In this document: positions 1-41,997 of the stretch, in pieces
Layout of the letters: every line of letters begins with the position of its first letter
How positions within the stretch are numbered: position 1 is the stretch's first letter
Source of the DNA: a virus
Taxonomy: Duplodnaviria > Heunggongvirae > Uroviricota > Caudoviricetes
IMG/VR virus record: IMGVR_UViG_2698536372_000019
Span: 1 to 41,997 of that record
Direction: 5' to 3' (one strand)
DNA length: 41,997 nt
The notes under the pieces: model-generated
Told to the model about the DNA's origin: nothing
The model's input: only the letters and a program-made list of their open reading frames with translations
Database searches by the model: none
Made by a program: the position numbers and the translations under genes

Positions 1-681
1 CGGTTGCTGTTCTTTTTGCCGGAAGTAGCTGTCTTCCAGTTTTTCAAAGAATGCCCATGCCTGATCGGTTTCGAGCATTTTAGCGTGGCGGGCTGCGCCG
101 CGTTCTGTCCAGAGGGTGAGTGAGCGAACATTGCGAGCAATTTTTACAGAGTAGTTTAAAGCTACTCTGTGCTTCAACTCGCGCAATGATTCTCCTTCAA
201 CTTTGAAAAAGTGCTTCCCTTCAACAAAGCGTACTTTGTTCTCATGATGATTTTGGCGAATACGGATTGTTTCTGTCCCATACCCTCTCGCAAGAGTCTC
301 GGTTGTCACTACACGCACTCCCTGCCATTCCAGAACGGGAATTTCATCAGACTGATTCTGAACAACCACCAGCTCCGATTCCTGAACTGAAGGTGCATGA
401 ATTTTTTCTAATTTAACGTTATTTGCTTTCATTCTGTGTGCCTCCTTGCGTGCTTCGGCTGCGACGGTTGCGTAATTCAGATGACCCTGTTCGAGCAGGT
501 ATTCGCGGATATCAGACAACAGGATACGGTGAACCGCGTTCTTGTCCTTTCTCCGGTAAAGTTGTTTGGTGATCATGAAGTAGTTGGCAATAACGCCAGG
601 TATATCCCTGGTGCTGATACAGATTGTGTGCTGTTCAATTGCCTCGATCATCTCTTCACGGGTGACTAATGACTTTCTCAT
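1..681 (-). CDS. ant: anti-repressor Ant, middle-domain variant M2, 5' part (3' end runs off the window start)
   Basis: ATG at 681-679 preceded by GGAGGG; translation MRKSLVTREEMIEAIEQHT...; shared 85-aa N-terminal domain, then ORF6N/Bro-N-like middle ...GYGTETIRIRQNHHENKVRFVEGKHFF, identical to the copy at 17462-18182. Confidence 0.7.
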   Translation of the reverse strand, partial: MRKSLVTREEMIEAIEQHTICISTRDIPGVIANYFMITKQLYRRKDKNAVHRILLSDIREYLLEQGHLNYATVAAEARKEAHRMKANNVKLEKIHAPSVQESELVVVQNQSDEIPVLEWQGVRVVTTETLARGYGTETIRIRQNHHENKVRFVEGKHFFKVEGESLRELKHRVALNYSVKIARNVRSLTLWTERGAARHAKMLETDQAWAFFEKLEDSYFRQKEQQP

Positions 682-899
682 AGTCCCTCCTGAGCAGAAG
701 CGTTAACAGGGAGGCACCAGTAACTGAGAGAATTGCGTGAATCAGTGGAAAAACGGGCAGAGAAAATACATGGGGCGTCAGGAAGCTGAGAGCGAGCCTC
801 ATCTTCTGTTGGTGCAATAACGAAGTGATAGTGACGTTTTTGGCAGGAGTAAAAGCGCCAGATAAATTCAGGATGAGTTGGGGTAGGGATAGTAGCCAT
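678..899 (-). CDS. icd: Icd-like 73-aa protein; stop overlaps the ant start (ATGA)
   Basis: 73-codon ORF MATIPTPTHPEFIWRFYSCQKRHYHF... with AGGAGG RBS; size and position match P1 icd as I recall it; the 187-aa six-frame ORF is an upstream over-extension. Confidence 0.5.
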   Translation of the reverse strand: MATIPTPTHPEFIWRFYSCQKRHYHFVIAPTEDEARSQLPDAPCIFSARFSTDSRNSLSYWCLPVNASAQEGL

Positions 900-959
900 A
901 TTGGCAGCCTCCTTAGACGTTGGTATGTAACCACCGCAGAAGAGACCAATCTTGCTGGC

Positions 960-1035
960 GGTGGACTGTACGGAGTTGGCCTTACTGGCGTCCAAGGTAA
1001 CCAGCCTACCCGAAGGTAGCCCCATACAGCCCACC
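960..1035 (-). ncRNA. c4: c4-like antisense RNA, allele T1 (76 nt, structured)
   Basis: closing stem GGUGGGCUGUAUGG / CCGUACAGUCCACC, internal CUACC-UUCG-GGUAG hairpin; segment CCUUGGACG complementary (one G-U) to CGUCUAAGG overlapping the icd RBS at 911-919. Confidence 0.45.
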
Positions 1036-1217
1036 ATTGTAGAGGTGTGCGTGTACGCCGATACAAAAAAAGACGCGAGCGGCGTCTGTATCGCCTTAGA
1101 CTTAAGCGGGAGGCCAATCCCGGCACCCGTTTTAATGAGGTGCCTGATAAGCATAAACCGAAAATGCCTCAAGGCGCAAGAGGTCAGGCTCAATGTAACA
1201 TCGGTAGTTAAAAAACA

Positions 1218-1234
1218 CAATTTATTAGAGCAAA
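1218..1234 (-). promoter_or_regulatory. C1 operator-like site (Op51-like), 15/17 to ATTGCTCTAATAAATTT
   Basis: plus strand reads CAATTTATTAGAGCAAA. Confidence 0.6.
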
Positions 1235-1281
1235 TATTCATTCATTAAGCCATGCCAGAGCTTCATCAACCTGCGCTTCGT

Positions 1282-1282
1282 N
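1282..1282. other. assembly junction J1 (single n)
   Basis: n separates a pacB 3'-end fragment from the KilAC region of the next ant copy; reading frame is lost across it. Confidence 0.9.
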
Positions 1283-2247
1283 GCGTTGATGTATTGCTGG
1301 AACGGCACATTTTTACGTCCACCGGACGCTATCAGGATGCCGTTCTCCCGTAACCAGGCAAACAACGCGTTTTGCTTAAGCCCAACAACCTTTGCAAAAT
1401 TTCCAATCAGGATCCCCTTGGCCACTGATACCCGGTCGGCAAAATCGACTTTAGGGGCGGCGGCCACCAGCTGCTGATTTAGCTGGTGGGCTTTCTGTTC
1501 CAGAAGTTGCTTTTGTTCAGCCAGTTCGGCAGCCAGGCGCAGAGCTTCGGGAAGCGTCTGGGGGATTGCGATCGGTTGCTGTTCTTTTTGTCGGAAGTAG
1601 CTGTCTTCCAGTTTTTCAAAGAATGCCCACGCTTCATTTGTGTCCACGATCTTAGACATGCGTGCCGCTCCGCGCTCGGCCCAGAGAATTACCTGACTTG
1701 TATATTTGCTAACCAAGTGACTAATAGTCACTAGCCTTTTAAATTCCTTTAATTTTGAACCAGTTAAGAGATAGTAATGCTTACCTTCTTCAAAGCGATC
1801 GGGGTTGCGAGACAAATTTTTACGAATATTCGCTTCATCGGTCCCATACCCTTTAGCAAGAGTCTCAGTTGTCACTACACGCACTCCCAGCCATTCCAGA
1901 ACGGGAATTTCATCAGACTGATTCTGAACAACCACCAGCTCCGATTCCTGAACTGAAGGTGCATGAATTTTCTCTGATTTAACGTTAGTTGCTTTCATTC
2001 TGTGTGCCTCCTTGCGTGCTTCGGCTGCGACGGTTGCGTAATTCAGATGACCCTGTTCGAGCAGGTATTCGCGGATATCAGACAACAGGATACGGTGAAC
2101 CGCGTTCTTGTCCTTTCTCCGGTAAAGTTGTTTGGTGATCATGAAGTAGTTGGCAATAACGCCAGGTATATCCCTGGTGCTGATACAGATTGTGTGCTGT
2201 TCAATTGCCTCGATCATCTCTTCACGGGTGACTAATGACTTTCTCAT
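1283..2247 (-). CDS. ant: anti-repressor Ant, variant M1a, 3'-truncated at J1
   Basis: ATG 2247-2245 with GGAGGG RBS; N-terminal domain, ORF6N-like middle ...GYGTDEANIRKNLSRNPDRFEEGKHYYLL..., KilAC-like C-terminal region cut at ...NVPFQQYIN. Confidence 0.75.
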
Positions 2248-2465
2248 AGTCCCTCCTGAGCAGAAGCGTTAACAGGGAGGCACCAGTAACTGAGAGAATT
2301 GCGTGAATCAGTGGAAAAACGGGCAGAGAAAATACATGGGGCGTCAGGAAGCTGAGAGCGAGCCTCATCTTCTGTTGGTGCAATAACGAAGTGATAGTGA
2401 CGTTTTTGGCAGGAGTAAAAGCGCCAGATAAATTCAGGATGAGTTGGGGTAGGGATAGTAGCCAT
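2244..2465 (-). CDS. icd: Icd-like 73-aa protein (copy adjacent to pacB)
   Basis: identical to 678-899. Confidence 0.5.
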   Translation of the reverse strand: MATIPTPTHPEFIWRFYSCQKRHYHFVIAPTEDEARSQLPDAPCIFSARFSTDSRNSLSYWCLPVNASAQEGL

Positions 2466-2525
2466 ATTGGCAGCCTCCTTAGACGTTGGTATGTAACCAC
2501 CGCAGAAGAGACCAATCTTGCTGGC

Positions 2526-2601
2526 GGTGGACTGTACGGAGTTGGCCTTACTGGCGTCCAAGGTAACCAGCCTACCCGAAGGTAGCCCCATACAGCCCAC
2601 C
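2526..2601 (-). ncRNA. c4: c4-like antisense RNA, allele T1 (copy adjacent to pacB)
   Basis: identical to 960-1035. Confidence 0.45.
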
Positions 2602-2629
2602 ATTGTAGAGGTGTGCGTGTACGCCGATA

Positions 2630-2652
2630 CAAAAAAAGACGCGAGCGGCGTC
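2630..2652 (-). terminator. hairpin GACGCCGCUCGCGUC followed by U7 on the minus strand, between pacB and c4
   Basis: read on minus strand; a second copy sits at 1064-1086; candidate -10 TACAAT lies just downstream of it on the minus strand. Confidence 0.4.
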
Positions 2653-2783
2653 TGTATCGCCTTAGACTTAAGCGGGAGGCCAATCCCGGCACCCGTTTTA
2701 ATGAGGTGCCTGATAAGCATAAACCGAAAATGCCTCAAGGCGCAAGAGGTCAGGCTCAATGTAACATCGGTAGTTAAAAAACA

Positions 2784-2800
2784 CAATTTATTAGAGCAAA
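2784..2800 (-). promoter_or_regulatory. C1 operator-like site immediately after the pacB stop
   Basis: CAATTTATTAGAGCAAA, 15/17 to consensus. Confidence 0.6.
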
Positions 2801-2803
2801 TAT

Positions 2804-4288
2804 TCATTCATTAAGCCATGCCAGAGCTTCATCAACCTGCGCTTCGTCTTCGACGCTAAGCACTTCATCTTGGGGAACATAGTTCGCCAACATAGCGAAA
2901 CAATATGTATCCCAATGGTCCGGTGAGTGCAGGTTGAGTTTTTTCTTCATATCTTCCTTTGACATCACCTTCCATTGACCTGCGGAATTTATCCCTACCG
3001 GTATCTTTGATGCTTCCTCTATAGTCGCAGCCCCCTTATCAAGCCGCATACGCCCTGATTTTACAGCTTCTGCCGCCTGAATATTCGCGAAAGCGCGCAT
3101 ATCGAAATAAAGGCTTTTATCTTCACGGCTGTGCATCTTTTTACCCCAGCGGATACGCTGGACGGTAATACCATAGCGTTCGTACATCAGATCAGCCGTC
3201 GATTTCCCCAAGCCATCGCCATCAATAGCTATGGTTATGTTCGGGAACCGTTCTGGGTTACATTCTGCGAAAATCTTGGCGGCTAACTGCGTTTCTGTAA
3301 CGTCTGTGTATTCCAGCATACGATAGTTGATTACACGGCGTTTATTTCGCTGGCCGGACACCATCATGATATTAATAACGGACTTATCTCGTCCTGTGCC
3401 ACCAGCAACGTCAACACATGCAACCCAGCCCCATCCTTTGGCAATCTTGACCTTTCGCCGCGTCGCCCGCTCAACCTCATCACGACCAAGAAGAAAGCCA
3501 TCTTGAGATTTGGGAAATTCACCACGTACTTTGATCATGTACATGGGGTTATCACGACCGCCATACTCCGCAAGTTTTGCTCGTATAAATTTTGCATCTA
3601 CAAGCGGAGATTCTTCACTATTCAGTATTATCGCAGTAAACAATCCATCAGGATTTCCCGGGCGAATAGCTAGTCTGTGGTGTGAATCGTAGAAATAGCC
3701 TGAAGGTCGCGTAGGCTGGGAAAGAAGCAGAATACGGTTATCCTTACCGGTCAGCGCACCTGTTATCACACTGAATGCTTTATCACTCACACCCGACGCT
3801 TCGTCGATGATATACAAGAGATGATCGGCGTGTTCACCAGCCAACGCCTCCTCATTTCCGGGGCGACAGGACTTTATCAATATTGTCCAAACACCCTTGC
3901 CAGTCACCTCAAAAAAAGACGTTTCTGTAAGAATGAAATACTTCGACAACCACGGGAATCTGCTAACAGCAGTAGCCCAATTGCTCTTTATGTATTTGAA
4001 AATACCATCAAGGACTTGCTGTCTTTTGTTAGCGACCAGAATAACGCGAGCGCCGGGGAAAAACATGATGAAGAGTATTGCAATGATACTCGTCATATCC
4101 GACTTACCAGTACCATGGCCGGAGGTCACACTTGTCCAACTGCCGTCCTGCTGCGTGGACTCAATGATCTCATCCTGCTGCCAGGTTGGTGTCTTCCCAA
4201 ACAACACATCAGCGGCCGCAATCCAGTCATAACGATATAGCGCCACCAGCTCGCGCCAACGTGGGTCCGTTACGCAACTTCTGGCCAT
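2804..4288 (-). CDS. pacB: terminase large subunit PacB (494 aa)
   Basis: Walker [10 protein letters not shown]; length and position after pacA as in P1. Confidence 0.9.
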
Positions 4289-5481
4289 TAATCATCATCC
4301 CCGTACAGTTTGCGGGTAACTTCTTCGTCTTCCTCCTCGTTTTCGTCCAGATCCTGTTCAAGCCATGCTTCGTTTGATATGCCTTCCGCATCGACATCAC
4401 CATAACCACCTGTATCGACGATATCGGCAATTTCTTCTCTACGATGCTCAATCCACAATGCGGCATCAGCGCGGCGGCTGGCGGCCCGTTCTCGCGCAAC
4501 TTTGTCCAGATCTTCAAGAGAAGGGCCACCGACGGCTGTTTGCCTTTCCTCATCATCGGTATTGGTCTTAGGAGCACGCAGATCGGCTTTGATTTGCTCC
4601 AGCATCAGGGGCGGAACTTTCCCACCATGCGCCTCGATGAATTCAGCTGCTTCCAGCACTGACCAGTTATTTTCACGCTTTCGTTCGTATGCCAGCTTAA
4701 CAATGCCAGCTTGCCCCATAGATAAAGCGTGCTTTTCCGCCTCCCGGCTTTCTTTTCGATAGTTATTCCGGATGCTGTAAATGGTGTTGATCAGACTGCT
4801 TATCTGCGCGGAACAGCTGTTTAGCATGCTCGCGATACGGTATTCAGGCGGAGTACCTTCATCATCGTCTTTTTGCTGATCGCGCATTTCCTGCACCAGG
4901 CGAATACACGTATCCCTGGCGTTCTCCAGCATAAGGAGATGAGAAAGAGACTTTTCAAGAAGAGTGGTTTCCAGAACATCGGCCCCGGACCGACGCAACA
5001 TAGCGCGCGCGGCCTTCCGCGCTTCAACGTTATCTATCAGGTAATCGCCAGCTTCGAATTCAAAGCGTTCACCATCATCATCCAGGGTGTCGCGTTCCAG
5101 GCGATCACGTAAGGTCCGGTGGGCGCGGGTGATCACGTCATGATCATCAGAACGATCATTTATGCGCTTATTTTGGCGCTTCGCATTCTCGACTGCGGCA
5201 CTGACAACGGCATTAACCCTTTGTTTTTCCGTTATTTCAGCCGCAATGTGATCACCTGCATGTTGATCATTAGAGTGATCAATGATCATGCTTTTTAGTG
5301 GCTTCCTGACTGGCTTATTTGGCTTGCGGCTGTCCGCTGTCCTGGTGTCTTCTTTGAAGGCACGGAGATAACGACGTGCAGTATTAGGGTTAAGATTAAA
5401 CTCGGCGGCATACTGTGCGATGGTGTAACCACCATCTCGCGCCAGGCGAGCAAAATTCTTCTTGTGATCGTCCCAGGTCAC
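4288..5481 (-). CDS. pacA: terminase small subunit PacA (397 aa), contains the pac site
   Basis: [39 protein letters not shown]...; acidic C-terminus; hexamer clusters inside the gene. Confidence 0.9.
5102..5288. other. pac: P1-type pac site: two clusters of four TGATCA/TGATCG hexamers, each containing GATC
   Basis: hexamers at 5102, 5130, 5141, 5153 and 5249, 5264, 5276, 5283, separated by about 90 bp. Confidence 0.85.
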
Positions 5482-5516
5482 TTATGCTTCCTTTCGTAAA
5501 AACTCTTTTTGACGCG

Positions 5517-5536
5517 AGGGTAACGAAAGTCACATG
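5517..5536 (-). promoter_or_regulatory. late-promoter-like element upstream of pacA (CATGTGACT, 5 nt, TACCCT)
   Basis: same motif and spacing as the three CAAGTGACT sites on the plus strand. Confidence 0.45.
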
Positions 5537-5566
5537 TCAAAAGGCCCGGAACGGGCAAGCAATCAA

Positions 5567-6019
5567 TCAGATACGTGCGGATGTGGCATTACCGTAATGA
5601 CGGTGCTGACGGGCCACCTTATTGAAAAGTTGACGCGCCATTACCCAAGGCTGGTGCTCCCGGCGTTCCTTTTCGTCCTGCGTCATATAGAGTTCGTTCT
5701 GGAGTTTTTCATCAAACCGGCGCGGAGCGCGGCTACGGCGAAAGAATTCAGGATTCAGAGAGTGGATCTGAAATCTACGTGGGCGTGTACTGTCATCAAT
5801 CAAAACAGACGAATACTTAGACACAGCGATAGCCTTTAAGCGCAGATAAACATCGCGCTTATCGACATCCAGATGCGGGTATTCCTTTTCAAGAATTGCT
5901 GCGAGTTCTTTCGCTGATAGAAGAGATTTAGTGCGGATCATGTAATCCGCAATCTCGTACGATGTTATTCGTGAGTGATTTATTTCCATGAAGTGGCGTC
6001 CCTGCCAGTTAAGTAACAT
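5567..6019 (-). CDS. lpa: late promoter activator Lpa (gp10-like, about 150 aa)
   Basis: position directly upstream of pacA and size as in P1; exact start not verified. Confidence 0.7.
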   Translation of the reverse strand: MLLNWQGRHFMEINHSRITSYEIADYMIRTKSLLSAKELAAILEKEYPHLDVDKRDVYLRLKAIAVSKYSSVLIDDSTRPRRFQIHSLNPEFFRRSRAPRRFDEKLQNELYMTQDEKERREHQPWVMARQLFNKVARQHRHYGNATSARI

Positions 6020-6089
6020 CCTGTCACCTACTGATTAGCCCATGTCAACTAATCAACGTGGAATATAATACCCTCGATTAAAGAAATAG

Positions 6090-6106
6090 CAATACATTAG
6101 AGCAAT
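6090..6106 (-). promoter_or_regulatory. C1 operator-like site upstream of lpa (14/17)
   Basis: CAATACATTAGAGCAAT on plus strand. Confidence 0.45.
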
Positions 6107-6107
6107 T

Positions 6108-7151
6108 TTATCTAACACTCGACGAGTGACTTGTGATAGCGCCGACTCCAAGCGCGTAATCAAAGAACAATCGTTGATGCATCGCCAGCCTACCGTGCGT
6201 CTTCTCCCAATTATCGCGGTCACGCTCAATATCACGCTGGCATGACTGGCACAGAGGAATTGCGTAAATGTCATGCGCGCATAATCGACTATGACGAACG
6301 ATATAAGGCGTAATGTGAGCGCCAGCTCCCGCCGCTCCACACCCACAGCATGGACGGGAAGCAACAAAGTCCATGTACTCAGGTAATTTTAGCGATTGCA
6401 GTTTTGGTATTTTGAAATGCGCCATGCCAGGGTCGGAGTCAACATCCACAGGGCATACTTTTGCACGCATCGGCGCGGCGCGTTCTTCCATCATCTGAAC
6501 ATATGCTGTAGCGCGATCGTCATACGGGCGAATATCCGCCTCTTTCAGAGGTCCGCTATCCTGCGTTGCGGCTTTCATCTTATTTATTGATATACGGCAA
6601 ACTTCTTCCGGCATCAGGTGCATCATGTTGCGCATGAAAGCCCACCAGCACAGTTCCTGAATACTTAAATCATGGCCATCTGAAAGCCCCATTTCCTGAC
6701 GGGCGACATCCAGTATCCAGTTAACGCGATTATTATGCAGCGTTTCTTTCAGCTCATTAAAACCACGCATCCGGTAATGGTTATCGTGATGCCAGCACAA
6801 CAACACCGCGCTATTGTCTCGTTCAGCGTGGACAATATGGTTGTCACACCAGCTACGATCTGCGGCCTGGCATTGCCCCTCTTTCCTGCGCAACCACGCC
6901 ACCAGCGCGTCAATTCCACCAATACGGCGAAACAGTTCATCGCTGTTAAAAAACGGCTGCAACGCCTCATTTGTTGCCATGGTTTGCTCGGTAACAACGA
7001 GGCCGTCTTCCATGTGCTCGATTAACTCACGCGGCACCGGCTCCATAATAAATTTACGGCCAGCCTCCACCAGCTTTCTGACCTCCTGATCCACTTTGAA
7101 CGTGGCGAGGCCAAGCTCTTTCTGTACAAAGGGAGTAATTACGGCTTTCAC
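6108..7151 (-). CDS. hypothetical 347-aa protein with C-terminal Cys/His-rich motif (P1 pdcB position)
   Basis: long ORF; CCGCG...H...C..C..C motif near C-terminus. Confidence 0.55.
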
Positions 7152-7178
7152 ATCACACCTTTAATCACTGATTGGGCT

Positions 7179-7379
7179 TTATCTGCTGCCCGGCATTCTC
7201 TGTTTAAGCACTACCATTTCCTGACGGCATAACACAGCAATAGCGGTCCTGGCACCAATTTGCTTACCAACCAGGTATTGCTTTACCTCGCGGCGACTCA
7301 CGCCATCAAGAAGCATCTTTAACGCTTCACGGGACAATTTGTTGTATTTGCGTGCCATTAATCTACTCCGCAGAACCAT
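7179..7379 (-). CDS. small basic protein, possible HTH (P1 pdcA position)
   Basis: 59-66 aa ORF immediately downstream of doc. Confidence 0.4.
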
Positions 7380-7743
7380 ACAATCTACGTAACGTGTCGG
7401 CGACAGAAGATACAGATATCTCTCCGGTCGCAGCCCCTACGGTAAGGTCTGCCAGTTCAGGTGAATCAAATACCTGCACCCCGTTACGGCGTAGAAATAA
7501 CAGCGCACTGTTTAGCGCGGTACGCTTATTGGCATCATTGAATATATGCCCTCTCGCTGTAGCCACCAGGTAGGTGGCGGAGACTTCGAAAAGGTCGGTG
7601 ATCTCTTCGTAGGCAACTCTGGCCTGAACTCTCCCGATAATGGCCTCTGCCCTACCCGGATCTGACATTCCCGGCAGGCCGCCGTAGCGGTTTATATTCG
7701 CATCATGAAGCGCAATAAGTTCTTCCGGTGATATATGCCTCAT
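7363..7743 (-). CDS. doc: Doc toxin (Fic-fold kinase), 126 aa
   Basis: [17 protein letters not shown]...[10 protein letters not shown]... matches P1 Doc as I recall it, including the Doc-type Fic motif. Confidence 0.95.
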
Positions 7744-7964
7744 TATCGGTTAACCAGTTCCTTGTTGGTGGAGTCCAGGGTGTCAAACAGGGATGCAAAT
7801 TCAGCATCCAGCGCCGCTTTTTTGTAGGCTTCGAAAGTAGCCTTGCTGACAATTACTGCTGGCTCACGGCCTCTGCGGGTGATTTCAACCTCTTCCCCGG
7901 CTTCAACATTGTTGAGCACTTCAGAAAGGTTGCCACGCGCGGTACGGAAGTTAATGGATTGCAT
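7743..7964 (-). CDS. phd: Phd antitoxin, 73 aa; stop overlaps the doc start
   Basis: [73 protein letters not shown]. Confidence 0.95.
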
Positions 7965-8036
7965 AAACACCTCGTGTACTCGTTATGTGTACACAATTAT
8001 AAACTTCACAGGCATAAAGCACCAGCACTTTGCAGC

Positions 8037-8426
8037 TTAAATCACCGGACAATCATCAAATTCCCCACTTCGGGCATCATTGATGACATGAGTGATCACA
8101 CCAAAAACAGCATTACTACCCGTGTAACCATCGTCATCTACTGGTAACGCCTCTTTCTTCCCGGTGCTTAAATCCTCCAGGTGCTGGCGCGGATACTTCC
8201 TGTATCTCTTTATGCGATATTCACCCTCCATAGCGCACACAAGCAGAGAACCATCAACCGGAGTAAGCGAGGAATCAACCACCAGCAAAGCACCCTGCAA
8301 TATTCCCTCACGGTGATGGCTATCAGCTGCCCGCATGAAGTAGGTTGCTGATGGATGTCTAATTATCTGCTGATCAAGAGAAATTCGGCTTTCAACATAA
8401 TCCGCCGCAGGAGAAGGGAAACCCAT
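8037..8426 (-). CDS. humD: HumD, UmuD'-like SOS mutagenesis protein (129 aa)
   Basis: S24 LexA/UmuD-like C-terminal domain; LexA box about 20 bp upstream. Confidence 0.8.
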   Translation of the reverse strand: MGFPSPAADYVESRISLDQQIIRHPSATYFMRAADSHHREGILQGALLVVDSSLTPVDGSLLVCAMEGEYRIKRYRKYPRQHLEDLSTGKKEALPVDDDGYTGSNAVFGVITHVINDARSGEFDDCPVI

Positions 8427-8446
8427 AGCGTTTTACCTCAAAAATA

Positions 8447-8462
8447 CTGTTTATCTGTACAG
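8447..8462. promoter_or_regulatory. LexA box CTGTTTATCTGTACAG (perfect CTGT-N8-ACAG)
   Basis: read directly; sits between divergent humD and the 8601 ORF. Confidence 0.8.
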
Positions 8463-8600
8463 TATACATTAAAGAAGCACCTTTGGTGCAAACGCGTTAT
8501 GTACATCAACCACCGCTGATGATTTTTGTGCGCTTTGCTACTATTCATCACCGCGGGATCAGCGTAACCTCGTTGCCAATCAGTTAATAAGGAATTAGCT

Positions 8601-8936
8601 ATGCCTAATCGCATTCCTCTCGATCCTGTATTGCCCAAAAATTTTGACTGCACTCCTAACGAGAAACGCTCTAAAGCTCAGCTGGACGCCTGGTGGGACC
8701 ATCCCTATGGGGTTACAGAACATGACGGGAAAATTGTTGTTTATTGTCTGAATGGTGGCGCGTGGGACCGTCCATCCGTGCTTGGTTTGGCAAATAACTA
8801 TGATGAAGCCTGTGAACTTGCCGAAAGACAGCAGGCAAGCTGGGTAAAAACACGGTCTGAACCGACATTCATGTTTTCAAAAGAACCGCCATTTATACTG
8901 GCGAGGATGCCGCAGCGACCGGATCATCAACAATAA
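8601..8936 (+). CDS. hypothetical 111-aa protein divergent from humD (possibly LexA-regulated)
   Basis: RBS TAAGGAA before ATG. Confidence 0.55.
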   Translation: MPNRIPLDPVLPKNFDCTPNEKRSKAQLDAWWDHPYGVTEHDGKIVVYCLNGGAWDRPSVLGLANNYDEACELAERQQASWVKTRSEPTFMFSKEPPFILARMPQRPDHQQ

Positions 8937-8966
8937 ATTGTTGCTGAATTTTCCTCAAGGGATGAG

Positions 8967-9182
8967 ATGAATCTCTTCTCATTAAAGCAGGAAGAAAGGG
9001 ATCGCGTCGAAGTGTCTCCAACTCTCGACCACAACCGGATGAACCTGGCCCAACTCGCCTGGTACAGCAAAGAATTAGAGATGTCTATTGCCCGACTTGA
9101 AAACGAAAAAGCCGCTATCCAAGCCCAGCATGAAGTAGTTCTGAACCGGATTAGAGAAATGCAAAACGATAATAGAGGCTAA
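8967..9182 (+). CDS. hypothetical 71-aa coiled-coil protein
   Basis: RBS AAGGGA; no similarity to theta/HolE that I can see. Confidence 0.4.
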   Translation: MNLFSLKQEERDRVEVSPTLDHNRMNLAQLAWYSKELEMSIARLENEKAAIQAQHEVVLNRIREMQNDNRG

Positions 9183-9242
9183 ATCGAGGTAGAAAACACA
9201 TTGTTTAAGGCCACTAATTGTGGCCTCAAAGGGGAGAGATGC

Positions 9243-9767
9243 TTATTGGCTATGGCTAAAAATCAAATGAGACACTTCATGTGGTTGTAGCTCGTCAAGA
9301 TCCGGGGCCACAAAACCTTTTCCGAAAGACTTCACAAGTAATTCACCAGCCGCATCATTGTCACCTATTACACGAAAGTCATACGGCAGCATCGCAAGTT
9401 GACGGCGTAATCCTGCGGAGAAAGTCGAACCTAACAGCGCCCACGAATTGCCGCCCGCGTTGTGTACAGCTGCGCTCTTAAAAATAGACTCAGTTATCCA
9501 TATTGGGCCATCTTTTAAAGGAAGATAGGTTCCCCAAAGTAACTGTCTGCCATGTGATCGCGTGAAATACCGGGCCATCTTCGGATTGCTATGCTGCTTA
9601 GGAGCACCTGGTCTATATGTCTGATACCCAGCCAACATCCCATCAAACCTGTATAGAGGGAATGTAACTACTCCTTCACTTTCATCGATCCACTGTCTAT
9701 ATGGGTGTATATCATGGCGGTAGTTACGAGTTAGCAAATGAGCTTCCAGCTTTCCAAATTTTGTCAT
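9243..9767 (-). CDS. Toprim-like protein (174 aa)
   Basis: ITESIF and VIGDNDAAGE (DxD) motifs; ATG overlaps the stop of the upstream gene (ATGA). Confidence 0.45.
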   Translation of the reverse strand: MTKFGKLEAHLLTRNYRHDIHPYRQWIDESEGVVTFPLYRFDGMLAGYQTYRPGAPKQHSNPKMARYFTRSHGRQLLWGTYLPLKDGPIWITESIFKSAAVHNAGGNSWALLGSTFSAGLRRQLAMLPYDFRVIGDNDAAGELLVKSFGKGFVAPDLDELQPHEVSHLIFSHSQ

Positions 9768-10069
9768 ATTCCGTTCTTCCTGCATACTGGGCATGTGTTC
9801 TCTGTGAAATATGGGAAACTATTATCCAGCTCATCTACCCACTGTTTATGGTCGAAGCAGAAAAATATCTCCCACGGCATTCCATATTCTTCCATCCATA
9901 GGCGGATCTGCATTTCTATTGGAATCGGCGGTATTGCAGACACCATATCAACAGGATAACAGTTCAGACGACGTTCCAGTTCTTCTACTCTCTTCTGGAG
10001 ATGAAATATCCGATCCAGATGCACACGCCGCTCCCGTGCCATTTTAAAATAAAGCTCGCCGGTCATCAT
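9764..10069 (-). CDS. small coiled-coil/zinc-ribbon protein, paralog A (101 aa)
   Basis: C-terminal W..F.C.DH..W.DELD.SFPYF.E..CP.CR shared with 10069-10353; TAATG coupling. Confidence 0.5.
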   Translation of the reverse strand: MMTGELYFKMARERRVHLDRIFHLQKRVEELERRLNCYPVDMVSAIPPIPIEMQIRLWMEEYGMPWEIFFCFDHKQWVDELDNSFPYFTENTCPVCRKNGI

Positions 10070-10353
10070 TAACTCCTACATTCAGGGCAAGAGTTCCCTT
10101 CCGCAAAATAGGGGAAACTGCTATCAAGCTCATCACACCATCTGCGATGGTCGTAGCACCAAAACGCCTCCCACGGTGCACGGAAATACTTCATCCACCA
10201 GGACACTCGATCAGGTATATCTGCTGGTGGCAGCTCTTCTGGCAATAATTTGCCTGATAATTCCCTTTCCGCCCGCGCCAGCATTCCTTTTAGACTCGCA
10301 TTCTCTTTTTCAAGAATATCTATGCGCGCCTGTAACTCAGCTTTCGTTGGCAT
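10069..10353 (-). CDS. small coiled-coil/zinc-ribbon protein, paralog B (94 aa from internal Met)
   Basis: ...WEAFWCYDHRRWCDELDSSFPYFAEGNSCPECRS; the first 27 codons of the six-frame ORF are probably not translated. Confidence 0.5.
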   Translation of the reverse strand: MPTKAELQARIDILEKENASLKGMLARAERELSGKLLPEELPPADIPDRVSWWMKYFRAPWEAFWCYDHRRWCDELDSSFPYFAEGNSCPECRS

Positions 10354-10540
10354 GGTCCGCCTCATGCTTTTCAGCCACCAGCGGCAATAAAGCCCTGGCC
10401 ATCTTATGAACCAACAGAGCATCGATAATGCCAAGCGTATGCCCCGGCTTAATGTTTAATGCCGCCTCAAGGTGACACCTTTCCAGGTCACTTTTCTCGG
10501 CTTGTTTATGATGGTCTGGCGTAATAACGTCGCCCAAAAC
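10337..10540 (-). CDS. 3' end of a gene truncated by the N-run
   Basis: ...PGHTLGIIDALLVHKMARALLPLVAEKHEADHANES; upstream part lost in the gap. Confidence 0.35.
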   Translation of the reverse strand, partial: VLGDVITPDHHKQAEKSDLERCHLEAALNIKPGHTLGIIDALLVHKMARALLPLVAEKHEADHANES

Positions 10541-10557
10541 NNNNNNNNNNNNNNNNN
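10541..10557. other. assembly gap J2 (17 N)
   Basis: N-run placed 3 codons before the expected ant stop. Confidence 0.95.
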
Positions 10558-11582
10558 GCTACTGGTTTTAACAAACCAGCATCAAGTAGCTTGCGAGTTA
10601 ACCACTGCTGGCCTTTACCCGTTAATTGGGGCGTCAGCCGTATCTGGTAACCATCTTCATCATCCAGCACCACTTCTTTCACCGTGAAATACCCGGCGTT
10701 GATGTACTGCTGGAACGGCACATTTTTACGTCCACCGGACGCTATCAGGATGCCGTTCCCCCGTAACCAGGCAAACAACGCGTTTTGCTTAAGCCCAACA
10801 ACCTTTGCAAAATTTCCAATCAGGATCCCCTTGGCCCCTGATACCCGGTCGGCAAAATCGACTTTAGGGGCGGCGGCCACCAGCTGTTGTTCCAACTGCA
10901 TTTTCTGTTCTGCCAACTCGGCAGCCAGGCGCAGTGCTTCGGGGAGTGTTTGGGGGATCGCTGGAGAAGCCGTGCTAGCCTGCTGCAATTCTTCCAGTTT
11001 GTCGATCAGCGAACGGCGGACCGCTTTTGACTCGCGCGCGGCGACTCGCAGGGCTTGTTTGAAAGTCATGGTGATAATGTCTATGTTTGCACCATTTTTG
11101 CGACCTACACTTTTTGTGTAGGTCTCACCTTCAAGCTCATCTACAACCTTCTCAATAAACTTATTATTTCTTACTAATGGTTCCCCACATAACTTACGCG
11201 CCTCATTAACCATCTTTAACAGCGTCTGGCTGTCGATTGTGTCTCCGGTGTTGGGGATAGCATCCATGACCGGTGCTGGTGTGGTTGCTGTCAAAGGCTT
11301 TGTAACGACAACATCTGGTTTGCTTGCTTTCATTCTGTGTGCCTCCTTGCGTGCTTCGGCTGCGACGGTTGCGTAATTCAGATGACCCTGTTCGAGCAGG
11401 TATTCGCGGATATCAGACAACAGGATACGGTGAACCGCGTTCTTGTCCTTTCTCCGGTAAAGTTGTTTGGTGATCATGAAGTAGTTGGCAATAACGCCTG
11501 GTATATCCCTGGTGCTGATACAGGCAGTGTGCTGTTCAATTGCCTCGATCATCTCTTCACGGGTGACTAATGACGTTCTCAT
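10558..11582 (-). CDS. ant: anti-repressor Ant, variant M3 (AntA-like middle domain), nearly complete
   Basis: N-terminal MRTSLVTREEMIEAIEQHTACIST..., distinct middle ...LLKMVNEARKLCGEPLVRNNKFIEKV..., KilAC-like C-terminus ...LTRKLLDAGLLKPV. Confidence 0.75.
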
Positions 11583-11800
11583 AGCCCCTCCTGAACAGAA
11601 GCGTTAACAGGGAGGCACCAGTAACTGAGAGAATTGCGCGAGTCAGTAGAAAAGCGTGCGGAGAAAATGCAGGGAGCATCCGGAAGCTGAGAACGTGCCT
11701 CATCTTCTGTTGGTGCGATAACGAAGTGATAGTGGCGTTTCTGGCAGGAGTAAAAGCGCCAGATAAATTCAGGGCGTGCGCAAGGATTGGCATTAACCAT
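11579..11800 (-). CDS. icd: Icd-like 73-aa protein, allele T2 (MVNANPCARPEF...)
   Basis: 73 codons, overlaps ant start; N-terminus differs from the T1 allele. Confidence 0.45.
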   Translation of the reverse strand: MVNANPCARPEFIWRFYSCQKRHYHFVIAPTEDEARSQLPDAPCIFSARFSTDSRNSLSYWCLPVNASVQEGL

Positions 11801-12050
11801 AGTTACGGCCTCACAATCAGGTTTAACAACCTGCTACCCGCTGTCNNNTCAGTAGAAAAGCGTGCGGAGAAAATGCAGGGAGCATCCGGAAGCTGAGAAC
11901 GTGCCTCATCTTCTGTCGGTGCAATAACGAAGTGATAGTGGCGTTTCTGGCAGGAGTAAAAGCGCCAGATAAATTCAGGGCGTGCGCAAGGATTGGCATT
12001 AACCATAGTTACGGCCTCACAATCAGGTTTAACAACCTGCTACCCGCTGC
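11640..12050. repeat. about 206-bp unit present twice, separated by NNN (11846-11848)
   Basis: direct duplication of the icd-prime region flanking an N-run (J3); likely assembly artefact. Confidence 0.7.
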
Positions 12051-12127
12051 TAAACAGGTGGCAGGACGTGACGGGGTTAGCAGACTGGCGATTGTGAAAC
12101 CAGCAGGCCGAAGCCTCCCCATCACGC
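12051..12127 (-). ncRNA. c4: c4-like antisense RNA, allele T2 (77 nt)
   Basis: same closing stem and UUCG hairpin as T1; internal segments UCACAAUC and CUGCUAA complementary to 12084-12091 and 12071-12077 partners (see finding). Confidence 0.45.
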
Positions 12128-12306
12128 CCCACCATAATTTGGGCGTAACGCGGTTTTACGGACACAAAAATACCGCAATATCGGATATCTGCGGCTGTCC
12201 GCACAATCATTCAGGCTGCTAAACCCGGTCGCAGAATTTGCTACGACGTAGGAACTATAAGCCTGAACAACAGGAAGATCAATAGTCTGGCGTCCAATAG
12301 TAGTTT

Positions 12307-12340
12307 ATTTGCCCCAATAAATCAAATTTATTAGAGCAAT
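12307..12340. promoter_or_regulatory. bipartite C1 operator: degenerate left half plus perfect site AAATTTATTAGAGCAAT (12324-12340)
   Basis: 17/17 match to reverse complement of consensus. Confidence 0.7.
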
Positions 12341-12450
12341 AACAATCTGGTTGAATGTTTCCTCTCTGAGGTTGCAATGTGCACACTTAGTGTATTATTT
12401 GTATGCACTAATAAATATATTATTTTTAATAATAAATAATTGACAACTGA

Positions 12451-12470
12451 CAAGTGACTTCAGTCAAAAT
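12451..12470 (+). promoter_or_regulatory. late-promoter-like element CAAGTGACT, 5 nt, CAAAAT
   Basis: conserved motif and spacing shared with 13781, 36264 and (minus strand) 5528. Confidence 0.5.
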
Positions 12471-12600
12471 CATCACACGCCCGGTACGGATGGATCCCTT
12501 TTCAAATATTCCATGGACGGCACAGTCTGAGTACCGGGCGCTACCTTCAGTTGTATTGCTAAGCCGCCGCTGGTGGCTTTTCTTTTTTGTAGGGGGAGCT

Positions 12601-13242
12601 ATGGATAAGAAAATATGCGTTGTTTCGATGAGCGTCGGCAAACCGGCGTCAATGACTGCTGCATGGATCAACAATGAGCTGATCATGGCTGAGCGGACCA
12701 GCTACCCTGAACGCCGCCGCGATATGGAACTCCAGCTTCTGCGCGAATTGCGAGAAAAAGAGGAAAAGGGTTTTATCGTGCTGGTGGAAGAGGAAAACAG
12801 CTTTATTACCGGTCGAGTTGGCCAGCGTGTAAGGTTGCGCGATCCCTTCATGAACGGCAGGCCGGTACTAATTGAAGCAATGCAGATTTACAAGGAGCTG
12901 GAACGCCAGAAAGCGATCAAGTTACCGCGCAAGGAATCCGGCAAATACATCCTCCACCAAAGCATCTTCGATTCCGAACACGATAAAAAAGGCGATGAAT
13001 TTTTCAACATCAACTGGAGCGAAATAACAACAGAGCATGTTCTGACATTGTTATGCTGTTTCGCAACGGAATACAACAATGTTGCCAGCGCCGACTACAT
13101 CAGGGCAATGGCTGGAGAAGTTGAGGCCCGCCAGGAACCATCGTTACTAAGACCTCTGATTAACATAATTCACGGAACCCAAACACTGGCGCAAAAACAA
13201 GTACCACAAGGGGAATTGACGGGTAAAGGTAATTATCTCTGA
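12601..13242 (+). CDS. hypothetical late protein (213 aa)
   Basis: ATG with AGGGGGAG RBS; the six-frame ORF start at 12454 is rejected. Confidence 0.55.
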   Translation: MDKKICVVSMSVGKPASMTAAWINNELIMAERTSYPERRRDMELQLLRELREKEEKGFIVLVEEENSFITGRVGQRVRLRDPFMNGRPVLIEAMQIYKELERQKAIKLPRKESGKYILHQSIFDSEHDKKGDEFFNINWSEITTEHVLTLLCCFATEYNNVASADYIRAMAGEVEARQEPSLLRPLINIIHGTQTLAQKQVPQGELTGKGNYL

Positions 13243-13281
13243 AAGATGCCCGGCGATAGACCGGGCAAAAGGGCGGAAAGT

Positions 13282-13530
13282 TTAATCTGCATTCAGGAGC
13301 AATGCGTTATCTATGATGATCTGCTCCCATTCTTCGAATGCCCGATCGCGGACCCCCTGGGGAACACTGTTTGTTTTGAAATCAACGACTGTCCGCCATT
13401 TCCCGTCCGGACGGTACATGCGCAGAGCTTTACTGCCCCCTTCCCTTCGCACCTCAACGTTATGCTTGTCAGCAAACTCTTGTAATGCTCGTAGCGTCCC
13501 ATGCTTTACTGTGTAGTATCGCTTTTTCAA
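13282..13530 (-). CDS. small 82-aa protein, weak HicA-like pattern, TTG start
   Basis: GGAGAG RBS before TTG; ...RREGGSKALRMYRPDGKWRTVVDF...; convergent with the 12601 gene. Confidence 0.35.
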   Translation of the reverse strand: MKKRYYTVKHGTLRALQEFADKHNVEVRREGGSKALRMYRPDGKWRTVVDFKTNSVPQGVRDRAFEEWEQIIIDNALLLNAD

Positions 13531-13780
13531 GTTTTCTCTCCAGCCTGTGCCAAGGCTTTGACGTCGAAATTATGTCCTATTCGGTTTTATTGTATCAGAT
13601 AGTGTGGACATATTATTTCACGTCCGGCGTAGTCGGTCATAGCTTTTGCCTTCCACCTTTTCCACGCCGTATCTAATCGGCGCCCGATGAAATGTTATTG
13701 CACTAATATATTTCAATATTTCGCTGACACTTGAACAGCGAAACACCCCCATAGATAGCTTGTTCATTGGTAATCCTTAA

Positions 13781-13800
13781 CAAGTGACTAGTGTTAAATT
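13781..13800 (+). promoter_or_regulatory. late-promoter-like element CAAGTGACT, 5 nt, TAAATT
   Basis: upstream of the portal-like gene. Confidence 0.5.
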
Positions 13801-13833
13801 CCGTTCAAACACGATGCGAATTATTCTAATTAA

Positions 13834-16564
<2,731 letters not shown>

Positions 16565-16569
16565 CCACC

Positions 16570-16632
16570 AAAAATAACCCCGGCGGCTGCCGGGGTATCT
16601 GAAATCACTGGCGGCCGAAAGGCCGCCTTTTT
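16570..16632. terminator. back-to-back rho-independent terminators
   Basis: plus strand GGCGGCCGAAAGGCCGCC + T5 (16610-16632); minus strand CCCCGGCAGCCGCCGGGG + T-rich (16570-16594). Confidence 0.65.
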
Positions 16633-16639
16633 AATTTAA

Positions 16640-17055
16640 TCACTCAGCCGCTACTGGTTTTAACAAACCAGCATCAAGTAGCTTGCGAGTTAACCACTGC
16701 TGGCCTTTACCCGTTAATTGGGGCGTCAGCCGTATCTGGTAACCATCTTCATCATCCAGCACCACTTCTTTCACCGTGAAATACCCGGCGTTGATGTACT
16801 GCTGGAACGGCACATTTTTACGTCCACCGGACGCTATCAGGATGCCGTTCCCCCGTAACCAGGCAAACAACGCGTTTTGCTTAAGCCCAACAACCTTTGC
16901 AAAATTTCCAATCAGGATCCCCTTAGCCACTGATACCCGGTCGGCAAAATCGACCTTAGGGGCGGCGGCCACCAGCTGCTGATTTAGCTGGTGGGCTTTC
17001 TGTTCCAGAAGTTGCTTTTGTTCAGCCAGTTCGGCAGCCAGGCGCAGAGCTTCGG
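16640..17055 (-). CDS. ant: Ant C-terminal (KilAC-like) fragment, 5'-truncated by the N-run
   Basis: ...AAPKVDFADRVSVAKGILIGNFAKVVGLKQNALFAWLR...KPVAAE stop. Confidence 0.6.
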
Positions 17056-17066
17056 NNNNNNNNNNN
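17056..17066. other. assembly gap J4 (11 N)
   Basis: sequence on the two sides is unrelated. Confidence 0.95.
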
Positions 17067-17220
17067 GCTGAACATTTTGTGATGAATGCAACGGAGGAGG
17101 AAGCGCGGCGAGGGCTTACTAGAGTGATGGCGGAATTTGGCGAACTCCTGGGTAAGGTAAACAATGCCCTTTCAATCAGTTCAGCAAGATCCAAAGCGTT
17201 AACAGCTTCCATGATGAAAT
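17067..17220 (+). pseudogene. orphan 3' end of an unidentified gene (...MAEFGELLGKVNNALSISSARSKALTASMMK stop)
   Basis: open frame enters from the N-run and ends at TAA 17218-17220. Confidence 0.3.
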
Positions 17221-17221
17221 A

Positions 17222-17247
17222 AAAAAGCCTGGCAAGGAGCCAGGCTG
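17222..17247 (-). terminator. hairpin AGCCUGG-CUCCUUG-CCAGGCU followed by a U-run on the minus strand
   Basis: read directly. Confidence 0.5.
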
Positions 17248-17352
17248 CACAAAAGAGCGGGTTTGTATTCCGCATCCAATCAATCAAGAAAGAGTATAGC
17301 ACACAGGTACTGAAGTGAAAAAATGTGATTCTCGATTAACAAAATATCTACC

Positions 17353-17376
17353 ATTGCTCTAATTGATTGCTATAAT
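17353..17376 (+). promoter_or_regulatory. C1 operator-like site (14/17) overlapping a TATAAT -10
   Basis: ATTGCTCTAATTGATTG then CTATAAT. Confidence 0.45.
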
Positions 17377-17436
17377 TGAGCCGCAGTTTTTGTCAACTAC
17401 GAAGACGTTGCCATTATAGACTCCGTGACATCATTG

Positions 17437-17460
17437 GCGGCCGAAAGGCCGCCTTTTTTA
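17437..17460 (+). terminator. GGCGGCCGAAAGGCCGCC + T6
   Basis: same hairpin as at 16610. Confidence 0.6.
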
Positions 17461-17461
17461 A

Positions 17462-18182
17462 TCATTCAGCCGCCACCGGTTTTAACAAGCCAGCTTCGAG
17501 CAGTTTACGCGTCAACCACTGCTGGCCTTTACCCGTTAATTGGGGCGTCAGCCGTATCTGGTAACCATCTTCATCATCCAGCACCACTTCTTTCACCGTG
17601 AAATACCCGGCGTTGATGTATTGCTGGAACGGCACATTTTTACGTCCACCGGACGCTATCAGGATGCCGTTCTCCCGTAACCAGGCAAACAACGCGTTTT
17701 GCTTAAGCCCAACAACCTTTGCAAAATTTCCAATCAGGATCCCCTTGGCCACTGATACCCGGTCGGCAAAATCGACTTTAGGGGCGGCGGCCACCAGCTG
17801 CTGATTTAGCTGGTGGGCTTTCTGTTCCAGAAGTTGCTTTTGTTCAGCCAGTTCGGCAGCCAGGCGCAGAGCTTCTGGAAGCGTCTGGGGGATTGCAACC
17901 GGTTGCTGTTCTTTTTGCCGGAAGTAGCTGTCTTCCAGTTTTTCAAAGAATGCCCATGCCTGATCGGTTTCGAGCATTTTAGCGTGGCGGGCTGCGCCGC
18001 GTTCTGTCCAGAGGGTGAGTGAGCGAACATTGCGAGCAATTTTTACAGAGTAGTTTAAAGCTACTCTGTGCTTCAACTCGCGCAATGATTCTCCTTCAAC
18101 TTTGAAAAAGTGCTTCCCTTCAACAAAGCGTACTTTGTTCTCATGATGATTTTGGCGAATACGGATTGTTTCTGTCCCATAC
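17462..18182 (-). CDS. ant: anti-repressor Ant, variant M2, 3' part (5'-truncated at J5)
   Basis: ...TETIRIRQNHHENKVRFVEGKHFFKVEGESLRELKH... through the KilAC-like domain to the stop; overlaps in sequence with the 5' part at 1-290. Confidence 0.7.
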
Positions 18183-18183
18183 N
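18183..18183. other. assembly junction J5 (single n)
   Basis: frame and homology break inside ant. Confidence 0.9.
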
Positions 18184-19227
18184 ACCCGTTAATTGGGGCG
18201 TCAGCCGTATCTGGTAACCATCTTCATCATCCAGCACCACTTCTTTCACCGTGAAATACCCGGCGTTGATGTACTGCTGGAACGGCACATTTTTACGTCC
18301 ACCGGACGCTATCAGGATGCCGTTCCCCCGTAACCAGGCAAACAACGCGTTTTGCTTAAGCCCAACAACCTTTGCAAAATTTCCAATCAGGATCCCCTTA
18401 GCCACTGATACCCGGTCGGCAAAATCGACCTTAGGGGCGGCGGCCACCAGCTGCTGATTTAGCTGGTGGGCTTTCTGTTCCAGAAGTTGCTTTTGTTCAG
18501 CCAGCTCGGCAGCCAGGCGCAGAGCTTCGGGAAGCGTCTGAGGGATTGCGATCGGTTGCTGTTCTTTTTGCCGGAAGTAGCTGTCTTCCAGTTTTTCAAA
18601 GAATGCCCATGCCTGATCGGTTTCGATCATTTTAGCGTGGCGGGCTGCGCCGCGTTCCGTCCAGAGAGTGAGGTTTCTGGCGTTCTTACCAACAGAGTTA
18701 CTAAAAGTAACTCTGTTCTTAAATTCCTTTAATTTTGAACCAGTTAAAAGAAAGTAGTGTTTACCTTCTTCAAAGCGATCGGAGTTGCAAGACAAATTTT
18801 TACGAATATTGCCTTCATCGGTTCCGTACCCCTTAGCAAGAGTTTCGGTTGTTACGACACGTACTCCCTGCCATTCCAGAACGGGAATTTCATCAGACTG
18901 ATTCTGAACAACCACCATCTCCGATTCCTGAACTGAAGGTGCATGAATTTTTTCTGATTTAACGTTAGTTGCTTTCATTCTGTGTGCCTCCTTGCGTGCT
19001 TCGGCTGCGACGGTTGCGTAATTCAGATGACCCTGTTCGAGCAGGTATTCGCGGATATCAGACAACAGGATACGGTGAACCGCGTTCTTGTCCTTTCTCC
19101 GGTAAAGTTGTTTGGTGATCATGAAGTAGTTGGCAATAACGCCTGGTATATCCCTGGTGCTGATACAGGCAGTGTGCTGTTCAATTGCCTCGATCATCTC
19201 TTCACGGGTGACTAATGACGTTCTCAT
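18184..19227 (-). CDS. ant: anti-repressor Ant, variant M1b, 3'-truncated at J5
   Basis: MRTSLVTREEMIEAIEQHTACIST...; ORF6N-like middle; KilAC-like region ends at ...LTPQLTG. Confidence 0.75.
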
Positions 19228-19445
19228 AGCCCCTCCTGAACAGAAGCGTTAACAGGGAGGCACCAGTAACTGAGAGAATTGCGCGAGTCAGTAGAAAAGC
19301 GTGCGGAGAAAATGCAGGGAGCATCCGGAAGCTGAGAACGTGCCTCATCTTCTGTCGGTGCAATAACGAAGTGATAGTGGCGTTTCTGGCAGGAGTAAAA
19401 GCGCCAGATAAATTCTTGGCGTGCGCAAGGATTGGCATTAACCAT
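19224..19445 (-). CDS. icd: Icd-like 73-aa protein, allele T3
   Basis: MVNANPCARQEF...; overlaps ant start. Confidence 0.45.
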   Translation of the reverse strand: MVNANPCARQEFIWRFYSCQKRHYHFVIAPTEDEARSQLPDAPCIFSARFSTDSRNSLSYWCLPVNASVQEGL

Positions 19446-19495
19446 AGTTACGGCCTCATGTACAGGTTTAACAACCTGCTACCCGCTGTCAAACA

Positions 19496-19572
19496 GGTGG
19501 CAGGACGTGACGGGGTTGACAGACTGGCGTACATGAAACCAGCAGGCCGAAGCCTCCCCATCACGCCCCACC
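19496..19572 (-). ncRNA. c4: c4-like antisense RNA, allele T3 (77 nt)
   Basis: differs from T2 only in two short segments that co-vary with the icd leader. Confidence 0.45.
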
Positions 19573-19745
19573 ATAATTCGGGCGTAACGTGGTTTACGGA
19601 CACAAAAATACCGCAATATCGGATATCTGCGGTTGTCCGCATGTACATTCAGGCTGTCAAACCCGGTCGCAGAATTTACTACGACGTAGGAACTATAAGC
19701 CTGAACAACAGGAAGATCAATAGTCTGGCGTTCGATGGTAGTTTA

Positions 19746-19778
19746 TTTGCTCTAATAAATCAAATTTATTAGAGCAAT
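19746..19778. promoter_or_regulatory. palindromic pair of C1 operators (TTTGCTCTAATAAAT / AAATTTATTAGAGCAAT)
   Basis: right half 17/17, left half 14/17; arms inverted around 3 central nt. Confidence 0.75.
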
Positions 19779-19824
19779 AAGCGGTGTCGTAAAAATCAAT
19801 ACAATCGCAATCATATGAATAGAA

Positions 19825-20823
19825 TCAATCATTACCTCGCGACGGTTTCTGCGTGATAAACGTCTCAAGCATCTTTTCCGCGATTGCCGACCAGGTGTGA
19901 CACTGGACCTTTTCAGCATTTTTCACGCGATCAACGCGAGCAATAACCTCATCCCAATCAATCCGCGACTTGATAACCATATGGTTCACCAAAGCCAGGC
20001 GATCTGGCGGAAGACAATCGGGAGGCGTTAATACCAACGCCCCGCACATTGCCGCCTCAAGTACAGTTAATCCAAGGCTTTCGGGATGCGTAACGATAAA
20101 CACGTCACTCTTACGCAATTCAGCTGCAAATTCGGTTGCTGGTACCGGCGTCCGTCTGTATGGGGTTACCGATATATTCCCCGGATCAATGGTAATCAAT
20201 CCGTCATCGGTCAACGTTCTGGCCTCATACGGAACGGTCAGACGCTGAAGGTTCATAAGGATACTTAAGGAGTGATCAAACCCACTAACATCAAATGCAG
20301 CGTGGTCTACAAAAATACGCAGAACATCGTCTGTTTTGGTTTCCAGATGGAACAGATCCTGATTCGCTGCCCATCCAACATGTTTGTTAAAGCGATTATG
20401 ACGCTCTAACCTGCCGGGATTATCCAGGTACCGCCAGGTATCATCGCGGACAGTAAAAGTAATATCGACTGGTGCCGAATCCAGCATAGAACCGTCGTAT
20501 ACCTGGGCTACCCATCCAGTGAATCGACGACGCAGTTGCACGCCTATTTCCCTGGGCACCGTAGTAAAATACCGCAATCCTGGCGCTAAAATGGCTTTCG
20601 CAGAACACGAGGTCGCAGCGGTCAACACAGCTTCAACATAATCCTCCGGGCTTTCGACGCCGGGGGAATATGGACGATGGAATTGCAATGTTACCCCTGC
20701 CTCACTAAAGGCGCAGGCCAGGTTGTAAGCCCACATTTCCGTATATGTTTTCACATCACTGATAGCTTCAAATTTTCGCCCAATGATCAGGATGTTCATC
20801 GGCTTTTCCTCATTCCATTGCAT
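19825..20823 (-). CDS. GT4-family glycosyltransferase-like protein (332 aa; P1 dbn position)
   Basis: EX7E motif ESLGLTVLEAAMCGALVL; immediately downstream of ban. Confidence 0.6.
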   Translation of the reverse strand: MQWNEEKPMNILIIGRKFEAISDVKTYTEMWAYNLACAFSEAGVTLQFHRPYSPGVESPEDYVEAVLTAATSCSAKAILAPGLRYFTTVPREIGVQLRRRFTGWVAQVYDGSMLDSAPVDITFTVRDDTWRYLDNPGRLERHNRFNKHVGWAANQDLFHLETKTDDVLRIFVDHAAFDVSGFDHSLSILMNLQRLTVPYEARTLTDDGLITIDPGNISVTPYRRTPVPATEFAAELRKSDVFIVTHPESLGLTVLEAAMCGALVLTPPDCLPPDRLALVNHMVIKSRIDWDEVIARVDRVKNAEKVQCHTWSAIAEKMLETFITQKPSRGND

Positions 20824-31588: not shown

Positions 31589-31754
31589 CCACCCTGCCCC
31601 CAAAAGTGCGTTTATGTGCAGGATGCCAGAGTTTAGCAGTGAATATTTTGATGATCTGCCAGCGTATATCCTCGATACAGAAACGATGCTGATGGGGATT
31701 AATAGGAAGAATCGCAACGTTAATGATTACAACCGAGCTATTAGCGGTAACTAA
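31503..31754 (+). CDS. o-spanin (Rz1-like lipoprotein), 83 aa, overlapped with the i-spanin in the +1 frame
   Basis: lipobox LLTLSGC followed by a Pro-rich segment. Confidence 0.6.
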   Translation: MFASAFLLTLSGCSGSRSANLTPTPTKVNHPAPKSAFMCRMPEFSSEYFDDLPAYILDTETMLMGINRKNRNVNDYNRAISGN

Positions 31755-31765
31755 AAGGGATTTTT

Positions 31766-32158
31766 ATGTCTGATAAAGTAACAGTAAAGCAAACTATCAA
31801 CAAAGCGACTTCAATCTACAAAATTGAGCAAATCACTGTTGGCAAGCCAGTATCTGAACAATACCGTCGTGCTTTCGAGCTTGCCGATCAGCTTGGTTTA
31901 AAACACCCGGATTGCATTGAGCATGTATTTCCGACCTATGCTGATGAGCAATGTACTCATGTTCTTACCGAAGAGGATTTTTTCAGCACTGAAGAACGAG
32001 AAGGCGTTGATCGCTGCATTGGTGTGATTTGTTCTTCGGTAAGTGATGAGTTATTCCCTAATGTGCCTGAATATGGTGGTATTGGATACCAATTCCTGTA
32101 CGAGGGCGATGAGCTTAAATGCTATGAACATGGTCTTCTCATCGAAAGCGTAGAATAA
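31766..32158 (+). CDS. hypothetical protein (130 aa)
   Basis: ORF with terminator downstream. Confidence 0.5.
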   Translation: MSDKVTVKQTINKATSIYKIEQITVGKPVSEQYRRAFELADQLGLKHPDCIEHVFPTYADEQCTHVLTEEDFFSTEEREGVDRCIGVICSSVSDELFPNVPEYGGIGYQFLYEGDELKCYEHGLLIESVE

Positions 32159-32174
32159 TACGACTCCCTTCCAA

Positions 32175-32196
32175 CCGGCTACGTTGGCCGGTTTTT
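32175..32196 (+). terminator. CCGGC-TACGTTG-GCCGG + T5
   Basis: read directly. Confidence 0.6.
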
Positions 32197-32199
32197 CAC

Positions 32200-32420
32200 T
32201 TATCCACATTATCCACTGGATAGATCCAATAATCAGGTCCATACAGATCCCAATTAGATCCATATAGATCCCTGATCGTTGCAGGCCGCGCCACGTCTGG
32301 CTTAGAAGTGTATCGCGATGTGTGCTGGAGGGAAAACGATGTGTGCTGGAGGGATAAAAATGTGTGCTGACGGGTTGCTAATGTGTGCTGGCGGGATATA
32401 GGATGTGTGCTGACGGGAAA
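32200..32420. repeat. oriR: oriR: two DnaA boxes (TTATCCACA, TTATCCACT), GATC cluster, five direct 19-bp iterons GATGTGTGCTGGAGGGAAA
   Basis: iterons at 32316, 32337, 32358, 32379, 32401; five GATC sites at 32220-32280. Confidence 0.9.
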
Positions 32421-32476
32421 GCCTGGGTAGTTATCACCACTTATAAAAACTATCCACACAATTCGGAAAAAGTAAT

Positions 32477-33337
32477 ATGAATCAATCATTTATCTCCGAT
32501 ATTCTTTACGCAGACATTGAAAGTAAGGCAAAAGAACTAACAGTTAATTCAAACAACACTGTGCAGCCTGTAGCGTTGATGCGCTTGGGGGTATTCGTGC
32601 CGAAGCCATCAAAGAGCAAAGGAGAAAGTAAAGAGATTGATGCCACCAAAGCGTTTTCCCAGCTGGAGATAGCTAAAGCCGAGGGTTACGATGATATTAA
32701 AATCACCGGTCCTCGACTCGATATGGATACTGATTTCAAAACGTGGATCGGTGTCATCTACGCGTTCAGCAAATACGGCTTGTCCTCAAACACCATCCAG
32801 TTATCGTTTCAGGAATTCGCTAAAGCCTGTGGTTTCCCCTCAAAACGTCTGGATGCGAAACTGCGTTTAACCATTCATGAATCACTTGGACGCTTGCGTA
32901 ACAAGGGTATCGCTTTTAAGCGCGGAAAAGATGCTAAAGGCGGCTATCAGACTGGTCTGCTGAAGGTCGGGCGTTTTGATGCTGACCTTGATCTGATAGA
33001 GCTGGAGGCTGATTCGAAGTTGTGGGAGCTGTTCCAGCTTGATTATCGCGTTCTGTTGCAACACCACGCCTTGCGTGCCCTTCCGAAGAAAGAAGCTGCA
33101 CAAGCCATTTACACTTTCATCGAAAGCCTTCCGCAGAACCCGTTGCCGCTATCGTTCGCGCGAATCCGTGAGCGCCTGGCTTTGCAGTCAGCTGTTGGCG
33201 AGCAAAACCGTATCATTAAGAAAGCGATAGAACAGCTTAAAACAATCGGCTATCTCGACTGTTCTATTGAGAAGAAAGGCCGGGAAAGTTTTGTAATCGT
33301 CCATTCTCGCAATCCAAAGCTGAAACTCCCCGAATAA
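32477..33337 (+). CDS. repA: plasmid replication initiator RepA (286 aa)
   Basis: flanked by iteron arrays on both sides as in the P1 R replicon. Confidence 0.9.
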   Translation: MNQSFISDILYADIESKAKELTVNSNNTVQPVALMRLGVFVPKPSKSKGESKEIDATKAFSQLEIAKAEGYDDIKITGPRLDMDTDFKTWIGVIYAFSKYGLSSNTIQLSFQEFAKACGFPSKRLDAKLRLTIHESLGRLRNKGIAFKRGKDAKGGYQTGLLKVGRFDADLDLIELEADSKLWELFQLDYRVLLQHHALRALPKKEAAQAIYTFIESLPQNPLPLSFARIRERLALQSAVGEQNRIIKKAIEQLKTIGYLDCSIEKKGRESFVIVHSRNPKLKLPE

Positions 33338-33621
33338 GTGTGTGCTGGAGGGAAACCGCATTAAAAAGATGTGTGCTGCCGGGAAGGCTTGTCCAATTTC
33401 CTGTTTTTGATGTGCGCTGGAGGGGGACGCCCCTCAGTTTGCCCAGACTTTCCCTCCAGCACACATCTGTCCATCCGCTTTTCCCTCCAGTGCACATGTA
33501 ATTCTCTGCCTTTCCCTCCAGCACACATATTTGATACCAGCGATCCCTCCACAGCACATAATTCAATGCGACTTCCCTCTATCGCACATCTTAGACTTTT
33601 ATTCTCCCTCCAGCACACATC
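33336..33621. repeat. incA: incA: nine iterons (three direct, six inverted)
   Basis: ATGTGTGCTGGAGGGAA-type repeats in both orientations. Confidence 0.85.
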
Positions 33622-33894
33622 GAAGCTGCCGGGCAAGCCGTTCTCACCAGTTGATAGAGAGTGAAGCTTGGCTGCCCATTGAAGCAGGAAATCACCAAAA
33701 TGATTCAGGCTACAACCTGAACGTAGAAGAAATCCGCGTCCTTTATGCGTGGAGGATGCCAAAGCATGTTGTGACACACTTGGCAAAGGAGTAAGCATGC
33801 AGAGAATGCTATGTACAAGCATCTACGCATACATTATTATTTTATGCAGCATTTTTAATTAAATTCAAAAATACAGCATAAAGGATGACTTTCG

Positions 33895-35091
33895 ATGAGT
33901 GATTCCAGCCAGCTTCACAAGGTTGCTCAAAGAGCAAACAGAATGCTCAATGTTCTGACTGAACAAGTACAGTTGCAAAAGGATGAGCTACACGCGAACG
34001 AGTTTTACCAGGTCTATGCGAAAGCGGCACTGGCAAAATTGCCTCTACTGACTCGAGCGAACGTTGACTATGCCGTAAGTGAAATGGAAGAAAAGGGTTA
34101 TGTTTTCGATAAACGCCCTGCTGGCTCTTCAATGAAATATGCGATGTCAATTCAGAACATCATTGACATATATGAACATCGCGGAGTGCCAAAATACCGG
34201 GATCGCTACAGCGAAGCGTATGTGATTTTCATCTCCAATCTTAAAGGCGGTGTGTCAAAAACTGTATCGACGGTTTCTCTGGCGCATGCAATGCGTGCTC
34301 ACCCTCATCTTCTTATGGAAGATTTAAGGATTCTGGTTATTGACCTTGATCCGCAATCTTCAGCAACGATGTTTTTAAGCCATAAACACTCTATTGGTAT
34401 CGTAAACGCAACATCTGCACAGGCTATGTTGCAGAATGTAAGCCGTGAAGAGCTGTTAGAGGAGTTTATTGTTCCTTCTGTTGTACCTGGGGTTGACGTT
34501 ATGCCTGCGTCGATTGACGATGCCTTTATTGCATCCGATTGGAGAGAGCTGTGCAATGAGCATCTACCGGGTCAGAACATCCATGCTGTCCTGAAAGAAA
34601 ATGTGATTGATAAGCTGAAGAGCGATTATGACTTTATCCTCGTTGATAGTGGTCCTCACCTTGACGCCTTCCTGAAAAATGCTTTGGCCTCGGCCAATAT
34701 ACTGTTTACACCTCTGCCGCCAGCAACTGTCGATTTCCACTCATCGCTTAAATACGTTGCCCGCCTTCCTGAGTTGGTAAAACTCATTTCGGATGAAGGC
34801 TGCGAGTGCCAGCTTGCGACTAACATTGGTTTTATGTCCAAGTTGAGTAACAAGGCAGATCATAAGTATTGCCATAGCCTGGCTAAAGAAGTGTTCGGTG
34901 GGGATATGCTCGATGTCGTCCTCCCTCGCCTTGACGGTTTTGAACGTTGCGGCGAGTCTTTTGACACTGTTATTTCAGCTAACCCGGCAACGTATGTTGG
35001 TAGTGCTGATGCATTGAAGAACGCGCGAATTGCCGCGGAAGATTTTGCTAAAGCAGTTTTTGACCGTATTGAATTTATCAGATCTAACTGA
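33895..35091 (+). CDS. parA: partition ATPase ParA (398 aa)
   Basis: deviant Walker A KGGVSKT. Confidence 0.9.
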   Translation: MSDSSQLHKVAQRANRMLNVLTEQVQLQKDELHANEFYQVYAKAALAKLPLLTRANVDYAVSEMEEKGYVFDKRPAGSSMKYAMSIQNIIDIYEHRGVPKYRDRYSEAYVIFISNLKGGVSKTVSTVSLAHAMRAHPHLLMEDLRILVIDLDPQSSATMFLSHKHSIGIVNATSAQAMLQNVSREELLEEFIVPSVVPGVDVMPASIDDAFIASDWRELCNEHLPGQNIHAVLKENVIDKLKSDYDFILVDSGPHLDAFLKNALASANILFTPLPPATVDFHSSLKYVARLPELVKLISDEGCECQLATNIGFMSKLSNKADHKYCHSLAKEVFGGDMLDVVLPRLDGFERCGESFDTVISANPATYVGSADALKNARIAAEDFAKAVFDRIEFIRSN

Positions 35092-35107
35092 GGAGTAAGA
35101 ACCCCCC

Positions 35108-36109
35108 ATGTCAAAGAAAAACAGACCAACAATTGGGCGAACCCTTAATCCTTCAATATTAAGCGGATTTGATAGTTCTTCAGCCTCTGGCGATCGAGTC
35201 GAGCAGGTATTCAAGTTATCAACTGGTCGCCAGGCCACATTTATTGAAGAGGTAATACCTCCGAACCAGGTAGAAAGGGATACCTTTGTTGATCAGCATA
35301 ACAACGGGCGTGACCAGGCATCTCTTACGCCAAAATCATTAAAAAGTATCCGAAGCACTATTAAGCATCAGCAATTTTACCCTGCAATAGGTGTTAGACG
35401 GGCTACAGGGAAAATTGAAATTTTGGATGGTTCCCGGCGTCGAGCTTCTGCCATCTTAGAGAACGTAGGGTTGCGGGTTTTAGTCACGGACCAGGAGATC
35501 AGCGTTCAGGAAGCGCAAAATTTAGCGAAAGACGTTCAGACAGCATTGCAGCACAGCATTCGAGAAATAGGTCTGCGTTTGATGCGAATGAAAAATGATG
35601 GGATGAGTCAGAAGGATATTGCAGCCAAAGAAGGACTGTCTCAGGCGAAGGTCACGCGTGCTCTCCAGGCAGCGAGTGCTCCGGAAGAATTAGTCGCCCT
35701 TTTCCCTGTGCAGTCGGAATTAACCTTTTCGGACTACAAAACGCTTTGTGCTGTTGGCGACGAAATGGGGAACAAGAATTTAGAGTTTGATCAGCTTATT
35801 CAAAACATATCCCCGGAAATAAACGACATCTTATCCATTGAAGAAATGGCCGAAGATGAAGTTAAAAATAAAATCCTGCGCTTGATAACAAAGGAAGCCT
35901 CACTACTCACGGATAAAGGTTCTAAAGATAAGTCCGTAGTTACTGAATTATGGAAATTTGAGGACAAGGATCGCTTTGCAAGGAAGCGTGTGAAAGGCCG
36001 TGCATTTTCTTATGAGTTTAATCGACTTTCAAAAGAGCTACAGGAAGAACTCGACAGGATGATTGGGCATATCCTTAGAAAGAGCCTCGATAAAAAGCCG
36101 AAGCCTTAA
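35108..36109 (+). CDS. parB: partition protein ParB (333 aa)
   Basis: follows parA; parS immediately downstream. Confidence 0.9.
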   Translation: MSKKNRPTIGRTLNPSILSGFDSSSASGDRVEQVFKLSTGRQATFIEEVIPPNQVERDTFVDQHNNGRDQASLTPKSLKSIRSTIKHQQFYPAIGVRRATGKIEILDGSRRRASAILENVGLRVLVTDQEISVQEAQNLAKDVQTALQHSIREIGLRLMRMKNDGMSQKDIAAKEGLSQAKVTRALQAASAPEELVALFPVQSELTFSDYKTLCAVGDEMGNKNLEFDQLIQNISPEINDILSIEEMAEDEVKNKILRLITKEASLLTDKGSKDKSVVTELWKFEDKDRFARKRVKGRAFSYEFNRLSKELQEELDRMIGHILRKSLDKKPKP

Positions 36110-36111
36110 AC

Positions 36112-36200
36112 TTTCGCCATTCAAATTTCACTATTAACCTACTGTTTTTAAAGTAAATCCATCTAAAATTTCAAGGTGAAATCGCCACGATTTCACCTTG
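36112..36200. other. parS: parS centromere (ATTTCAC heptamer and TCGCCA hexamer boxes around an AT-rich IHF-like core)
   Basis: TCGCCATTCAAATTTCACTATTAAC ... GGTGAAATCGCCACGATTTCACC. Confidence 0.85.
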
Positions 36201-36263
36201 GATTTTACCTTCCGTCCCTACTCCCGAAAAAAATAATAAAATTGCTTGTCACGAGAAAGTCAA

Positions 36264-36283
36264 CAAGTGACTTTCAATAAAAT
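36264..36283 (+). promoter_or_regulatory. late-promoter-like element CAAGTGACT, 5 nt, TAAAAT
   Basis: upstream of the head/sheath operon. Confidence 0.5.
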
Positions 36284-36313
36284 CTCTTCCGAAAAGGGAT
36301 TCACACAAGTGCC

Positions 36314-38041
36314 TTGTGTTTAAGGAAGAGTAAATTGAGTAACTTACGCGAATACCAGAATCGTATTGCAGATATCGCAAAACGCTCTAAAGCTGTGCTT
36401 GGCTGGGCAAGCACTGCGCAGTTCGGTACTGATAACCAATTCATTAAAGATGATGCCGCGCGTGCCGCATCTATCCTTGAAGCTGCACGTAAAGACCCGG
36501 TTTTTGCGGGTATCTCTGATAATGCCACCGCTCAAATCGCTACAGCGTGGGCAAGTGCACTGGCTGACTACGCCGCAGCACATAAATCTATGCCGCGTCC
36601 GGAAATTCTGGCCTCCTGCCACCAGACGCTGGAAAACTGCCTGATAGAGTCCACCCGCAATAGCATGGATGCCACTAATAAAGCGATGCTGGAATCCGTC
36701 GCAGCAGAGATGATGAGCGTTTCTGACGGTGTTATGCGTCTGCCTTTATTCCTCGCGATGATCCTGCCTGTTCAGTTGGGGGCAGCTACCGCTGATGCGT
36801 GTACCTTCATTCCGGTTACGCGTGACCAGTCCGACATCTATGAAGTCTTTAACGTGGCAGGTTCCTCTTTTGGTTCTTATGCTGCTGGTGATGTTCTGGA
36901 CATGCAATCCGTTGGTGTGTACAGCCAGTTACGTCGCCGCTATGTGCTGGTGGCAAGCTCCGATGGCACCAGCAAAACCGCAACCTTCAAGATGGAAGAC
37001 TTCGAAGGCCAGAATGTACCAATCCGAAAAGGTCGCACTAACATCTACGTTAACCGTATTAAGTCTGTTGTTGATAACGGTTCCGGCAGCCTACTTCACT
37101 CGTTTACTAATGCTGCTGGTGAGCAAATCACTGTTACCTGCTCTCTGAACTACAACATTGGTCAGATTGCCCTGTCGTTCTCCAAAGCGCCGGATAAAGG
37201 CACTGAGATCGCAATTGAGACGGAAATCAATATTGAAGCCGCACCTGAGCTGATCCCGCTGATCAACCACGAAATGAAGAAATACACCCTGTTCCCAAGT
37301 CAGTTCGTTATCGCGGCTGAGCACACGGTACAGGCGGCGTATGAAGCACAGCGTGAATTTGGTCTGGACCTGGGTTCCCTACAGTTCCGCACCCTGAAGG
37401 AATACCTGTCTCATGAACAGGATATGCTGCGTCTTCGCATCATGATCTGGCGTACTCTTGCGACCGACACCTTTGACATCGCTCTGCCGGTTAACCAGTC
37501 CTTTAATGTATGGGCAACCATCATTCGTGGCAAATTCCAGACTGTATATCGCGACATTATTGAGCGCGTTAAATCTTCTGGTGCGATGGGGATGTTTGCT
37601 GGTGCTGATGCAGCATCTTTCTTCAAACAGTTGCCGAAGGATTTCTTCCAGCCAGCCGAAGACTATATCCAGACTCCGTATGTTCACTACATCGGTACCC
37701 TGTTCGGTAACGTGAAAGTGTACGAAGTACCTGCTGGTATTTGTAAGAACTTAACGACAGAGAACATTCAGTTCAGCTCGATGGATGTGCTGTGCTACGT
37801 CCGTGATGAAAATCCGGGTAAAGCAGGCTTCGTGACTGGTGATGCTGTCCCGGCTATCCCGTTCCAGCATCCGACCACTCCGGCGCTGGTCAACCGTACC
37901 ACACTGTGGGGTTCGGCTATCAACGATATGCACCCACGCAACGGCGCTGATTACTTCACTCGTGTAACGCTGACAATGGCCAAAAAAGGCGGGCTTAACT
38001 TCATAAGCGGCGACACGATTGATGCCGGTGACTCTGAGTAA
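36314..38041 (+). CDS. putative major head protein (P1 gp23 position), about 568-575 aa
   Basis: first late gene after parS; start may be TTG 36335 after AAGGAAGAG; identity is positional. Confidence 0.45.
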   Translation: MCLRKSKLSNLREYQNRIADIAKRSKAVLGWASTAQFGTDNQFIKDDAARAASILEAARKDPVFAGISDNATAQIATAWASALADYAAAHKSMPRPEILASCHQTLENCLIESTRNSMDATNKAMLESVAAEMMSVSDGVMRLPLFLAMILPVQLGAATADACTFIPVTRDQSDIYEVFNVAGSSFGSYAAGDVLDMQSVGVYSQLRRRYVLVASSDGTSKTATFKMEDFEGQNVPIRKGRTNIYVNRIKSVVDNGSGSLLHSFTNAAGEQITVTCSLNYNIGQIALSFSKAPDKGTEIAIETEINIEAAPELIPLINHEMKKYTLFPSQFVIAAEHTVQAAYEAQREFGLDLGSLQFRTLKEYLSHEQDMLRLRIMIWRTLATDTFDIALPVNQSFNVWATIIRGKFQTVYRDIIERVKSSGAMGMFAGADAASFFKQLPKDFFQPAEDYIQTPYVHYIGTLFGNVKVYEVPAGICKNLTTENIQFSSMDVLCYVRDENPGKAGFVTGDAVPAIPFQHPTTPALVNRTTLWGSAINDMHPRNGADYFTRVTLTMAKKGGLNFISGDTIDAGDSE

Positions 38042-38101
38042 TCAGGGGAAGTTCTCCGTTTAACATAGCGCCCCCGTGCGGGGCGCATAACAGGGAAAGT
38101 T

Positions 38102-39691
38102 ATGTCTCAATATTCAATTCAACAGTCATTAGGTAATGCATCCGGCGTCGCGGTTAGCCCGATCAATGCCGATGCGACGTTATCTACCGGTGTTGCATTA
38201 AATAGCAGCTTGTGGGCTGGTATTGGCGTATTTGCGCGTGGCAAGCCGTTTACTGTTCTTGCGGTTACTGAGTCCAATTACAAAGATGTTCTCGGCGAAC
38301 CGCTGAAGCCGTCTTCCGGCTCACAGTTCGAACCAATTCGCCATGTATACGAAGCTATTCAGCAAACGTCAGGTTATGTTGTTCGTGCTGTTCCGGATGA
38401 TGCGAAGTTCCCGATTATTATGTTCGATGAATCAGGCGAACCGGCTTACAGTGCGTTGCCATACGGTTCTGAAATTGAACTTGATAGTGGCGAAGCCTTT
38501 GCTATCTACGTTGATGATGGTGATCCGTGTATTTCACCTACCCGTGAGTTAACCATCGAAACGGCAACAGCGGACAGCGCGGGTAATGAACGCTTCCTCT
38601 TAAAACTGACCCAGACGACTTCGCTCGGCGTGGTAACGACCCTGGAGACACACACTGTGTCTTTGGCGGAAGAAGCGAAAGATGACATGGGCCGCTTGTG
38701 TTATCTGCCTACGGCTCTGGAAGCCCGTTCTAAATATCTGCGCGCGGTTGTTAATGAAGAGCTGATTTCGACAGCGAAAGTAACAAACAAAAAATCGTTG
38801 GCGTTCACTGGCGGTACCAACGGCGATCAGTCGAAAATCTCAACCGCTACGTACCTGCGTGCGGTGAAAGTTCTGAACAATGCGCCGTACATGTACACCG
38901 CTGTTCTTGGCCTGGGCTGCTATGACAATGCGGCTATCACCGCATTAGGTAAAATCTGCGCAGATCGCCTGATTGATGGATTCTTTGATGTCAAACCGAC
39001 ATTAACGTACGCAGAAGCACTACCAGCTGTTGAGGATACCGGTTTACTTGGTACCGATTATGTAAGCTGTTCTGTCTATCACTACCCGTTCTCCTGCAAA
39101 GACAAATGGACCCAATCCCGTGTGGTCTTTGGTCTGTCTGGCGTGGCGTATGCGGCGAAAGCTCGTGGCGTCAAGAAAAACTCTGATGTCGGCGGTTGGC
39201 ATTACTCACCGGCTGGTGAAGAACGTGCCGTCATTGCTCGTGCGTCAATTCAACCGCTGTATCCGGAAGATACCCCGGACGAAGAAGCAATGGTCAAGGG
39301 CCGTCTCAATAAAGTATCTGTTGGCACCTCTGGCCAGATGATCATCGACGATGCTTTAACTTGCTGCACGCAGGATAACTATCTGCACTTCCAGCACGTC
39401 CCATCCCTGATGAATGCAATCAGCCGTTTCTTTGTCCAGTTAGCCCGACAGATGAAGCATAGCCCGGACGGTATTACTGCGGCTGGCCTGACTAAAGGGA
39501 TGACCAAACTTTTAGATCGCTTTGTCGCCTCCGGCGCTCTGGTGGCTCCTCGTGATCCTGATGCTGACGGTACAGAACCGTATGTGCTGAAAGTTACGCA
39601 GGCGGAATTCGATAAATGGGAAGTAGTCTGGGCCTGCTGCCCGACTGGCGTAGCCCGTCGTATCCAGGGCGTACCGCTGCTTATTAAGTAA
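38102..39691 (+). CDS. putative tail sheath protein (529 aa)
   Basis: size and N-terminal pattern typical of contractile-tail sheath proteins. Confidence 0.5.
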   Translation: MSQYSIQQSLGNASGVAVSPINADATLSTGVALNSSLWAGIGVFARGKPFTVLAVTESNYKDVLGEPLKPSSGSQFEPIRHVYEAIQQTSGYVVRAVPDDAKFPIIMFDESGEPAYSALPYGSEIELDSGEAFAIYVDDGDPCISPTRELTIETATADSAGNERFLLKLTQTTSLGVVTTLETHTVSLAEEAKDDMGRLCYLPTALEARSKYLRAVVNEELISTAKVTNKKSLAFTGGTNGDQSKISTATYLRAVKVLNNAPYMYTAVLGLGCYDNAAITALGKICADRLIDGFFDVKPTLTYAEALPAVEDTGLLGTDYVSCSVYHYPFSCKDKWTQSRVVFGLSGVAYAAKARGVKKNSDVGGWHYSPAGEERAVIARASIQPLYPEDTPDEEAMVKGRLNKVSVGTSGQMIIDDALTCCTQDNYLHFQHVPSLMNAISRFFVQLARQMKHSPDGITAAGLTKGMTKLLDRFVASGALVAPRDPDADGTEPYVLKVTQAEFDKWEVVWACCPTGVARRIQGVPLLIK

Positions 39692-39700
39692 GGGAATACA

Positions 39701-40516
39701 ATGAGCAAAAACTTTTTTCAATCCGGGGCATTTTTGGGGAATGGACTGTCTCGTTTCGCTTTGAACTCTGATCCTGTGCAGCTGATGGAGTCTGCCCGAG
39801 CAAGCGCCGAACAGCCAACAGATCCGGTTATTAATAATAATCCGGAACCGGCGGCACAGACTAACGATAACGTTCCATCTGCCCCGGCTCCTGAGCAAAT
39901 CCTGGAAGGGAAAGACGGTAAAGAATGGACCGTCGAACAGGCGCACCAGATGATTCTGGAAGCTGCAAATAGAAGTGCTATGCAGAATGCGTTGAGTGAT
40001 GCGGCCGACGCCGTTTTCGCCTGGGCTGATAGCGGTGATCTGACTTTCGACTCCCTTGATGGTTTCGTTCAGGCTATCGCTGGTATCTCTGATGACGACG
40101 ACTCCGAAGTTACAGAAGAACAGGACGATGCCTATAACGAAGCATGGGCAAATGTTGCTGACTTCCTCGCAGCATGCGGTGTAGATGATGACCTGATCGA
40201 AGCACTGGCTGACGATGAAGACGACGACGCAGCTGCTGATGTTGGTGCCTCTATCGCTGGTTTAGATAGCGACGACCGTGACGAACTGGAAGCGGCGTTT
40301 GTTGTTGCTGGCACTTCTGATGAAATGCTGACTGAAGCATTTAAGAAGGTTGTTCGTAACGGTGAGATCAAACTCATCCGTAAACGCCTGCGTAAAAAAC
40401 GTCTGACTGCGGCTCAAAAATCGGCGCTGAAAAAAGCGCGTCGAAAAGCCCAGACGGGTGCGGCAAAACTTGCCCGCAAAAAGTCAATGAAACTGCGCCG
40501 TAAGCGCCTTGGCTAA
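39701..40516 (+). CDS. acidic protein with strongly basic C-terminal tail (271 aa)
   Basis: Asp/Glu-rich body; ...KLIRKRLRKKRLTAAQKSALKKARRKAQ... tail. Confidence 0.5.
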   Translation: MSKNFFQSGAFLGNGLSRFALNSDPVQLMESARASAEQPTDPVINNNPEPAAQTNDNVPSAPAPEQILEGKDGKEWTVEQAHQMILEAANRSAMQNALSDAADAVFAWADSGDLTFDSLDGFVQAIAGISDDDDSEVTEEQDDAYNEAWANVADFLAACGVDDDLIEALADDEDDDAAADVGASIAGLDSDDRDELEAAFVVAGTSDEMLTEAFKKVVRNGEIKLIRKRLRKKRLTAAQKSALKKARRKAQTGAAKLARKKSMKLRRKRLG

Positions 40517-40551
40517 AGGAGGAGGCCGGGGAACTCCGGCCTTTAACTTGA

Positions 40552-41133
40552 ATGGCTCCTATAGCTTATGGGGTTTACAGCCAGGCTGACGGTGTATCGC
40601 CATATCTGAAAGTTACTTTAACGAACTCTCAGTACCAGGTTACCGGATATATCAGCCAGGGAGCGGCAATGAACATGGCCCAGAATTGGGAAGCGCCGTT
40701 TACCGGTATGTCCATGGGATCTGTTTCTGGTGCTCTGGGTGGTTTTGTGCAAGTAGGTACTGAAACAACGTCGGTTGCCCGTTGGAATAGCTTAATGGTT
40801 TGGGAAGGGGGGACTCCGCCGACGTTCACGCTGCCTGTAACTTTCATTGCTTTGAACAATCCATTCATTGAAGTTTCAGGCGCTATCGCCGCGTTGACAG
40901 CCATGATTAGCCCGGAACTAAAAGCGGCCAATGTTGGTGGTCGAATCCCGGAGCGCGTGACGCTAAACATTGGTCGCCGGATCAACATCACCGATGTCGC
41001 CATCCAGGACTTAAGTTTTGATCTCGATGCGCCAAGGGACAGTAATGGATATTTCCTGAAAAACACCGTCAACCTCCAGTTGACCGGTTCTTCGATATAT
41101 AACAGCTCCGATATTGTTCGGGCGTTCCAGTAA
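40552..41133 (+). CDS. putative tail tube/structural protein (193 aa)
   Basis: ORF in the late structural operon. Confidence 0.4.
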   Translation: MAPIAYGVYSQADGVSPYLKVTLTNSQYQVTGYISQGAAMNMAQNWEAPFTGMSMGSVSGALGGFVQVGTETTSVARWNSLMVWEGGTPPTFTLPVTFIALNNPFIEVSGAIAALTAMISPELKAANVGGRIPERVTLNIGRRINITDVAIQDLSFDLDAPRDSNGYFLKNTVNLQLTGSSIYNSSDIVRAFQ

Positions 41134-41144
41134 AAGGATTTTAT

Positions 41145-41654
41145 ATGGGGCACAATAACACTAAGGGAAACCGTAAATTTATTAAGGGCCGCTATACTGC
41201 CAACGCGGCCAAAGGCGAACGACTGGTATCTTCTGAATTCCAGCTCACTGTTGCAGGCCATGAAGATATCAGCGTACTGGTTCGCACGTCGCAAATTCCT
41301 GAAATGACCCGCGAGGATGTGGAGGACTATGGTCCGAATGGTGTGAAGTTCAACCAGCACGGACCAATTCGAAACTCTGGGGAAATCCAGGTCCAGTGCG
41401 TGGAGACTATCGAAGGCGATATTCTTCAGTTCATCAAGGATCGCATTGCGGCGAAGGACTATGTTGATATCACGATGGCTGCTACCCCTGAATCCAAATC
41501 TTCCGGGGTTAACGCTGTGACAAAAGCTGCTACAACAATTGAAATGTTGGACTGCAAAATCTACAGTGATGCAATCGACTTTAGTACCGAAGATGTGACT
41601 GCCGCTGTGCGCCCGTCACTTCGTATCGTTTACAACTGGATTGAGTGGGATTAA
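41145..41654 (+). CDS. hypothetical structural protein (169 aa)
   Basis: ORF in the late structural operon. Confidence 0.4.
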   Translation: MGHNNTKGNRKFIKGRYTANAAKGERLVSSEFQLTVAGHEDISVLVRTSQIPEMTREDVEDYGPNGVKFNQHGPIRNSGEIQVQCVETIEGDILQFIKDRIAAKDYVDITMAATPESKSSGVNAVTKAATTIEMLDCKIYSDAIDFSTEDVTAAVRPSLRIVYNWIEWD

Positions 41655-41675
41655 GAGTCACCCCTTGTATTTTAA

Positions 41676-41696
41676 AGCTCCTACGGGAGCTTTTTT
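41676..41696 (+). terminator. AGCTCC-TACG-GGAGCT + T6
   Basis: read directly. Confidence 0.7.
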
Positions 41697-41737
41697 GTGC
41701 TTAAATTATGCCGGTATAGCGAAATTTTGAGCATATT

Positions 41738-41938
41738 ATGGAAATTGATTTTTCATACTCTCCTGAAACGATAGAACGAAGATTCGAAATAATTGGATGC
41801 AAAACTATTTCAGAGGAGCATTATTGGATTCTCTATGATGCCAATACATGGTTATGTGCCTTAGCAGAATGTCGGCCATCGTTATGTGCAGGGGAGGGAG
41901 GACTTCGACATAAGGTGCTGGCTACACTTGATCGATAG
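41738..41938 (+). CDS. small hypothetical ORF (66 aa)
   Basis: ORF only. Confidence 0.2.
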   Translation: MEIDFSYSPETIERRFEIIGCKTISEEHYWILYDANTWLCALAECRPSLCAGEGGLRHKVLATLDR

Positions 41939-41997
41939 GAATTTAAATCCCAAAAAGATTAAAAAAACACCCAAAAACGGATGTTTATTCAACACTG

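Follow-up and report, generated by a model that had tools for sequence, protein, structure and literature searches.

We found that the two c4-icd-ant modules written in tandem at the start of the window (the whole 41,997-nt stretch of DNA analysed) appear, with good support from sequence comparison, to be an assembly artefact, two contigs having been joined across a gap of one base, rather than a new arrangement of genes. The first-pass annotation had proposed two alleles of one locus laid end to end rather than a real tandem duplication. That the layout is two versions placed in series and not a tandem agrees with the N at the joint, the non-collinear flanks, the breaks at other N runs, the absence of a spanning match and a single-copy leader; that the two versions are alleles of one locus is not established, since relatives carry 3–5 paralogs per molecule, six pieces of ant with four distinct middle cassettes are present in the window, and the copies branch at the edge of a repeat.

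When we compared the window with itself, we found that positions 423-1281 equal 1989-2847 (offset 1566; 859 nt, 0 mismatches), an exact length that rules out a chance origin. The duplication had been given as 669-1281 and 2235-2847 (613 nt), which is correct but understated, as the identity continues for another 246 nt and takes in the first 86 ant codons. At the same offset, 8 sites differ in 272-422, and 1-271 is strongly diverged. The block was said to contain the pacB 3' end, an operator, c4, icd and the start of ant; each piece was recovered when checked, and an isrK-like RNA that had not been listed lies among them:

2804-4288, minus strand: pacB (large terminase subunit), full-length ORF, annotated as pacB or terminase in P1, P7 and relatives.
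1238-1281, minus strand: stray last 44 nt of pacB including its stop, identical to 2804-2847; right-hand end of the short contig 1-1281.
1218-1234, minus strand: C1 operator-like site, copy A (TTTGCTCTAATAAATTG; 2 mismatches to the consensus ATTGCTCTAATAAATTT).
2784-2800, minus strand: C1 operator-like site, copy B (17-mer; 2 mismatches to ATTGCTCTAATAAATTT).
1066-1143, minus strand: isrK-like leader RNA, copy A (Rfam RF01394, 60.8 bits).
2632-2709, minus strand: isrK-like leader RNA, copy B (Rfam RF01394).
954-1041, minus strand: c4 antisense RNA, copy A (Rfam RF01695, 75.9 bits against a gathering score of 45, E = 3e-13, full length).
2520-2607, minus strand: c4 antisense RNA, copy B (Rfam RF01695, 75.9 bits, full length).
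678-899, minus strand: icd copy A, 73 aa (ORF frame; the corresponding CDS of a relative with 99.84% identity across 1-1281 is annotated 'Icd-like' by PGAP).
2244-2465, minus strand: icd copy B, identical to 678-899.

The operator-like 17-mers are predicted sites, and 8 of them match ATTGCTCTAATAAATTT in the window where 0.01 would be expected. Copy A of the isrK-like RNA ends in a terminator-like hairpin (stem 1071-1087). The icd coordinates were taken from the PGAP annotation of the 99.84% relative, as no Pfam model matches icd; the stop of copy A overlaps the ant ATG (679-681).

The ant genes start at 681 (copy A) and 2247 (copy B), and their bodies differ only in the core of the ORF6N domain, at about aa 133–206. 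The peptides quoted for the two middle variants were both found, GYGTETIRIRQNHHENKVRFVEGKHFF (M2) in the translation of 1-681 and GYGTDEANIRKNLSRNPDRFEEGKHYYLL (M1a) in the ORF 1225-2247:

1-681, minus strand: ant copy A, codons 1-227, with the M2 cassette, running off the start of the window (from the translation; 1-1281 is 99.84% identical to the pacB-site module of CP027443.1).
1283-2247, minus strand: ant copy B, codons 1-321, with the M1a cassette and lacking the last ~49 codons (part of the ORF 1225-2247).
1550-1971, minus strand: core of the M1a cassette, an ORF6N domain (Pfam ORF6N; matches in other plasmids).
1989-2163, minus strand: 175-nt exact repeat, with further copies at 423-597, 11324-11498 and 18969-19143.

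Copy A continues at 17462-18182, and the M2 Ant reconstructed in this way matches both PF03374 (KilAC, E = 8e-32) and PF10543 (ORF6N, E = 2.5e-19). The M1a Ant also matches both models, with its KilAC domain cut at profile position 67 of 108; the ant stop of relatives falls 148 nt past the end at 1283, and the 18 aa with which the ORF 1225-2247 seems to end come from reading on into the stray piece of pacB. The 175-nt repeat is common to all four full ant copies in the window, and the point at which M2 and M1a part (422/423, equivalent to 1988/1989) coincides exactly with the first base beyond it.

The joint between the two copies falls on a single N, and a separate contig further along the window carries the remainder of the M2 gene:

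1282, no strand: single N, a contig join in the scaffold, whose flanks are separated by 1.57 kb in CP027443.1, where their order is reversed.
17067-18182, minus strand: separate contig with the rest of the M2 ant followed by the flank usually found downstream of the module at the cre/mat site; it overlaps 1-283 exactly.

As had been noted, the n at 1282 is a lone one inside ant; it stands between codon 321 of copy B and the pacB 3' fragment on the copy A side. It is the sole ambiguous base in the first 10 kb and sits exactly on the novel joint, so the uninterrupted sequence across the joint expected of a tandem duplication is not present. All five N runs in the window lie at discontinuities, and three of the five have unmerged overlaps: 17900-18182 equals 1-283 (283 nt, 100%), 11643-11843 matches 11849-12049 (201 nt, 99%) and 16709-17055 matches 18184-18530 (347 nt, 99.7%). 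The site thus has what marks a scaffold join, namely non-collinear flanks, a contig that duplicates its neighbour and the same signature at other gaps. Unusual joins at repeats appear to recur in this scaffold, because the contig 17067-18182 links M2 to the flank of a different site, a combination with no contiguous match above 95% in any complete genome. Serial unmerged contigs (haplotigs or repeat arms) share with the window the joint at an N, a contig end that duplicates the interior of its neighbour, a branch at a repeat boundary and recurrence at other N runs, and from these likenesses we infer that the layout belongs to this class, with unmerged alternative contigs written in series by a scaffolder or gap closer.

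A genuine tandem, in which a truncated ant would run into 44 nt left over from pacB and the n would be a miscalled base, is very improbable. The sequence as written is unbroken save for one base and the ORF 1225-2247 reads through the joint, but the only ambiguous base of the first 10 kb lies on that joint, the other N runs are all breaks, and a fresh duplication would have left identical ant bodies, yet the ORF6N cores differ. Nor is the joint found elsewhere: its flanks have matches in 678 complete E. coli genomes and in 680 PLSDB plasmids, not one of which runs across the joint, its exact patterns had 0 matches in three public contig collections (genome, viral and metagenome), and the flanks of N1282 are adjacent in no reference compared. 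A 48-mer specific to the second contig (1283-10540) had no exact match either, while searches for proteins identical to PacB and to a 183-aa backbone protein gave many relatives. The pacB-specific leader (880-1239) is essentially single-copy per replicon, because its matches fall at 477 places in 473 records; at least 80% of it is covered in 133 records from 131 genomes.

Several candidates for a natural counterpart were set aside. Two complete plasmids in which spans of ~3 kb looked like tandems proved to carry insertion sequences in or beside ant (IS1203 in pO111_2 and ISSen4 in the plasmid of strain G5). In seven plasmids, at most 282 nt separate the end of pacB from the C-terminal region of ant; the one fetched, pPK8217-139kb, has a module deletion and not the window's joint, and the hit geometry of the remaining six is identical to it. 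Terminal redundancy or pac-site effects were also rejected, because the break coincides with the pacB 3' end, whereas pac is in pacA.

To place the module, we compared the window with complete relatives. The module lies between pacB and c1 (pacB stop, module, convergent c1), as in RCS47 and pO111_2, and an extra ant module inserted there has been noted in the literature (PMC6906374). RCS47, pTZ20_1P, pO111_2 and CP027443.1 carry this module in the same position and with the same gene content; copy A is 99.7–99.84% identical to theirs and the pacB-side backbone 99.72%. These plasmids have one copy at the site, whereas the window has a second copy only across an N. The P1/P7 immI region (Op51, c4, icd, ant1/ant2) resembles the window's module in its C1 operator-like site, its c4 RNA, an icd that overlaps the ant start and a KilAC-bearing Ant. 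The earlier label, pacB-operator-c4-icd, was apt; the locus, however, is not the canonical P1 immI, which stands beside kilA-repL, and no kilA-repL follows the pacB-c1 module. In P1 and P7, nothing lies between pacB and c1, and they match the window query in the pacB part only. The canonical immI copy of the relatives is elsewhere, and only ~81% identical over 10558-11843, the sole part of the window that aligns to it. The leader of the pacB-c1 module has an isrK-like element in contrast to the a1/b1 element of the window's other modules, to which it is only ~63% alignable.

We found that complete relatives hold their 3–5 paralogous c4-icd-ant modules spread over five sites (three modules in CP027443.1, four in CP013030.1 and four in the STEC799 plasmid), and that paralogs within one plasmid share exact runs of 113–239 nt. 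At the pacB site, the M2 cassette is present in CP027443.1, CP027575.1 and pO111_2; positions 1-1281 are 99.84% identical to the CP027443.1 module across operator, c4, icd and M2, and the backbone 2241-10540 is 99.72% identical to pO111_2. The M1a cassette occupies the pacB site at 98.3–98.5% identity in pHeN100_02 and pBS15R-A_1, whose M1a core has 0 mismatches over 1550-1971. The same core has 0 mismatches over 1592-1958 in the STEC799 plasmid, there at the cre/mat site; this plasmid was tried as a model with M2 at pacB and M1a at cre/mat, but it carries another cassette at pacB. In complete plasmids M1a is found next to a diverged type of leader and pacB, whereas M1a contiguous with the pO111-type leader reaches at best 98.1% in 5,426 complete genomes, with none above. 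Of the two versions, M2 alone is matched almost exactly (99.84%) by a natural sequence.

Taken together, these comparisons are consistent with a repeat-induced alternative path within one multi-module plasmid, our leading reading, to which we give about an even chance. The window would be a scaffold assembled from short reads, derived from a P1-like phage-plasmid of the pO111_2 / STEC type, and 1-1281 a short alternative contig that the scaffolder, being unable to merge it, set next to the 9.3-kb contig 1283-10540 with a gap of one base. The element beneath this is an additional immI-like immunity module lying between pacB and c1, with its parts in the order predicted C1-repressible operator/promoter, isrK-like leader, c4 antisense RNA, icd and ant. 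If it works as P1 immI does, the c4 RNA would block translation of icd and ant, and once the block is lifted Ant would inactivate the C1 repressor. Paralogs of the module share long exact stretches on either side of a swappable ORF6N middle cassette, and the assembler may have followed the 175-nt exact repeat at the ant start into two different cassettes, so that only one of the two pacB-ant joins would be native. The native cassette is probably M2, because the closest backbones carry M2 at the pacB site. A path crossing into a paralog would fit the data equally well as a second allele, and several points tell against the repeat-path reading. It is not certain that either pacB-ant join is wrong. 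Recombination in nature would likewise be expected to have its breakpoints within the conserved block, and a branch at the edge of the repeat is therefore, taken alone, no proof of assembly error. Different complete plasmids have either M2 or an M1a cassette at the pacB site, so each of the two could be a genuine allele; the icd blocks 11324-11845 and 18969-19490, a near-duplicate pair (98.5%) with different ant bodies, could equally be a second allele pair from two plasmids.

The main rival to the repeat-path reading, possible though we hold it only tentatively, is that the sample contained two P1-like plasmids or phages, or was a mixed culture or metagenome, with near-identical backbones and different pacB-c1 ant cassettes; the assembler would have collapsed the backbone and retained both divergent arms, which the scaffolder then put in series. 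Both cassettes are natural at the pacB site, M2 in three plasmids and M1a in two, and both contigs bear a pacB-specific 409-nt leader that is in no other module of the window. Scaffolders usually handle alternative arms by placing a single N at a negative gap, and the second pair of icd blocks would be explained in the same way. Co-residence may occur, although it looks uncommon (133 leader records in 131 genomes). However, the rest of the 42-kb scaffold has no other duplicated backbone or allelic bubbles, and the exact haplotype of M1a with the pO111-type leader is absent from complete genomes. The M2 contig, moreover, runs into the flank of another site and not into c1, so that at least one repeat-driven mis-join, or an inversion, is needed even with two plasmids.

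An inversion or gene conversion between ant paralogs of one plasmid could also swap the pacB-side cassette, in which case both joins would be real and belong to different isomers of a structurally mixed population. The modules at the pacB/c1 and cre/mat sites are mutually inverted and bracket a ~4-kb c1-cre segment, and the M2 contig connects the pacB leader to the cre-side flank, as an inversion would give. Identical cassette cores occupy different sites in different plasmids, and the occupied sites vary among closed plasmids; the pro-ant and icd-dbn junctions are present in some (e.g. CP013030.1) and absent from CP027443.1. Nevertheless, recombination between repeats of 175–270 nt is normally too rare in culture to reach abundance at the level of assembly, no reciprocal product was seen in the window, and plain mis-assembly yields the same pattern, so we regard such isomers as unlikely. 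More doubtful still is that both pacB-linked ant bodies are real and coexist in one population in which paralog recombination swaps the ORF6N cassette and would thereby switch immunity specificity, a proposal that draws on the identical cores at different sites and backbones in closed plasmids.

The main value of these findings is a caution: read at face value, the scaffold would imply that the immunity operon is duplicated and that a truncated Ant-PacB read-through ORF exists, but neither feature belongs in an annotation. As many as five c4-icd-ant modules, predicted to be under C1 control and with ORF6N cassettes that can be exchanged, are carried by P1-like plasmids of the STEC type, which makes the locus systematically unassemblable from short reads. 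The extra modules are already known from the literature, and the multi-module locus is worth study in closed genomes.

In the window, a P1-like phage-plasmid scaffold, we found that positions 423–1281 are identical to 1989–2847 (859 nt, offset 1566). The first-pass annotation had recorded this duplicate, and the identical stretch is longer than the one it gave; both peptides it quoted were also found in the window translations. At the same offset, 272–422 differs from its counterpart at 8 sites and 1–271 is strongly diverged. The two copies of the module are copy A (1–1281), whose ant gene carries the middle cassette M2, and copy B (from 1283), whose ant carries M1a. On the minus strand, the order is pacA, pacB and then the c4-icd-ant module:

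4288–5481, minus strand: pacA
2804–4288, minus strand: pacB
1238–1281 (copy A) and 2804–2847 (copy B): last 44 nt of pacB
1218–1234 (copy A) and 2784–2800 (copy B): C1 operator-like 17-mer with 2 mismatches
1066–1143 (copy A) and 2632–2709 (copy B): isrK-like RNA (Rfam)
954–1041 (copy A) and 2520–2607 (copy B): C4 antisense RNA (75.9 bits)
678–899 (copy A) and 2244–2465 (copy B): icd
from 681 (copy A) and from 2247 (copy B): first 86 codons of ant
10558–11845, 16640–17055, 17462–18182 and 18184–19445: further ant/icd pieces

The window holds 8 C1 operator-like 17-mers where 0.01 are expected. The two Ant proteins are identical at residues 1–86 and again from approximately residue 207 onwards, as far as the shorter protein extends, and their differences are essentially confined to the ORF6N domain core (approximately residues 133–206). 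The single N at 1282 follows ant codon 321 of copy B, and in relatives the ant stop lies 148 nt past the 1283 end of that copy; the ORF at 1225–2247 and its 18-aa tail result from artefactual read-through. Copy B also has a private C at 1972 within otherwise conserved sequence, where copy A and the copy beginning at 18184 have T. All five reference loci compared differ from copy B at this base, and none of the three public collections contains the surrounding 48-mer; the C reflects a sequencing error or a private SNP.

N runs at 1282, 10541–10557, 11846–11848, 17056–17066 and 18183 split the window into six segments. In CP027443.1, the flanks of the N at 1282 lie 1.57 kb apart and in reversed order relative to the window, and each of the other four N runs is likewise a discontinuity. 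Some segments overlap yet were left unmerged (17900–18182 with 1–283, 100%; 11643–11843 with 11849–12049, 99%; 16709–17055 with 18184–18530, 99.7%). When we searched with a 206-nt query across 1282, the joint was spanned in none of the 678 complete E. coli genomes and 680 PLSDB plasmids with flank matches, and exact-pattern scans of three contig collections gave no match to it. The pacB-site-specific leader (880–1239) was found at 477 places in 473 records and is therefore essentially single-copy per replicon. Because the joint is an N with misordered flanks, all N runs are breaks, no match spans the joint and the leader is essentially single-copy, the arrangement as it stands in the scaffold is not a real feature. 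The tandem layout is almost certainly an artefact, as the first-pass annotation had proposed in arguing against a real tandem duplication, which we regard as highly improbable.

Two records with matches spanning about 3 kb were rejected as tandems, as they carry IS insertions. Plasmids in which the pacB end lies near the ant C-terminal region were also considered as carriers of the joint; the one fetched, pPK8217-139kb, proved to have a deletion of the pacB-site module; what remains of ant there is 133 C-terminal codons, which overlap the pacB stop by 16 nt. The rest of this group, six other large plasmids, shares its match geometry.

STEC-type P1-like plasmids (CP027443.1, CP013030.1, CP173116.1 and NC_013370.1) carry 3–5 copies of the c4-icd-ant module. 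Five sites recur (immI, pacB|c1, cre-hyp|mat, lyz|pro and dbn|gene 5), and their occupancy varies by plasmid. Three modules are present in CP027443.1 (pacB|c1, cre-hyp|mat and immI) and four in CP013030.1 (immI, lyz|pro, pacB|c1 and dbn|gene 5); the STEC799 plasmid likewise has four, and some closed records have five module places. Within a single plasmid, paralogs have exact stretches of 113–239 nt in common. The window contains six ant pieces, among which four different middle cassettes are represented. The M3 variant (10962–11323) is unmatched in the rest of the window, and the cassette at approximately 18640–18950 combines an M1-like first half with an M2-like second half. All four full ant copies have in common an exact 175-nt block (1989–2163 in copy B coordinates); copies A and B diverge at the first base past it and are identical again over 266 nt in their ant C-terminal parts. 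Each cassette is thus flanked on both sides by repeats that exceed the typical length of short reads or k-mers.

Judged from sequence comparison, a repeat-driven alternative path through one multi-module plasmid has about an even chance of explaining the two copies. The near-exact natural counterparts of copy A favour such a cross-join: its leader and M2 are 99.84% identical to CP027443.1 and 99.7–100% identical to pO111_2. The copy B combination, M1a with a pO111-type leader, has a best match of 98.1% among 5,426 complete genomes. Over its core, M1a is 100% identical both to the cassette found at the pacB site of pHeN100_02, whose pacB and leader are of a diverged type (only about 90% identical to the window), and to the one at cre|mat in the STEC799 plasmid. 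This identity of 1550–1971 at different sites on diverged backbones points to putative cassette exchange via the conserved flanks. The contig that continues M2 (17067–18182) leads into the cre|mat flank, not c1, a combination with no contiguous match above 95% in any complete genome; unusual repeat-edge joins therefore recur in the scaffold.

The first-pass annotation had read the copies as two alleles of one locus. Two alleles, or two plasmids, are one of two live explanations, less probable than the repeat-driven cross-join, which we rank first. Natural plasmids carry both M2 and M1a-type cassettes at the pacB site, and a second pair, 11324–11845 and 18969–19490, parallels copies A and B in having a near-identical icd block (98.5%, 387 nt exact) with different ant bodies, which fits two co-sampled plasmids. 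We found no allelic backbone duplication in the rest of the 42 kb, which favours the cross-join. A mixed population of recombination isomers is unlikely. Only one aspect merits pursuit, best in closed genomes: the ant modules of STEC P1-like plasmids, which are multi-copy and swap cassettes.

Nothing separates pacB from c1 in P1 and P7, whereas RCS47, pTZ20_1P, pO111_2 and many STEC plasmids have an icd-ant insert there, as in the window; this insert has been noted in P1-like plasmids (PMC6906374). The pacB-site module shares all sequence features of the P1 immI operon (an operator, c4, an icd that overlaps ant, and an antirepressor with KilAC) but differs in location and in its leader, which has an isrK-like element instead of the a1/b1 of the window's other modules and is about 63% alignable to theirs. 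By analogy with P1, c4 RNA would hold off icd/ant translation and Ant would inactivate C1. The Rfam isrK family is a Gifsy-1-type Hfq-binding RNA; the window's other two module leaders (12208–12260 and 19646–19698) match the c4-a1b1 target element, not isrK. A C1 operator-like site is present in each of the window's three module leaders, those on the pacB, mat and dbn sides, and c4 genes differ considerably among module types.

The backbone at 2241–10540 is 99.72% identical to pO111_2 (E. coli O111:H- 11128), and other segments match pO111_2 or plasmids of other STEC strains at 98.5–99.7% identity. At the 17 N of 10541–10557, backbone (pO111_2 position 85571) meets an ant gene beginning 10 nt short of its stop; none of the references fetched carries an ant module at this position, and the join is probably another mis-scaffold. 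The region at approximately 32300–33795 has no megablast alignment to pO111_2, CP027443.1 or CP013030.1; in these plasmids a RepB-family or "replication initiation protein" gene occupies the corresponding position. The ORF of this region at 32477–33337 resembles, by eye, RepA of the P1/IncY type, and the region looks like a candidate replicon swap. At 13197–13275, between the mat-like gene and the portal gene, the window lacks the type III restriction-modification genes (res/mod), which occupy about 5 kb in CP027443.1. A tRNA cluster lies at 22471–24735, and at 25391–25418 two C1 operator matches, one of them perfect, overlap in opposite orientation as a palindromic pair.

Follow-up and report, generated by a model that had tools for sequence, protein, structure and literature searches.

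The window, a 41,997-nt stretch of virus DNA (Caudoviricetes; IMG/VR record IMGVR_UViG_2698536372_000019, positions 1–41,997), carries several broken copies of the gene ant interrupted by runs of N, which raises the question of whether the gene order across these gaps is that of a real genome. An earlier note had listed five N-runs, and we recover all of them: 1282 (J1, 1 N), 10541–10557 (J2, 17 N), 11846–11848 (J3, 3 N), 17056–17066 (J4, 11 N) and 18183 (J5, 1 N). They separate the segments S1 (1–1281), S2 (1283–10540), S3 (10558–11845), S4 (11849–17055), S5 (17067–18182) and S6 (18184–41997). The scaffold is very probably an assembly artefact, misjoined at the repeated c4–icd–ant cassettes of a P1-like Escherichia phage-plasmid.

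Breaks within the ant genes

We located the breaks relative to the ant domains from Pfam matches and translations, which bear out the earlier claim that four of the N-runs interrupt ant reading frames: every ant ORF that spans an N-run, four in total, is either cut short or continues into unrelated sequence. At J1, the break in the ant of S2 falls within the KilAC domain (PF03374; profile position 67 of 108), and across the gap the end of S1 consists of the icd–pacB spacer and the final 44 nt of pacB. At J2, the ant of S3 is missing its final three codons and stop, and the end of S2 is a unique 226-aa gene interrupted mid-way. The ant 3′ fragment at the end of S4 is broken at J4 in a conserved linker, 24 codons upstream of KilAC, and the start of S5 is cre-side intergenic DNA whose match in the reference lies upstream of the ref gene; the scaffold thereby runs from an ant 3′ fragment beside pro into cre-side intergenic DNA. 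The ant of S5 ends on the left of J5 inside an ORF6N centre (allele b), and on the right the ant of S6 is a different allele (c), broken at KilAC profile position 94 of 108.

The placing of the breaks within or at the end of KilAC therefore stands for J1, J2 and the right side of J5, but not for J4, which lies in the linker, or for the left side of J5, which lies in ORF6N. The proposal that the joins were made at repeats does not fit the left of J2, where the broken DNA is unique. The far side is unrelated DNA at J1, J2 and J4 and another ant allele at J5, as had been proposed. The direct duplication noticed at the fifth N-run is also real in the scaffold: J3 falls in icd and separates two copies of a 201-bp stretch (11643–11843 and 11849–12049), which differ by two internal mismatches. 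Homology switches coincide exactly with the N-runs, both single Ns included. Ant-homologous DNA makes up 11.6% of the window, so that at least four of five random sites would fall within it with a probability of ~8e-4; the corresponding value for all five sites falling within cassette DNA, which makes up 16.9%, is ~1.4e-4.

Repeated cassettes of the immI type

Judged by their sequence, the repeats are genuine P1 immI-type cassettes, composed of a C1 operator, a C4 antisense RNA, icd and ant, and Ant is predicted to be an antirepressor by its homology to P1 Ant1. All of them lie on the minus strand. The cassette in S1 (1–1234) contains the N-terminus and centre of ant allele b (1–681), icd (678–899, open to 1241), a C4 RNA (954–1041), an isrK-like RNA (1066–1143) and a C1 operator (1218–1234). 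Its counterpart on the pacB side of S2 (1283–2800) contains a 3′-truncated ant of allele a (1283–2247), icd (2244–2465, open to 2807), C4 (2520–2607), an isrK-like RNA (2632–2709) and an operator (2784–2800). S3 and the left end of S4 together hold a cassette at 10558–12340, with ant allele d, which lacks ORF6N (10558–11582), icd (11579–11800), C4 (12054–12139), a1/b1 targets (12208–12260) and an operator (12324–12340). The ban-side cassette of S6 (18184–19778) has ant allele c without its final 22 codons and stop (18184–19227), icd (19224–19445), C4 (19493–19578), a1/b1 targets (19646–19698) and an operator (19762–19778). Two further pieces, on the same strand, complete the set: an ant 3′ fragment beside pro in S4 (16640–17055), comprising the linker and a complete KilAC with a terminator-like hairpin directly downstream (~16607–16635), and S5 (17067–18182), in which 17067–17459 is cre-side intergenic DNA and 17462–18182 the 3′ end and centre of ant allele b.

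The C4 antisense RNA (RF01695) is matched four times, upstream of icd, at 70–76 bits against a gathering score of 45. The a1/b1 targets (RF03163) are matched upstream of c4 in two of the cassettes, and in both pacB-side copies (S1 and S2) an isrK match occupies that position. By sequence match, a putative C1 operator marks the 5′ edge of each cassette; its consensus, ATTGCTCTAATAAATTT, has eight matches in the window against 0.01 expected, with no mismatches at 12324 and 19762 and two at 1218 and 2784. The icd ORFs at 11579 and 19224 each encode 73 aa and overlap the start of ant, and the ORF at 2247–2807 matches Phage_ASH in Pfam (E = 2e-11), such ORFs being annotated as Icd-like in the references. 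KilAC is present in all five ant 3′ parts. Allele d is 78% identical to P1 Ant1 and allele c 53%, and the window as a whole holds four distinct ant centres (alleles a, b, c and d) and four copies of C4.

This arrangement is like that of P1 immI (Oc4 operator–c4–icd–ant1/ant2), whose order and strand logic the window cassettes keep, from the C1 operator through the a1/b1 targets, matched in two of them, the C4 RNA and an icd overlapping the start of ant to an ant that ends in KilAC. The window differs in that the annotation of P1 shows a single such unit, next to kilA–repL, whereas at least four are present here, at other sites. In three of the window's ant alleles, moreover, ORF6N replaces the P1-type centre (53% identity to Ant1), and the pacB-side copies have the isrK-like RNA where the other two cassettes have a1/b1 matches. 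Extra icd–ant insertions are found in the P1-like plasmids RCS47, pTZ20_1P, pSvP1, pO111_2 and NZ_CP013030.1. A cassette placed between c1 and pacB is a feature shared with RCS47 and pTZ20_1P (PMC6906374), and closed P1-like plasmids carry further cassettes beside pro, ban and cre. A single closed plasmid holds three to five, at separate sites: NZ_CP045829.1 has three and NZ_CP013030.1 four, and in pO111_2 a cassette occupies another site again, next to cre. The presence of multiple immI-type antirepressor cassettes in one P1-like plasmid is thus apparent from closed genomes and has been remarked on before in the literature. In the closed records each cassette is intact with unique flanks; in the window, by contrast, the cassettes are broken and their flanks permuted.

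Gene order in closed plasmids and alternative joins

We searched 72,556 closed plasmids for the flanks of J1, J2 and J4 and for the J3 duplication; at J5 both flanks are repeats. No closed plasmid has the J1 flanks adjacent in scaffold order, and none contains the two together; with the junction itself as query (the 3′ end of pacB followed by the 3′ part of ant), none of 680 matching records covers at least 80% of it. The nearest match instead shows the natural order, which is the reverse: c1 / ant remnant / pacB. A real tandem duplication of ant–icd beside pacB was also considered, but the junction that it requires, from the pacB 3′ end to the ant 3′ part, is absent at this coverage from the plasmids searched. 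The J2 flanks occur together in none of the 72,556 plasmids and the J4 flanks in none in scaffold order; where the latter co-occur, they are ~810 nt apart and, by coordinate arithmetic, in the opposite order. Among the matches listed, the J3 duplication is absent and closed plasmids carry its sequence once. Past 10540, six independent IMG/VR contigs and both closed references run into DNA that is missing from the window, namely ~17 kb of late genes.

Redundant sequence lies at the segment ends. The end of S5 (17900–18182) is identical to the start of S1 (1–283) over 283 bp, S1 464–1281 is identical to S2 2030–2847 over 818 bp, and S4 ends in 347 bp that agree with the start of S6 except for one mismatch (99.7%). 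Joining S5 (17067–18182) to S1 (1–1281) restores an intact Ant of 372 aa, and joining S4 (11849–17055) to S6 (18184 onward) restores one of 370 aa; both restored proteins end in the canonical LLKPVAAE. In 210 closed plasmids the ant-to-pacB part of the S5–S1 join is uninterrupted, with identities of up to 99.1%. Only the ant part of S5 belongs beside pacB, and we rejected the placement of the whole segment there. Its left 393 bp adjoin an ant in pO111-type plasmids, so that S5 may itself be chimeric or derive from a fifth cassette site. For the S4–S6 join, the pro / ant–icd–C4 stretch runs uninterrupted in 37 closed plasmids, none of which reaches the 332-aa ORF, and no closed plasmid shows the architecture that the join would produce, pro / cassette / 332-aa ORF–ban; this join is therefore not established, despite the restored ORF. 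A simple inversion between two cassettes was also rejected, since it would require S5 to be on the other side of S4. At J3, S3 and S4 differ at two internal positions where their ends overlap, so that this overlap, too, may join two paralogous copies of icd.

Origin of the scaffold order

Five independent lines of indirect evidence support the earlier view that the gene order across the N-runs is unreliable and that the scaffold was joined at ant repeats: the broken ORFs and domains, the absent adjacencies, the missing DNA of relatives, the redundant ends and the joins that restore Ant. From these observations we infer an assembly mechanism in which the source genome would carry at least four dispersed immI-type cassettes that share near-identical blocks of ~0.3–0.8 kb (the ant N-terminus with icd, and the linker with KilAC) around a variable centre. 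The assembler would have been unable to pass these blocks, so that contigs ended inside them, and a scaffolder or gap-closer would then have linked the contigs by short N-runs, with overlaps unmerged and redundant copies still in place. Such a process would account for four N-runs at which ant is chimeric or truncated, for a false duplication of 201 bp at J3 and for a false tandem repeat of 1566 bp at the window's left end, and it would explain why a block (10558–18182) sits where the ~17 kb of late genes should be.

The window resembles repeat-induced misjoins and false duplications at gaps in its contig ends within repeats, its short N-runs flanked by unmerged overlaps and its variant contigs in tandem; a literature search on false duplications made by gap-closers returned nothing specific.

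The earlier note had also raised a mixed population or more than one P1-like element, in which case allelic contigs of one locus would have been strung in tandem, a situation that may co-occur with misjoining. Ant alleles b (in S1 and S5) and a (in S2) are both contiguous with an identical icd–spacer–pacB end, although each of the two closed references examined in full has a single pacB with one adjoining cassette, and the two mismatches within the 201 bp at J3 would also suit two templates. Yet the shared 818 bp are 100% identical, against the ~1–2% by which related plasmids differ from the window around this stretch, so that one molecule used twice fits better than two diverged elements. We found no unique backbone gene twice in the window, and plasmids of the P1 type that belong to the same incompatibility group do not usually coexist. 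Since single closed plasmids hold three to five cassettes, the four ant centres and four C4 copies call for no second element, and this part of the earlier proposal, which retains the two alleles at one pacB end in its favor, appears unlikely. There is a small chance that the four to five cassettes, with their common ends and exchangeable centres, recombine or gene-convert often, one culture then comprising several structural isomers and combinations of ant alleles; on that view such heterogeneity, rather than repeat length, would have produced the two alleles at the pacB junction and the broken assembly.

It is more improbable still that the scaffold order is true, that is, that the window represents a defective P1-like plasmid that has undergone rearrangement, its ant genes truncated and in tandem and 17 kb of late genes deleted, the Ns being low-quality bases. 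Defective P1-like plasmids with large deletions have been described (PMC6906374), and homologous recombination could plausibly act on the cassettes, whose sites vary among closed plasmids. Against this, homology switches exactly at even the two single Ns, exact redundancies flank the gaps, and none of the J1–J4 arrangements was found in scaffold order in the plasmids searched. The breaks on the two sides, moreover, fall at non-homologous positions and so are not products of homologous recombination.

Misjoining at the cassettes thus remains our preferred reading. The joins across the N-runs are not credible, and the order between 1 and ~19800 should not be trusted: the tandem ant genes, the ant fusions and the icd duplication in this interval are best not taken as biology, nor is the placement of portal/pro beside pdc–lxr-side genes. 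The ~17 kb of late genes, together with c1, cre and lyz, must sit elsewhere in the assembly. A point against the mechanism is that a plain de Bruijn assembler does not usually leave an exact redundancy of 818 bp, which points to some step of gap closing or overlap. The finding is a quality flag: the scaffold order is best read as an ordinary assembly artefact, with no new biology.

Repeated immunity cassettes in a P1-like element

The window is DNA of an Escherichia phage-plasmid of the P1-like type (Punavirus): positions 1240–10540 match pacB-pacA-lpa-pdcB-doc-phd-humD-lxr of P1, and positions 21000–41997 match P1 from dmt through repA-par to the tail sheath region. We confirmed five N-runs where the earlier note had placed them, at 1282, 10541–10557, 11846–11848, 17056–17066 and 18183 (1, 17, 3, 11 and 1 nt), which separate segments S1 (1–1281), S2 (1283–10540), S3 (10558–11845), S4 (11849–17055), S5 (17067–18182) and S6 (18184–41997).

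In a self-comparison of the window, every N-run is touched by dispersed repeats that, judged by their content, appear to be real functional units, namely immI-type cassettes on the minus strand. Their 5′ edges carry matches to the C1 operator (1218, 2784, 12324 and 19762), of which the window holds 8 against 0.01 expected. Four Rfam matches to the C4 antisense RNA, an icd gene identified via Phage_ASH, and ant follow the part order annotated for P1 immI. Two copies carry the a1/b1 target element upstream of C4; at that place both pacB-side copies have a match to the Hfq-binding RNA isrK (RF01394, 60.8 bits; 1066–1143 and 2632–2709, minus strand). The icd frame of these pacB-side copies is open for 187 aa (2244–2807 and 678–1241, minus strand), with its ATG overlapping the pacB stop codon (ATGA), whereas the closed references annotate only 73 aa; the frame could encode an extended product or be a mere open frame across the C4 region. 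A GC-rich hairpin followed by a T-run (GGCGGCCGAAAGGCCGCC TTTTT), the same at 16607–16635 and 17433–17461, is located shortly after the stop codons of two ant genes and looks like a terminator marking the 3′ boundary of the cassette. Operator matches also occur outside the cassettes, at 13697–13713, 29947–29963 and, as an overlapping inverted pair, 25391–25418.

The Ant proteins are mosaics. The first 86 residues and the linker with the KilAC C terminus are nearly identical across all copies, and the centre is variable, with an ORF6N domain in alleles a (S2), b (S1/S5) and c (S6) and a P1-type centre without ORF6N in allele d (S3). P1 Ant1 is 78% identical to allele d and 53% to allele c.

Many cassettes can reside on one element. 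The closed plasmid NZ_CP045829.1 has three, at immI, between lyz and pro and between c1 and pacB; NZ_CP013030.1 has these three and a fourth between the late genes and ban; and pO111_2 shows one further site, between the cre-side hypothetical gene and the next. Additional icd-ant copies inserted between c1 and pacB, and others in the res-mod region, have already been described (PMC6906374). Adjacencies within contigs probably represent real architectures: the S5 junction of a hypothetical gene with ant is present in 38 closed plasmids, and the S6 junction of the cassette with a 332-aa ORF and ban in nine.

Scaffold order across the N-runs

The proposal that the scaffold was joined at ant repeats, leaving gene order unreliable, is supported. 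Every ant ORF that runs across an N-run, four in all, is either cut short or fused to unrelated sequence, and four or more of five sites would fall in ant by chance with P of about 8e-4. At 1282, the S2 ant is cut at KilAC profile position 67/108 and faces the last 44 nt of pacB. At 10541–10557, the S3 ant, intact but for the final three codons and the stop, meets a unique 226-aa gene with its last 67 codons remaining. The pro-side ant at 17056–17066 is cut 24 codons upstream of KilAC, opposite cre-side intergenic DNA, and at 18183 allele b, cut inside ORF6N, abuts allele c, cut at KilAC position 94/108. The earlier note was right that ant is broken at these four sites, but its placement of the breaks within or at the end of the KilAC-like region does not apply at 17056–17066 or to the left of 18183. 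The fifth N-run lies inside icd, and the direct duplication that had been noted there is a 201-bp stretch on both sides.

We searched 72,556 closed plasmids with queries joining 150 nt from each side. The flanks of 1282 and those of 10541–10557 never occurred together in one record; the nearest match to the former is a natural arrangement in the opposite order, c1, ant remnant, pacB. The flanks of 17056–17066 co-occurred only about 810 nt apart and, by coordinate arithmetic, in opposite order. Among the matches listed, the 300-nt query across 11846–11848 collapses onto about 200 nt, so that this sequence is present once. At the position corresponding to 10540, both closed references and six independent draft contigs carry on without a break into late-gene DNA that the window lacks. 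Relatives become collinear with the window again only at 19832, so that about 17 kb of late genes and morphogenesis genes are missing, with 10558–18182 in their place. No match to c1 or cre exists in the window, and none of the mapped segments showed the lyz flank that should adjoin the pro-side cassette; these and the late genes must lie on other contigs of the assembly.

Overlapping ends and alternative joins

The segment ends overlap: 17900–18182 equals 1–283 (100%), 16709–17055 differs from 18184–18530 by one mismatch, and the S3 end matches the S4 start except at two internal sites. When S5 is joined to S1, and S4 to S6, intact Ant proteins result, 372 and 370 aa long. The ant-to-pacB part of S5–S1 is contiguous in 210 closed plasmids (up to 99.1% identity), and the S4–S6 architecture is found in none. 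The left part of S5 belongs beside cre; its ant part best matches the pacB-side cassette. Given the broken ant ORFs, the adjacencies absent from closed plasmids, the relatives continuing past 10540, the overlapping ends and the joins that restore Ant, the scaffold order is not credible, and the sequence evidence supports reading the junctions as artefacts of assembly at immunity cassettes that are already known and truly present in several copies.

Alleles a and b both run into an identical pacB end, as they would if either a second element or a subpopulation had contributed to the assembly. The 100% identity of 464–1281 and 2030–2847, over 818 bp, instead favours a single locus used twice by the assembler, and this identity yields a false 1566-bp tandem repeat. 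The ant fusions, duplications and gene order from 1 to about 19800 should not be interpreted biologically.

Other loci in S6

The 332-aa ORF (19825–20823, minus strand) lies between the ban-side cassette and a DnaB-like helicase and has weak similarity to glycosyltransferase group 1 (25 bits, slightly under the 26.4 that Pfam requires). Two stretches, 26521–26948 and 32301–33793, have no match in either of two closed references and look like variable cargo sites; the latter sits where the references have the repA/GIY-YIG nuclease region. Four tRNA genes (Met-CAT, Thr-TGT, Tyr-GTA and Asn-GTT) occupy 22468–24735 on the minus strand. P1 is credited with three, and the Tyr gene may be extra relative to P1.

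Follow-up and report, generated by a model that had tools for sequence, protein, structure and literature searches.

An additional immI-like C4–icd–ant cassette beside pacB in a P1-like phage-plasmid, and the probable scaffold breaks that obscure it

The stretch of DNA analysed here (41,997 nucleotides, referred to as the window throughout) is a segment of a P1-like (Punavirus) phage-plasmid, with pacA and pacB both 98.9% identical to those of P1 and P7, in which the stop codon of pacB is followed after a 3-nt spacer by a predicted C1 operator and by an immI-like block of RNA genes, icd and ant. The junction between pacB and the predicted operator is genuine and is shared by a large sublineage of P1-like phage-plasmids that has been described before and includes RCS47, JL22, vB_EcoM-673R5, pO111_2 and many STEC plasmids. 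It is highly probable that the whole picture combines this genuine junction with an extra cassette inserted in the gap that separates pacB and c1 in P1, a mode of regulation that can be drawn by homology, and an artefactual duplication of the cassette at the left end of the window. The features of the pac genes and of the cassette are the following.

4288–5481, minus strand: pacA, terminase subunit of 397 aa (from the list of open reading frames and P1 annotation)
2804–4288, minus strand: pacB, terminase subunit of 494 aa, with stop codon TGA at 2806–2804
2784–2800, minus strand: C1-operator-like 17-mer TTTGCTCTAATAAATTG, matching the consensus ATTGCTCTAATAAATTT at 15 of 17 positions
2632–2709, minus strand: IsrK-type leader RNA (Rfam RF01394, 60.8 bits against a gathering threshold of 50)
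2683–2677, minus strand: a1 site TTGGCCT, inside the IsrK-type leader, complementary to C4
2667–2660, minus strand: b1 site GTCTAAGG, inside the IsrK-type leader, complementary to C4
2520–2607, minus strand: C4 antisense RNA (Rfam RF01695, 75.9 bits against a gathering threshold of 45)
2563–2556, minus strand: b' CCTTGGAC, in the loop of the second C4 hairpin
2548–2542, minus strand: a' AGGCCAA, in a single-stranded stretch of C4
2477–2515, minus strand: C4 target sites in the icd leader, located by complementarity
2515–2509, minus strand: a2 TTGGTCT, in the icd leader
2484–2477, minus strand: b2 GTCTAAGG, overlapping the icd Shine-Dalgarno sequence AAGGAGG
2244–2465, minus strand: icd, 73 aa, Icd-like cell-division inhibitor and leader open reading frame (homology to P1 Icd)
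1283–2247, minus strand: ant, first approximately 321 codons, with ORF6N and KilAC domains, cut at N1282

The predicted operator begins at the fourth base past the pacB stop and lines up, in the alignment, with Oc4 of P1 and Op(c4) of P7; eight operator-like sites with no more than two mismatches were found in the window against 0.01 expected from shuffled sequences. After pacB, the order on the minus strand is predicted operator, IsrK-type leader, C4, icd and ant, and the interval 2780–2810 contains no N. A first-pass annotation of the same DNA had placed the start of an operator, C4, icd and ant block 4 bp past the pacB stop, at a junction free of N and with no intervening c1, and the sequence bears it out on both points, the operator following the pacB stop after the 3-nt spacer.

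A terminator scan identified an intrinsic-terminator-like hairpin, AGACGCCGCTCGCGTCT, followed by a T-run (2653–2637, minus strand), which closes the IsrK element, and the C4 match that comes next spans the full RF01695 model (positions 1–87 of 87). The complementarity between C4 and its sites is complete, a1 pairing with a' at 7 of 7 positions, a2 with a' at 7 of 7 with one G-U pair, and b1 and b2 with b' at 8 of 8 each, again with one G-U pair, and sites and loops covary across the six distinct a/b specificities that were compared. The icd product, the open reading frame of which is annotated as ‘Icd-like’ in relatives, is 80% identical to P1 Icd over 66 aligned residues, and its stop codon overlaps the start of ant in an ATGA at 2247–2244. 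The Ant protein contains the PF03374 KilAC and PF10543 ORF6N domains and is 50% identical to P1 Ant1 (BLASTP E = 5e-91), with conservation of the N-terminal 90 aa and of the KilAC C-terminus and replacement of the middle by the ORF6N domain. The natural protein has 372 aa, and ant in the window ends 148 bp before the natural stop. Scanning the minus strand of the cassette with the sigma-70 consensus returned no promoter; by eye, with the P1 promoter regions as a guide, two candidates could be recognized, each matching at 7 of 12 positions, namely TTGTGT-17-TACATT, which overlaps the operator, and TTGCGC-18-TATGCT, which lies 7 bases before the start of isrK.

A 187-aa open reading frame at 2244–2807, overlapping the pacB stop, was considered as a gene and rejected, as it crosses the operator, isrK and C4. 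It is in frame with icd merely through the absence of a stop codon, and the PGAP annotation of relatives has a partial ‘ash family’ pseudogene here; this open reading frame and the one at 678–1241 are mechanical read-throughs of RNA genes.

In P1 (NC_005856), pacB (91722–93206) and c1 (93231–94082) are convergent and separated by 24 bp, and immI (Oc4, a1/b1, c4, a2/b2, icd and ant1/2) is found at 48140–49731, beside kilA and repL and approximately 43 kb from pacB; P7 has the same layout, with c1 directly after pacB and immI elsewhere. The map of P1 tentatively given in the first-pass annotation, with c1/coi neighbouring the pac genes and immI at another place, is correct according to these coordinates, and the reference phage does not have immI next to pacB, c1 being the neighbour of the latter.

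Comparison with other phage-plasmids demonstrated that the junction is natural and collinear with closed plasmids. Window positions 1841–9178 align without a break to positions 16539–9202 of NZ_CP027443.1 (99.2% identity) and positions 1838–9135 to NZ_CP013030.1 (98.5%), in both cases through 2784–2806, with an unbroken collinear stretch of 7.3 kb across the junction. At least six complete Escherichia coli genomes, among them pO111_2 (NC_013370), match with 100% identity a 401-bp query that has the junction at its centre, and 250 of 5,426 complete E. coli genomes cover at least 80% of this query. The P1-type junction between pacB and c1 is covered in 308 genomes, and the two layouts are about equally common. 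Furthermore, 270 PLSDB plasmids cover at least 80% of window positions 1–3000, and the same insertion is present in phages RCS47, JL22 and vB_EcoM-673R5 with 88–94% identity. In every annotated relative examined (RCS47, 673R5, NZ_CP027443.1, pE2865-1 and NZ_CP013030.1) the order is pacA–pacB–(icd–ant)–c1–coi, with c1 converging on ant and, in three closed E. coli plasmids and RCS47, a spacing of 32 bp between the two. The order pacB–cassette–c1 is also found in draft-genome contigs (L016 and L017), as in complete plasmids, and the unannotated draft contigs that encode a nearby 101-aa protein have only natural contexts, some P1-type and others RCS47-type.

The insertion between pacB and c1 was described in RCS47 by Venturini et al. 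in 2019 (PMC6906374), who also reported homologues of icd and ant1/2 near res–mod in pSvP1, and the layout with a cassette adjacent to pacB is already known. Nearly half of the sequenced P1-like plasmids carry the variant, and under these conditions a layout unlike that of reference P1 is no evidence of rearrangement. Thus, of the interpretation initially given, the statement that the layout differs from that of P1 stands, but the variant is common and published, and c1 is still adjacent in relatives; the proposal of a rearranged immunity layout gives way to that of an extra, diverged immI-like cassette in a lineage the complete relatives of which keep both canonical immI and c1.

The block next to pacB is an additional diverged immI-like paralogue rather than a relocated immI, because closed relatives that share the junction retain the canonical immI beside kilA/repL. 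Three cassettes are present in NZ_CP027443.1 (between pacB and c1, between cre and mat, and the canonical one), and four icd–ant cassettes in NZ_CP013030.1 (the canonical one beside kilA, and those between lyz and pro, between c1 and pacB, and between the tail genes and dbn–ban). The right end of the window is bplB; in relatives the canonical immI sits approximately 3–4 kb farther on, so that its absence from the window is uninformative. Of these cassettes the one next to pacB has diverged furthest, having an IsrK-type leader where the others have c4-a1b1, the ORF6N insert and a C4 specificity of its own. Its C4 and target sequences are shared neither with the other cassettes of the window or of NZ_CP013030.1 nor with P1 and P7, and the cassette should therefore be controlled independently of them.

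With the canonical immI of P1 and P7 the cassette shares the C1 operator, the C4 RNA (RF01695), the a/b sites flanking C4 and the icd–ant ATGA overlap, as well as the order and the logic of Oc4–P51–a1b1–c4–a2b2–icd–ant1/ant2. However, canonical immI lies between sim and kilA, whereas the cassette of the window follows pacB; the leader of the former is c4-a1b1 (RF03163) and that of the latter isrK (RF01394); and C4 recognition differs, being TTGGCCT/AGGCCAA for a and GTCTAAGG/CCTTGGAC for b in the window. The RCS47-type insertions (RCS47, NC_042128; JL22; vB_EcoM-673R5; pTZ20_1P; and pO111_2, NC_013370) have the same position, orientation and content, but these records have one cassette with c1 after ant, whereas the window has an ant interrupted by an N, with a second copy after it, and lacks c1. 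A further likeness is with the isrK–orf45–anrP locus of Gifsy-1 in Salmonella, in which an IsrK leader with its own Rho-independent terminator precedes a conserved RNA, a short open reading frame and an antirepressor gene; as far as can be judged from the published description (PMC4825925), the ATG of the antirepressor overlaps the preceding stop codon as in the window. That locus belongs to a lambdoid chromosomal prophage and acts on a Gifsy repressor, whereas the cassette of the window, part of a P1-type plasmid prophage, combines a predicted operator for P1 C1 with an Icd homologue.

To the left of the first cassette the window continues for 1.3 kb within a repeated copy of it, and then ends.

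1–1281, minus strand: second cassette copy, beside the first, with the contents listed below
1238–1281, minus strand: 44-bp fragment of the pacB 3' end (from the repeat)
1218–1234, minus strand: operator of the second copy (from the repeat)
1066–1143, minus strand: isrK of the second copy (Rfam)
954–1041, minus strand: C4 of the second copy (Rfam)
678–899, minus strand: icd of the second copy (from the repeat)
681 to the start of the window, minus strand: partial ant of the second copy (from the repeat)
1282, no strand: single N at the join of the copies, read as a scaffold gap

Positions 423–1281 equal 1989–2847 without a mismatch over 859 bp, the 44 bp of the pacB 3' end included; identity is 99.2% when the comparison is extended to 272–1281 and 1838–2847, and falls to approximately 80% in the ant 3' parts (1–271 and 1567–1837), where the copies diverge. 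The second copy is itself 99.8% identical to, and collinear with, the sole natural cassette at this locus in NZ_CP027443.1. A tblastn search of the 42-kb window with P1 C1 and Coi detected neither gene (matches at noise level, E ≥ 0.94).

The N at 1282 is one of five N runs (1282, 10541–10557, 11846–11848, 17056–17066 and 18183), all of which lie inside ant cassettes and which delimit six blocks (1–1281, 1283–10540, 10558–11845, 11849–17055, 17067–18182 and 18184 to the end). Taken singly, every block is collinear with natural plasmids; the order in which the blocks are joined occurs in none of them. Overlaps that have not been merged are visible as a 206-bp repeat flanking the NNN at 11846–11848, and as the identity of positions 1–283 with 17900–18182, a stretch that ends at N18183. 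Together with the location of the N runs in the ant repeats, these overlaps indicate a short-read scaffold broken in the repeated ant genes, and findings that rely on gene order near any of the five N runs are to be distrusted. Approximately 17 kb of the backbone of NZ_CP013030.1 (55101–72380), from the humD-side genes to the dbn-proximal cassette, is absent between blocks. The junctions between pro and ant and between cassette and dbn are natural. A reading of the mat–prt–pro block, found between two cassettes, as a real inversion was considered and rejected, as the joins at the N runs are unsupported and the backbone segment of approximately 17 kb is missing.

The tandem copy (1–1281 against 1567–2847) and the missing c1 are most likely scaffolding artefacts. 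An overlapping contig of the same locus would have been joined to the main contig through one N, and c1 would lie beyond the contig break, to the left of the window, as assumed from relatives; c1 would thus be missing because the sequence breaks inside ant at N1282. The alternative of a true tandem duplication, in which unequal recombination carried along the 44 bp of the pacB 3' end and c1 was displaced or lost, appears improbable. It takes the sequence as given, which does read as two C4–icd–ant units downstream of pacB, and the differences between the ant 3' parts mean that the copies are no trivial exact repeat, a divergence that could also have arisen if a truly duplicated copy later underwent gene conversion from another cassette. 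Recombination between the pacB end and ant does occur in nature, as shown by the best partial matches to the copy–copy junction, pPK8217-139kb and six similar plasmids, which have the different structure pacB–Δant(402 bp)–c1. Yet the join coincides exactly with the single N, the truncated proximal ant would run on into 19 unrelated codons, and unmerged overlaps of this kind recur at the other four N runs. Furthermore, the join itself (CATCAACCTGCGCTTCGT-N-GCGTTGATGTATTGCTGG) has no exact match in viral, genome or metagenome contig collections, and a junction-spanning megablast search of the 5,426 complete E. coli genomes found no place covering at least 80% of it; a natural tandem duplication of the cassette was found neither in these genomes nor in the three contig collections. 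The best listed PLSDB matches to a 3-kb query span approximately 1.7 kb of the record, which corresponds to one cassette, apart from two exceptions among them that span approximately 3 kb and have an inserted IS element.

Two other readings concern the pacB side of the cassette. The one put forward in the first-pass annotation, namely that canonical immI was relocated beside the pac operon with displacement of c1/coi, is very unlikely. The P1 and P7 layouts, with c1 directly after pacB and immI elsewhere, and a 42-kb window lacking detectable c1 or coi, count in its favour, but the 50% identity of Ant to P1 Ant1, the ORF6N insert, the IsrK-type rather than c4-a1b1-type leader and the different a/b specificity all set the cassette apart from canonical immI; complete relatives with the identical junction keep c1 (32 bp past ant) as well as, beside kilA/repL, the canonical immI, a position that the window does not reach. 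That the junction could instead be a chimeric join of a pac contig and an ant-containing contig is suggested by the nature of the window, a scaffold with misjoins at ant repeats. This we regard as scarcely credible given that there is no N at the junction, that several independently closed plasmids match the 401 bp around it at 100% identity, that it occurs in 250 complete genomes, and that the collinear alignment runs through it for 7.3 kb.

The working of this additional cassette can be outlined from homology and base complementarity, by taking as models the P1 immI annotation and the study of Gifsy-1 (PMC4825925), in which the conserved ‘orf45’ RNA located downstream is the pairing partner of the leader small RNA, and an AUGA overlap couples translation of the antirepressor to that of the upstream open reading frame. 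The roles of Ant as a C1 antagonist, of C4 and of the operator in the window are likewise putative assignments by homology. In the prophage state the C1 repressor, bound to the operator at 2800–2784, would keep the cassette promoter or promoters off, or transcription low. Transcripts that are initiated would either end at the terminator of IsrK or continue into C4–icd–ant. From the read-through transcript C4 would be processed, and its a' and b' sequences would pair with a2 and b2, masking the icd ribosome-binding site and preventing icd translation; with the ant ATG overlapping the icd stop, translation of ant would be blocked along with that of icd. The a1 and b1 sites of the IsrK-type leader would compete for C4, and when C4 is outcompeted Ant would be produced and antagonise C1. 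The probable role of the extra antirepressor cassettes is to tune C1 immunity and the cross-talk between co-resident P1-like elements.

A more speculative extension, which we consider rather doubtful, is that the 3–5 C4–icd–ant cassettes carried at fixed sites by the P1-like plasmids of this lineage, with orthogonal specificities, form a multi-channel anti-immunity system. The fixed backbone positions are those between pacB and c1, cre and mat, lyz and pro, and the tail genes and dbn–ban, besides the canonical one between sim and kilA. If the specificities were orthogonal, each Ant would be released only on titration of its own C4, for instance by a superinfecting or co-resident relative sharing that specificity, and the dispersed repeats would also be recombination substrates that reshuffle backbone segments. 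No published description of a multi-cassette, multi-specificity arrangement was found in the literature searched, the scope of which stops short of P1/D6 diversity work in subscription journals, and the multi-channel arrangement may be undescribed.

As for the individual specificities, each of the four cassettes of the closed plasmid NZ_CP013030.1 has its own, mutually compensated C4 loop and target sequences. Three C4 loop/target types are seen in the window, and the specificities are largely distinct across the records compared.

The window encodes four C4 antisense RNAs within its 42 kb, as identified with Rfam, and each of them heads an icd-ant cassette with a C1 operator ahead of it. Two of the four cassettes carry an IsrK-type leader and the remaining two a c4-a1b1 leader.

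954-1041, minus strand, C4 antisense RNA (Rfam)
2520-2607, minus strand, C4 antisense RNA (Rfam)
12054-12139, minus strand, C4 antisense RNA (Rfam)
19493-19578, minus strand, C4 antisense RNA (Rfam)
1066-1143, IsrK-type leader (Rfam)
2632-2709, IsrK-type leader (Rfam)
12208-12260, c4-a1b1 leader (Rfam)
19646-19698, c4-a1b1 leader (Rfam)

The closed relatives contain 3-4 C4-icd-ant cassettes each, at fixed backbone positions. The C4 target sites (a/b) of eight cassettes from the window, P1, P7 and NZ_CP013030.1 were compared (window 2477-2683, 12000-12340 and 19430-19780; comparison records L006, at 3256-3460, L013 and L010/L011), and six distinct specificities were found.

C4 target-site specificities of the cassettes compared.
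P1 cassette: a/b TTGACAG / GTTAGTG
P7 cassette and window cassette C (one shared type): a/b TTAGCAG / GATTGTG
Window cassette D and NZ_CP013030.1 dbn cassette (one shared type): a of P1 type, b GTACATG
NZ_CP013030.1 canonical immI (the cassette between sim and kilA): a of P1 type, b of P7 type
NZ_CP013030.1 cassette between lyz and pro: b ACGAATG
pacB cassette: a/b TTGGCCT / GTCTAAGG

For all a/b types compared, a compensating change is present in the a'/b' loop of C4. The matched sites and compensating loops suggest, at the level of sequence, that each Ant would be under orthogonal control by its own C4/target pair.

Two 187-aa open reading frames overlie these RNA genes, their start ATG overlapping the pacB stop.

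2244-2807, minus strand, 187-aa ORF
678-1241, minus strand, 187-aa ORF

They were set aside as mechanical read-throughs, each crossing the operator, IsrK and C4 in the reading frame of icd; in relatives, part of the same stretch is labelled by PGAP as a partial 'ash family' pseudogene.

The pacB cassette is reduced to a remnant in some plasmids. In plasmid pPK8217-139kb (NZ_CP080123.1, comparison record L009, 3853-5723) a 402-bp piece from the 3' end of ant comes directly after pacB, with c1 next to it, and the same remnant is found in six similar plasmids, a structure which indicates that most of the cassette was removed by deletion.

Every N run of the window lies within an ant cassette, and the blocks between the runs are not collinear with natural plasmids.

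1282, N run
10541-10557, N run
11846-11848, N run
17056-17066, N run
18183, N run

The gaps are flanked by unmerged overlaps, namely a 206-bp repeat around NNN (11643-11845 versus 11849-12051) and the window start (1-283), which is identical over 283 bp to 17900-18182, ending at N18183. The window is a scaffold in which misjoins are likely, and gene order across the five N runs is not to be relied on. Approximately 17 kb of the NZ_CP013030.1 backbone is replaced in the window by a mat-prt-pro block, placed between the humD-side genes and dbn-ban.

12403-16600, plus strand, mat, prt and pro, between the cassettes at 10558-12354 and 16600-19792

The pro/ant and cassette/dbn junctions are natural, being present in 16 and 23 complete genomes, respectively, unlike the joins at the N runs.

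Upstream of humD, the segment 9455-10375, part of a variable small-ORF region, gave no megablast match in either of the two closed reference plasmids searched; the 101-aa protein encoded there (9764-10069) is widespread among P1-like contigs. Further features of the window are tRNA genes, annotated in NZ_CP013030.1 at the matching positions as Ile, Thr, Tyr and Asn, and a repeat array that looks like the iteron (incA-type) array of the plasmid replicon.

22471-24735, minus strand, four tRNA genes, located downstream of ban (identified with Rfam)
33450-33620, array of approximately 31-bp repeats with core TCCCTCCAGCACACAT, between a repA-like ORF (32477-33337) and parA (33895-35091)

Follow-up and report, generated by a model that had tools for sequence, protein, structure and literature searches.

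Gene content and organisation of the locus

The window, that is, the whole 41,997-nt stretch of DNA that was analysed, comes from a P1-like phage-plasmid and is a draft scaffold. Four minus-strand ORFs lie tightly packed in it, as originally predicted, and the features of the locus are as follows.

10541 to 10557, no strand: run of 17 N, a scaffold join between non-adjacent pieces
10337 to 10540, minus strand: 3' end of a pmgU-like gene (67 codons and the stop codon), cut by the scaffold gap
10069 to 10353, minus strand: gene for ZR-A, 94 aa (PHROG 3797, E = 3.4e-57)
9764 to 10069, minus strand: gene for ZR-B, 101 aa (PHROG 3797, E = 1.6e-36)
9243 to 9767, minus strand: Toprim gene, 174 aa (PHROG 849 'DNA primase', E = 3.5e-53)
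9204 to 9230, minus strand: terminator-like hairpin from a pattern scan (RNA fold -17.3 kcal/mol, z = -2.7)

Plasmid pO111_2 from E. coli O111:H- 11128 matches positions 9243-10540 (minus strand) at 100% identity and is colinear with the window from 4200 to 10540 (99.65% identity), where the colinearity ends. A 1341-bp module is present in 100% identical copies in more than ten complete plasmids. Exactly these genes are already catalogued in RefSeq, as 'toprim domain-containing protein' and as 'hypothetical protein' or 'antitoxin PHD', and the locus is therefore not new. The 17-N run does truncate the first gene, as had been noted, and is a scaffold artefact that reflects no biological cut. 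The 3' end of ant1 lies on its far side, no single record among the 736 E. coli matches covers both of its sides, and the upstream part of the operon is absent everywhere in the window. The suggested recovery of the missing part from sequencing reads is unnecessary, as pO111_2 carries the complete gene (229 aa, WP_000057456.1; full-length copy at locus L017).

The cut gene is a PmgU homologue. Its C-terminal 66 aa match the C-terminus of P1 PmgU, it matches PHROG 21459 (E = 4.6e-40), its DNA is 97% identical to that of P1 across 169 nt, and it occupies the same position downstream of pmgT. PmgU, the only P1 homologue among the four genes, bears the label 'putative morphogenetic' and is non-essential and uncharacterised; the locus thus has no characterised P1 protein with an unrelated function among its homologues, a finding that would have counted against the original prediction. 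In P1, pmgT, pmgU and pmgV are all non-essential (PMC10695390).

The four genes had been described as overlapping start to stop through TAATG and ATGA. This is correct for the ZR-A/ZR-B junction (TAATG at window position 10069) and the ZR-B/Toprim junction (ATGA at 9764-9767), but not for the first one, where the pmgU-like gene and ZR-A overlap by 17 nt (ZR-A ATG at 10353, pmgU-like TGA at 10337-10339), exactly as in the RefSeq annotation of pO111_2. Upstream of ZR-A and ZR-B are the Shine-Dalgarno motifs GAGG and AGGAG. For the Toprim gene, 9767 is the most likely start and yields the 174-aa protein of RefSeq, while an alternative start at 9794 (183 aa) has no Shine-Dalgarno motif. The genes are probably co-translated within this tightly packed same-strand array.

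They are the last members of a long array of small accessory genes, all on the same strand, which fills the pmgT-to-humD segment; this segment is known to be hypervariable among P1-like phage-plasmids (PMC9603915). In the window, the Toprim gene occupies the position of pmgV through hot in P1, adjoining humD. In the identical plasmid pO111_2, pap is followed by the start of the array at PpmgT (Op88), a promoter under the control of a C1 operator; the C1 operator and PpmgT promoters of P1 and pO111_2 are 99% identical. By extension from pO111_2, the array of the window element would also start at PpmgT, with no expression in the lysogen and early expression upon induction or infection. Judging from gene order, transcription from PpmgT would reach the present genes across ~7.8 kb. 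The operon probably ends at the hairpin at 9204-9230, which lies 13 nt past the Toprim stop codon, where Toprim and lxr converge; this assignment follows from its position, such sites being no commoner than chance in this region. The lxr gene is itself split within the window.

The ZR-A and ZR-B paralogs

The two small proteins were correctly recognised as true paralogs with a coiled coil ahead of a probable zinc site. In ZR-A, for which 48 homologues were found and the AF2 model reaches a pLDDT of 87, a GCN4-like leucine-zipper helix (residues 4-33), with a heptad pattern placing an Asn at an a position, is followed by a C-terminal CHCC putative zinc site (C66, H69, C89 and C92). The N-terminal helix of ZR-B is longer and different, whereas the CHCC domain is common to both, with 28 of 54 residues identical (BLASTP E = 4e-22) and the C-x2-H-x19/20-C-x2-C ligands invariant in 29 family members. 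Since nucleotide identity over the C-terminal domain is only 58%, the duplication is old. Natural ZR-A/ZR-B hybrid proteins also exist (P0024, P0025 and P0057).

The paralogs could not at first be placed in a known family, which holds with regard to Pfam and to solved folds, neither of which gave a match, but both proteins are members of PHROG 3797. Members of this narrow family from Enterobacterales phages are 92-116 aa long, and ZR-A and ZR-B conform to it in length and in the invariant CHCC motif. Normally a member lies by itself in an accessory region of a lambdoid prophage, either early-left or nin, whereas here two divergent copies stand in tandem in a P1-like plasmid. Queries with the CHCC domain alone retrieved, truncated fragments aside, only architectures of 92-116 aa, with no fusions or distant relatives, and no ZR member hit Pfam zf-CHC2 or other zinc-finger families.

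Two further assignments were considered and set aside. The name 'antitoxin PHD' given to ZR proteins by NCBI is unsupported, because no member has a Phd/YefM Pfam hit and the real phd gene lies elsewhere, at 7743-7970, within the genuine phd-doc pair of the element (7363-7970); no toxin partner was found for ZR either. A likeness to the T7 gp5.9 RecBCD inhibitor (E ~1) is limited to the zipper helix and was treated as coiled-coil noise.

Each paralog would form a parallel leucine-zipper dimer presenting two small Cys-His-Cys-Cys zinc knuckles, and may be a small protein that binds or modulates its target. The proposed link to replication could not be upheld for these proteins, as nothing connects ZR-A or ZR-B to it. 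With a leucine zipper, a CHCC knuckle and no solved relative, the family lends itself well to structural and functional study as a small, clean target, and its database name 'antitoxin PHD' needs correcting.

A standalone primase core encoded by the last gene

The Toprim-like DxD motif noted in the last gene (VIGDNDAAGE) is present, and the similarity extends well beyond it: as judged from its modelled fold, the protein is a standalone catalytic core of the DnaG/T7-gp4 primase type. The AF2 model (pLDDT 90) comprises an N-terminal beta subdomain followed by Toprim, and the top 38 PDB matches retrieved with Foldseek are all primases (DnaG, T7 gp4 or T4 gp61). RNase M5 is a weaker match, to the Toprim half only (E = 1e-2). 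The fold likeness to DnaG-type RNA-polymerase domains (E. coli and S. aureus DnaG, the T7 gp4 fragment and T4 gp61) corresponds to TM-scores on the query of 0.53-0.68. In agreement, the family profile matches DnaG RNA-polymerase domains in PDB, and motifs II-V align with S. aureus and E. coli DnaG, the family pattern 'FPL..G.L.GYQ.Y.P...K...NP...RYFT' corresponding to 'FPI..G...GF.GR....PKYLNSPET' in DnaG.

The primase N-terminal subdomain (motifs II and III) is recognisable by its conserved K57, R/K66 and Y67, and the Toprim fold by glutamate E93 and D136-x-D138. Among 141 short representatives of the family, Y67 and G79 are conserved in all, E93 in 140, D156 in 130, D136 in 128, D138 in 127 and K57 in 124. 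The protein thus shares with DnaG-type primases the Toprim glutamate, the DxD motif and the third acidic cluster. Unlike them, it lacks a zinc-binding domain, a DnaB-binding domain and a fused helicase domain. It begins ~25 residues ahead of motif II and contains no cysteine, so that motif I is absent, as are the first ~100 residues of the bacterial RNA-polymerase domain; at the other end, it stops at residue 174, one helix past the Toprim fold, without a helicase-interaction domain. The protein is basic (pI 9.2). A further difference concerns the fourth residue after the glutamate, which is an Asp in canonical primases (E-x-x-x-D); the present protein has a Lys there, as do T5p074 and the Kagunavirus homologue. 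Across the family, Asp is found at this position in 86 of the 141 representatives and Lys in 42.

The family is large, with 1,638 clusters at E < 1e-3, for the most part standalone proteins of 165-190 aa, and 180 at E < 1e-30, again mostly of 165-190 aa. Its closest described relative is the 172-aa T5p074/T5.076 ('DNA primase-like protein'), which is 43% identical to the present protein across 94% of its length and, like its own homologues, has the same PHROG 849 assignment, size and standalone architecture. Homologues of T5p074 occur in Tequintavirus, Guernseyvirinae and Erwinia jumbo phages, with the same ESxFK variant around the Toprim glutamate. In these relatives the gene is found within a tRNA cluster or following a helicase gene, whereas the present gene lies at the end of a C1-controlled operon, next to humD, in a temperate P1-like phage-plasmid. 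A literature search on T5.076/T5p074, small phage Toprim proteins and P1-like Toprim genes yielded nothing relevant and no published function, and no biochemistry was found for any member of the Toprim or ZR families.

Distribution of the ZR and Toprim families

A survey of 5,426 E. coli genomes revealed an intact Toprim gene in 60 and a 3' remnant of it in ~85, ZR sequence of any kind in 146, the two ZR genes together in 24 and the whole module in 23. Toprim homologues at seven loci (L002, L007, L009, L010, L018, L031 and L034) have no ZR neighbour, and ZR genes at nine others (L004, L011-L016 and, by gene content, L023 and L025) have no Toprim neighbour. Linkage of the two was seen only in pO111_2-type plasmids, that is, in 23 of the 5,426 genomes. 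The idea of four genes acting as one functional unit is not supported, the ZR and Toprim families being found far more often apart than together. Because they assort independently, the genes are most likely independent, separately mobile accessory cassettes in a hypervariable C1-repressed early operon.

Proposed function of the Toprim protein and alternatives

A replication-linked or nucleic-acid-directed function, as originally predicted, is reasonable for the Toprim gene with its full DnaG-type core, but not for the four genes as one unit. Enzymatic activity of the protein may be expected from its sequence, since the glutamate, the DxD motif, the third acidic cluster and the NTP-binding residues of motifs II and III are under purifying selection. 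It would most likely perform Mg2+-dependent ribonucleotide polymerisation on single-stranded nucleic acid, with little template-sequence specificity, given that the zinc-binding and helicase-binding domains are missing. Canonical DnaG-type primases, such as the T7 and E. coli enzymes, require the zinc-binding domain for template-directed priming, and the bare core may for this reason not prime at all; the Lys four residues after the glutamate further suggests that its chemistry may differ from that of a canonical primase. TtDnaG2, considered as an example of a primase devoid of a zinc-binding domain, turned out to have one.

The protein would be an auxiliary, non-essential enzyme, distinct from the replicative primase. 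An auxiliary role is suggested by Kagunavirus phiWAO78-1, which also has a separately annotated 'putative helicase-primase' gene, and by T5, whose copy (T5p074) is a single gene within the tRNA gene cluster. Most plausibly, it would help lytic replication of the phage, alongside the adjoining host-replisome analogue humD. Taken as a whole, a C1-repressed early operon of independent cassettes, in which the ZR proteins are zinc-knuckle binding or modulating proteins and the Toprim protein is an auxiliary polymerising enzyme, is the reading that we favour, with slightly better than even confidence.

It is conceivable, but unlikely, that the protein is not a primase in practice, and acts on RNA instead, as a nuclease or as a factor that polymerises or repairs RNA ends, in tRNA/RNA metabolism or in a contest with tRNA-targeting defence. 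In several unrelated phages, individual loci show tRNA or RNA-repair genes, not replication genes, as neighbours: the homologue lies inside the tRNA gene cluster in T5 and T5-like phages, adjoins an RtcB-like ligase in the Erwinia jumbo phage Deimos-Minion, overlaps a gene for a tRNA nucleotidyltransferase in Vibrio phage F89 g2, and is found 3 kb downstream of a tRNA-Arg gene at a further locus (L010). However, large lytic phages cluster tRNA genes and small accessory genes anyway, and for other homologues the coupled gene is an SNF2/DEAD helicase, in or next to replication genes. Toprim domains are also known to act as RNases, for instance in RNase M5 and in the PARIS effector AriB (PMC12409363), and the atypical Lys hints at non-canonical chemistry. 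Against a nuclease of the OLD/AriB/RNase M5 type stand the presence of the primase-specific N-terminal subdomain, with its conserved NTP-binding motif residues, and the match of the model to primases, which is about a thousand-fold better than that to RNase M5 (E = 1e-5 versus 1e-2). Such nucleases have the Toprim domain alone or paired with an ABC ATPase; no ATPase neighbour is present here, and neither the PADLOC defence-system search nor NCBIfam gave any hit.

A split primase, in which ZR-A and/or ZR-B would supply in trans the zinc-binding template-recognition module missing from the Toprim core, appears less probable still. The spacing of the ZR ligands is close to the CHC2 pattern of E. 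coli DnaG, C-x2-H-x17-C-x2-C, and in T7 gp4 and DnaG a zinc-binding domain can serve the catalytic domain of a neighbouring subunit in trans; yet such a ligand pattern (spacing of ~17-20) is not family-specific by itself, and profile or fold similarity to primase zinc-binding domains is absent. In particular, the comparison of ZR with the zinc-binding domain of E. coli DnaG by hhalign gave a probability of 0.08%, no ZR member matches a zinc-finger family in Pfam, and the ZR proteins stop 2-3 residues past the CxxC, so that the rest of the primase domain is missing. The ATGA and TAATG overlaps do couple the three genes, but their linkage is not conserved: the two families assort independently both within P1-like plasmids and across phages, and none of the other Toprim family members examined has a ZR gene or a clear zinc ribbon as neighbour. 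A precedent exists in some jumbo phages, which encode a primase-type zinc ribbon as a separate protein alongside a DnaG-like Toprim primase (Iyer et al. 2021, PMC7824862). Both cases involve a Toprim core without a zinc ribbon of its own near small putative zinc-binding proteins; here, however, ZR has no detectable similarity to primase zinc ribbons, and co-occurrence is limited to one plasmid lineage. On the grounds of independent assortment and the absent profile and fold similarity, a split primase was rejected as the main reading.

It is very improbable that the module has no current function and is carried in this element as decaying cargo, for although ~85 E. coli plasmids retain only the last ~210 nt of the Toprim gene, ZR-A is frameshifted in D6, frameshifted ZR variants occur in the protein database and the neighbouring lxr gene is split, the ZR-A, ZR-B and Toprim ORFs are all intact with Shine-Dalgarno motifs, at least 23 complete genomes carry the module at 97-100% conservation, and the family-wide conservation of catalytic and ligand residues shows purifying selection.

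Significance

The notable part of the locus is the family to which its last gene belongs, with well over a thousand clusters of ~175-aa DnaG-type primase cores, spread over T5, Guernseyvirinae, jumbo phages and P1-like plasmids, in which the catalytic residues are intact and the zinc-binding and helicase-binding domains absent. As a speculative proposal, to which we give a rather low probability, the T5p074-type proteins could form a large unrecognised class of cores devoid of a zinc-binding domain and not meant for lagging-strand priming but, for example, for ribonucleotide polymerisation that is template-independent or directed at RNA ends, in tRNA/RNA repair or counter-defence. More narrowly, in the pO111_2-type lineage only, the core could have recruited the duplicated CHCC proteins as new specificity modules acting in trans. 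The role of such a bare primase core would bear on the template specificity of primases, and on the second primase-like gene of phages.

The Gene Array and Its Host Element

The original prediction placed four minus-strand genes, overlapping start to stop, at 9243-10540, and all four ORFs are present, namely:

10337-10540, minus strand: pmgU-like fragment of 67 codons, running into a 17-N gap
10069-10353, minus strand: ZR-A, the first of two small CHCC paralogs, 94 aa
9764-10069, minus strand: ZR-B, the second paralog, 101 aa
9243-9767, minus strand: Toprim gene, 174 aa

The ZR-A/ZR-B (TAATG) and ZR-B/Toprim (ATGA) overlaps are as described, whereas at the first junction the genes overlap by 17 nt. 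ZR-A and ZR-B each have a Shine-Dalgarno motif upstream, the RefSeq start for the Toprim gene is the 174-aa one, and a terminator-like hairpin is found 3' of its stop codon.

Since the array is surrounded by phd-doc, humD, ant1 and nine C1-operator-like sites, the window can be assigned to a P1-like phage-plasmid. Positions 4200-10540 are colinear with plasmid pO111_2 of E. coli O111:H- 11128 (99.65% identity), and the 1341-bp module is 100% identical in more than 10 complete plasmids. The cut first gene is a PmgU homologue, complete in pO111_2 at 229 aa. In this plasmid, the start of the same-strand array lies past pap, where the C1 operator OpmgT/Op88 and the PpmgT promoters are located; this region shares 99% identity with P1. 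In P1, however, the corresponding slot is occupied by pmgV, upfM/N/O and hot, and not by ZR or Toprim genes. The pmgT-humD segment is a known hypervariable region of P1-like phage-plasmids (PMC9603915), and pmgT/U/V of P1 are dispensable, non-essential genes (PMC10695390). The genes are best read as the distal end of a hypervariable accessory array that is under C1 control and consists of independently mobile cassettes. Nearby, the LexA-regulated lxr gene, a single ORF of 573 nt (about 190 aa) in P1, appears in the window (8601-9182, plus strand) as two ORFs of 111 and 71 aa matching two halves of PHROG 6164, with the same two-ORF annotation in pO111_2.

Past the 17 Ns, the window goes on with ant1. 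Of 736 matching E. coli records, none extends across this gap, and the remainder of the operon is absent from the window, so the gap represents a scaffold join. Further assembly artefacts are two exact direct duplications (500-799/2066-2365 and 11643-11843/11849-12049, the latter straddling a 3-N gap at 11846-11848), and other short N runs occur at 1282, 17056-17066 and 18183. As the window is a draft scaffold in which contig ends have been joined or overlap, gene order across its N runs is not to be trusted.

A Standalone Primase Core

The Toprim-like DxD motif noticed in the last gene is real, yet the gene encodes much more, namely a primase core of the DnaG/T7 gp4 type. The protein matches PHROG 849 'DNA primase' (E = 3.5e-53), and in a profile of its relatives motifs II-V can be aligned with the RNA-polymerase domain of DnaG from S. 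aureus and E. coli. AlphaFold2 models it with confidence (pLDDT 90), and DnaG, T7 gp4 and T4 gp61 primases account for all of the 38 best PDB matches, with RNase M5 ranking only below them. The protein contains no cysteine, and hence no zinc-binding domain, and the chain stops right after the Toprim fold, leaving no helicase-binding domain. The best reading is an active-looking primase core devoid of these two domains.

An exhaustive profile search retrieved 1,638 clusters at E < 1e-3, 180 of them at E < 1e-30, and nearly all members of this T5p074-type family are standalone proteins of 165-190 aa. T5p074 itself ('DNA primase-like protein', 172 aa) is 43% identical to the Toprim protein; other named members are Kagunavirus gp37 and Erwinia jumbo phage genes. 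In a set of 141 short representatives, almost no variation is seen in the Toprim glutamate, the DxD, the third acidic cluster or the motif III residues; one exception is the glutamate +4 position (Asp in 86, Lys in 42). Canonical primases have Asp there (E-x-x-x-D), whereas Lys is common to the Toprim protein, T5p074 and gp37. This Lys is codon K97 of the Toprim gene (9477-9479), and the subfamily sharing it is coherent.

Family members differ in their gene neighbours: some are translationally coupled to an SNF2/DEAD helicase, others lie near tRNA genes, an RtcB-like ligase or a CCA-adding enzyme, and others again in plain runs of small accessory ORFs. Kagunavirus phiWAO78-1 has a helicase-primase gene annotated separately from the small primase core, which points to an auxiliary role for the latter. 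In this phage (retrieved locus L021 2583-4492) and in a metagenomic contig (L034 2300-4224), the core gene and the end of a gene for an SNF2/DEAD-type helicase overlap, which suggests a helicase-primase-core pairing in both. Individual examples from unrelated phages adjoin tRNA or RNA-repair functions:

L019 3489-4007 and L020 3989-4507: core homologue in the T5 tRNA gene cluster
L028 2908-3517: core homologue beside an RtcB-like ligase, Erwinia phage Deimos-Minion
L029 3929-4465: core homologue beside a tRNA nucleotidyltransferase, Vibrio phage F89 g2
L010 2000-2072: tRNA-Arg gene 3 kb upstream of a core homologue, metagenomic phage

In Deimos-Minion, the annotation divides the core gene into gp49 and gp50 as two separate ORFs (PHROGs 14043 and 17952), and a frameshift, a sequencing error or an intron may underlie this split. 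Only a ~210-nt unannotated Toprim 3' remnant (equivalent to 9243-9455; L003 and L006 3073-3300) is kept by about 85 complete E. coli P1-like plasmids and by phage SJ46, indicating that the gene was formerly commoner in the P1-like lineage and repeatedly overwritten.

The ZR Paralogs

Over their last 54 residues, ZR-A and ZR-B are 52% identical in protein sequence (E = 4e-22), whereas their nucleotide identity is just 58%, which makes this an old duplication. They are members of PHROG 3797, a function-unassigned family. C66, H69, C89 and C92 are invariant in 29 relatives (C-x2-H-x19/20-C-x2-C), and the N-terminal helix shows a GCN4-like heptad pattern with Asn at an a position. The AF2 model (pLDDT 87) comprises a long helix, two short helices and a small hairpin. 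Neither the Pfam zinc-finger families nor a PDB sequence search gave a match, and nothing supports the 'antitoxin PHD' label given by NCBI. The family has a narrow range (Escherichia, Salmonella, Pantoea, Erwinia, Limnobaculum), with members of 92-116 aa, truncated fragments aside, and no fusion to other domains among those found; it is located in early-left or nin accessory regions of lambdoid prophages.

RCS47 carries an intact, unannotated ZR-A gene (L004 2998-3381, minus strand), while in D6 the copy is frameshifted and its sole annotation is a 50-aa ORF (L005 2998-3371, minus strand). That the paralogs have recombined is indicated by naturally occurring ZR-A/ZR-B hybrids (P0024, P0025, P0057). 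In E. coli LI60C3, the type I-E CRISPR array on the chromosome contains a 32-nt spacer (L026 405-436) with 100% identity to ZR-A. Its protospacer (10161-10192) has ATG, which functions as a type I-E PAM, before it on the minus strand, so immunity against this accessory gene has been acquired by a natural host.

One System or Separate Genes

Were the ZR proteins to serve in trans as the zinc module of the Toprim core, the array would encode a split primase. Their CHCC spacing is akin to the DnaG zinc motif, and primase zinc-binding domains are able to work in trans. Furthermore, a Toprim primase is accompanied by a separate zinc ribbon of the primase type in some jumbo phages (PMC7824862). However, hhalign gave no signal between ZR and the DnaG zinc-binding domain. 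Toprim homologues occur with no ZR gene nearby in PhiR41_1, 110-kb P1-like plasmids and four metagenomic phage contigs, the annotation of the T5 and Kagunavirus loci has no small zinc-protein neighbour, and ZR genes stand apart from any Toprim gene in RCS47, D6 and lambdoid prophages. Among 5,426 complete E. coli genomes, the Toprim gene is intact in 60 and reduced to its 3' remnant in about 85; 146 have ZR sequence, 24 have both paralogs and 23 the whole module. A split primase is thus not supported as the main reading, nor is the proposal that the operon forms one functional system, the two families being mostly apart.

The locus is already catalogued and of modest interest. The part that merits an experiment is the uncharacterised T5p074-type family behind the last gene; the core that this gene encodes probably has an auxiliary nucleotide-polymerising activity.

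Follow-up and report, generated by a model that had tools for sequence, protein, structure and literature searches.

The window analysed here, a stretch of 41,997 nt (IMG/VR record IMGVR_UViG_2698536372_000019), raises the question of what six apparent copies of one antirepressor gene (ant), alike at their ends and different in the middle, represent. An earlier note, made from the sequence alone, had described six copies sharing N- and C-terminal domains around exchangeable middle domains. We consider it probable (roughly 80%) that the window is a scaffold of a P1-like phage-plasmid carrying several (at least four) immI-type modules and a mosaic Ant with recombined middles.

The window is a draft scaffold, built from short reads, of a P1-like E. 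coli phage-plasmid; its P1 identity and a gene order scrambled relative to the P1 backbone are both seen in it. The ant pieces and their neighbours are as follows.

1–681, minus: ant fragment A, N-terminal part and type a ORF6N middle, truncated at the scaffold end and continuing into fragment E
678–899, minus: icd of module A (73 aa), its stop overlapping the ant start
954–1041, minus: C4 antisense RNA of module A (RF01695, 75.9 bits)
1066–1143, minus: isrK-like upstream element of module A (RF01394, 60.8 bits)
1283–2247, minus: ant fragment B, with N-terminal part, type c ORF6N and KilAC shortened to two thirds
2244–2465, minus: icd of module B (ORF)
2520–2607, minus: C4 RNA of module B (Rfam RF01695)
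2632–2709, minus: isrK-like element of module B (Rfam)
10558–11582, minus: ant fragment C, N-terminal part, P1-type (putatively, distantly Rha-like) middle and KilAC
11579–11800, minus: icd of module C (complete ORF)
11803–12006, minus: second, partial icd, duplicated artefactually because two contig ends share 201 nt at 99% identity
12054–12139, minus: C4 RNA near mat (Rfam RF01695; a TTAGCAG, b GATTGTG)
12208–12260, minus: a1/b1 target element near mat (Rfam)
16640–17055, minus: ant fragment D, KilAC C-terminal 137 codons and stop, adjoining pro and cut by the N run at 17056–66
17067–17459: c8/ref remnant beside fragment E
17462–18182, minus: ant fragment E, partial ORF6N (type a), KilAC and stop, cut by the N at 18183
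18184–19227, minus: ant fragment F, with N-terminal part, type b ORF6N and KilAC minus its last 23 codons
19224–19445, minus: icd of module F (ORF)
19493–19578, minus: C4 RNA of module F (Rfam RF01695; a TTGACAG, b GTACATG)
19646–19698, minus: a1/b1 element of module F (Rfam)

The six copies are pieces of a misjoined draft scaffold. Every one is cut by an N run (at 1282, 10541–57, 17056–66 or 18183) or by the scaffold end, and a further NNN lies at 11846–48, inside the icd region next to fragment C. Fragment B, contiguous with pacB (2804–4288), loses its 3′ end at the N at 1282; fragment C sits on an isolated 1288-bp contig (10558–11845) flanked by two N runs; and fragment D shows 99.7% identity to the C-terminal part of fragment F, which is contiguous with icd, c4 and dbn. 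The listed open reading frames of 340, 358, 220 and 384 aa are chimeras that extend across Ns into foreign sequence. Because window positions 1–283 are 100% identical to positions 17900–18182, fragments A and E are one gene, which when merged is intact and encodes 372 aa. From the unique flanks and the distinct middles it follows that there are at least four modules in the source element rather than six intact genes, their exact number and order being unreadable from the scaffold. At NCBI the window corresponds to one entire contig of 41,997 bp, whose Ant is labelled ‘partial’, and public drafts hold many such ‘partial’ Ant fragments at contig ends.

On this reading, modules of 1–2 kb would lie on a P1 backbone between c8 and mat and after each of pacB, pro and dbn. 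Their 90–100% identity over c4-icd-ant(N) and ant(C) would be the reason that the assembler broke at them, and the scaffolder would then have joined the resulting contig ends through short runs of N, producing six ant fragments.

An unlikely alternative, though one with a substantial minority chance, is that the template was mixed: a culture with two P1-like plasmids related to each other, or one with a polymorphic population, would have yielded a collapsed backbone and divergent immI pieces scaffolded side by side. The first two modules (1–1281 and 1573–2847) are 91% identical from end to end, the final 41 nt of pacB included, as two alleles of the locus between pacB and c1 might be, and the ends of contigs 3 and 4 share 201 nt with 2 mismatches (99%). 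Against this, a single plasmid with 4–5 modules would break an assembly in the same way, and the pacB-like 41 nt could belong to a duplicated unit. The pacB-type upstream flank on both A and B points to either a tandem pair or two elements in the sample. Among roughly 50 pacB-side loci examined there is no tandem ant pair, and the sole locus with extra spacing (L026), considered as a candidate for a real tandem pair after pacB, lacks a second ant.

That one replicon carries six ant paralogues exactly as drawn, including tandem pairs at 1–2807 and 16640–19227, is very improbable. Closed relatives do carry several modules, and the arrangement ant F-icd-c4-dbn is known from closed E. albertii plasmids. 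However, in addition to the interruption of every copy, the 100% overlap of A with E and the lack of tandem pairs among the loci examined, the contig ends at 11846–48 and 18183 overlap one another and are not consecutive, and the drawn order of flanks (pmgU–ant, pro–ant–c8–ant–ant–dbn) has no counterpart among closed plasmids and skips 11.6 kb of backbone. We also considered a true inversion between oppositely oriented modules as the source of the c8–ant...c4–dbn junction; since no closed PLSDB plasmid joins those flanks, this junction is treated as a scaffold join.

Scaffold breaks aside, each ant copy belongs to an immI-type module, comprising a C4 antisense RNA, icd and nested ant1/ant2. 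Rfam matches for C4, isrK and a1b1 were found upstream of each icd, with the four C4 genes scoring 69.6–75.9 bits (gathering score of RF01695, 45). Complementarity of a′/b′ to the upstream a1/b1 and the downstream a2/b2 is perfect in 35 of 35 P1-type modules gathered by alignment-based extraction, the window's two included; b2 is located at the icd ribosome-binding site. These 35 modules display nine allele combinations of the C4 loops, and in pE2865-1 each of the four modules has a different one. Modules of the isrK type show b′–b2 pairing at 8/8 (G-U allowed) and a′–a2 pairing at 4/8 in a fixed register; a one-base shift, made by eye, gives pairing with one G-U. The four complete 73-aa icd open reading frames end 4 nt inside ant, a sequence arrangement that accompanies translational coupling, and coupling is accordingly a prediction here. 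AAGGAGG-N8-ATG occurs at codon 84 (Met84) in A, B, C, F and P1, in a layout identical to that of P1 ant2 (nt 48937); the copies have nested in-frame ant1/ant2 starts, with Ant2 expression expected from P1.

In P1, a heterodimer of Ant1 and Ant2 is the antirepressor, which binds C1 and inactivates it, and c4 represses Ant synthesis (PMC8546580). By analogy, each module would produce a C4 RNA with a1/b1 and a2/b2 targets, followed by icd and ant; C4 would pair with a2/b2 and block icd translation, and with it ant expression, whereas in-frame ant starts would give nested Ant1 and Ant2 that inactivate the C1 repressor. C1 is almost invariant in relatives (96.8–100% conserved), so the Ant middle probably does not track C1 alleles.

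The statement that all copies share both ends stood as to the near identity of those ends and fell as to their number. The N-terminal 84–86 aa are nearly identical in an alignment of pieces A, B, C and F, the four in which this end is present, and the part from ‘IPQTLPEALRLAAELAEQK’ on is nearly identical in the five that have a C-terminal part (B, C, D, E and F); fragments D and E are C-terminal only, and A lacks a C-terminus. The KilAC-like domain proposed for that end was recovered as Pfam ANT/KilAC (PF03374) in B–F (E 1e-17 to 1e-32; 64.9–111.7 bits, gathering score 25.3). ORF6N (PF10543) matches A, B, E and F (E 1e-13 to 1e-20; 51–71 bits, gathering score 27.8), and the Pfam search found it in neither copy C nor P1 Ant1. 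ORF6N had been anticipated in two forms, and the window holds three (A/E, B and F).

The remaining middle, M3 of copy C, had been thought unrelated to the others and AntA-like. Its lack of ORF6N bears out the former, whereas AntA (PF08346) gives no match at E≤10 to residues 85–208 of copy C or to the middle of P1 Ant1, and none to M3 relatives in Pfam searches (0/111 full-length, 0/32 domain-only). This middle is a domain that P1 Ant1 also has, and it is not AntA by Pfam. Phage_pRha (PF09669), the only recurrent family, matches 12 of the 32 domain-only relatives (best E 4e-4) and 8 of the 111 full-length ones (best 3.7e-8); copy C itself has no Pfam match to it, the link being transitive and below the curated cut-off, so that M3 may be described as distantly Phage_pRha-like. 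Profile–profile comparison of the middles gives a probability of 0.4%, and an Ant form with both middles in tandem exists.

Other searches returned little. NCBIfam has no model matching any ant copy, Pfam none matching the N-terminal part, and the 86-aa N-terminal query retrieved only short or partial proteins, with no clue to fold or function. A sequence search of solved structures with the M3 profile gave no meaningful match, nor did Foldseek with the full Ant model against the PDB at E≤1e-3. In a scan of one genome per species, the N-terminal extension was found essentially only in Escherichia records, and it therefore has no broader taxonomic story. Taking computed structure models into account, we describe Ant as a putative five-part mosaic protein: an Ant1-only N-terminal 83 aa of four predicted helices, ending at the conserved ant2 Shine–Dalgarno sequence and ATG; a disordered linker; an exchangeable middle, either ORF6N (at least four subtypes) or P1-type Rha-like (at least four subtypes); a long helix; and the KilAC domain.

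How did the middles come to differ? The antirepressor genes have near-identical ends and swapped, anciently diverged middle domains. The exchange of cassettes, as the earlier note had proposed, is supported because dS is 0.8–2.0 in the ORF6N core and 0.01–0.1 in the flanks (10–100 times higher in the core), because the core is itself mosaic, with segment alleles that re-assort, and because middle type is independent of genome site, the same types recurring at different sites. The expectation that breakpoints would fall at the domain boundaries held only in part, as they also fall within the ORF6N domain and not solely at its edges. The middles would be old, diverged cassettes that homologous recombination or gene conversion in the conserved flanks has carried from one module to another and from one plasmid to another, with extra crossovers inside the ORF6N core.

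Divergence of the middles in place, by rapid positive selection on point mutations and without cassette movement, would fit the concentration of variation in one domain of a protein engaged in phage–phage conflict; we regard it as highly improbable given the dS contrast, a dN/dS below 0.4, the occupation of the same slot by a non-homologous domain, and the re-assortment of segment alleles and recurrence of middle types across sites. That the three middles are one domain altered by sequencing or frameshift errors has a practically negligible chance, having nothing but the poor assembly quality in its favour, since the middles fall in different Pfam families (profile–profile probability as above) and closed plasmids and dozens of IMG/VR contigs contain each type again, intact and in frame.

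Cassette exchange among modules on a P1 backbone, our preferred reading, can be set beside related plasmids. An N-terminal tblastn search found 917 places in 577 PLSDB records, and a DNA search with an ant-containing query gave at most 5 places per record. Closed P1-like plasmids have as many as five places matching ant, distributed over six genome sites, with modules between pacB and c1, c8 and mat, pro and lydD, dbn and gene 5, and sim and kilA. Four closed plasmids were inspected in detail; the comparison loci are mostly draft-derived IMG/VR contigs, possibly chimeric at these repeats. P1-like phage-plasmids commonly carry resistance genes in E. coli.

Bro-network swapping among ANT, ORF6N and pRha proteins is already published, and so is the occurrence of additional icd-ant loci in P1-like plasmids. 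The domain-shuffling analysis behind the former is reportedly that of Iyer, Koonin and Aravind in 2002. The present case adds a clean example, at nucleotide resolution, of known domain swapping among phage antirepressors. Additionally, the repetition of immI modules routinely fragments short-read assemblies of P1-like plasmids and scrambles their order; copy numbers and gene orders taken from scaffolds of this kind, and the ‘partial’ or chimeric Ant proteins that they add to databases, are therefore not trustworthy. More tentatively, and at distinctly less than even odds, these modules may form an arsenal of as many as five immI units with separate keys, each with its own C4 specificity and its own Ant middle reshuffled by gene conversion; the C4 alleles comprise at least two a-alleles and five b-alleles, plus the isrK type. 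If so, a single element could withstand de-repression by several heteroimmune relatives and at the same time have a number of ‘keys’ for breaking resident prophage immunity, and the swapped ORF6N/Rha-like domain would set a second specificity, such as the repressor or host factor targeted. Stacked modules, if functional, would offer a testable account of how heteroimmunity diversifies among co-circulating P1-like phage-plasmids.

The closest known system is the P1 immI operon (c4-icd-ant1/ant2), whose parts recur in the same order in the window modules, including C4 with a1/b1 and a2/b2, a 73-aa icd whose end overlaps the start of ant, and nested ant1/ant2 with the Shine–Dalgarno sequence and ATG of Met84. 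Copy C has P1's own Ant architecture (79% nucleotide identity; 60–65% amino acid identity N-terminally and about 88–93% C-terminally). P1 has a single module, between sim and kilA, whereas the window element and many closed relatives have extra modules after pacB, pro and dbn and between c8 and mat. Most extra modules have an ORF6N middle, which is absent from P1 Ant; the C4 recognition loops of the window modules differ from those of P1, and two modules have an isrK-type leader. P1 KilA has a KilAC domain in common with the Ant C-terminus (64% identity) and is for that reason a further member of the modular set, but it has a KilA-N N-terminus, lacks the Ant1 extension and C4 control, and lies outside the window.

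Venturini et al. (2019; PMC6906374) reported ant between pacB and c1 in pTZ20_1P and RCS47, and icd-ant1/2 homologues in RD-1 of pSvP1. These are the same insertions, at the pacB/c1 and mat-side sites, as the window modules, listed there as regions of difference without analysis of domain architecture, C4 specificity or mosaicism. In the Gifsy-1 isrK-orf45-anrP locus of Salmonella, an isrK-family RNA lies upstream of an antirepressor operon (PMC4825925). Modules A and B likewise match Rfam isrK, but phage type and antirepressor differ, and here isrK occupies the place of the P1 a1/b1 leader and is followed by the C4 RNA.

Finally, Ant proteins of this set combine ANT with alternative partners from the family list of the Bro network of domain-swapping proteins (PMC10111431): ORF6N, a pRha-like domain, or both in tandem. 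As in that network, an N-proximal domain of DNA-binding type is swapped on a constant KilAC, beside a C4/isrK-type RNA. In contrast to it, the swap lies downstream of a lineage-specific 83-aa Ant1 extension and inside otherwise 97–100% identical paralogues of one phage lineage, which is why the recombination tracts are visible at nucleotide resolution.

The window is an entire draft scaffold of P1-like phage-plasmid sequence: P1, P7, RCS47 and relatives match its prt/pro at 98% (megablast). In local blastn searches against P1 (NC_005856), pacB to lxr of P1 corresponds to window 2806-9168, and window 19832-41931 is collinear with P1 73650 down to 53177 (dbn and ban to pmgF). Between these two blocks the order is scrambled, running pmgU, N, ant/icd, N, icd/c4, mat, lxc, prt and pro, followed by an ant C-terminus, N, a c8/ref remnant, another ant C-terminus, N, ant, icd, c4 and dbn. 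The scaffold lacks some 11.6 kb of the P1 backbone with tail and baseplate genes (pmgT through gene 5, P1 85360-73704), which is either deleted or located elsewhere in the assembly; synteny predicts its place between window 10540/10558 and 19832.

Two further differences from P1 were seen. Window 9243-10434, whose place matches the ead/Ea22-like region of pE2865-1, holds three minus-strand ORFs (183, 101 and 121 aa) not present in P1, the latter two with a common C-terminal motif (...W..F.C.DH..W.DELD.SFPYF......CP.CR). A P1 alignment gap of ~1 kb (27442-28463) lies within the dmt methyltransferase region, where the ORF is 1095 aa (25409-28696) and P1 Dmt is shorter.

Five N runs interrupt the scaffold, four of them flanked on both sides by ant/icd repeat sequence; the exception, 10541-10557, connects pmgU with an ant end. 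The six ant copies counted by the earlier note are the pieces A-F.

Pieces of ant, N runs and C4 antisense RNAs (Rfam) in the window
1-681, minus strand: ant A, N-terminus and middle; ends at the scaffold end
954-1041: C4 RNA
1282: N run
1283-2247, minus strand: ant B, last ~50 codons lost at N 1282
2520-2607: C4 RNA
10541-10557: N run
10558-11582, minus strand: ant C, on a 1288-bp contig flanked by two N runs
11846-11848: N run
12054-12139: C4 RNA
16643-17055, minus strand: ant D, last 137 codons alone
17056-17066: N run
17465-18182, minus strand: ant E, C-terminus and half of the middle
18183: N run
18184-19227, minus strand: ant F, without the last 23 codons
19493-19578: C4 RNA

Window 17900-18182 equals window 1-283 at 100% identity, and merging A and E through this overlap gives an intact 372-aa ORF. 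The contig ends flanking NNN 11846-11848 overlap by 201 nt (99% identity), and this unmerged overlap accounts for a false tandem icd (window 11579-12006); those flanking N 18183 overlap by ~490 nt (97.5%), and the C-terminal part of F is 99.7% identical to D. Listed ORFs of 340, 358, 220 and 384 aa read across Ns into unrelated sequence, and a c8 flank joined to a dbn flank via one ant, as in the scaffold, occurs in no closed PLSDB plasmid. The window represents at least four modules, judged by four different middles and by the upstream flanks, each of them unique (pacB, another that resembles pacB, mat and dbn), in a number and order that the scaffold does not yield exactly. The feature exists and was in part described correctly: there are multiple ant modules, but the six pieces are fragments and their number was overstated. 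Window 1-1281 and 1573-2847, either side of a single N, are two pacB-side module versions, 91% identical over a stretch that takes in the last 41 nt of pacB, which suggests that the sample held two P1-like elements or else that the module is duplicated in tandem, an unusual arrangement.

Closed plasmids hold several icd-ant units, and multiple copies are therefore real biology. There are four in pE2865-1 (NZ_AP018809); a pro / ant-icd / lydD/lyz unit is also found in pAUSMDU00014361_02 and pEA18_2, and IMG/VR contigs carry a sixth module site downstream of mat. The 86-aa N-terminal part matches 917 places in 577 PLSDB records (tblastn), and single E. albertii plasmids have up to five places in a DNA search with an ant-containing query (17067-20400). 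Venturini et al. 2019 (PMC6906374) had already noted extra ant genes lying between pacB and c1, as well as icd-ant homologues close to mat.

Units of pE2865-1, with the middles found at each site among the module loci compared
c8 / ant-icd / mat: ORF6N-a, ORF6N-b or P1-type-a
sim...icd-ant-kilA (canonical P1 position): P1-type, tandem form or ORF6N-c
dbn / icd-ant / gene 5: P1-type-b or ORF6N-b
pacB / icd-ant / c1: four ORF6N subtypes or P1-type

Public protein sets contain many ‘partial’ Ant N-terminal fragments at contig ends, as expected from routine assembly breakage at these repeats; one 342-aa Ant, identical to a window protein, is labelled ‘partial [Escherichia coli]’. In some IMG/VR contigs (L049, L048, L070) the two flanks of an ant gene do not belong together: dbn lies upstream and c1 downstream, or pacB lies upstream and the ant is fused at kilA. 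This reflects either real recombination (module with module, or through the KilAC regions of ant and kilA) or further assembly chimeras.

Each ant copy belongs to a complete immI-type module. A C4 antisense RNA lies upstream of four icd genes, and four complete 73-aa icd ORFs stop 4 nt within ant. Two modules have the c4-a1b1 leader (Rfam); the remaining two have an isrK-family element (60.8 bits; window 1066-1143 and 2632-2709), which stands in place of P1’s a1/b1 leader, so the pacB-side modules would combine a C4 RNA with a leader of Gifsy-1 type. The four copies that have an N-terminus all keep AAGGAGG-N8-ATG at codon 84, precisely the start of P1 ant2; what had been taken for a constant 85-aa N-terminal domain is thus the Ant1-only extension, with variability starting 2-3 codons into Ant2.

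Pfam places ANT/KilAC in B-F and ORF6N in A, B, E and F, and finds ANT only in copy C and P1 Ant1; no Pfam family matches the N-terminal part, and NCBIfam has no model for any ant copy. The middle of C (M3) had been called AntA-like, an identity ruled out by the lack of any AntA match in Pfam even at E<=10. HMMER, run with M3 against all 1.84 billion representatives, returned 288 relatives, mostly ~240 aa with the domain N-terminal, an Ant2-like layout; ANT was matched in 41/111 scanned and Phage_pRha in 8/111, and a domain-only scan matched Phage_pRha in 12/32 (best E 4e-4) and no other recurrent family. M3 is therefore most simply read as a divergent Rha-like domain. The two kinds of middle are unrelated, as had been claimed: the profile-profile probability of M3 against ORF6N was 0.4%, whether the ORF6N profile was shallow or built from 60 sequences. 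AlphaFold models predict beta-alpha-alpha-beta-beta-alpha-alpha for M3 (pLDDT >95) and beta-beta-alpha-alpha-beta-alpha-beta-alpha-alpha for ORF6N. At the canonical sim/kilA site, a 465-469-aa Ant (IMG/VR loci L077-L080, proteins P0301/P0048) has both in tandem, first the Rha-like domain and second ORF6N, preceded by a P1-type N-terminal part and followed by KilAC, which shows that they are separable modules. P1 KilA has the C-terminal KilAC domain of Ant at 64% identity (P1 L002:1-696 and relatives), so kilA, adjoining the canonical ant, is a further member of the modular set.

Exchange of the middle as a cassette via conserved flanks, as the earlier note proposed, is supported by synonymous divergence, by segment alleles that re-assort across the population and by middles not bound to site. 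C and F are 98.5% identical over 522 nt from c4 to codon 86, after which identity is lost until the ‘AIPQTLPEAL’ linker. In the window, A/E and F are 97-100% identical at first, only 47-73% across nt 391-570, and 97% again beyond that; B and F hold 83-97% up to nt 510, then 54-67% until nt 630; F is therefore itself mosaic. In 69 unique ORF6N-type genes, codons 131-210 have a nucleotide diversity of 0.2-0.4, compared with 0.01-0.09 for codons 1-120 and 211-372. Synonymous divergence is 0.8-2.0 in the core and 0.01-0.1 in the flanks (dN/dS 0.2-0.36), so the ORF6N cores are old, purified alleles within recently shared flanks. Local hypermutation does not leave such a pattern; import by recombination or homogenisation of the flanks does. 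Breakpoints coincide with domain boundaries in part, some tracts ending at ORF6N edges and others inside ORF6N. Many enterobacterial prophages encode ~190-aa ORF6N proteins that share 54-65% identity with the ORF6N cassette and are a plausible reservoir. C1 varies little among 63 loci (96.8-100% identity), which makes it unlikely that the middle follows C1 alleles. The proposed mechanism was thus largely right, with one domain label wrong.

The domain-swapping concept of the ‘Bro network’ reportedly dates to Iyer, Koonin and Aravind in 2002. Swapping among ANT, ORF6N, Phage_pRha, Bro-N, AntA and KilA-N proteins is established and has been described with co-located C4/isrK-class immunity RNAs (PMC10111431); the ant mosaic here is a further case, and RefSeq labels such proteins ‘phage antirepressor KilAC domain-containing protein’ or ‘ORF6N domain-containing protein’. 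What most merits further work is the stacking of separately keyed immI modules. No paper analysing multi-site immI modules of P1-like plasmids, their C4 keys or their mosaicism was found in a search that covered subscription journals thinly, at most a weak sign of novelty. The a'/b' recognition loops of C4 RNAs vary between modules (window C4s, L003-L083) and co-vary perfectly with the a1/b1 and a2/b2 targets in 35/35 P1-type modules; two a-alleles and five b-alleles occur in nine combinations, plus the isrK type, and C4 type varies independently of site and of middle type, as these two do of each other. In pE2865-1 each of the four modules has a C4 specificity of its own. The antirepressor of P1 is a heterodimer of Ant1 and Ant2 whose synthesis c4 RNA represses (PMC8546580); by analogy, the extra modules may act as P1 immI does. 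They resemble it in the C4 RNA, the 73-aa icd overlapping ant and the ant2 start at codon 84, whereas the C4 specificity of P1 is matched by none of the window’s three.

Follow-up and report, generated by a model that had tools for sequence, protein, structure and literature searches.

Candidate c4-icd-ant immunity cassettes with different antisense codes in a P1-like phage-plasmid sequence

The stretch of DNA analysed here (41,997 nt, or 42 kb; hereafter the window) is P1-like (Punavirus) phage-plasmid sequence of E. coli, and it contains four complete c4-icd-ant cassettes, two of which are identical copies of one type, together with one truncated cassette. By homology with P1 and P7, and from the elements described below, we think it very likely that these are immunity modules working by c4 antisense silencing of the P1/P7 type. 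The predicted layout consists of a C1-operator/promoter region, a leader carrying the target sites a1 and b1, a c4 RNA of 76-77 nt, a second pair of target sites (a2 and b2) over the icd ribosome-binding site, icd itself, and a translationally coupled ant gene for a KilAC antirepressor. The c4 antisense mechanism belongs to textbook knowledge, as do its a'/b' code and its part in P1/P7 heteroimmunity, and because the mechanism is classic the finding as first noted adds little; what may be useful is the wider picture, in which the c4 code is modular and recombining. In this text, we use the terms T1 (two copies), T2 and T3 for the complete cassettes, a' and b' for the segments of the c4 RNA that match the targets, and a1/b1 and a2/b2 for the targets upstream and downstream of c4, respectively.

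In Rfam, C4 is represented by RF01695 (gathering score 45), c4-a1b1 by RF03163, and isrK by RF01394 (threshold 50). The window has four RF01695 matches, all on the minus strand and scoring 69.6-75.9 bits, which span 954-1041 and 2520-2607 for the two T1 copies (75.9 bits), 12054-12139 for T2 (69.6 bits) and 19493-19578 for T3 (70.7 bits). Matches to RF03163 lie upstream of T2 (12208-12260, 53.2 bits) and T3 (19646-19698, 52 bits), and matches to RF01394 lie upstream of both T1 copies. There are eight C1-operator matches in the window, compared with 0.01 expected, and such candidate sites stand at the head of every cassette. In T1, T3 and the truncated cassette, the downstream genes are icd, of the Icd family (NF033153), and ant, with the KilAC domain (PF03374). 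By position, the elements correspond to homologous features annotated in P1 as a1, b1, a2, b2, c4, P51 and Op51. T1 lies between pacB and c1, T2 adjoins mat and T3 adjoins dbn; the classical sim-kilA immI locus is located just past the window end.

The elements of T2 are as follows.

12324-12340, minus strand: predicted C1 operator, a perfect 17-mer
12254-12340 (region), minus strand: promoter-like site, with -35 at 12277-12282 and -10 at 12254-12259, homologous to P1 P1c4/P51b
12202-12222, minus strand: upstream target region (b1 12202-12208, a1 12216-12222), complementary to b' and a'
12057-12133, minus strand: c4 antisense RNA, 77 nt, equal to the annotated P7 c4 misc_RNA
12090-12097, minus strand: b' loop, DNA GATTGTGA, RNA UCACAAUC, in a 9-nt loop of the predicted fold
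12077-12083, minus strand: a' junction, DNA TTAGCAG, RNA CUGCUAA, in a 7-nt unpaired junction of the predicted fold
12013-12053, minus strand: downstream targets, exact reverse complements of b' and a', homologous to the P1 b2/a2 misc_binding features
12017-12024, minus strand: b2, TCACAATC, overlapping the Shine-Dalgarno GAGG (12013-12019)
12047-12053, minus strand: a2, CTGCTAA, exact reverse complement of a'
12004-12006, minus strand: icd start codon
11849-12006, minus strand: icd, first 52 codons only, cut by the contig join NNN at 11846-11848

The preliminary description had placed this cassette at 12011-12127, which is 6 nt too low (12017-12133 is correct); its coordinates for T3 and T1 are exact, and the strings that it quoted are all present and are exact reverse complements of one another as claimed. 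Because the contig break falls within icd, the T2 ant gene is not resolvable in the window. The T2 c4 RNA is 100% identical over 77 nt to the annotated c4 of phage P7, the 295-nt leader is 97.3% identical to the P7 leader, and the code is that of P7, ACAAUC (b') and CU (a'), at a1, b1, a2 and b2 alike, with a C1 operator and a P51b-like promoter as in the P7 immI locus (c4-icd-ant1/2). The P7 c4 is reportedly a processed 77-nt trans-acting repressor that determines heteroimmunity, and from the identity of the two RNAs it follows that RNase P processing, trans repression and a role in heteroimmunity should hold for T2. Unlike the P7 locus, T2 adjoins mat rather than standing between the sim/upf region and kilA.

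The corresponding elements of T3 are these.

19762-19778, minus strand: predicted C1 operator, a perfect match to ATTGCTCTAATAAATTT
19640-19660, minus strand: upstream targets (b1 19640-19646, a1 19654-19660)
19496-19572, minus strand: c4 antisense RNA, 77 nt
19529-19536, minus strand: b', DNA GTACATGA, RNA UCAUGUAC
19516-19522, minus strand: a', DNA TTGACAG, RNA CUGUCAA
19452-19492, minus strand: downstream targets, with b2 TCATGTAC at 19456-19463 over the Shine-Dalgarno sequence (19452-19458) and a2 CTGTCAA at 19486-19492
18073-19445, minus strand: icd (19224-19445, 73 aa) and overlapping ant (18073-19227, ORF6N and KilAC domains), the C-terminus of ant being unreliable past the N at 18183

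T2 and T3 had been described as nearly identical except in mirrored elements, and this holds. Over the roughly 145 nt that separate the icd start codon from the c4 5' end, the two cassettes show 12 differences, every one of them a complementary change within b2, a2, a' or b'; six further differences lie in the upstream a1/b1 elements. Alignment to the P1 and P7 c4 RNAs, a check proposed at the outset, gives T2 as P7 c4 and a T3 a' equal to that of P1. The T3 code (AUGUAC/UC) combines the b' hexamer of phage vB_EcoM-Ro157c2YLVW with the a' dinucleotide of P1, so that T3 shares a' with P1 and has AUGUAC where the P1 b' has ACUAAC. Its architecture and fold are those of the P1 immI locus, as is true of the window cassettes generally, and its specificity would likewise depend on a'/b' against a2/b2 and a1/b1; T3 adjoins dbn, a locus that is empty in P1. 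We rejected the idea that T3 is a unique new allele, since its combination occurs in 9 of at least 129 copies (the window copy included) and 22 closed E. coli plasmids contain its 255-nt leader at 100% identity. No annotated RefSeq feature lies under the T3 leader in the matches listed, and we found no experimental characterisation of the T3 specificity in the searchable literature.

The truncated cassette is also of P1 type.

10506-11845, minus strand: truncated cassette, with ant at 10506-11582, icd at 11579-11800, and a leader cut at the N join at 11846

What is left of its leader (11800-11845) contains a P7-type b2, TCACAATC, followed by the start of a P1-type a2 (GCTGTC), and it shares the b' code of T2; c4 itself is missing. 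This fourth leader, the upstream a1/b1 sites and the C1 operators are all absent from the preliminary description.

T1 differs from the other cassettes in kind. Its two copies, a and b, contain the following elements.

1218-1234, minus strand: C1-operator-like site of copy a, 2 mismatches
1065-1143, minus strand: isrK-like leader of copy a (b1 1094-1101, a1 1111-1117; RF01394, 60.8 bits at 1066-1143)
1065-1087, minus strand: intrinsic terminator ending the leader, upstream of c4, from a terminator scan
960-1035, minus strand: c4-like RNA of copy a (RF01695 at 954-1041)
990-997, minus strand: b' of copy a, RNA CCUUGGAC
976-982, minus strand: a' of copy a, RNA AGGCCAA
908-949, minus strand: downstream targets of copy a, with b2 (911-918) inside the Shine-Dalgarno AAGGAGG (908-914) and a2 at 943-949
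678-899, minus strand: icd of copy a, start codon 897-899
2244-2800, minus strand: copy b, identical to copy a (icd 2244-2465, c4 2526-2601), adjoining the pacB stop at 2804
2477-2484 and 2509-2515, minus strand: b2 and a2 of copy b
2660-2667 and 2677-2683, minus strand: b1 and a1 of copy b
2631-2653, minus strand: terminator of copy b
2632-2709, minus strand: isrK match of copy b
2784-2800, minus strand: C1-operator-like site of copy b, 2 mismatches

The order of elements is an isrK-model leader with an intrinsic terminator, a C4-model RNA, an Icd-family ORF and a KilAC antirepressor. As had been proposed for a third sequence, b' finds its partner at the icd ribosome-binding site, where CCUUGGAC(G) and (C)GUCUAAGG form a helix containing one G.U across the Shine-Dalgarno AAGGAGG. 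Similarly, a' (AGGCCAA) pairs with a2 (UUGGUCU) with one G.U, and perfectly with a1 (UUGGCCU). The a1 and b1 elements are located inside the isrK-model leader. T1 matches modules found between pacB and c1 in other P1-like elements (100% in pO111_2, 99.2% in phage 673R5, 83-85% in RCS47 and JL22), and it has 78-79% nucleotide identity to a segment of lambdoid phages that convert to Stx2a, which is annotated in one record as C4 plus isrK. Judged by its sequence, T1 is a distinct, lambdoid isrK+C4 type and not a variant of P1 immI. The term "three immI alleles" used in the preliminary description is better replaced by paralogous cassettes at different loci. T1 shares with Gifsy-1 isrK-orf45-anrP and the Stx2a-converting phages a terminator-bearing isrK-model leader, a C4-model RNA and an antirepressor gene further downstream; unlike the lambdoid modules, it sits in a P1-like plasmid between pacB and c1 with a C1-operator-like site, and it has a full icd gene where Gifsy-1 has orf45. 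Copy b is the one in the native pacB-c1 position.

The T1, T2 and T3 RNAs are predicted to adopt one common fold, with a long closing stem and two hairpins, in which b' occupies the loop of the second hairpin and a' the unpaired junction. The minimum free energy and centroid structures agree, and the z-scores relative to shuffled sequences range from -4.2 (T1) through -4.8 (T3) to -5.7 (T2, -44.9 kcal/mol, with b' in a 9-nt loop and a' in a 7-nt junction). The P1 c4 has an identical fold and nearly identical stems, with a single G-C to G.U change in P1.

For an allele census, we combined an IMG/VR pattern scan with reference phages and plasmids, which gave at least 129 P1-type c4 copies. Among the matches listed, a2 is the exact complement of a' in all 127 readable P1-type copies and b2 the exact complement of b' in 126 of 127; a1 matches a' in 118/118 and b1 matches b' in 117/118. 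At least seven b' hexamers (ACAATC, ACTAAC, GTAAGT, ATTCGT, ATGTAC, ACAAGT and TTGAAC) and at least two a' dinucleotides (CT and TC) are represented, with at least 12 b'/a' combinations among the matches listed. The T1-type copies (57, of which 24 are unique sequences) have three a alleles (UUGGCC, UUGGAAC and UUGAGAC) and three b alleles (GUCUAAGG, GCAAAAGG and GUCAAAGG) in several a/b combinations, each matched by a' and b'; the T1 of the window is the commonest T1-type allele in the sample. Across the P1-type and T1-type copies together, complementarity is kept through two-sided changes with only two or three exceptions. The predicted specificities are combinatorial: a' and b' vary independently of each other, and the four target sites always change along with them.

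The same pattern is seen in the covariation analysis, which, like the folding, had been suggested as a check. In an alignment of 31 distinct P1-type leaders, 100% of the cells in the intermolecular helices are paired, and the pairs changed on both sides are 6 of 8 for b'-b2 and 2 of 7 for a'-a2. None of 500 shuffles reaches the observed covariation, and when the partner is slid by 1-3 columns as a control, pairing falls to 32-53%. The a1/b1 helices behave in the same way as those of a2/b2, and 17 distinct T1-type leaders give the same pattern as the P1 type. In addition, comparison of T1 subtypes shows covariation in the c4 stems, in which 9 pairs have changes on both sides. The central proposal of the preliminary description, that these are c4 antisense RNAs which covary with their icd-leader targets as in P1 versus P7, is supported by the RF01695 matches, by the identity to P7 c4, and by covariation over at least 129 P1-type plus 57 T1-type copies. 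Predicted pairing energies for b' loop oligos are -15 to -16 kcal/mol with cognate leaders versus -6 to -11 kcal/mol with non-cognate leaders, and those for a' junction oligos discriminate poorly between alleles. RNAduplex predictions of full-length c4 against the leaders, in which the c4 stems were opened, gave no diagonal.

The layout agrees in every feature with the annotated immI operons of P1 and P7, and the most likely mechanism is therefore the published one. In this mechanism, the leader would be transcribed first, and the c4 RNA would then be cut from it by RNase P, the processing known from published P1 work. The c4 RNA is predicted to fold into a long stem with b' displayed in the loop of a hairpin and a' in an unpaired junction. 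These segments would anneal to the a2 and b2 sites of their own cassette type, either on the same transcript or on that of another genome, and block icd translation. Since ant depends on icd translation, no antirepressor would be made when icd is blocked; ant would remain silent and the C1 repressor active. The upstream a1/b1 sites would bind the same c4 bases, probably as a competing decoy. Specificity would be set by six variable bases of b' and two of a', and because these bases are mirrored in all four target sites, each c4 should mainly silence its own ant. A plasmid with several cassettes would then be expected to silence incoming relatives bearing any of its codes and, when it enters a lysogen, to bring at least one ant outside the reach of the resident c4. 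We infer that the RNAs act in trans and that their codes are orthogonal, T1 and T3 included, and the processing and ecological role of the cassettes are inferred likewise. For T1, the leader carries a1/b1 elements complementary to a'/b' of the c4-like RNA, and therefore the terminated isrK-like leader RNA would titrate that RNA and switch the antirepressor on, in keeping with the activation by IsrK in trans at Gifsy-1 (PMC4825925).

The arrangement of the cassettes must be read with the structure of the window in mind. Closed E. coli plasmids, among them pO111_2 (NC_013370) and pE2865-1 (NZ_AP018809), match its backbone blocks at 97-99.7% identity, and the blocks occur in the window in a different order from that in either of these two. 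There are N runs at 1282, 10541-10557, 11846-11848, 17056-17066 and 18183. These are contig joins, so the window is a scaffold rather than a finished sequence and its block order is unreliable. The block 1-1281 stops 43 nt inside pacB, and the next block begins inside an ant gene; repeated ant/icd pieces are chained between the joins, with ant fragments strung along 16600-19227; and 1-283 is identical to 17900-18182. The tandem T1 copy, which has a period of 1566 nt, is probably an artefact.

In closed plasmids, the number of cassettes is three in pO111_2, four in pE2865-1 and five in p88_0502-1 (three whole plasmids were sampled for cassette content), from which we conclude that co-residence is genuine. 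The four loci of pE2865-1 are the classical immI, the dbn locus, the ref-mat locus and pacB-c1. As regards the proposal of three specificities in one scaffold, co-residence of three to five cassettes is thus seen in closed plasmids, even though the scaffold order is unreliable and the tandem T1 copy probably an artefact. We also considered a rule that co-resident cassettes always differ in b', and rejected it: pE2865-1 has ATGTAC/CT and ATGTAC/TC together. Given this pair, and the b' shared by the truncated cassette and T2, cassettes are not always fully distinct. No co-resident cassettes identical in both a' and b' were seen in about 20 pairs, which is suggestive at best and not significant, given a chance identity of about 13% per pair and the relatedness of the plasmids. 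Nor can all cassettes be functional, since pO111_2 has one ant split by IS1203 and another fragmented, and p88_0502-1 has one ant with an internal stop.

Several other explanations deserve consideration. The co-occurrence of cassettes might be an assembly artefact, in which contigs of several P1-like plasmids, or mis-joined repeats, have been brought together and the real replicon has a single immI. The contig joins, the jump from pacB into ant, the reordered blocks, the chained ant fragments and the repeated 1-283 segment are what such an artefact would leave, but each c4 lies with all of its target sites within one block free of N, pO111_2 and Ro157c2YLVW have T2 and mat joined without a break, the T3-dbn junction is found in 23 closed genomes (99.3% identity), and closed plasmids with three, four and five cassettes exist. 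We regard this explanation as very unlikely, and reject the view that the whole three-allele picture is a scaffolding artefact; only the block order and the T1 tandem copy look artefactual. Somewhat more credible, though still clearly unlikely, is the idea that T1, T3 and the truncated cassette, as extra copies, no longer have a function and are decaying after having been left behind when P1-like plasmids recombined with Stx prophages, with only the classical immI at work. The damaged ant genes just mentioned fit with decay, and the similarity of the T1-type leader to Stx2a-converting phages (78-79%) suggests acquisition from co-resident prophages. Against this, drift would erode complementarity, which is essentially perfect in nearly all copies at every locus; moreover, icd and ant are intact at all four pE2865-1 loci, the operators are kept, and the T3 leader is conserved without change in 22 plasmids.

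The remaining alternatives concern the mode of action. The c4 region could mask the icd ribosome site in cis, by attenuator-like self-folding of the leader, with no trans-acting small RNA setting immunity. The c4 RNA and its targets do lie on one transcript, and an inactive intramolecular structure masking translation has been demonstrated at Gifsy-1 isrK-orf45-anrP (PMC4825925). This reading is nonetheless highly improbable for the present cassettes: the T2 RNA equals the P7 c4 described above as trans-acting, the long covarying closing stem is needed by a stable excised RNA and not by a cis mask, and a single loop is matched by two distinct sets of targets, a1/b1 and a2/b2. For T1 alone, the main regulator could instead be the terminated isrK-like leader RNA, acting in trans as an activator of ant, with the c4-like RNA not being an immunity-defining repressor. 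The isrK match exceeds its threshold (60.8 versus 50 bits) and has its own terminator directly upstream of c4, and at Gifsy-1 in Salmonella, translation of anrP rises more than 100-fold when IsrK is provided in trans (PMC4825925). We judge this rather unlikely as an alternative; an active isrK-like RNA is compatible with silencing by c4, and unlike Gifsy-1, T1 has a full Icd-family ORF.

Much of this is known already, namely the mechanism, T2 (as P7 c4), and all three RNA families in Rfam. We found no description of T3 and T1 as further specificities, or of the multi-cassette arrangement, and RefSeq has no annotated feature at these RNA positions among the matches listed. Passing mention is made of additional icd/ant genes, both near mat and in the pacB-c1 interval, and of D6-like plasmids with a second c4/icd region (PMC6906374, PMC6799933). 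The searchable literature yielded no account of the allele repertoire, its combinatorial make-up, or multi-cassette plasmids with distinct codes; older subscription papers lie mostly outside such a search, and one of them may contain it.

A broader reading, which we offer tentatively and rate at somewhat less than an even chance, is that in E. coli, Shiga-toxin producers included, a P1-like phage-plasmid can hold as many as five separately coded cassettes as a lock-and-key set, in an RNA-coded arms race over superinfection immunity of which the searchable papers gave no description. The loci involved would be sim-kilA, pacB-c1, ref-mat, after mat, dbn and pro-lyz, each headed by a C1 operator or operator-like site. 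If this is true, a resident plasmid would silence the antirepressors of several kinds of incoming relatives, and an invader would always have one antirepressor beyond the control of the resident c4. Provided that the codes really are orthogonal, they would allow displacement, induction and coexistence to be foretold among P1-like plasmids, many of them bearing resistance genes, and they would constitute a natural set of orthogonal antisense switches. There is a parallel in ColE1 RNA I/RNA II and R1 CopA/CopT, in which a few loop bases of a structured antisense RNA decide its partner and point changes create compatibility groups; these RNAs are unrelated to C4 in sequence and fold, and they control replication rather than an antirepressor. 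At least one P1-type leader is present in 536 of 5426 complete E. coli genomes (about one in ten), and such leaders occur at up to five places per genome.

The closed 99-kb E. coli plasmid p88_0502-1 (NZ_CP077568.1; L186+L187 among the public sequences compared) carries five c4-icd-ant cassettes, located as follows.

p88_0502-1, about 2492, 30187, 65650 and 67472: c4 genes
p88_0502-1, starting at about 59033: T1-type leader

Their recognition codes, written as the variable b' hexamer and the a' dinucleotide, are ACAATC/TC, ATGTAC/TC, ACAAGT/TC and GTAAGT/CT, together with the T1 type, and b' differs in all five. Two of the cassettes flank mat in divergent orientation, and one of the ant genes has an internal stop. 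A second closed plasmid, pE2865-1 (NZ_AP018809.1; L184+L185), has two cassettes, with c4 at 3467 and 69792, in which b' is the same (ATGTAC) and the two bases of the a' code are the sole difference, which raises the question of whether specificities are separable by a' alone. Overall, at least one copy of the c4 leader is present in 536 of 5426 complete E. coli genomes. No RefSeq feature lies under the c4 leader match in any of the records listed from closed E. coli genomes, despite the availability of Rfam models for C4, c4-a1b1 and isrK.

The window contains a fourth cassette, which combines elements of different types.

10506-11845: truncated P1-type cassette, with ant and icd both intact and the leader incomplete

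Its leader has a P7-type b2, TCACAATC, followed by the first bases of a P1-type a2 (GCTGTC), and is ended within a2 by an NNN join. Compared with T2 (the P7-code cassette beside mat), b' is common to both, while a' is the other allele. Mixed leaders are also found elsewhere. In L053 (IMGVR_UViG_2565956613_000015), a contig of just 4.9 kb with c4 near 4780 on the minus strand, b' (ATTCGT) fits its own b1 and is mismatched to the downstream b2, which is of the P1 type (GTTAGT); this cassette may be a recombinant in which ant escapes its own c4. The T1-type leader of a further public sequence, L161 (5040-5303, minus strand), is recombinant, its a1 (UUGAGAC) being mismatched to a'/a2 (GUUCCAA / UUGGAAC).

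Positions 1-2800 of the window hold two T1 cassettes in tandem with a period of 1566 nt. Between the copies there is no difference in icd, c4 or the leader, while the ant parts agree at 94-98%. In the first copy the sequence breaks off 43 nt into pacB, and after one N it continues with ant. This tandem is probably an artefact of scaffolding and not a genuine duplication.

Outside of the cassettes, the window has the following features.

32477-33337, plus strand: ORF
33361-33822, minus strand: ORF
22471-22543, minus strand: one tRNA gene
24492-24735, minus strand: cluster of three tRNA genes
13697-13713, 25391-25418 and 29947-29963: C1-operator matches

The two ORFs belong to a stretch of about 1.5 kb (32301-33796) with no megablast match to the closed P1-like plasmids pO111_2 or pE2865-1; the blocks on either side align at about 99%. 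In these same two plasmids, the four tRNA genes have their counterpart in a cluster of tRNA genes close to ban (dnaB). The operator matches at 25391-25418 form an overlapping inverted pair, which adjoins a 1095-aa ORF at 25409-28696.

Follow-up and report, generated by a model that had tools for sequence, protein, structure and literature searches.

Four short elements in the stretch of DNA analysed here (41,997 nucleotides, the whole of which is referred to below as the window) are very probably Lpa-dependent late promoters, orthologous to LPmat, LPpro, LP23 and LPpac of phage P1, to judge from their sequence and their position. The original prediction had recognised in them the Lpa-dependent late promoters of P1, and comparison with the P1 annotation placed the four sites precisely on these promoters. 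As such, the finding is already known: late promoters of P1 were correctly recognised in a P1-like element. Biology learns nothing new from it, since both P1 late promoters and Lpa have been in the literature from the early 1990s on and the reference genome annotates them. For annotation, its value is that the starts of four late transcription units are fixed and that the Lpa regulatory circuit appears intact in this P1-like plasmid. Of modest further value are the observations that the box found at these promoters tracks the activator, that the long start of Mat in the P1 record appears to be wrong, and that a terminated and possibly conserved leader lies between LPmat and mat.

Four probable late promoters in a mosaic P1-like element

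Direct reading of the four sites gave the same layout at each, namely the dinucleotide AC, a 9-bp box, a 4-nt spacer and a -10-like hexamer (scores in bits refer to the 21-nt weight matrix introduced below):

12450..12470, plus strand: LPmat-type late promoter, box AAGTGACTT at 12452-12460, spacer cagt, hexamer CAAAAT at 12465-12470; 23.5 bits
13780..13800, plus strand: LPpro-type late promoter, box AAGTGACTA at 13782-13790, spacer gtgt, hexamer TAAATT at 13795-13800
36263..36283, plus strand: LP23-type late promoter, box AAGTGACTT at 36265-36273, spacer tcaa, hexamer TAAAAT at 36278-36283
5517..5537, minus strand: LPpac-type late promoter, box ATGTGACTT at 5535-5527, spacer tcgt, hexamer TACCCT at 5522-5517

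All four are intergenic and oriented toward late operons (mat, prt/pro, 23/22/21 and pacA/pacB), and their neighbouring sequences are mutually unrelated. Transcription would start near 12477, 13807 and 36290 on the plus strand and near 5510 on the minus strand, leading into the following genes:

12601..13242, plus strand: mat (maturation control), downstream of the 12450 promoter, 95.6% identical to P1 Mat
13843..16564, plus strand: operon of prt (portal) and pro (head processing), 98.8% (Prt) and 99.4% (Pro) identical to P1 by tblastn
36335..40516, plus strand: genes 23 (major capsid), 22 (sheath) and 21, 99.8%, 99.6% and 96.4% identical to P1 gp23, gp22 and gp21 by tblastn
2804..5481, minus strand: pacA and pacB (packaging), 98.0% (PacA) and 100% (PacB) identical to P1 by tblastn

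The original prediction had described a 9-mer repeated at four late-operon starts and followed by 5 nt and a TANNNT-like hexamer. Three exact copies and the copy ahead of pacA do carry a hexamer at a fixed spacing, but a further exact copy at 1714 had been missed. Likewise, the hexamer is of the TANNNT form at three of the sites and reads CAAAAT at 12465, and the spacer is 4 nt long; the 9-mer of the prediction is the canonical box shifted one base to the left, which explains its count of five. Over the whole window this 9-mer, CAAGTGACT, occurs exactly four times, always on the plus strand (1714, 12451, 13781 and 36264), with 0.26 copies expected, and none of 100 dinucleotide-preserving shuffles reached four. 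The class of one-mismatch copies is meaningless by itself, given that its 10 matches are close to the 8.3 expected, so the copy ahead of pacA (CATGTGACT, 5528-5536 on the minus strand, with one mismatch as predicted) must rest on the composite motif, and its score with that motif did bear it out.

The composite motif was represented by a 21-nt weight matrix trained on ten annotated P1 late promoters. With this matrix the four sites reached 23.5–26.2 bits, whereas no other position in the window exceeded 13.0 and none of 100 shuffles exceeded 19.3. As four of the ten training sites are orthologues of the window sites, we built a second, non-circular matrix that left these four out and kept the other six P1 late promoters, which lack an orthologue in the window. 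The four sites then ranked 1 to 4 among ~84,000 positions (20.4, 20.2, 17.3 and 13.7 bits), the last of them, the 12450 site, being inseparable from background on score alone, since its hexamer begins with C.

The P1 GenBank record AF234173 lists eleven late promoters, in each of which a '-22 region' of 9 bp is followed by a '-10 signal', 4 nt away except in LPhot, where the spacer is 9 nt. The -22 regions extracted from the record are AAGTGACTT-type boxes. This record (AF234173/AF234172) is reportedly the one of Lobocka et al. 2004. The LPmat site aligns with P1 2676-2696, annotated as 'late promoter LPmat', and differs from it by a single base that turns the CAGAAT of P1 into CAAAAT. The 21-mers of the other three are identical to P1 17249-17269 ('late promoter LPpro'), 58825-58845 on the minus strand ('predicted late promoter LP23') and 90154-90174 ('late promoter LPpac'), LP23 being the only one of the four labelled as predicted. 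At all four sites we thus found a -22 box that is an inverted repeat of 9 bp and of the type AAGTNACTT, followed 4 nt on by a -10-type hexamer, and a position orthologous to an annotated P1 late promoter ahead of a late operon on the same strand. According to PMC10695390, all 11 late promoters of P1 have an inverted repeat of 9 bp which is conserved and is the Lpa-binding site. The late genes of P1 are Lpa-dependent, and some of them have sigma-70 promoters in addition (PMC8198154, PMC8201110).

Judged by its nucleotide sequence, the window is a mosaic P1-like (Punavirus) phage-plasmid, a relative of P1 and not P1 itself. In Megablast comparisons with phage records and in a local blastn map, long stretches were 97–99% identical to P1 (AF234173), interrupted by DNA that is absent from P1. 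The stretches placed by the blastn map are:

2806-9168, corresponding to P1 92885-86523
12403-13211, corresponding to P1 2629-3437
13624-16596, corresponding to P1 17093-20065
28463-41931, corresponding to P1 66645-53177

Compared to P1, the syntenic places are without res/mod, darB, hot (together with LPhot) and the lydD/lyz/ssb region (together with LPlyz), and the missing P1 segments are replaced by other DNA (9168-10372, 13211-13624 and 16596-17460) that includes ant-like genes, giving this element extra antirepressor modules with respect to P1. The remaining P1 late promoters are either beyond the genome coverage of the window or in segments absent from the element.

The immunity genes of the element are also multiplied. 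There are four C4 antisense RNA genes, all on the minus strand (954-1041, 2520-2607, 12054-12139 and 19493-19578), and near them two c4-a1b1 target elements, two isrK matches and several icd/ant-like gene sets. Altogether the window holds about four immI-type immunity modules and P1 only one; many P1-like plasmids have two or three immI-type places each. A tandem duplication with a period of ~1566–1572 bp occupies positions 1-2807 and spans a c4/icd/ant-like module adjoining pacB, with uneven identity between the copies (97% for 272-571 against 1838-2137, only 82% in other parts).

It is within an ant-like gene that the additional exact copy of the 9-mer was found:

1714..1722, plus strand: fourth exact CAAGTGACT, not a promoter, inside the minus-strand open reading frame 1225-2247

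The product of this reading frame is 50% identical to P1 Ant1, and in other plasmids it is annotated as a KilAC-domain antirepressor. We do not count this copy as a fifth late promoter, for it lies within a gene, no -10 follows at the distance required, and neither strand gives it more than 12 bits, within the range of the shuffles. With 0.26 copies expected, about one window in four would hold at least one, so a stray copy is unremarkable. The copy belongs to an inverted repeat of 7 bp, AGTGACT-aat-AGTCACT (window 1714-1734). In the paralogous gene copy, 1.57 kb upstream, the equivalent position (near 147-171) is occupied by another inverted repeat, 9 bp long, ACAGAGTAG...CTACTCTGT. This suggests a conserved hairpin or a putative binding site within the ant-like genes.

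Other candidates were likewise set aside. The LPpro box is palindromic and can therefore be read on the minus strand, as ACTAGTCACTTGTTAAGGATT (13772-13792), but as a divergent late promoter this reading has a poor hexamer and 11–13 bits, which is the level of chance. The reverse reading does recall the box common to the divergent P1 pair LP26/LPpmgL. A site at 6122 lies inside pdcB and scores 12 bits, again at chance level. Finally, a 15-bp inverted repeat picked up by a terminator scan (36170-36202) falls in the interval that corresponds to the P1 parS region between parB and gene 23, and on this match of intervals it is probably the parS repeat and not a terminator.

The box and its activator

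The activator is encoded on the same element, as the original prediction had also stated, under the kind of control described for P1:

5567..6019, minus strand: lpa, 150 aa, product 100% identical to P1 Lpa; Pfam PF25716 BPP1_LPA, 'Late promoter-activating protein', E=3e-57
6065..6106, minus strand: lpa control region, sigma-70-like promoter TTGCTA-16-TATTAT (6092-6065) overlapping a C1 operator-like site (6090-6106), at the place of P1 Plpa/Olpa

Lpa (gp10; Lehnherr et al.) had homologues limited to P1-like elements of Enterobacteriaceae, at 64–100% identity. No sequence relative of Lpa was found in the PDB, and NCBIfam had no family for Lpa, Mat, Prt or the antirepressor. An AlphaFold2 model of Lpa built from 11 homologues is confident over approximately residues 17-96 (pLDDT ~88–93), where it presents three helices followed by a beta-hairpin, i.e. 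a winged-helix core. The structures that it resembles most are winged-helix DNA-binding domains, namely those of Fur/PerR, PadR, MarR and forkhead proteins, with weak E-values (~0.01) and ~70 residues aligning at 3–4 Å. The predicted fold fits a sequence-specific DNA-binding protein, and is no proof of a binding mode. In most Lpa homologues the initial methionine is equivalent to residue 11 of P1-type Lpa, and the Pfam model starts from residue 15; the annotated residues 1-10 (window 5990-6019, minus strand) may perhaps be untranslated.

For a comparison beyond P1 we used three diverged genomes, Cronobacter phage JK004 and the Salmonella plasmids CP053320 and CP140745, in which the proteins at the heads of the operons are 69–83% identical to those of the window. 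Lpa in the divergent homologues sampled is 64–78% identical to that of the window (67% in JK004). Although the records of these three genomes have no promoter annotation, the top match of the matrix upstream of mat, prt, gene 23 and pacA was in each of them the same box plus hexamer, with point differences from the window in the box (e.g. AAGTGACCA, GTGTGACTT and AAATGACTT) and in the hexamers, and with diverged flanks. The gap to the start codon in five P1-like genomes was 42 nt for prt in all five, 50–51 for gene 23, 35–37 for pacA and 130–139 for mat. P1 promoters that are absent from the window (LPlyz, LPs, LPsit and LP26) are likewise conserved in the diverged relatives. The motif is thus retained at orthologous places, as would be expected under selection.

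At the population level, the LPpac 21-mer is identical in 82 of the 87 P1-like loci recovered from viral and genome collections (1.48 Mb), and the matches of at least 14 bits across these 87 loci fall nearly all on recognisable late promoters. The search of viral contigs with the Lpa alignment returned near-identical loci only and is informative just for invariance within the population, and the search of genome contigs returned three loci.

A more distant case is phage D6 (MF356679), whose Lpa, a member of the same Pfam family (PF25716), shares only 31% identity. The D6 late genes have no P1-type motif upstream. Instead, their upstream regions share AAATCACAnnCT, then three bases, then an nAnnnT hexamer, a pattern with 10 copies, always just upstream of late-type genes, where shuffled D6 sequence would give 0.11. 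Among these copies are:

MF356679 19215, plus strand: D6 motif
MF356679 25220, minus strand: D6 motif
MF356679 31510, minus strand: D6 motif
MF356679 38114, minus strand: D6 motif
MF356679 72099, minus strand: D6 motif

This pattern was derived post hoc from 8 of the 10 sites, so only the remaining ones (upstream of pmgB, a ddrB-like gene and darB) count as independent. It has no copy in P1 and none in the window. The logic is the same in D6, with a conserved box at a fixed distance before a -10-like hexamer at late operons and an activator of the Lpa family, and the box varies together with Lpa, which supports the box as the specificity determinant read by Lpa.

The original prediction had found no recognisable -35 at any of the sites. 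A consensus scan returned no sigma-70-type pair of -35 and -10 at 16–18 bp spacing over any of the four, in keeping with that claim, which overlooked one hexamer at a slightly longer distance:

12440..12445, plus strand: perfect TTGACA, 19 bp upstream of the LPmat hexamer

Such a hexamer speaks for taking the four sites as ordinary sigma-70 promoters (dual in the case of 12451) that fire without Lpa, the 9-mer being incidental or merely modulatory, and the P1 record does contain a predicted sigma-70 promoter, Pmat, with a -35, the counterpart of this TTGACA, at 2666-2671 and a -10 at 2691-2696 that is common with LPmat. With its C-initial hexamer and a TTGACA at 19 bp, LPmat may indeed also fire without Lpa. 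As a reading of all four sites it is nonetheless very unlikely. None has a TTGACA-like hexamer 16–18 bp upstream of a TATAAT-like one, and three of the four are without a TTGACA-like hexamer at any usable spacing; that of LPpac (5540-5535), which runs into the box and leaves just 12 bp before the hexamer, cannot act as a -35. The distance between box and hexamer is moreover fixed across divergent genomes, and in D6 the box changes along with Lpa.

A short inverted repeat over the core of a promoter is also in the typical position of an operator, and the window is rich in matches to the C1 operator (12, with 0.24 expected), so the palindromic 9-mer could be the site of a repressor, C1 or another immunity protein, and not of an activator. 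We give this very little credence: the C1 operator-like sites are of a different sequence, 17-bp asymmetric and of the ATTGCTCTAATAAATTT type, and none of the 12 overlaps a box, the nearest being 6090-6106 and 13697-13713; the missing -35 fits dependence on an activator; and the literature (PMC1891329, PMC10695390) assigns the repeat to Lpa binding. One could lastly see the recurrence of the 9-mer as chance, or as a functionless relic of duplicated DNA. Chance explains adequately the 1714 copy, which is in a coding region without a -10, and is the best reading for that copy only. For the four promoter sites the chance of either is negligible and we reject both, as no shuffle contained four copies, unrelated flanks exclude duplication, and position and spacing have been kept where the flanks have diverged. 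Recognition of the box by Lpa is the reading that we retain. The second of the C1 operator-like sites mentioned (13697-13713, plus strand, two mismatches) is ~70 bp upstream of LPpro; its position is that of a hypothetical operator, Op(pro), in the P7 record, and the portal operon may therefore also be C1-controlled.

The mat start and the leader before it

The P1 record starts Mat at P1 2716, equivalent to window 12490, while the ATG at 12601, the gene start used by the original prediction, is equivalent to P1 2827. Among 19 close variants, the interval from the promoter to this ATG ranged over 161–164 nt through single-base changes in a G-run and a T-run. Such length variants would be frameshifts if the interval were coding, which argues for a start of mat at 12601 and a noncoding leader before it. 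In JK004 and the Salmonella plasmids, translation from the upstream ATG would be in another frame than mat or would run into a stop, and the pipeline annotations of these genomes give the short form of Mat. From these comparisons, the long start in the P1 record is probably wrong, and the real start would be the ATG at 12601, for a protein of 213 aa, which favours the start originally predicted.

The leader between LPmat and mat measures ~110–120 nt, within window 12471-12600, and is structured, with a minimum free energy of -47.8 kcal/mol (z = -2.1). Its closing stem (12481-12488 with 12532-12539) is paired in all 10 distinct sequences, and two of the pairs show compensatory double changes; when the 3' partner was slid by 1–3 columns as a control, pairing fell to 29–47%. 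At its end, immediately ahead of the mat ribosome-binding site, stands a terminator-like hairpin (12561-12579) with a U-run. The succession of promoter, leader, hairpin and mat, with a comparable hairpin of different sequence, recurred in every lineage examined, including JK004, the two Salmonella plasmids and D6. Given that these represent only three or four independent lineages, the conservation of the leader is suggestive and not established. Rfam contained no family matching the leader, and a literature search on a mat leader or terminator returned nothing relevant.

A terminator-like hairpin between LPmat and mat means that promoter activity need not equal expression of mat. Tentatively, and with rather less than even confidence, we propose that the promoter at 12450-12470 may first yield a noncoding structured leader RNA (~12477-12600) that ends in an intrinsic terminator. 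If so, the leader could be an undescribed attenuator that needs antitermination, or else a small RNA expressed late. As to the former, PMC10695390 refers to antitermination in P1 as suspected and never demonstrated.

Proposed mechanism and comparison with known systems

The four promoters can be fitted into a single late switch. Upon loss of the C1 repressor, lpa would be transcribed from its own C1-controlled sigma-70 promoter. Lpa, through its predicted winged-helix DNA-binding core, would then bind the box and replace recognition of a -35; the box would present itself to it as a 9-bp imperfect palindrome centred near -22 and preceded by AC, with no -35 hexamer at a working distance. Together with host SspA, Lpa would recruit the sigma-70 RNA polymerase to the -10 hexamer, and the outcome would be that pacAB, prt/pro, the capsid, sheath and baseplate genes (23, 22 and 21) and mat are switched on. 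In this proposal, the binding of the box by Lpa and the dependence on SspA are taken over from the P1 literature, and for the element in the window dependence on Lpa and SspA would hold by orthology. What PMC1891329 relates in its summary of Hansen et al. 2003 is that Lpa is a sequence-specific DNA-binding protein thought to contact host SspA directly, and that SspA sits on RNA polymerase without binding late-promoter DNA itself.

Promoters in which an activator stands in for the -35 are known elsewhere, in the class II-like arrangement and in the SspA/MglA-PigR model of Francisella. There, the site of the activator overlaps or abuts the -35 region and no -35 hexamer is present, and in the Francisella model the co-activator SspA bridges activator and RNA polymerase. 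The likeness to the promoters described here is a functional analogy only, with no sequence relationship, and the box in the window, near -22, is closer to the -10 than is typical of such sites. With LPmat, LPpro, LP23 and LPpac of P1, on the other hand, the four elements have in common the whole architecture (a -22 box of 9 bp and a -10 separated by 4 nt, with no -35), the positions and the downstream operons, the differences amounting to one single-base change in one of the four 21-mers, with the other three and the Lpa protein identical.
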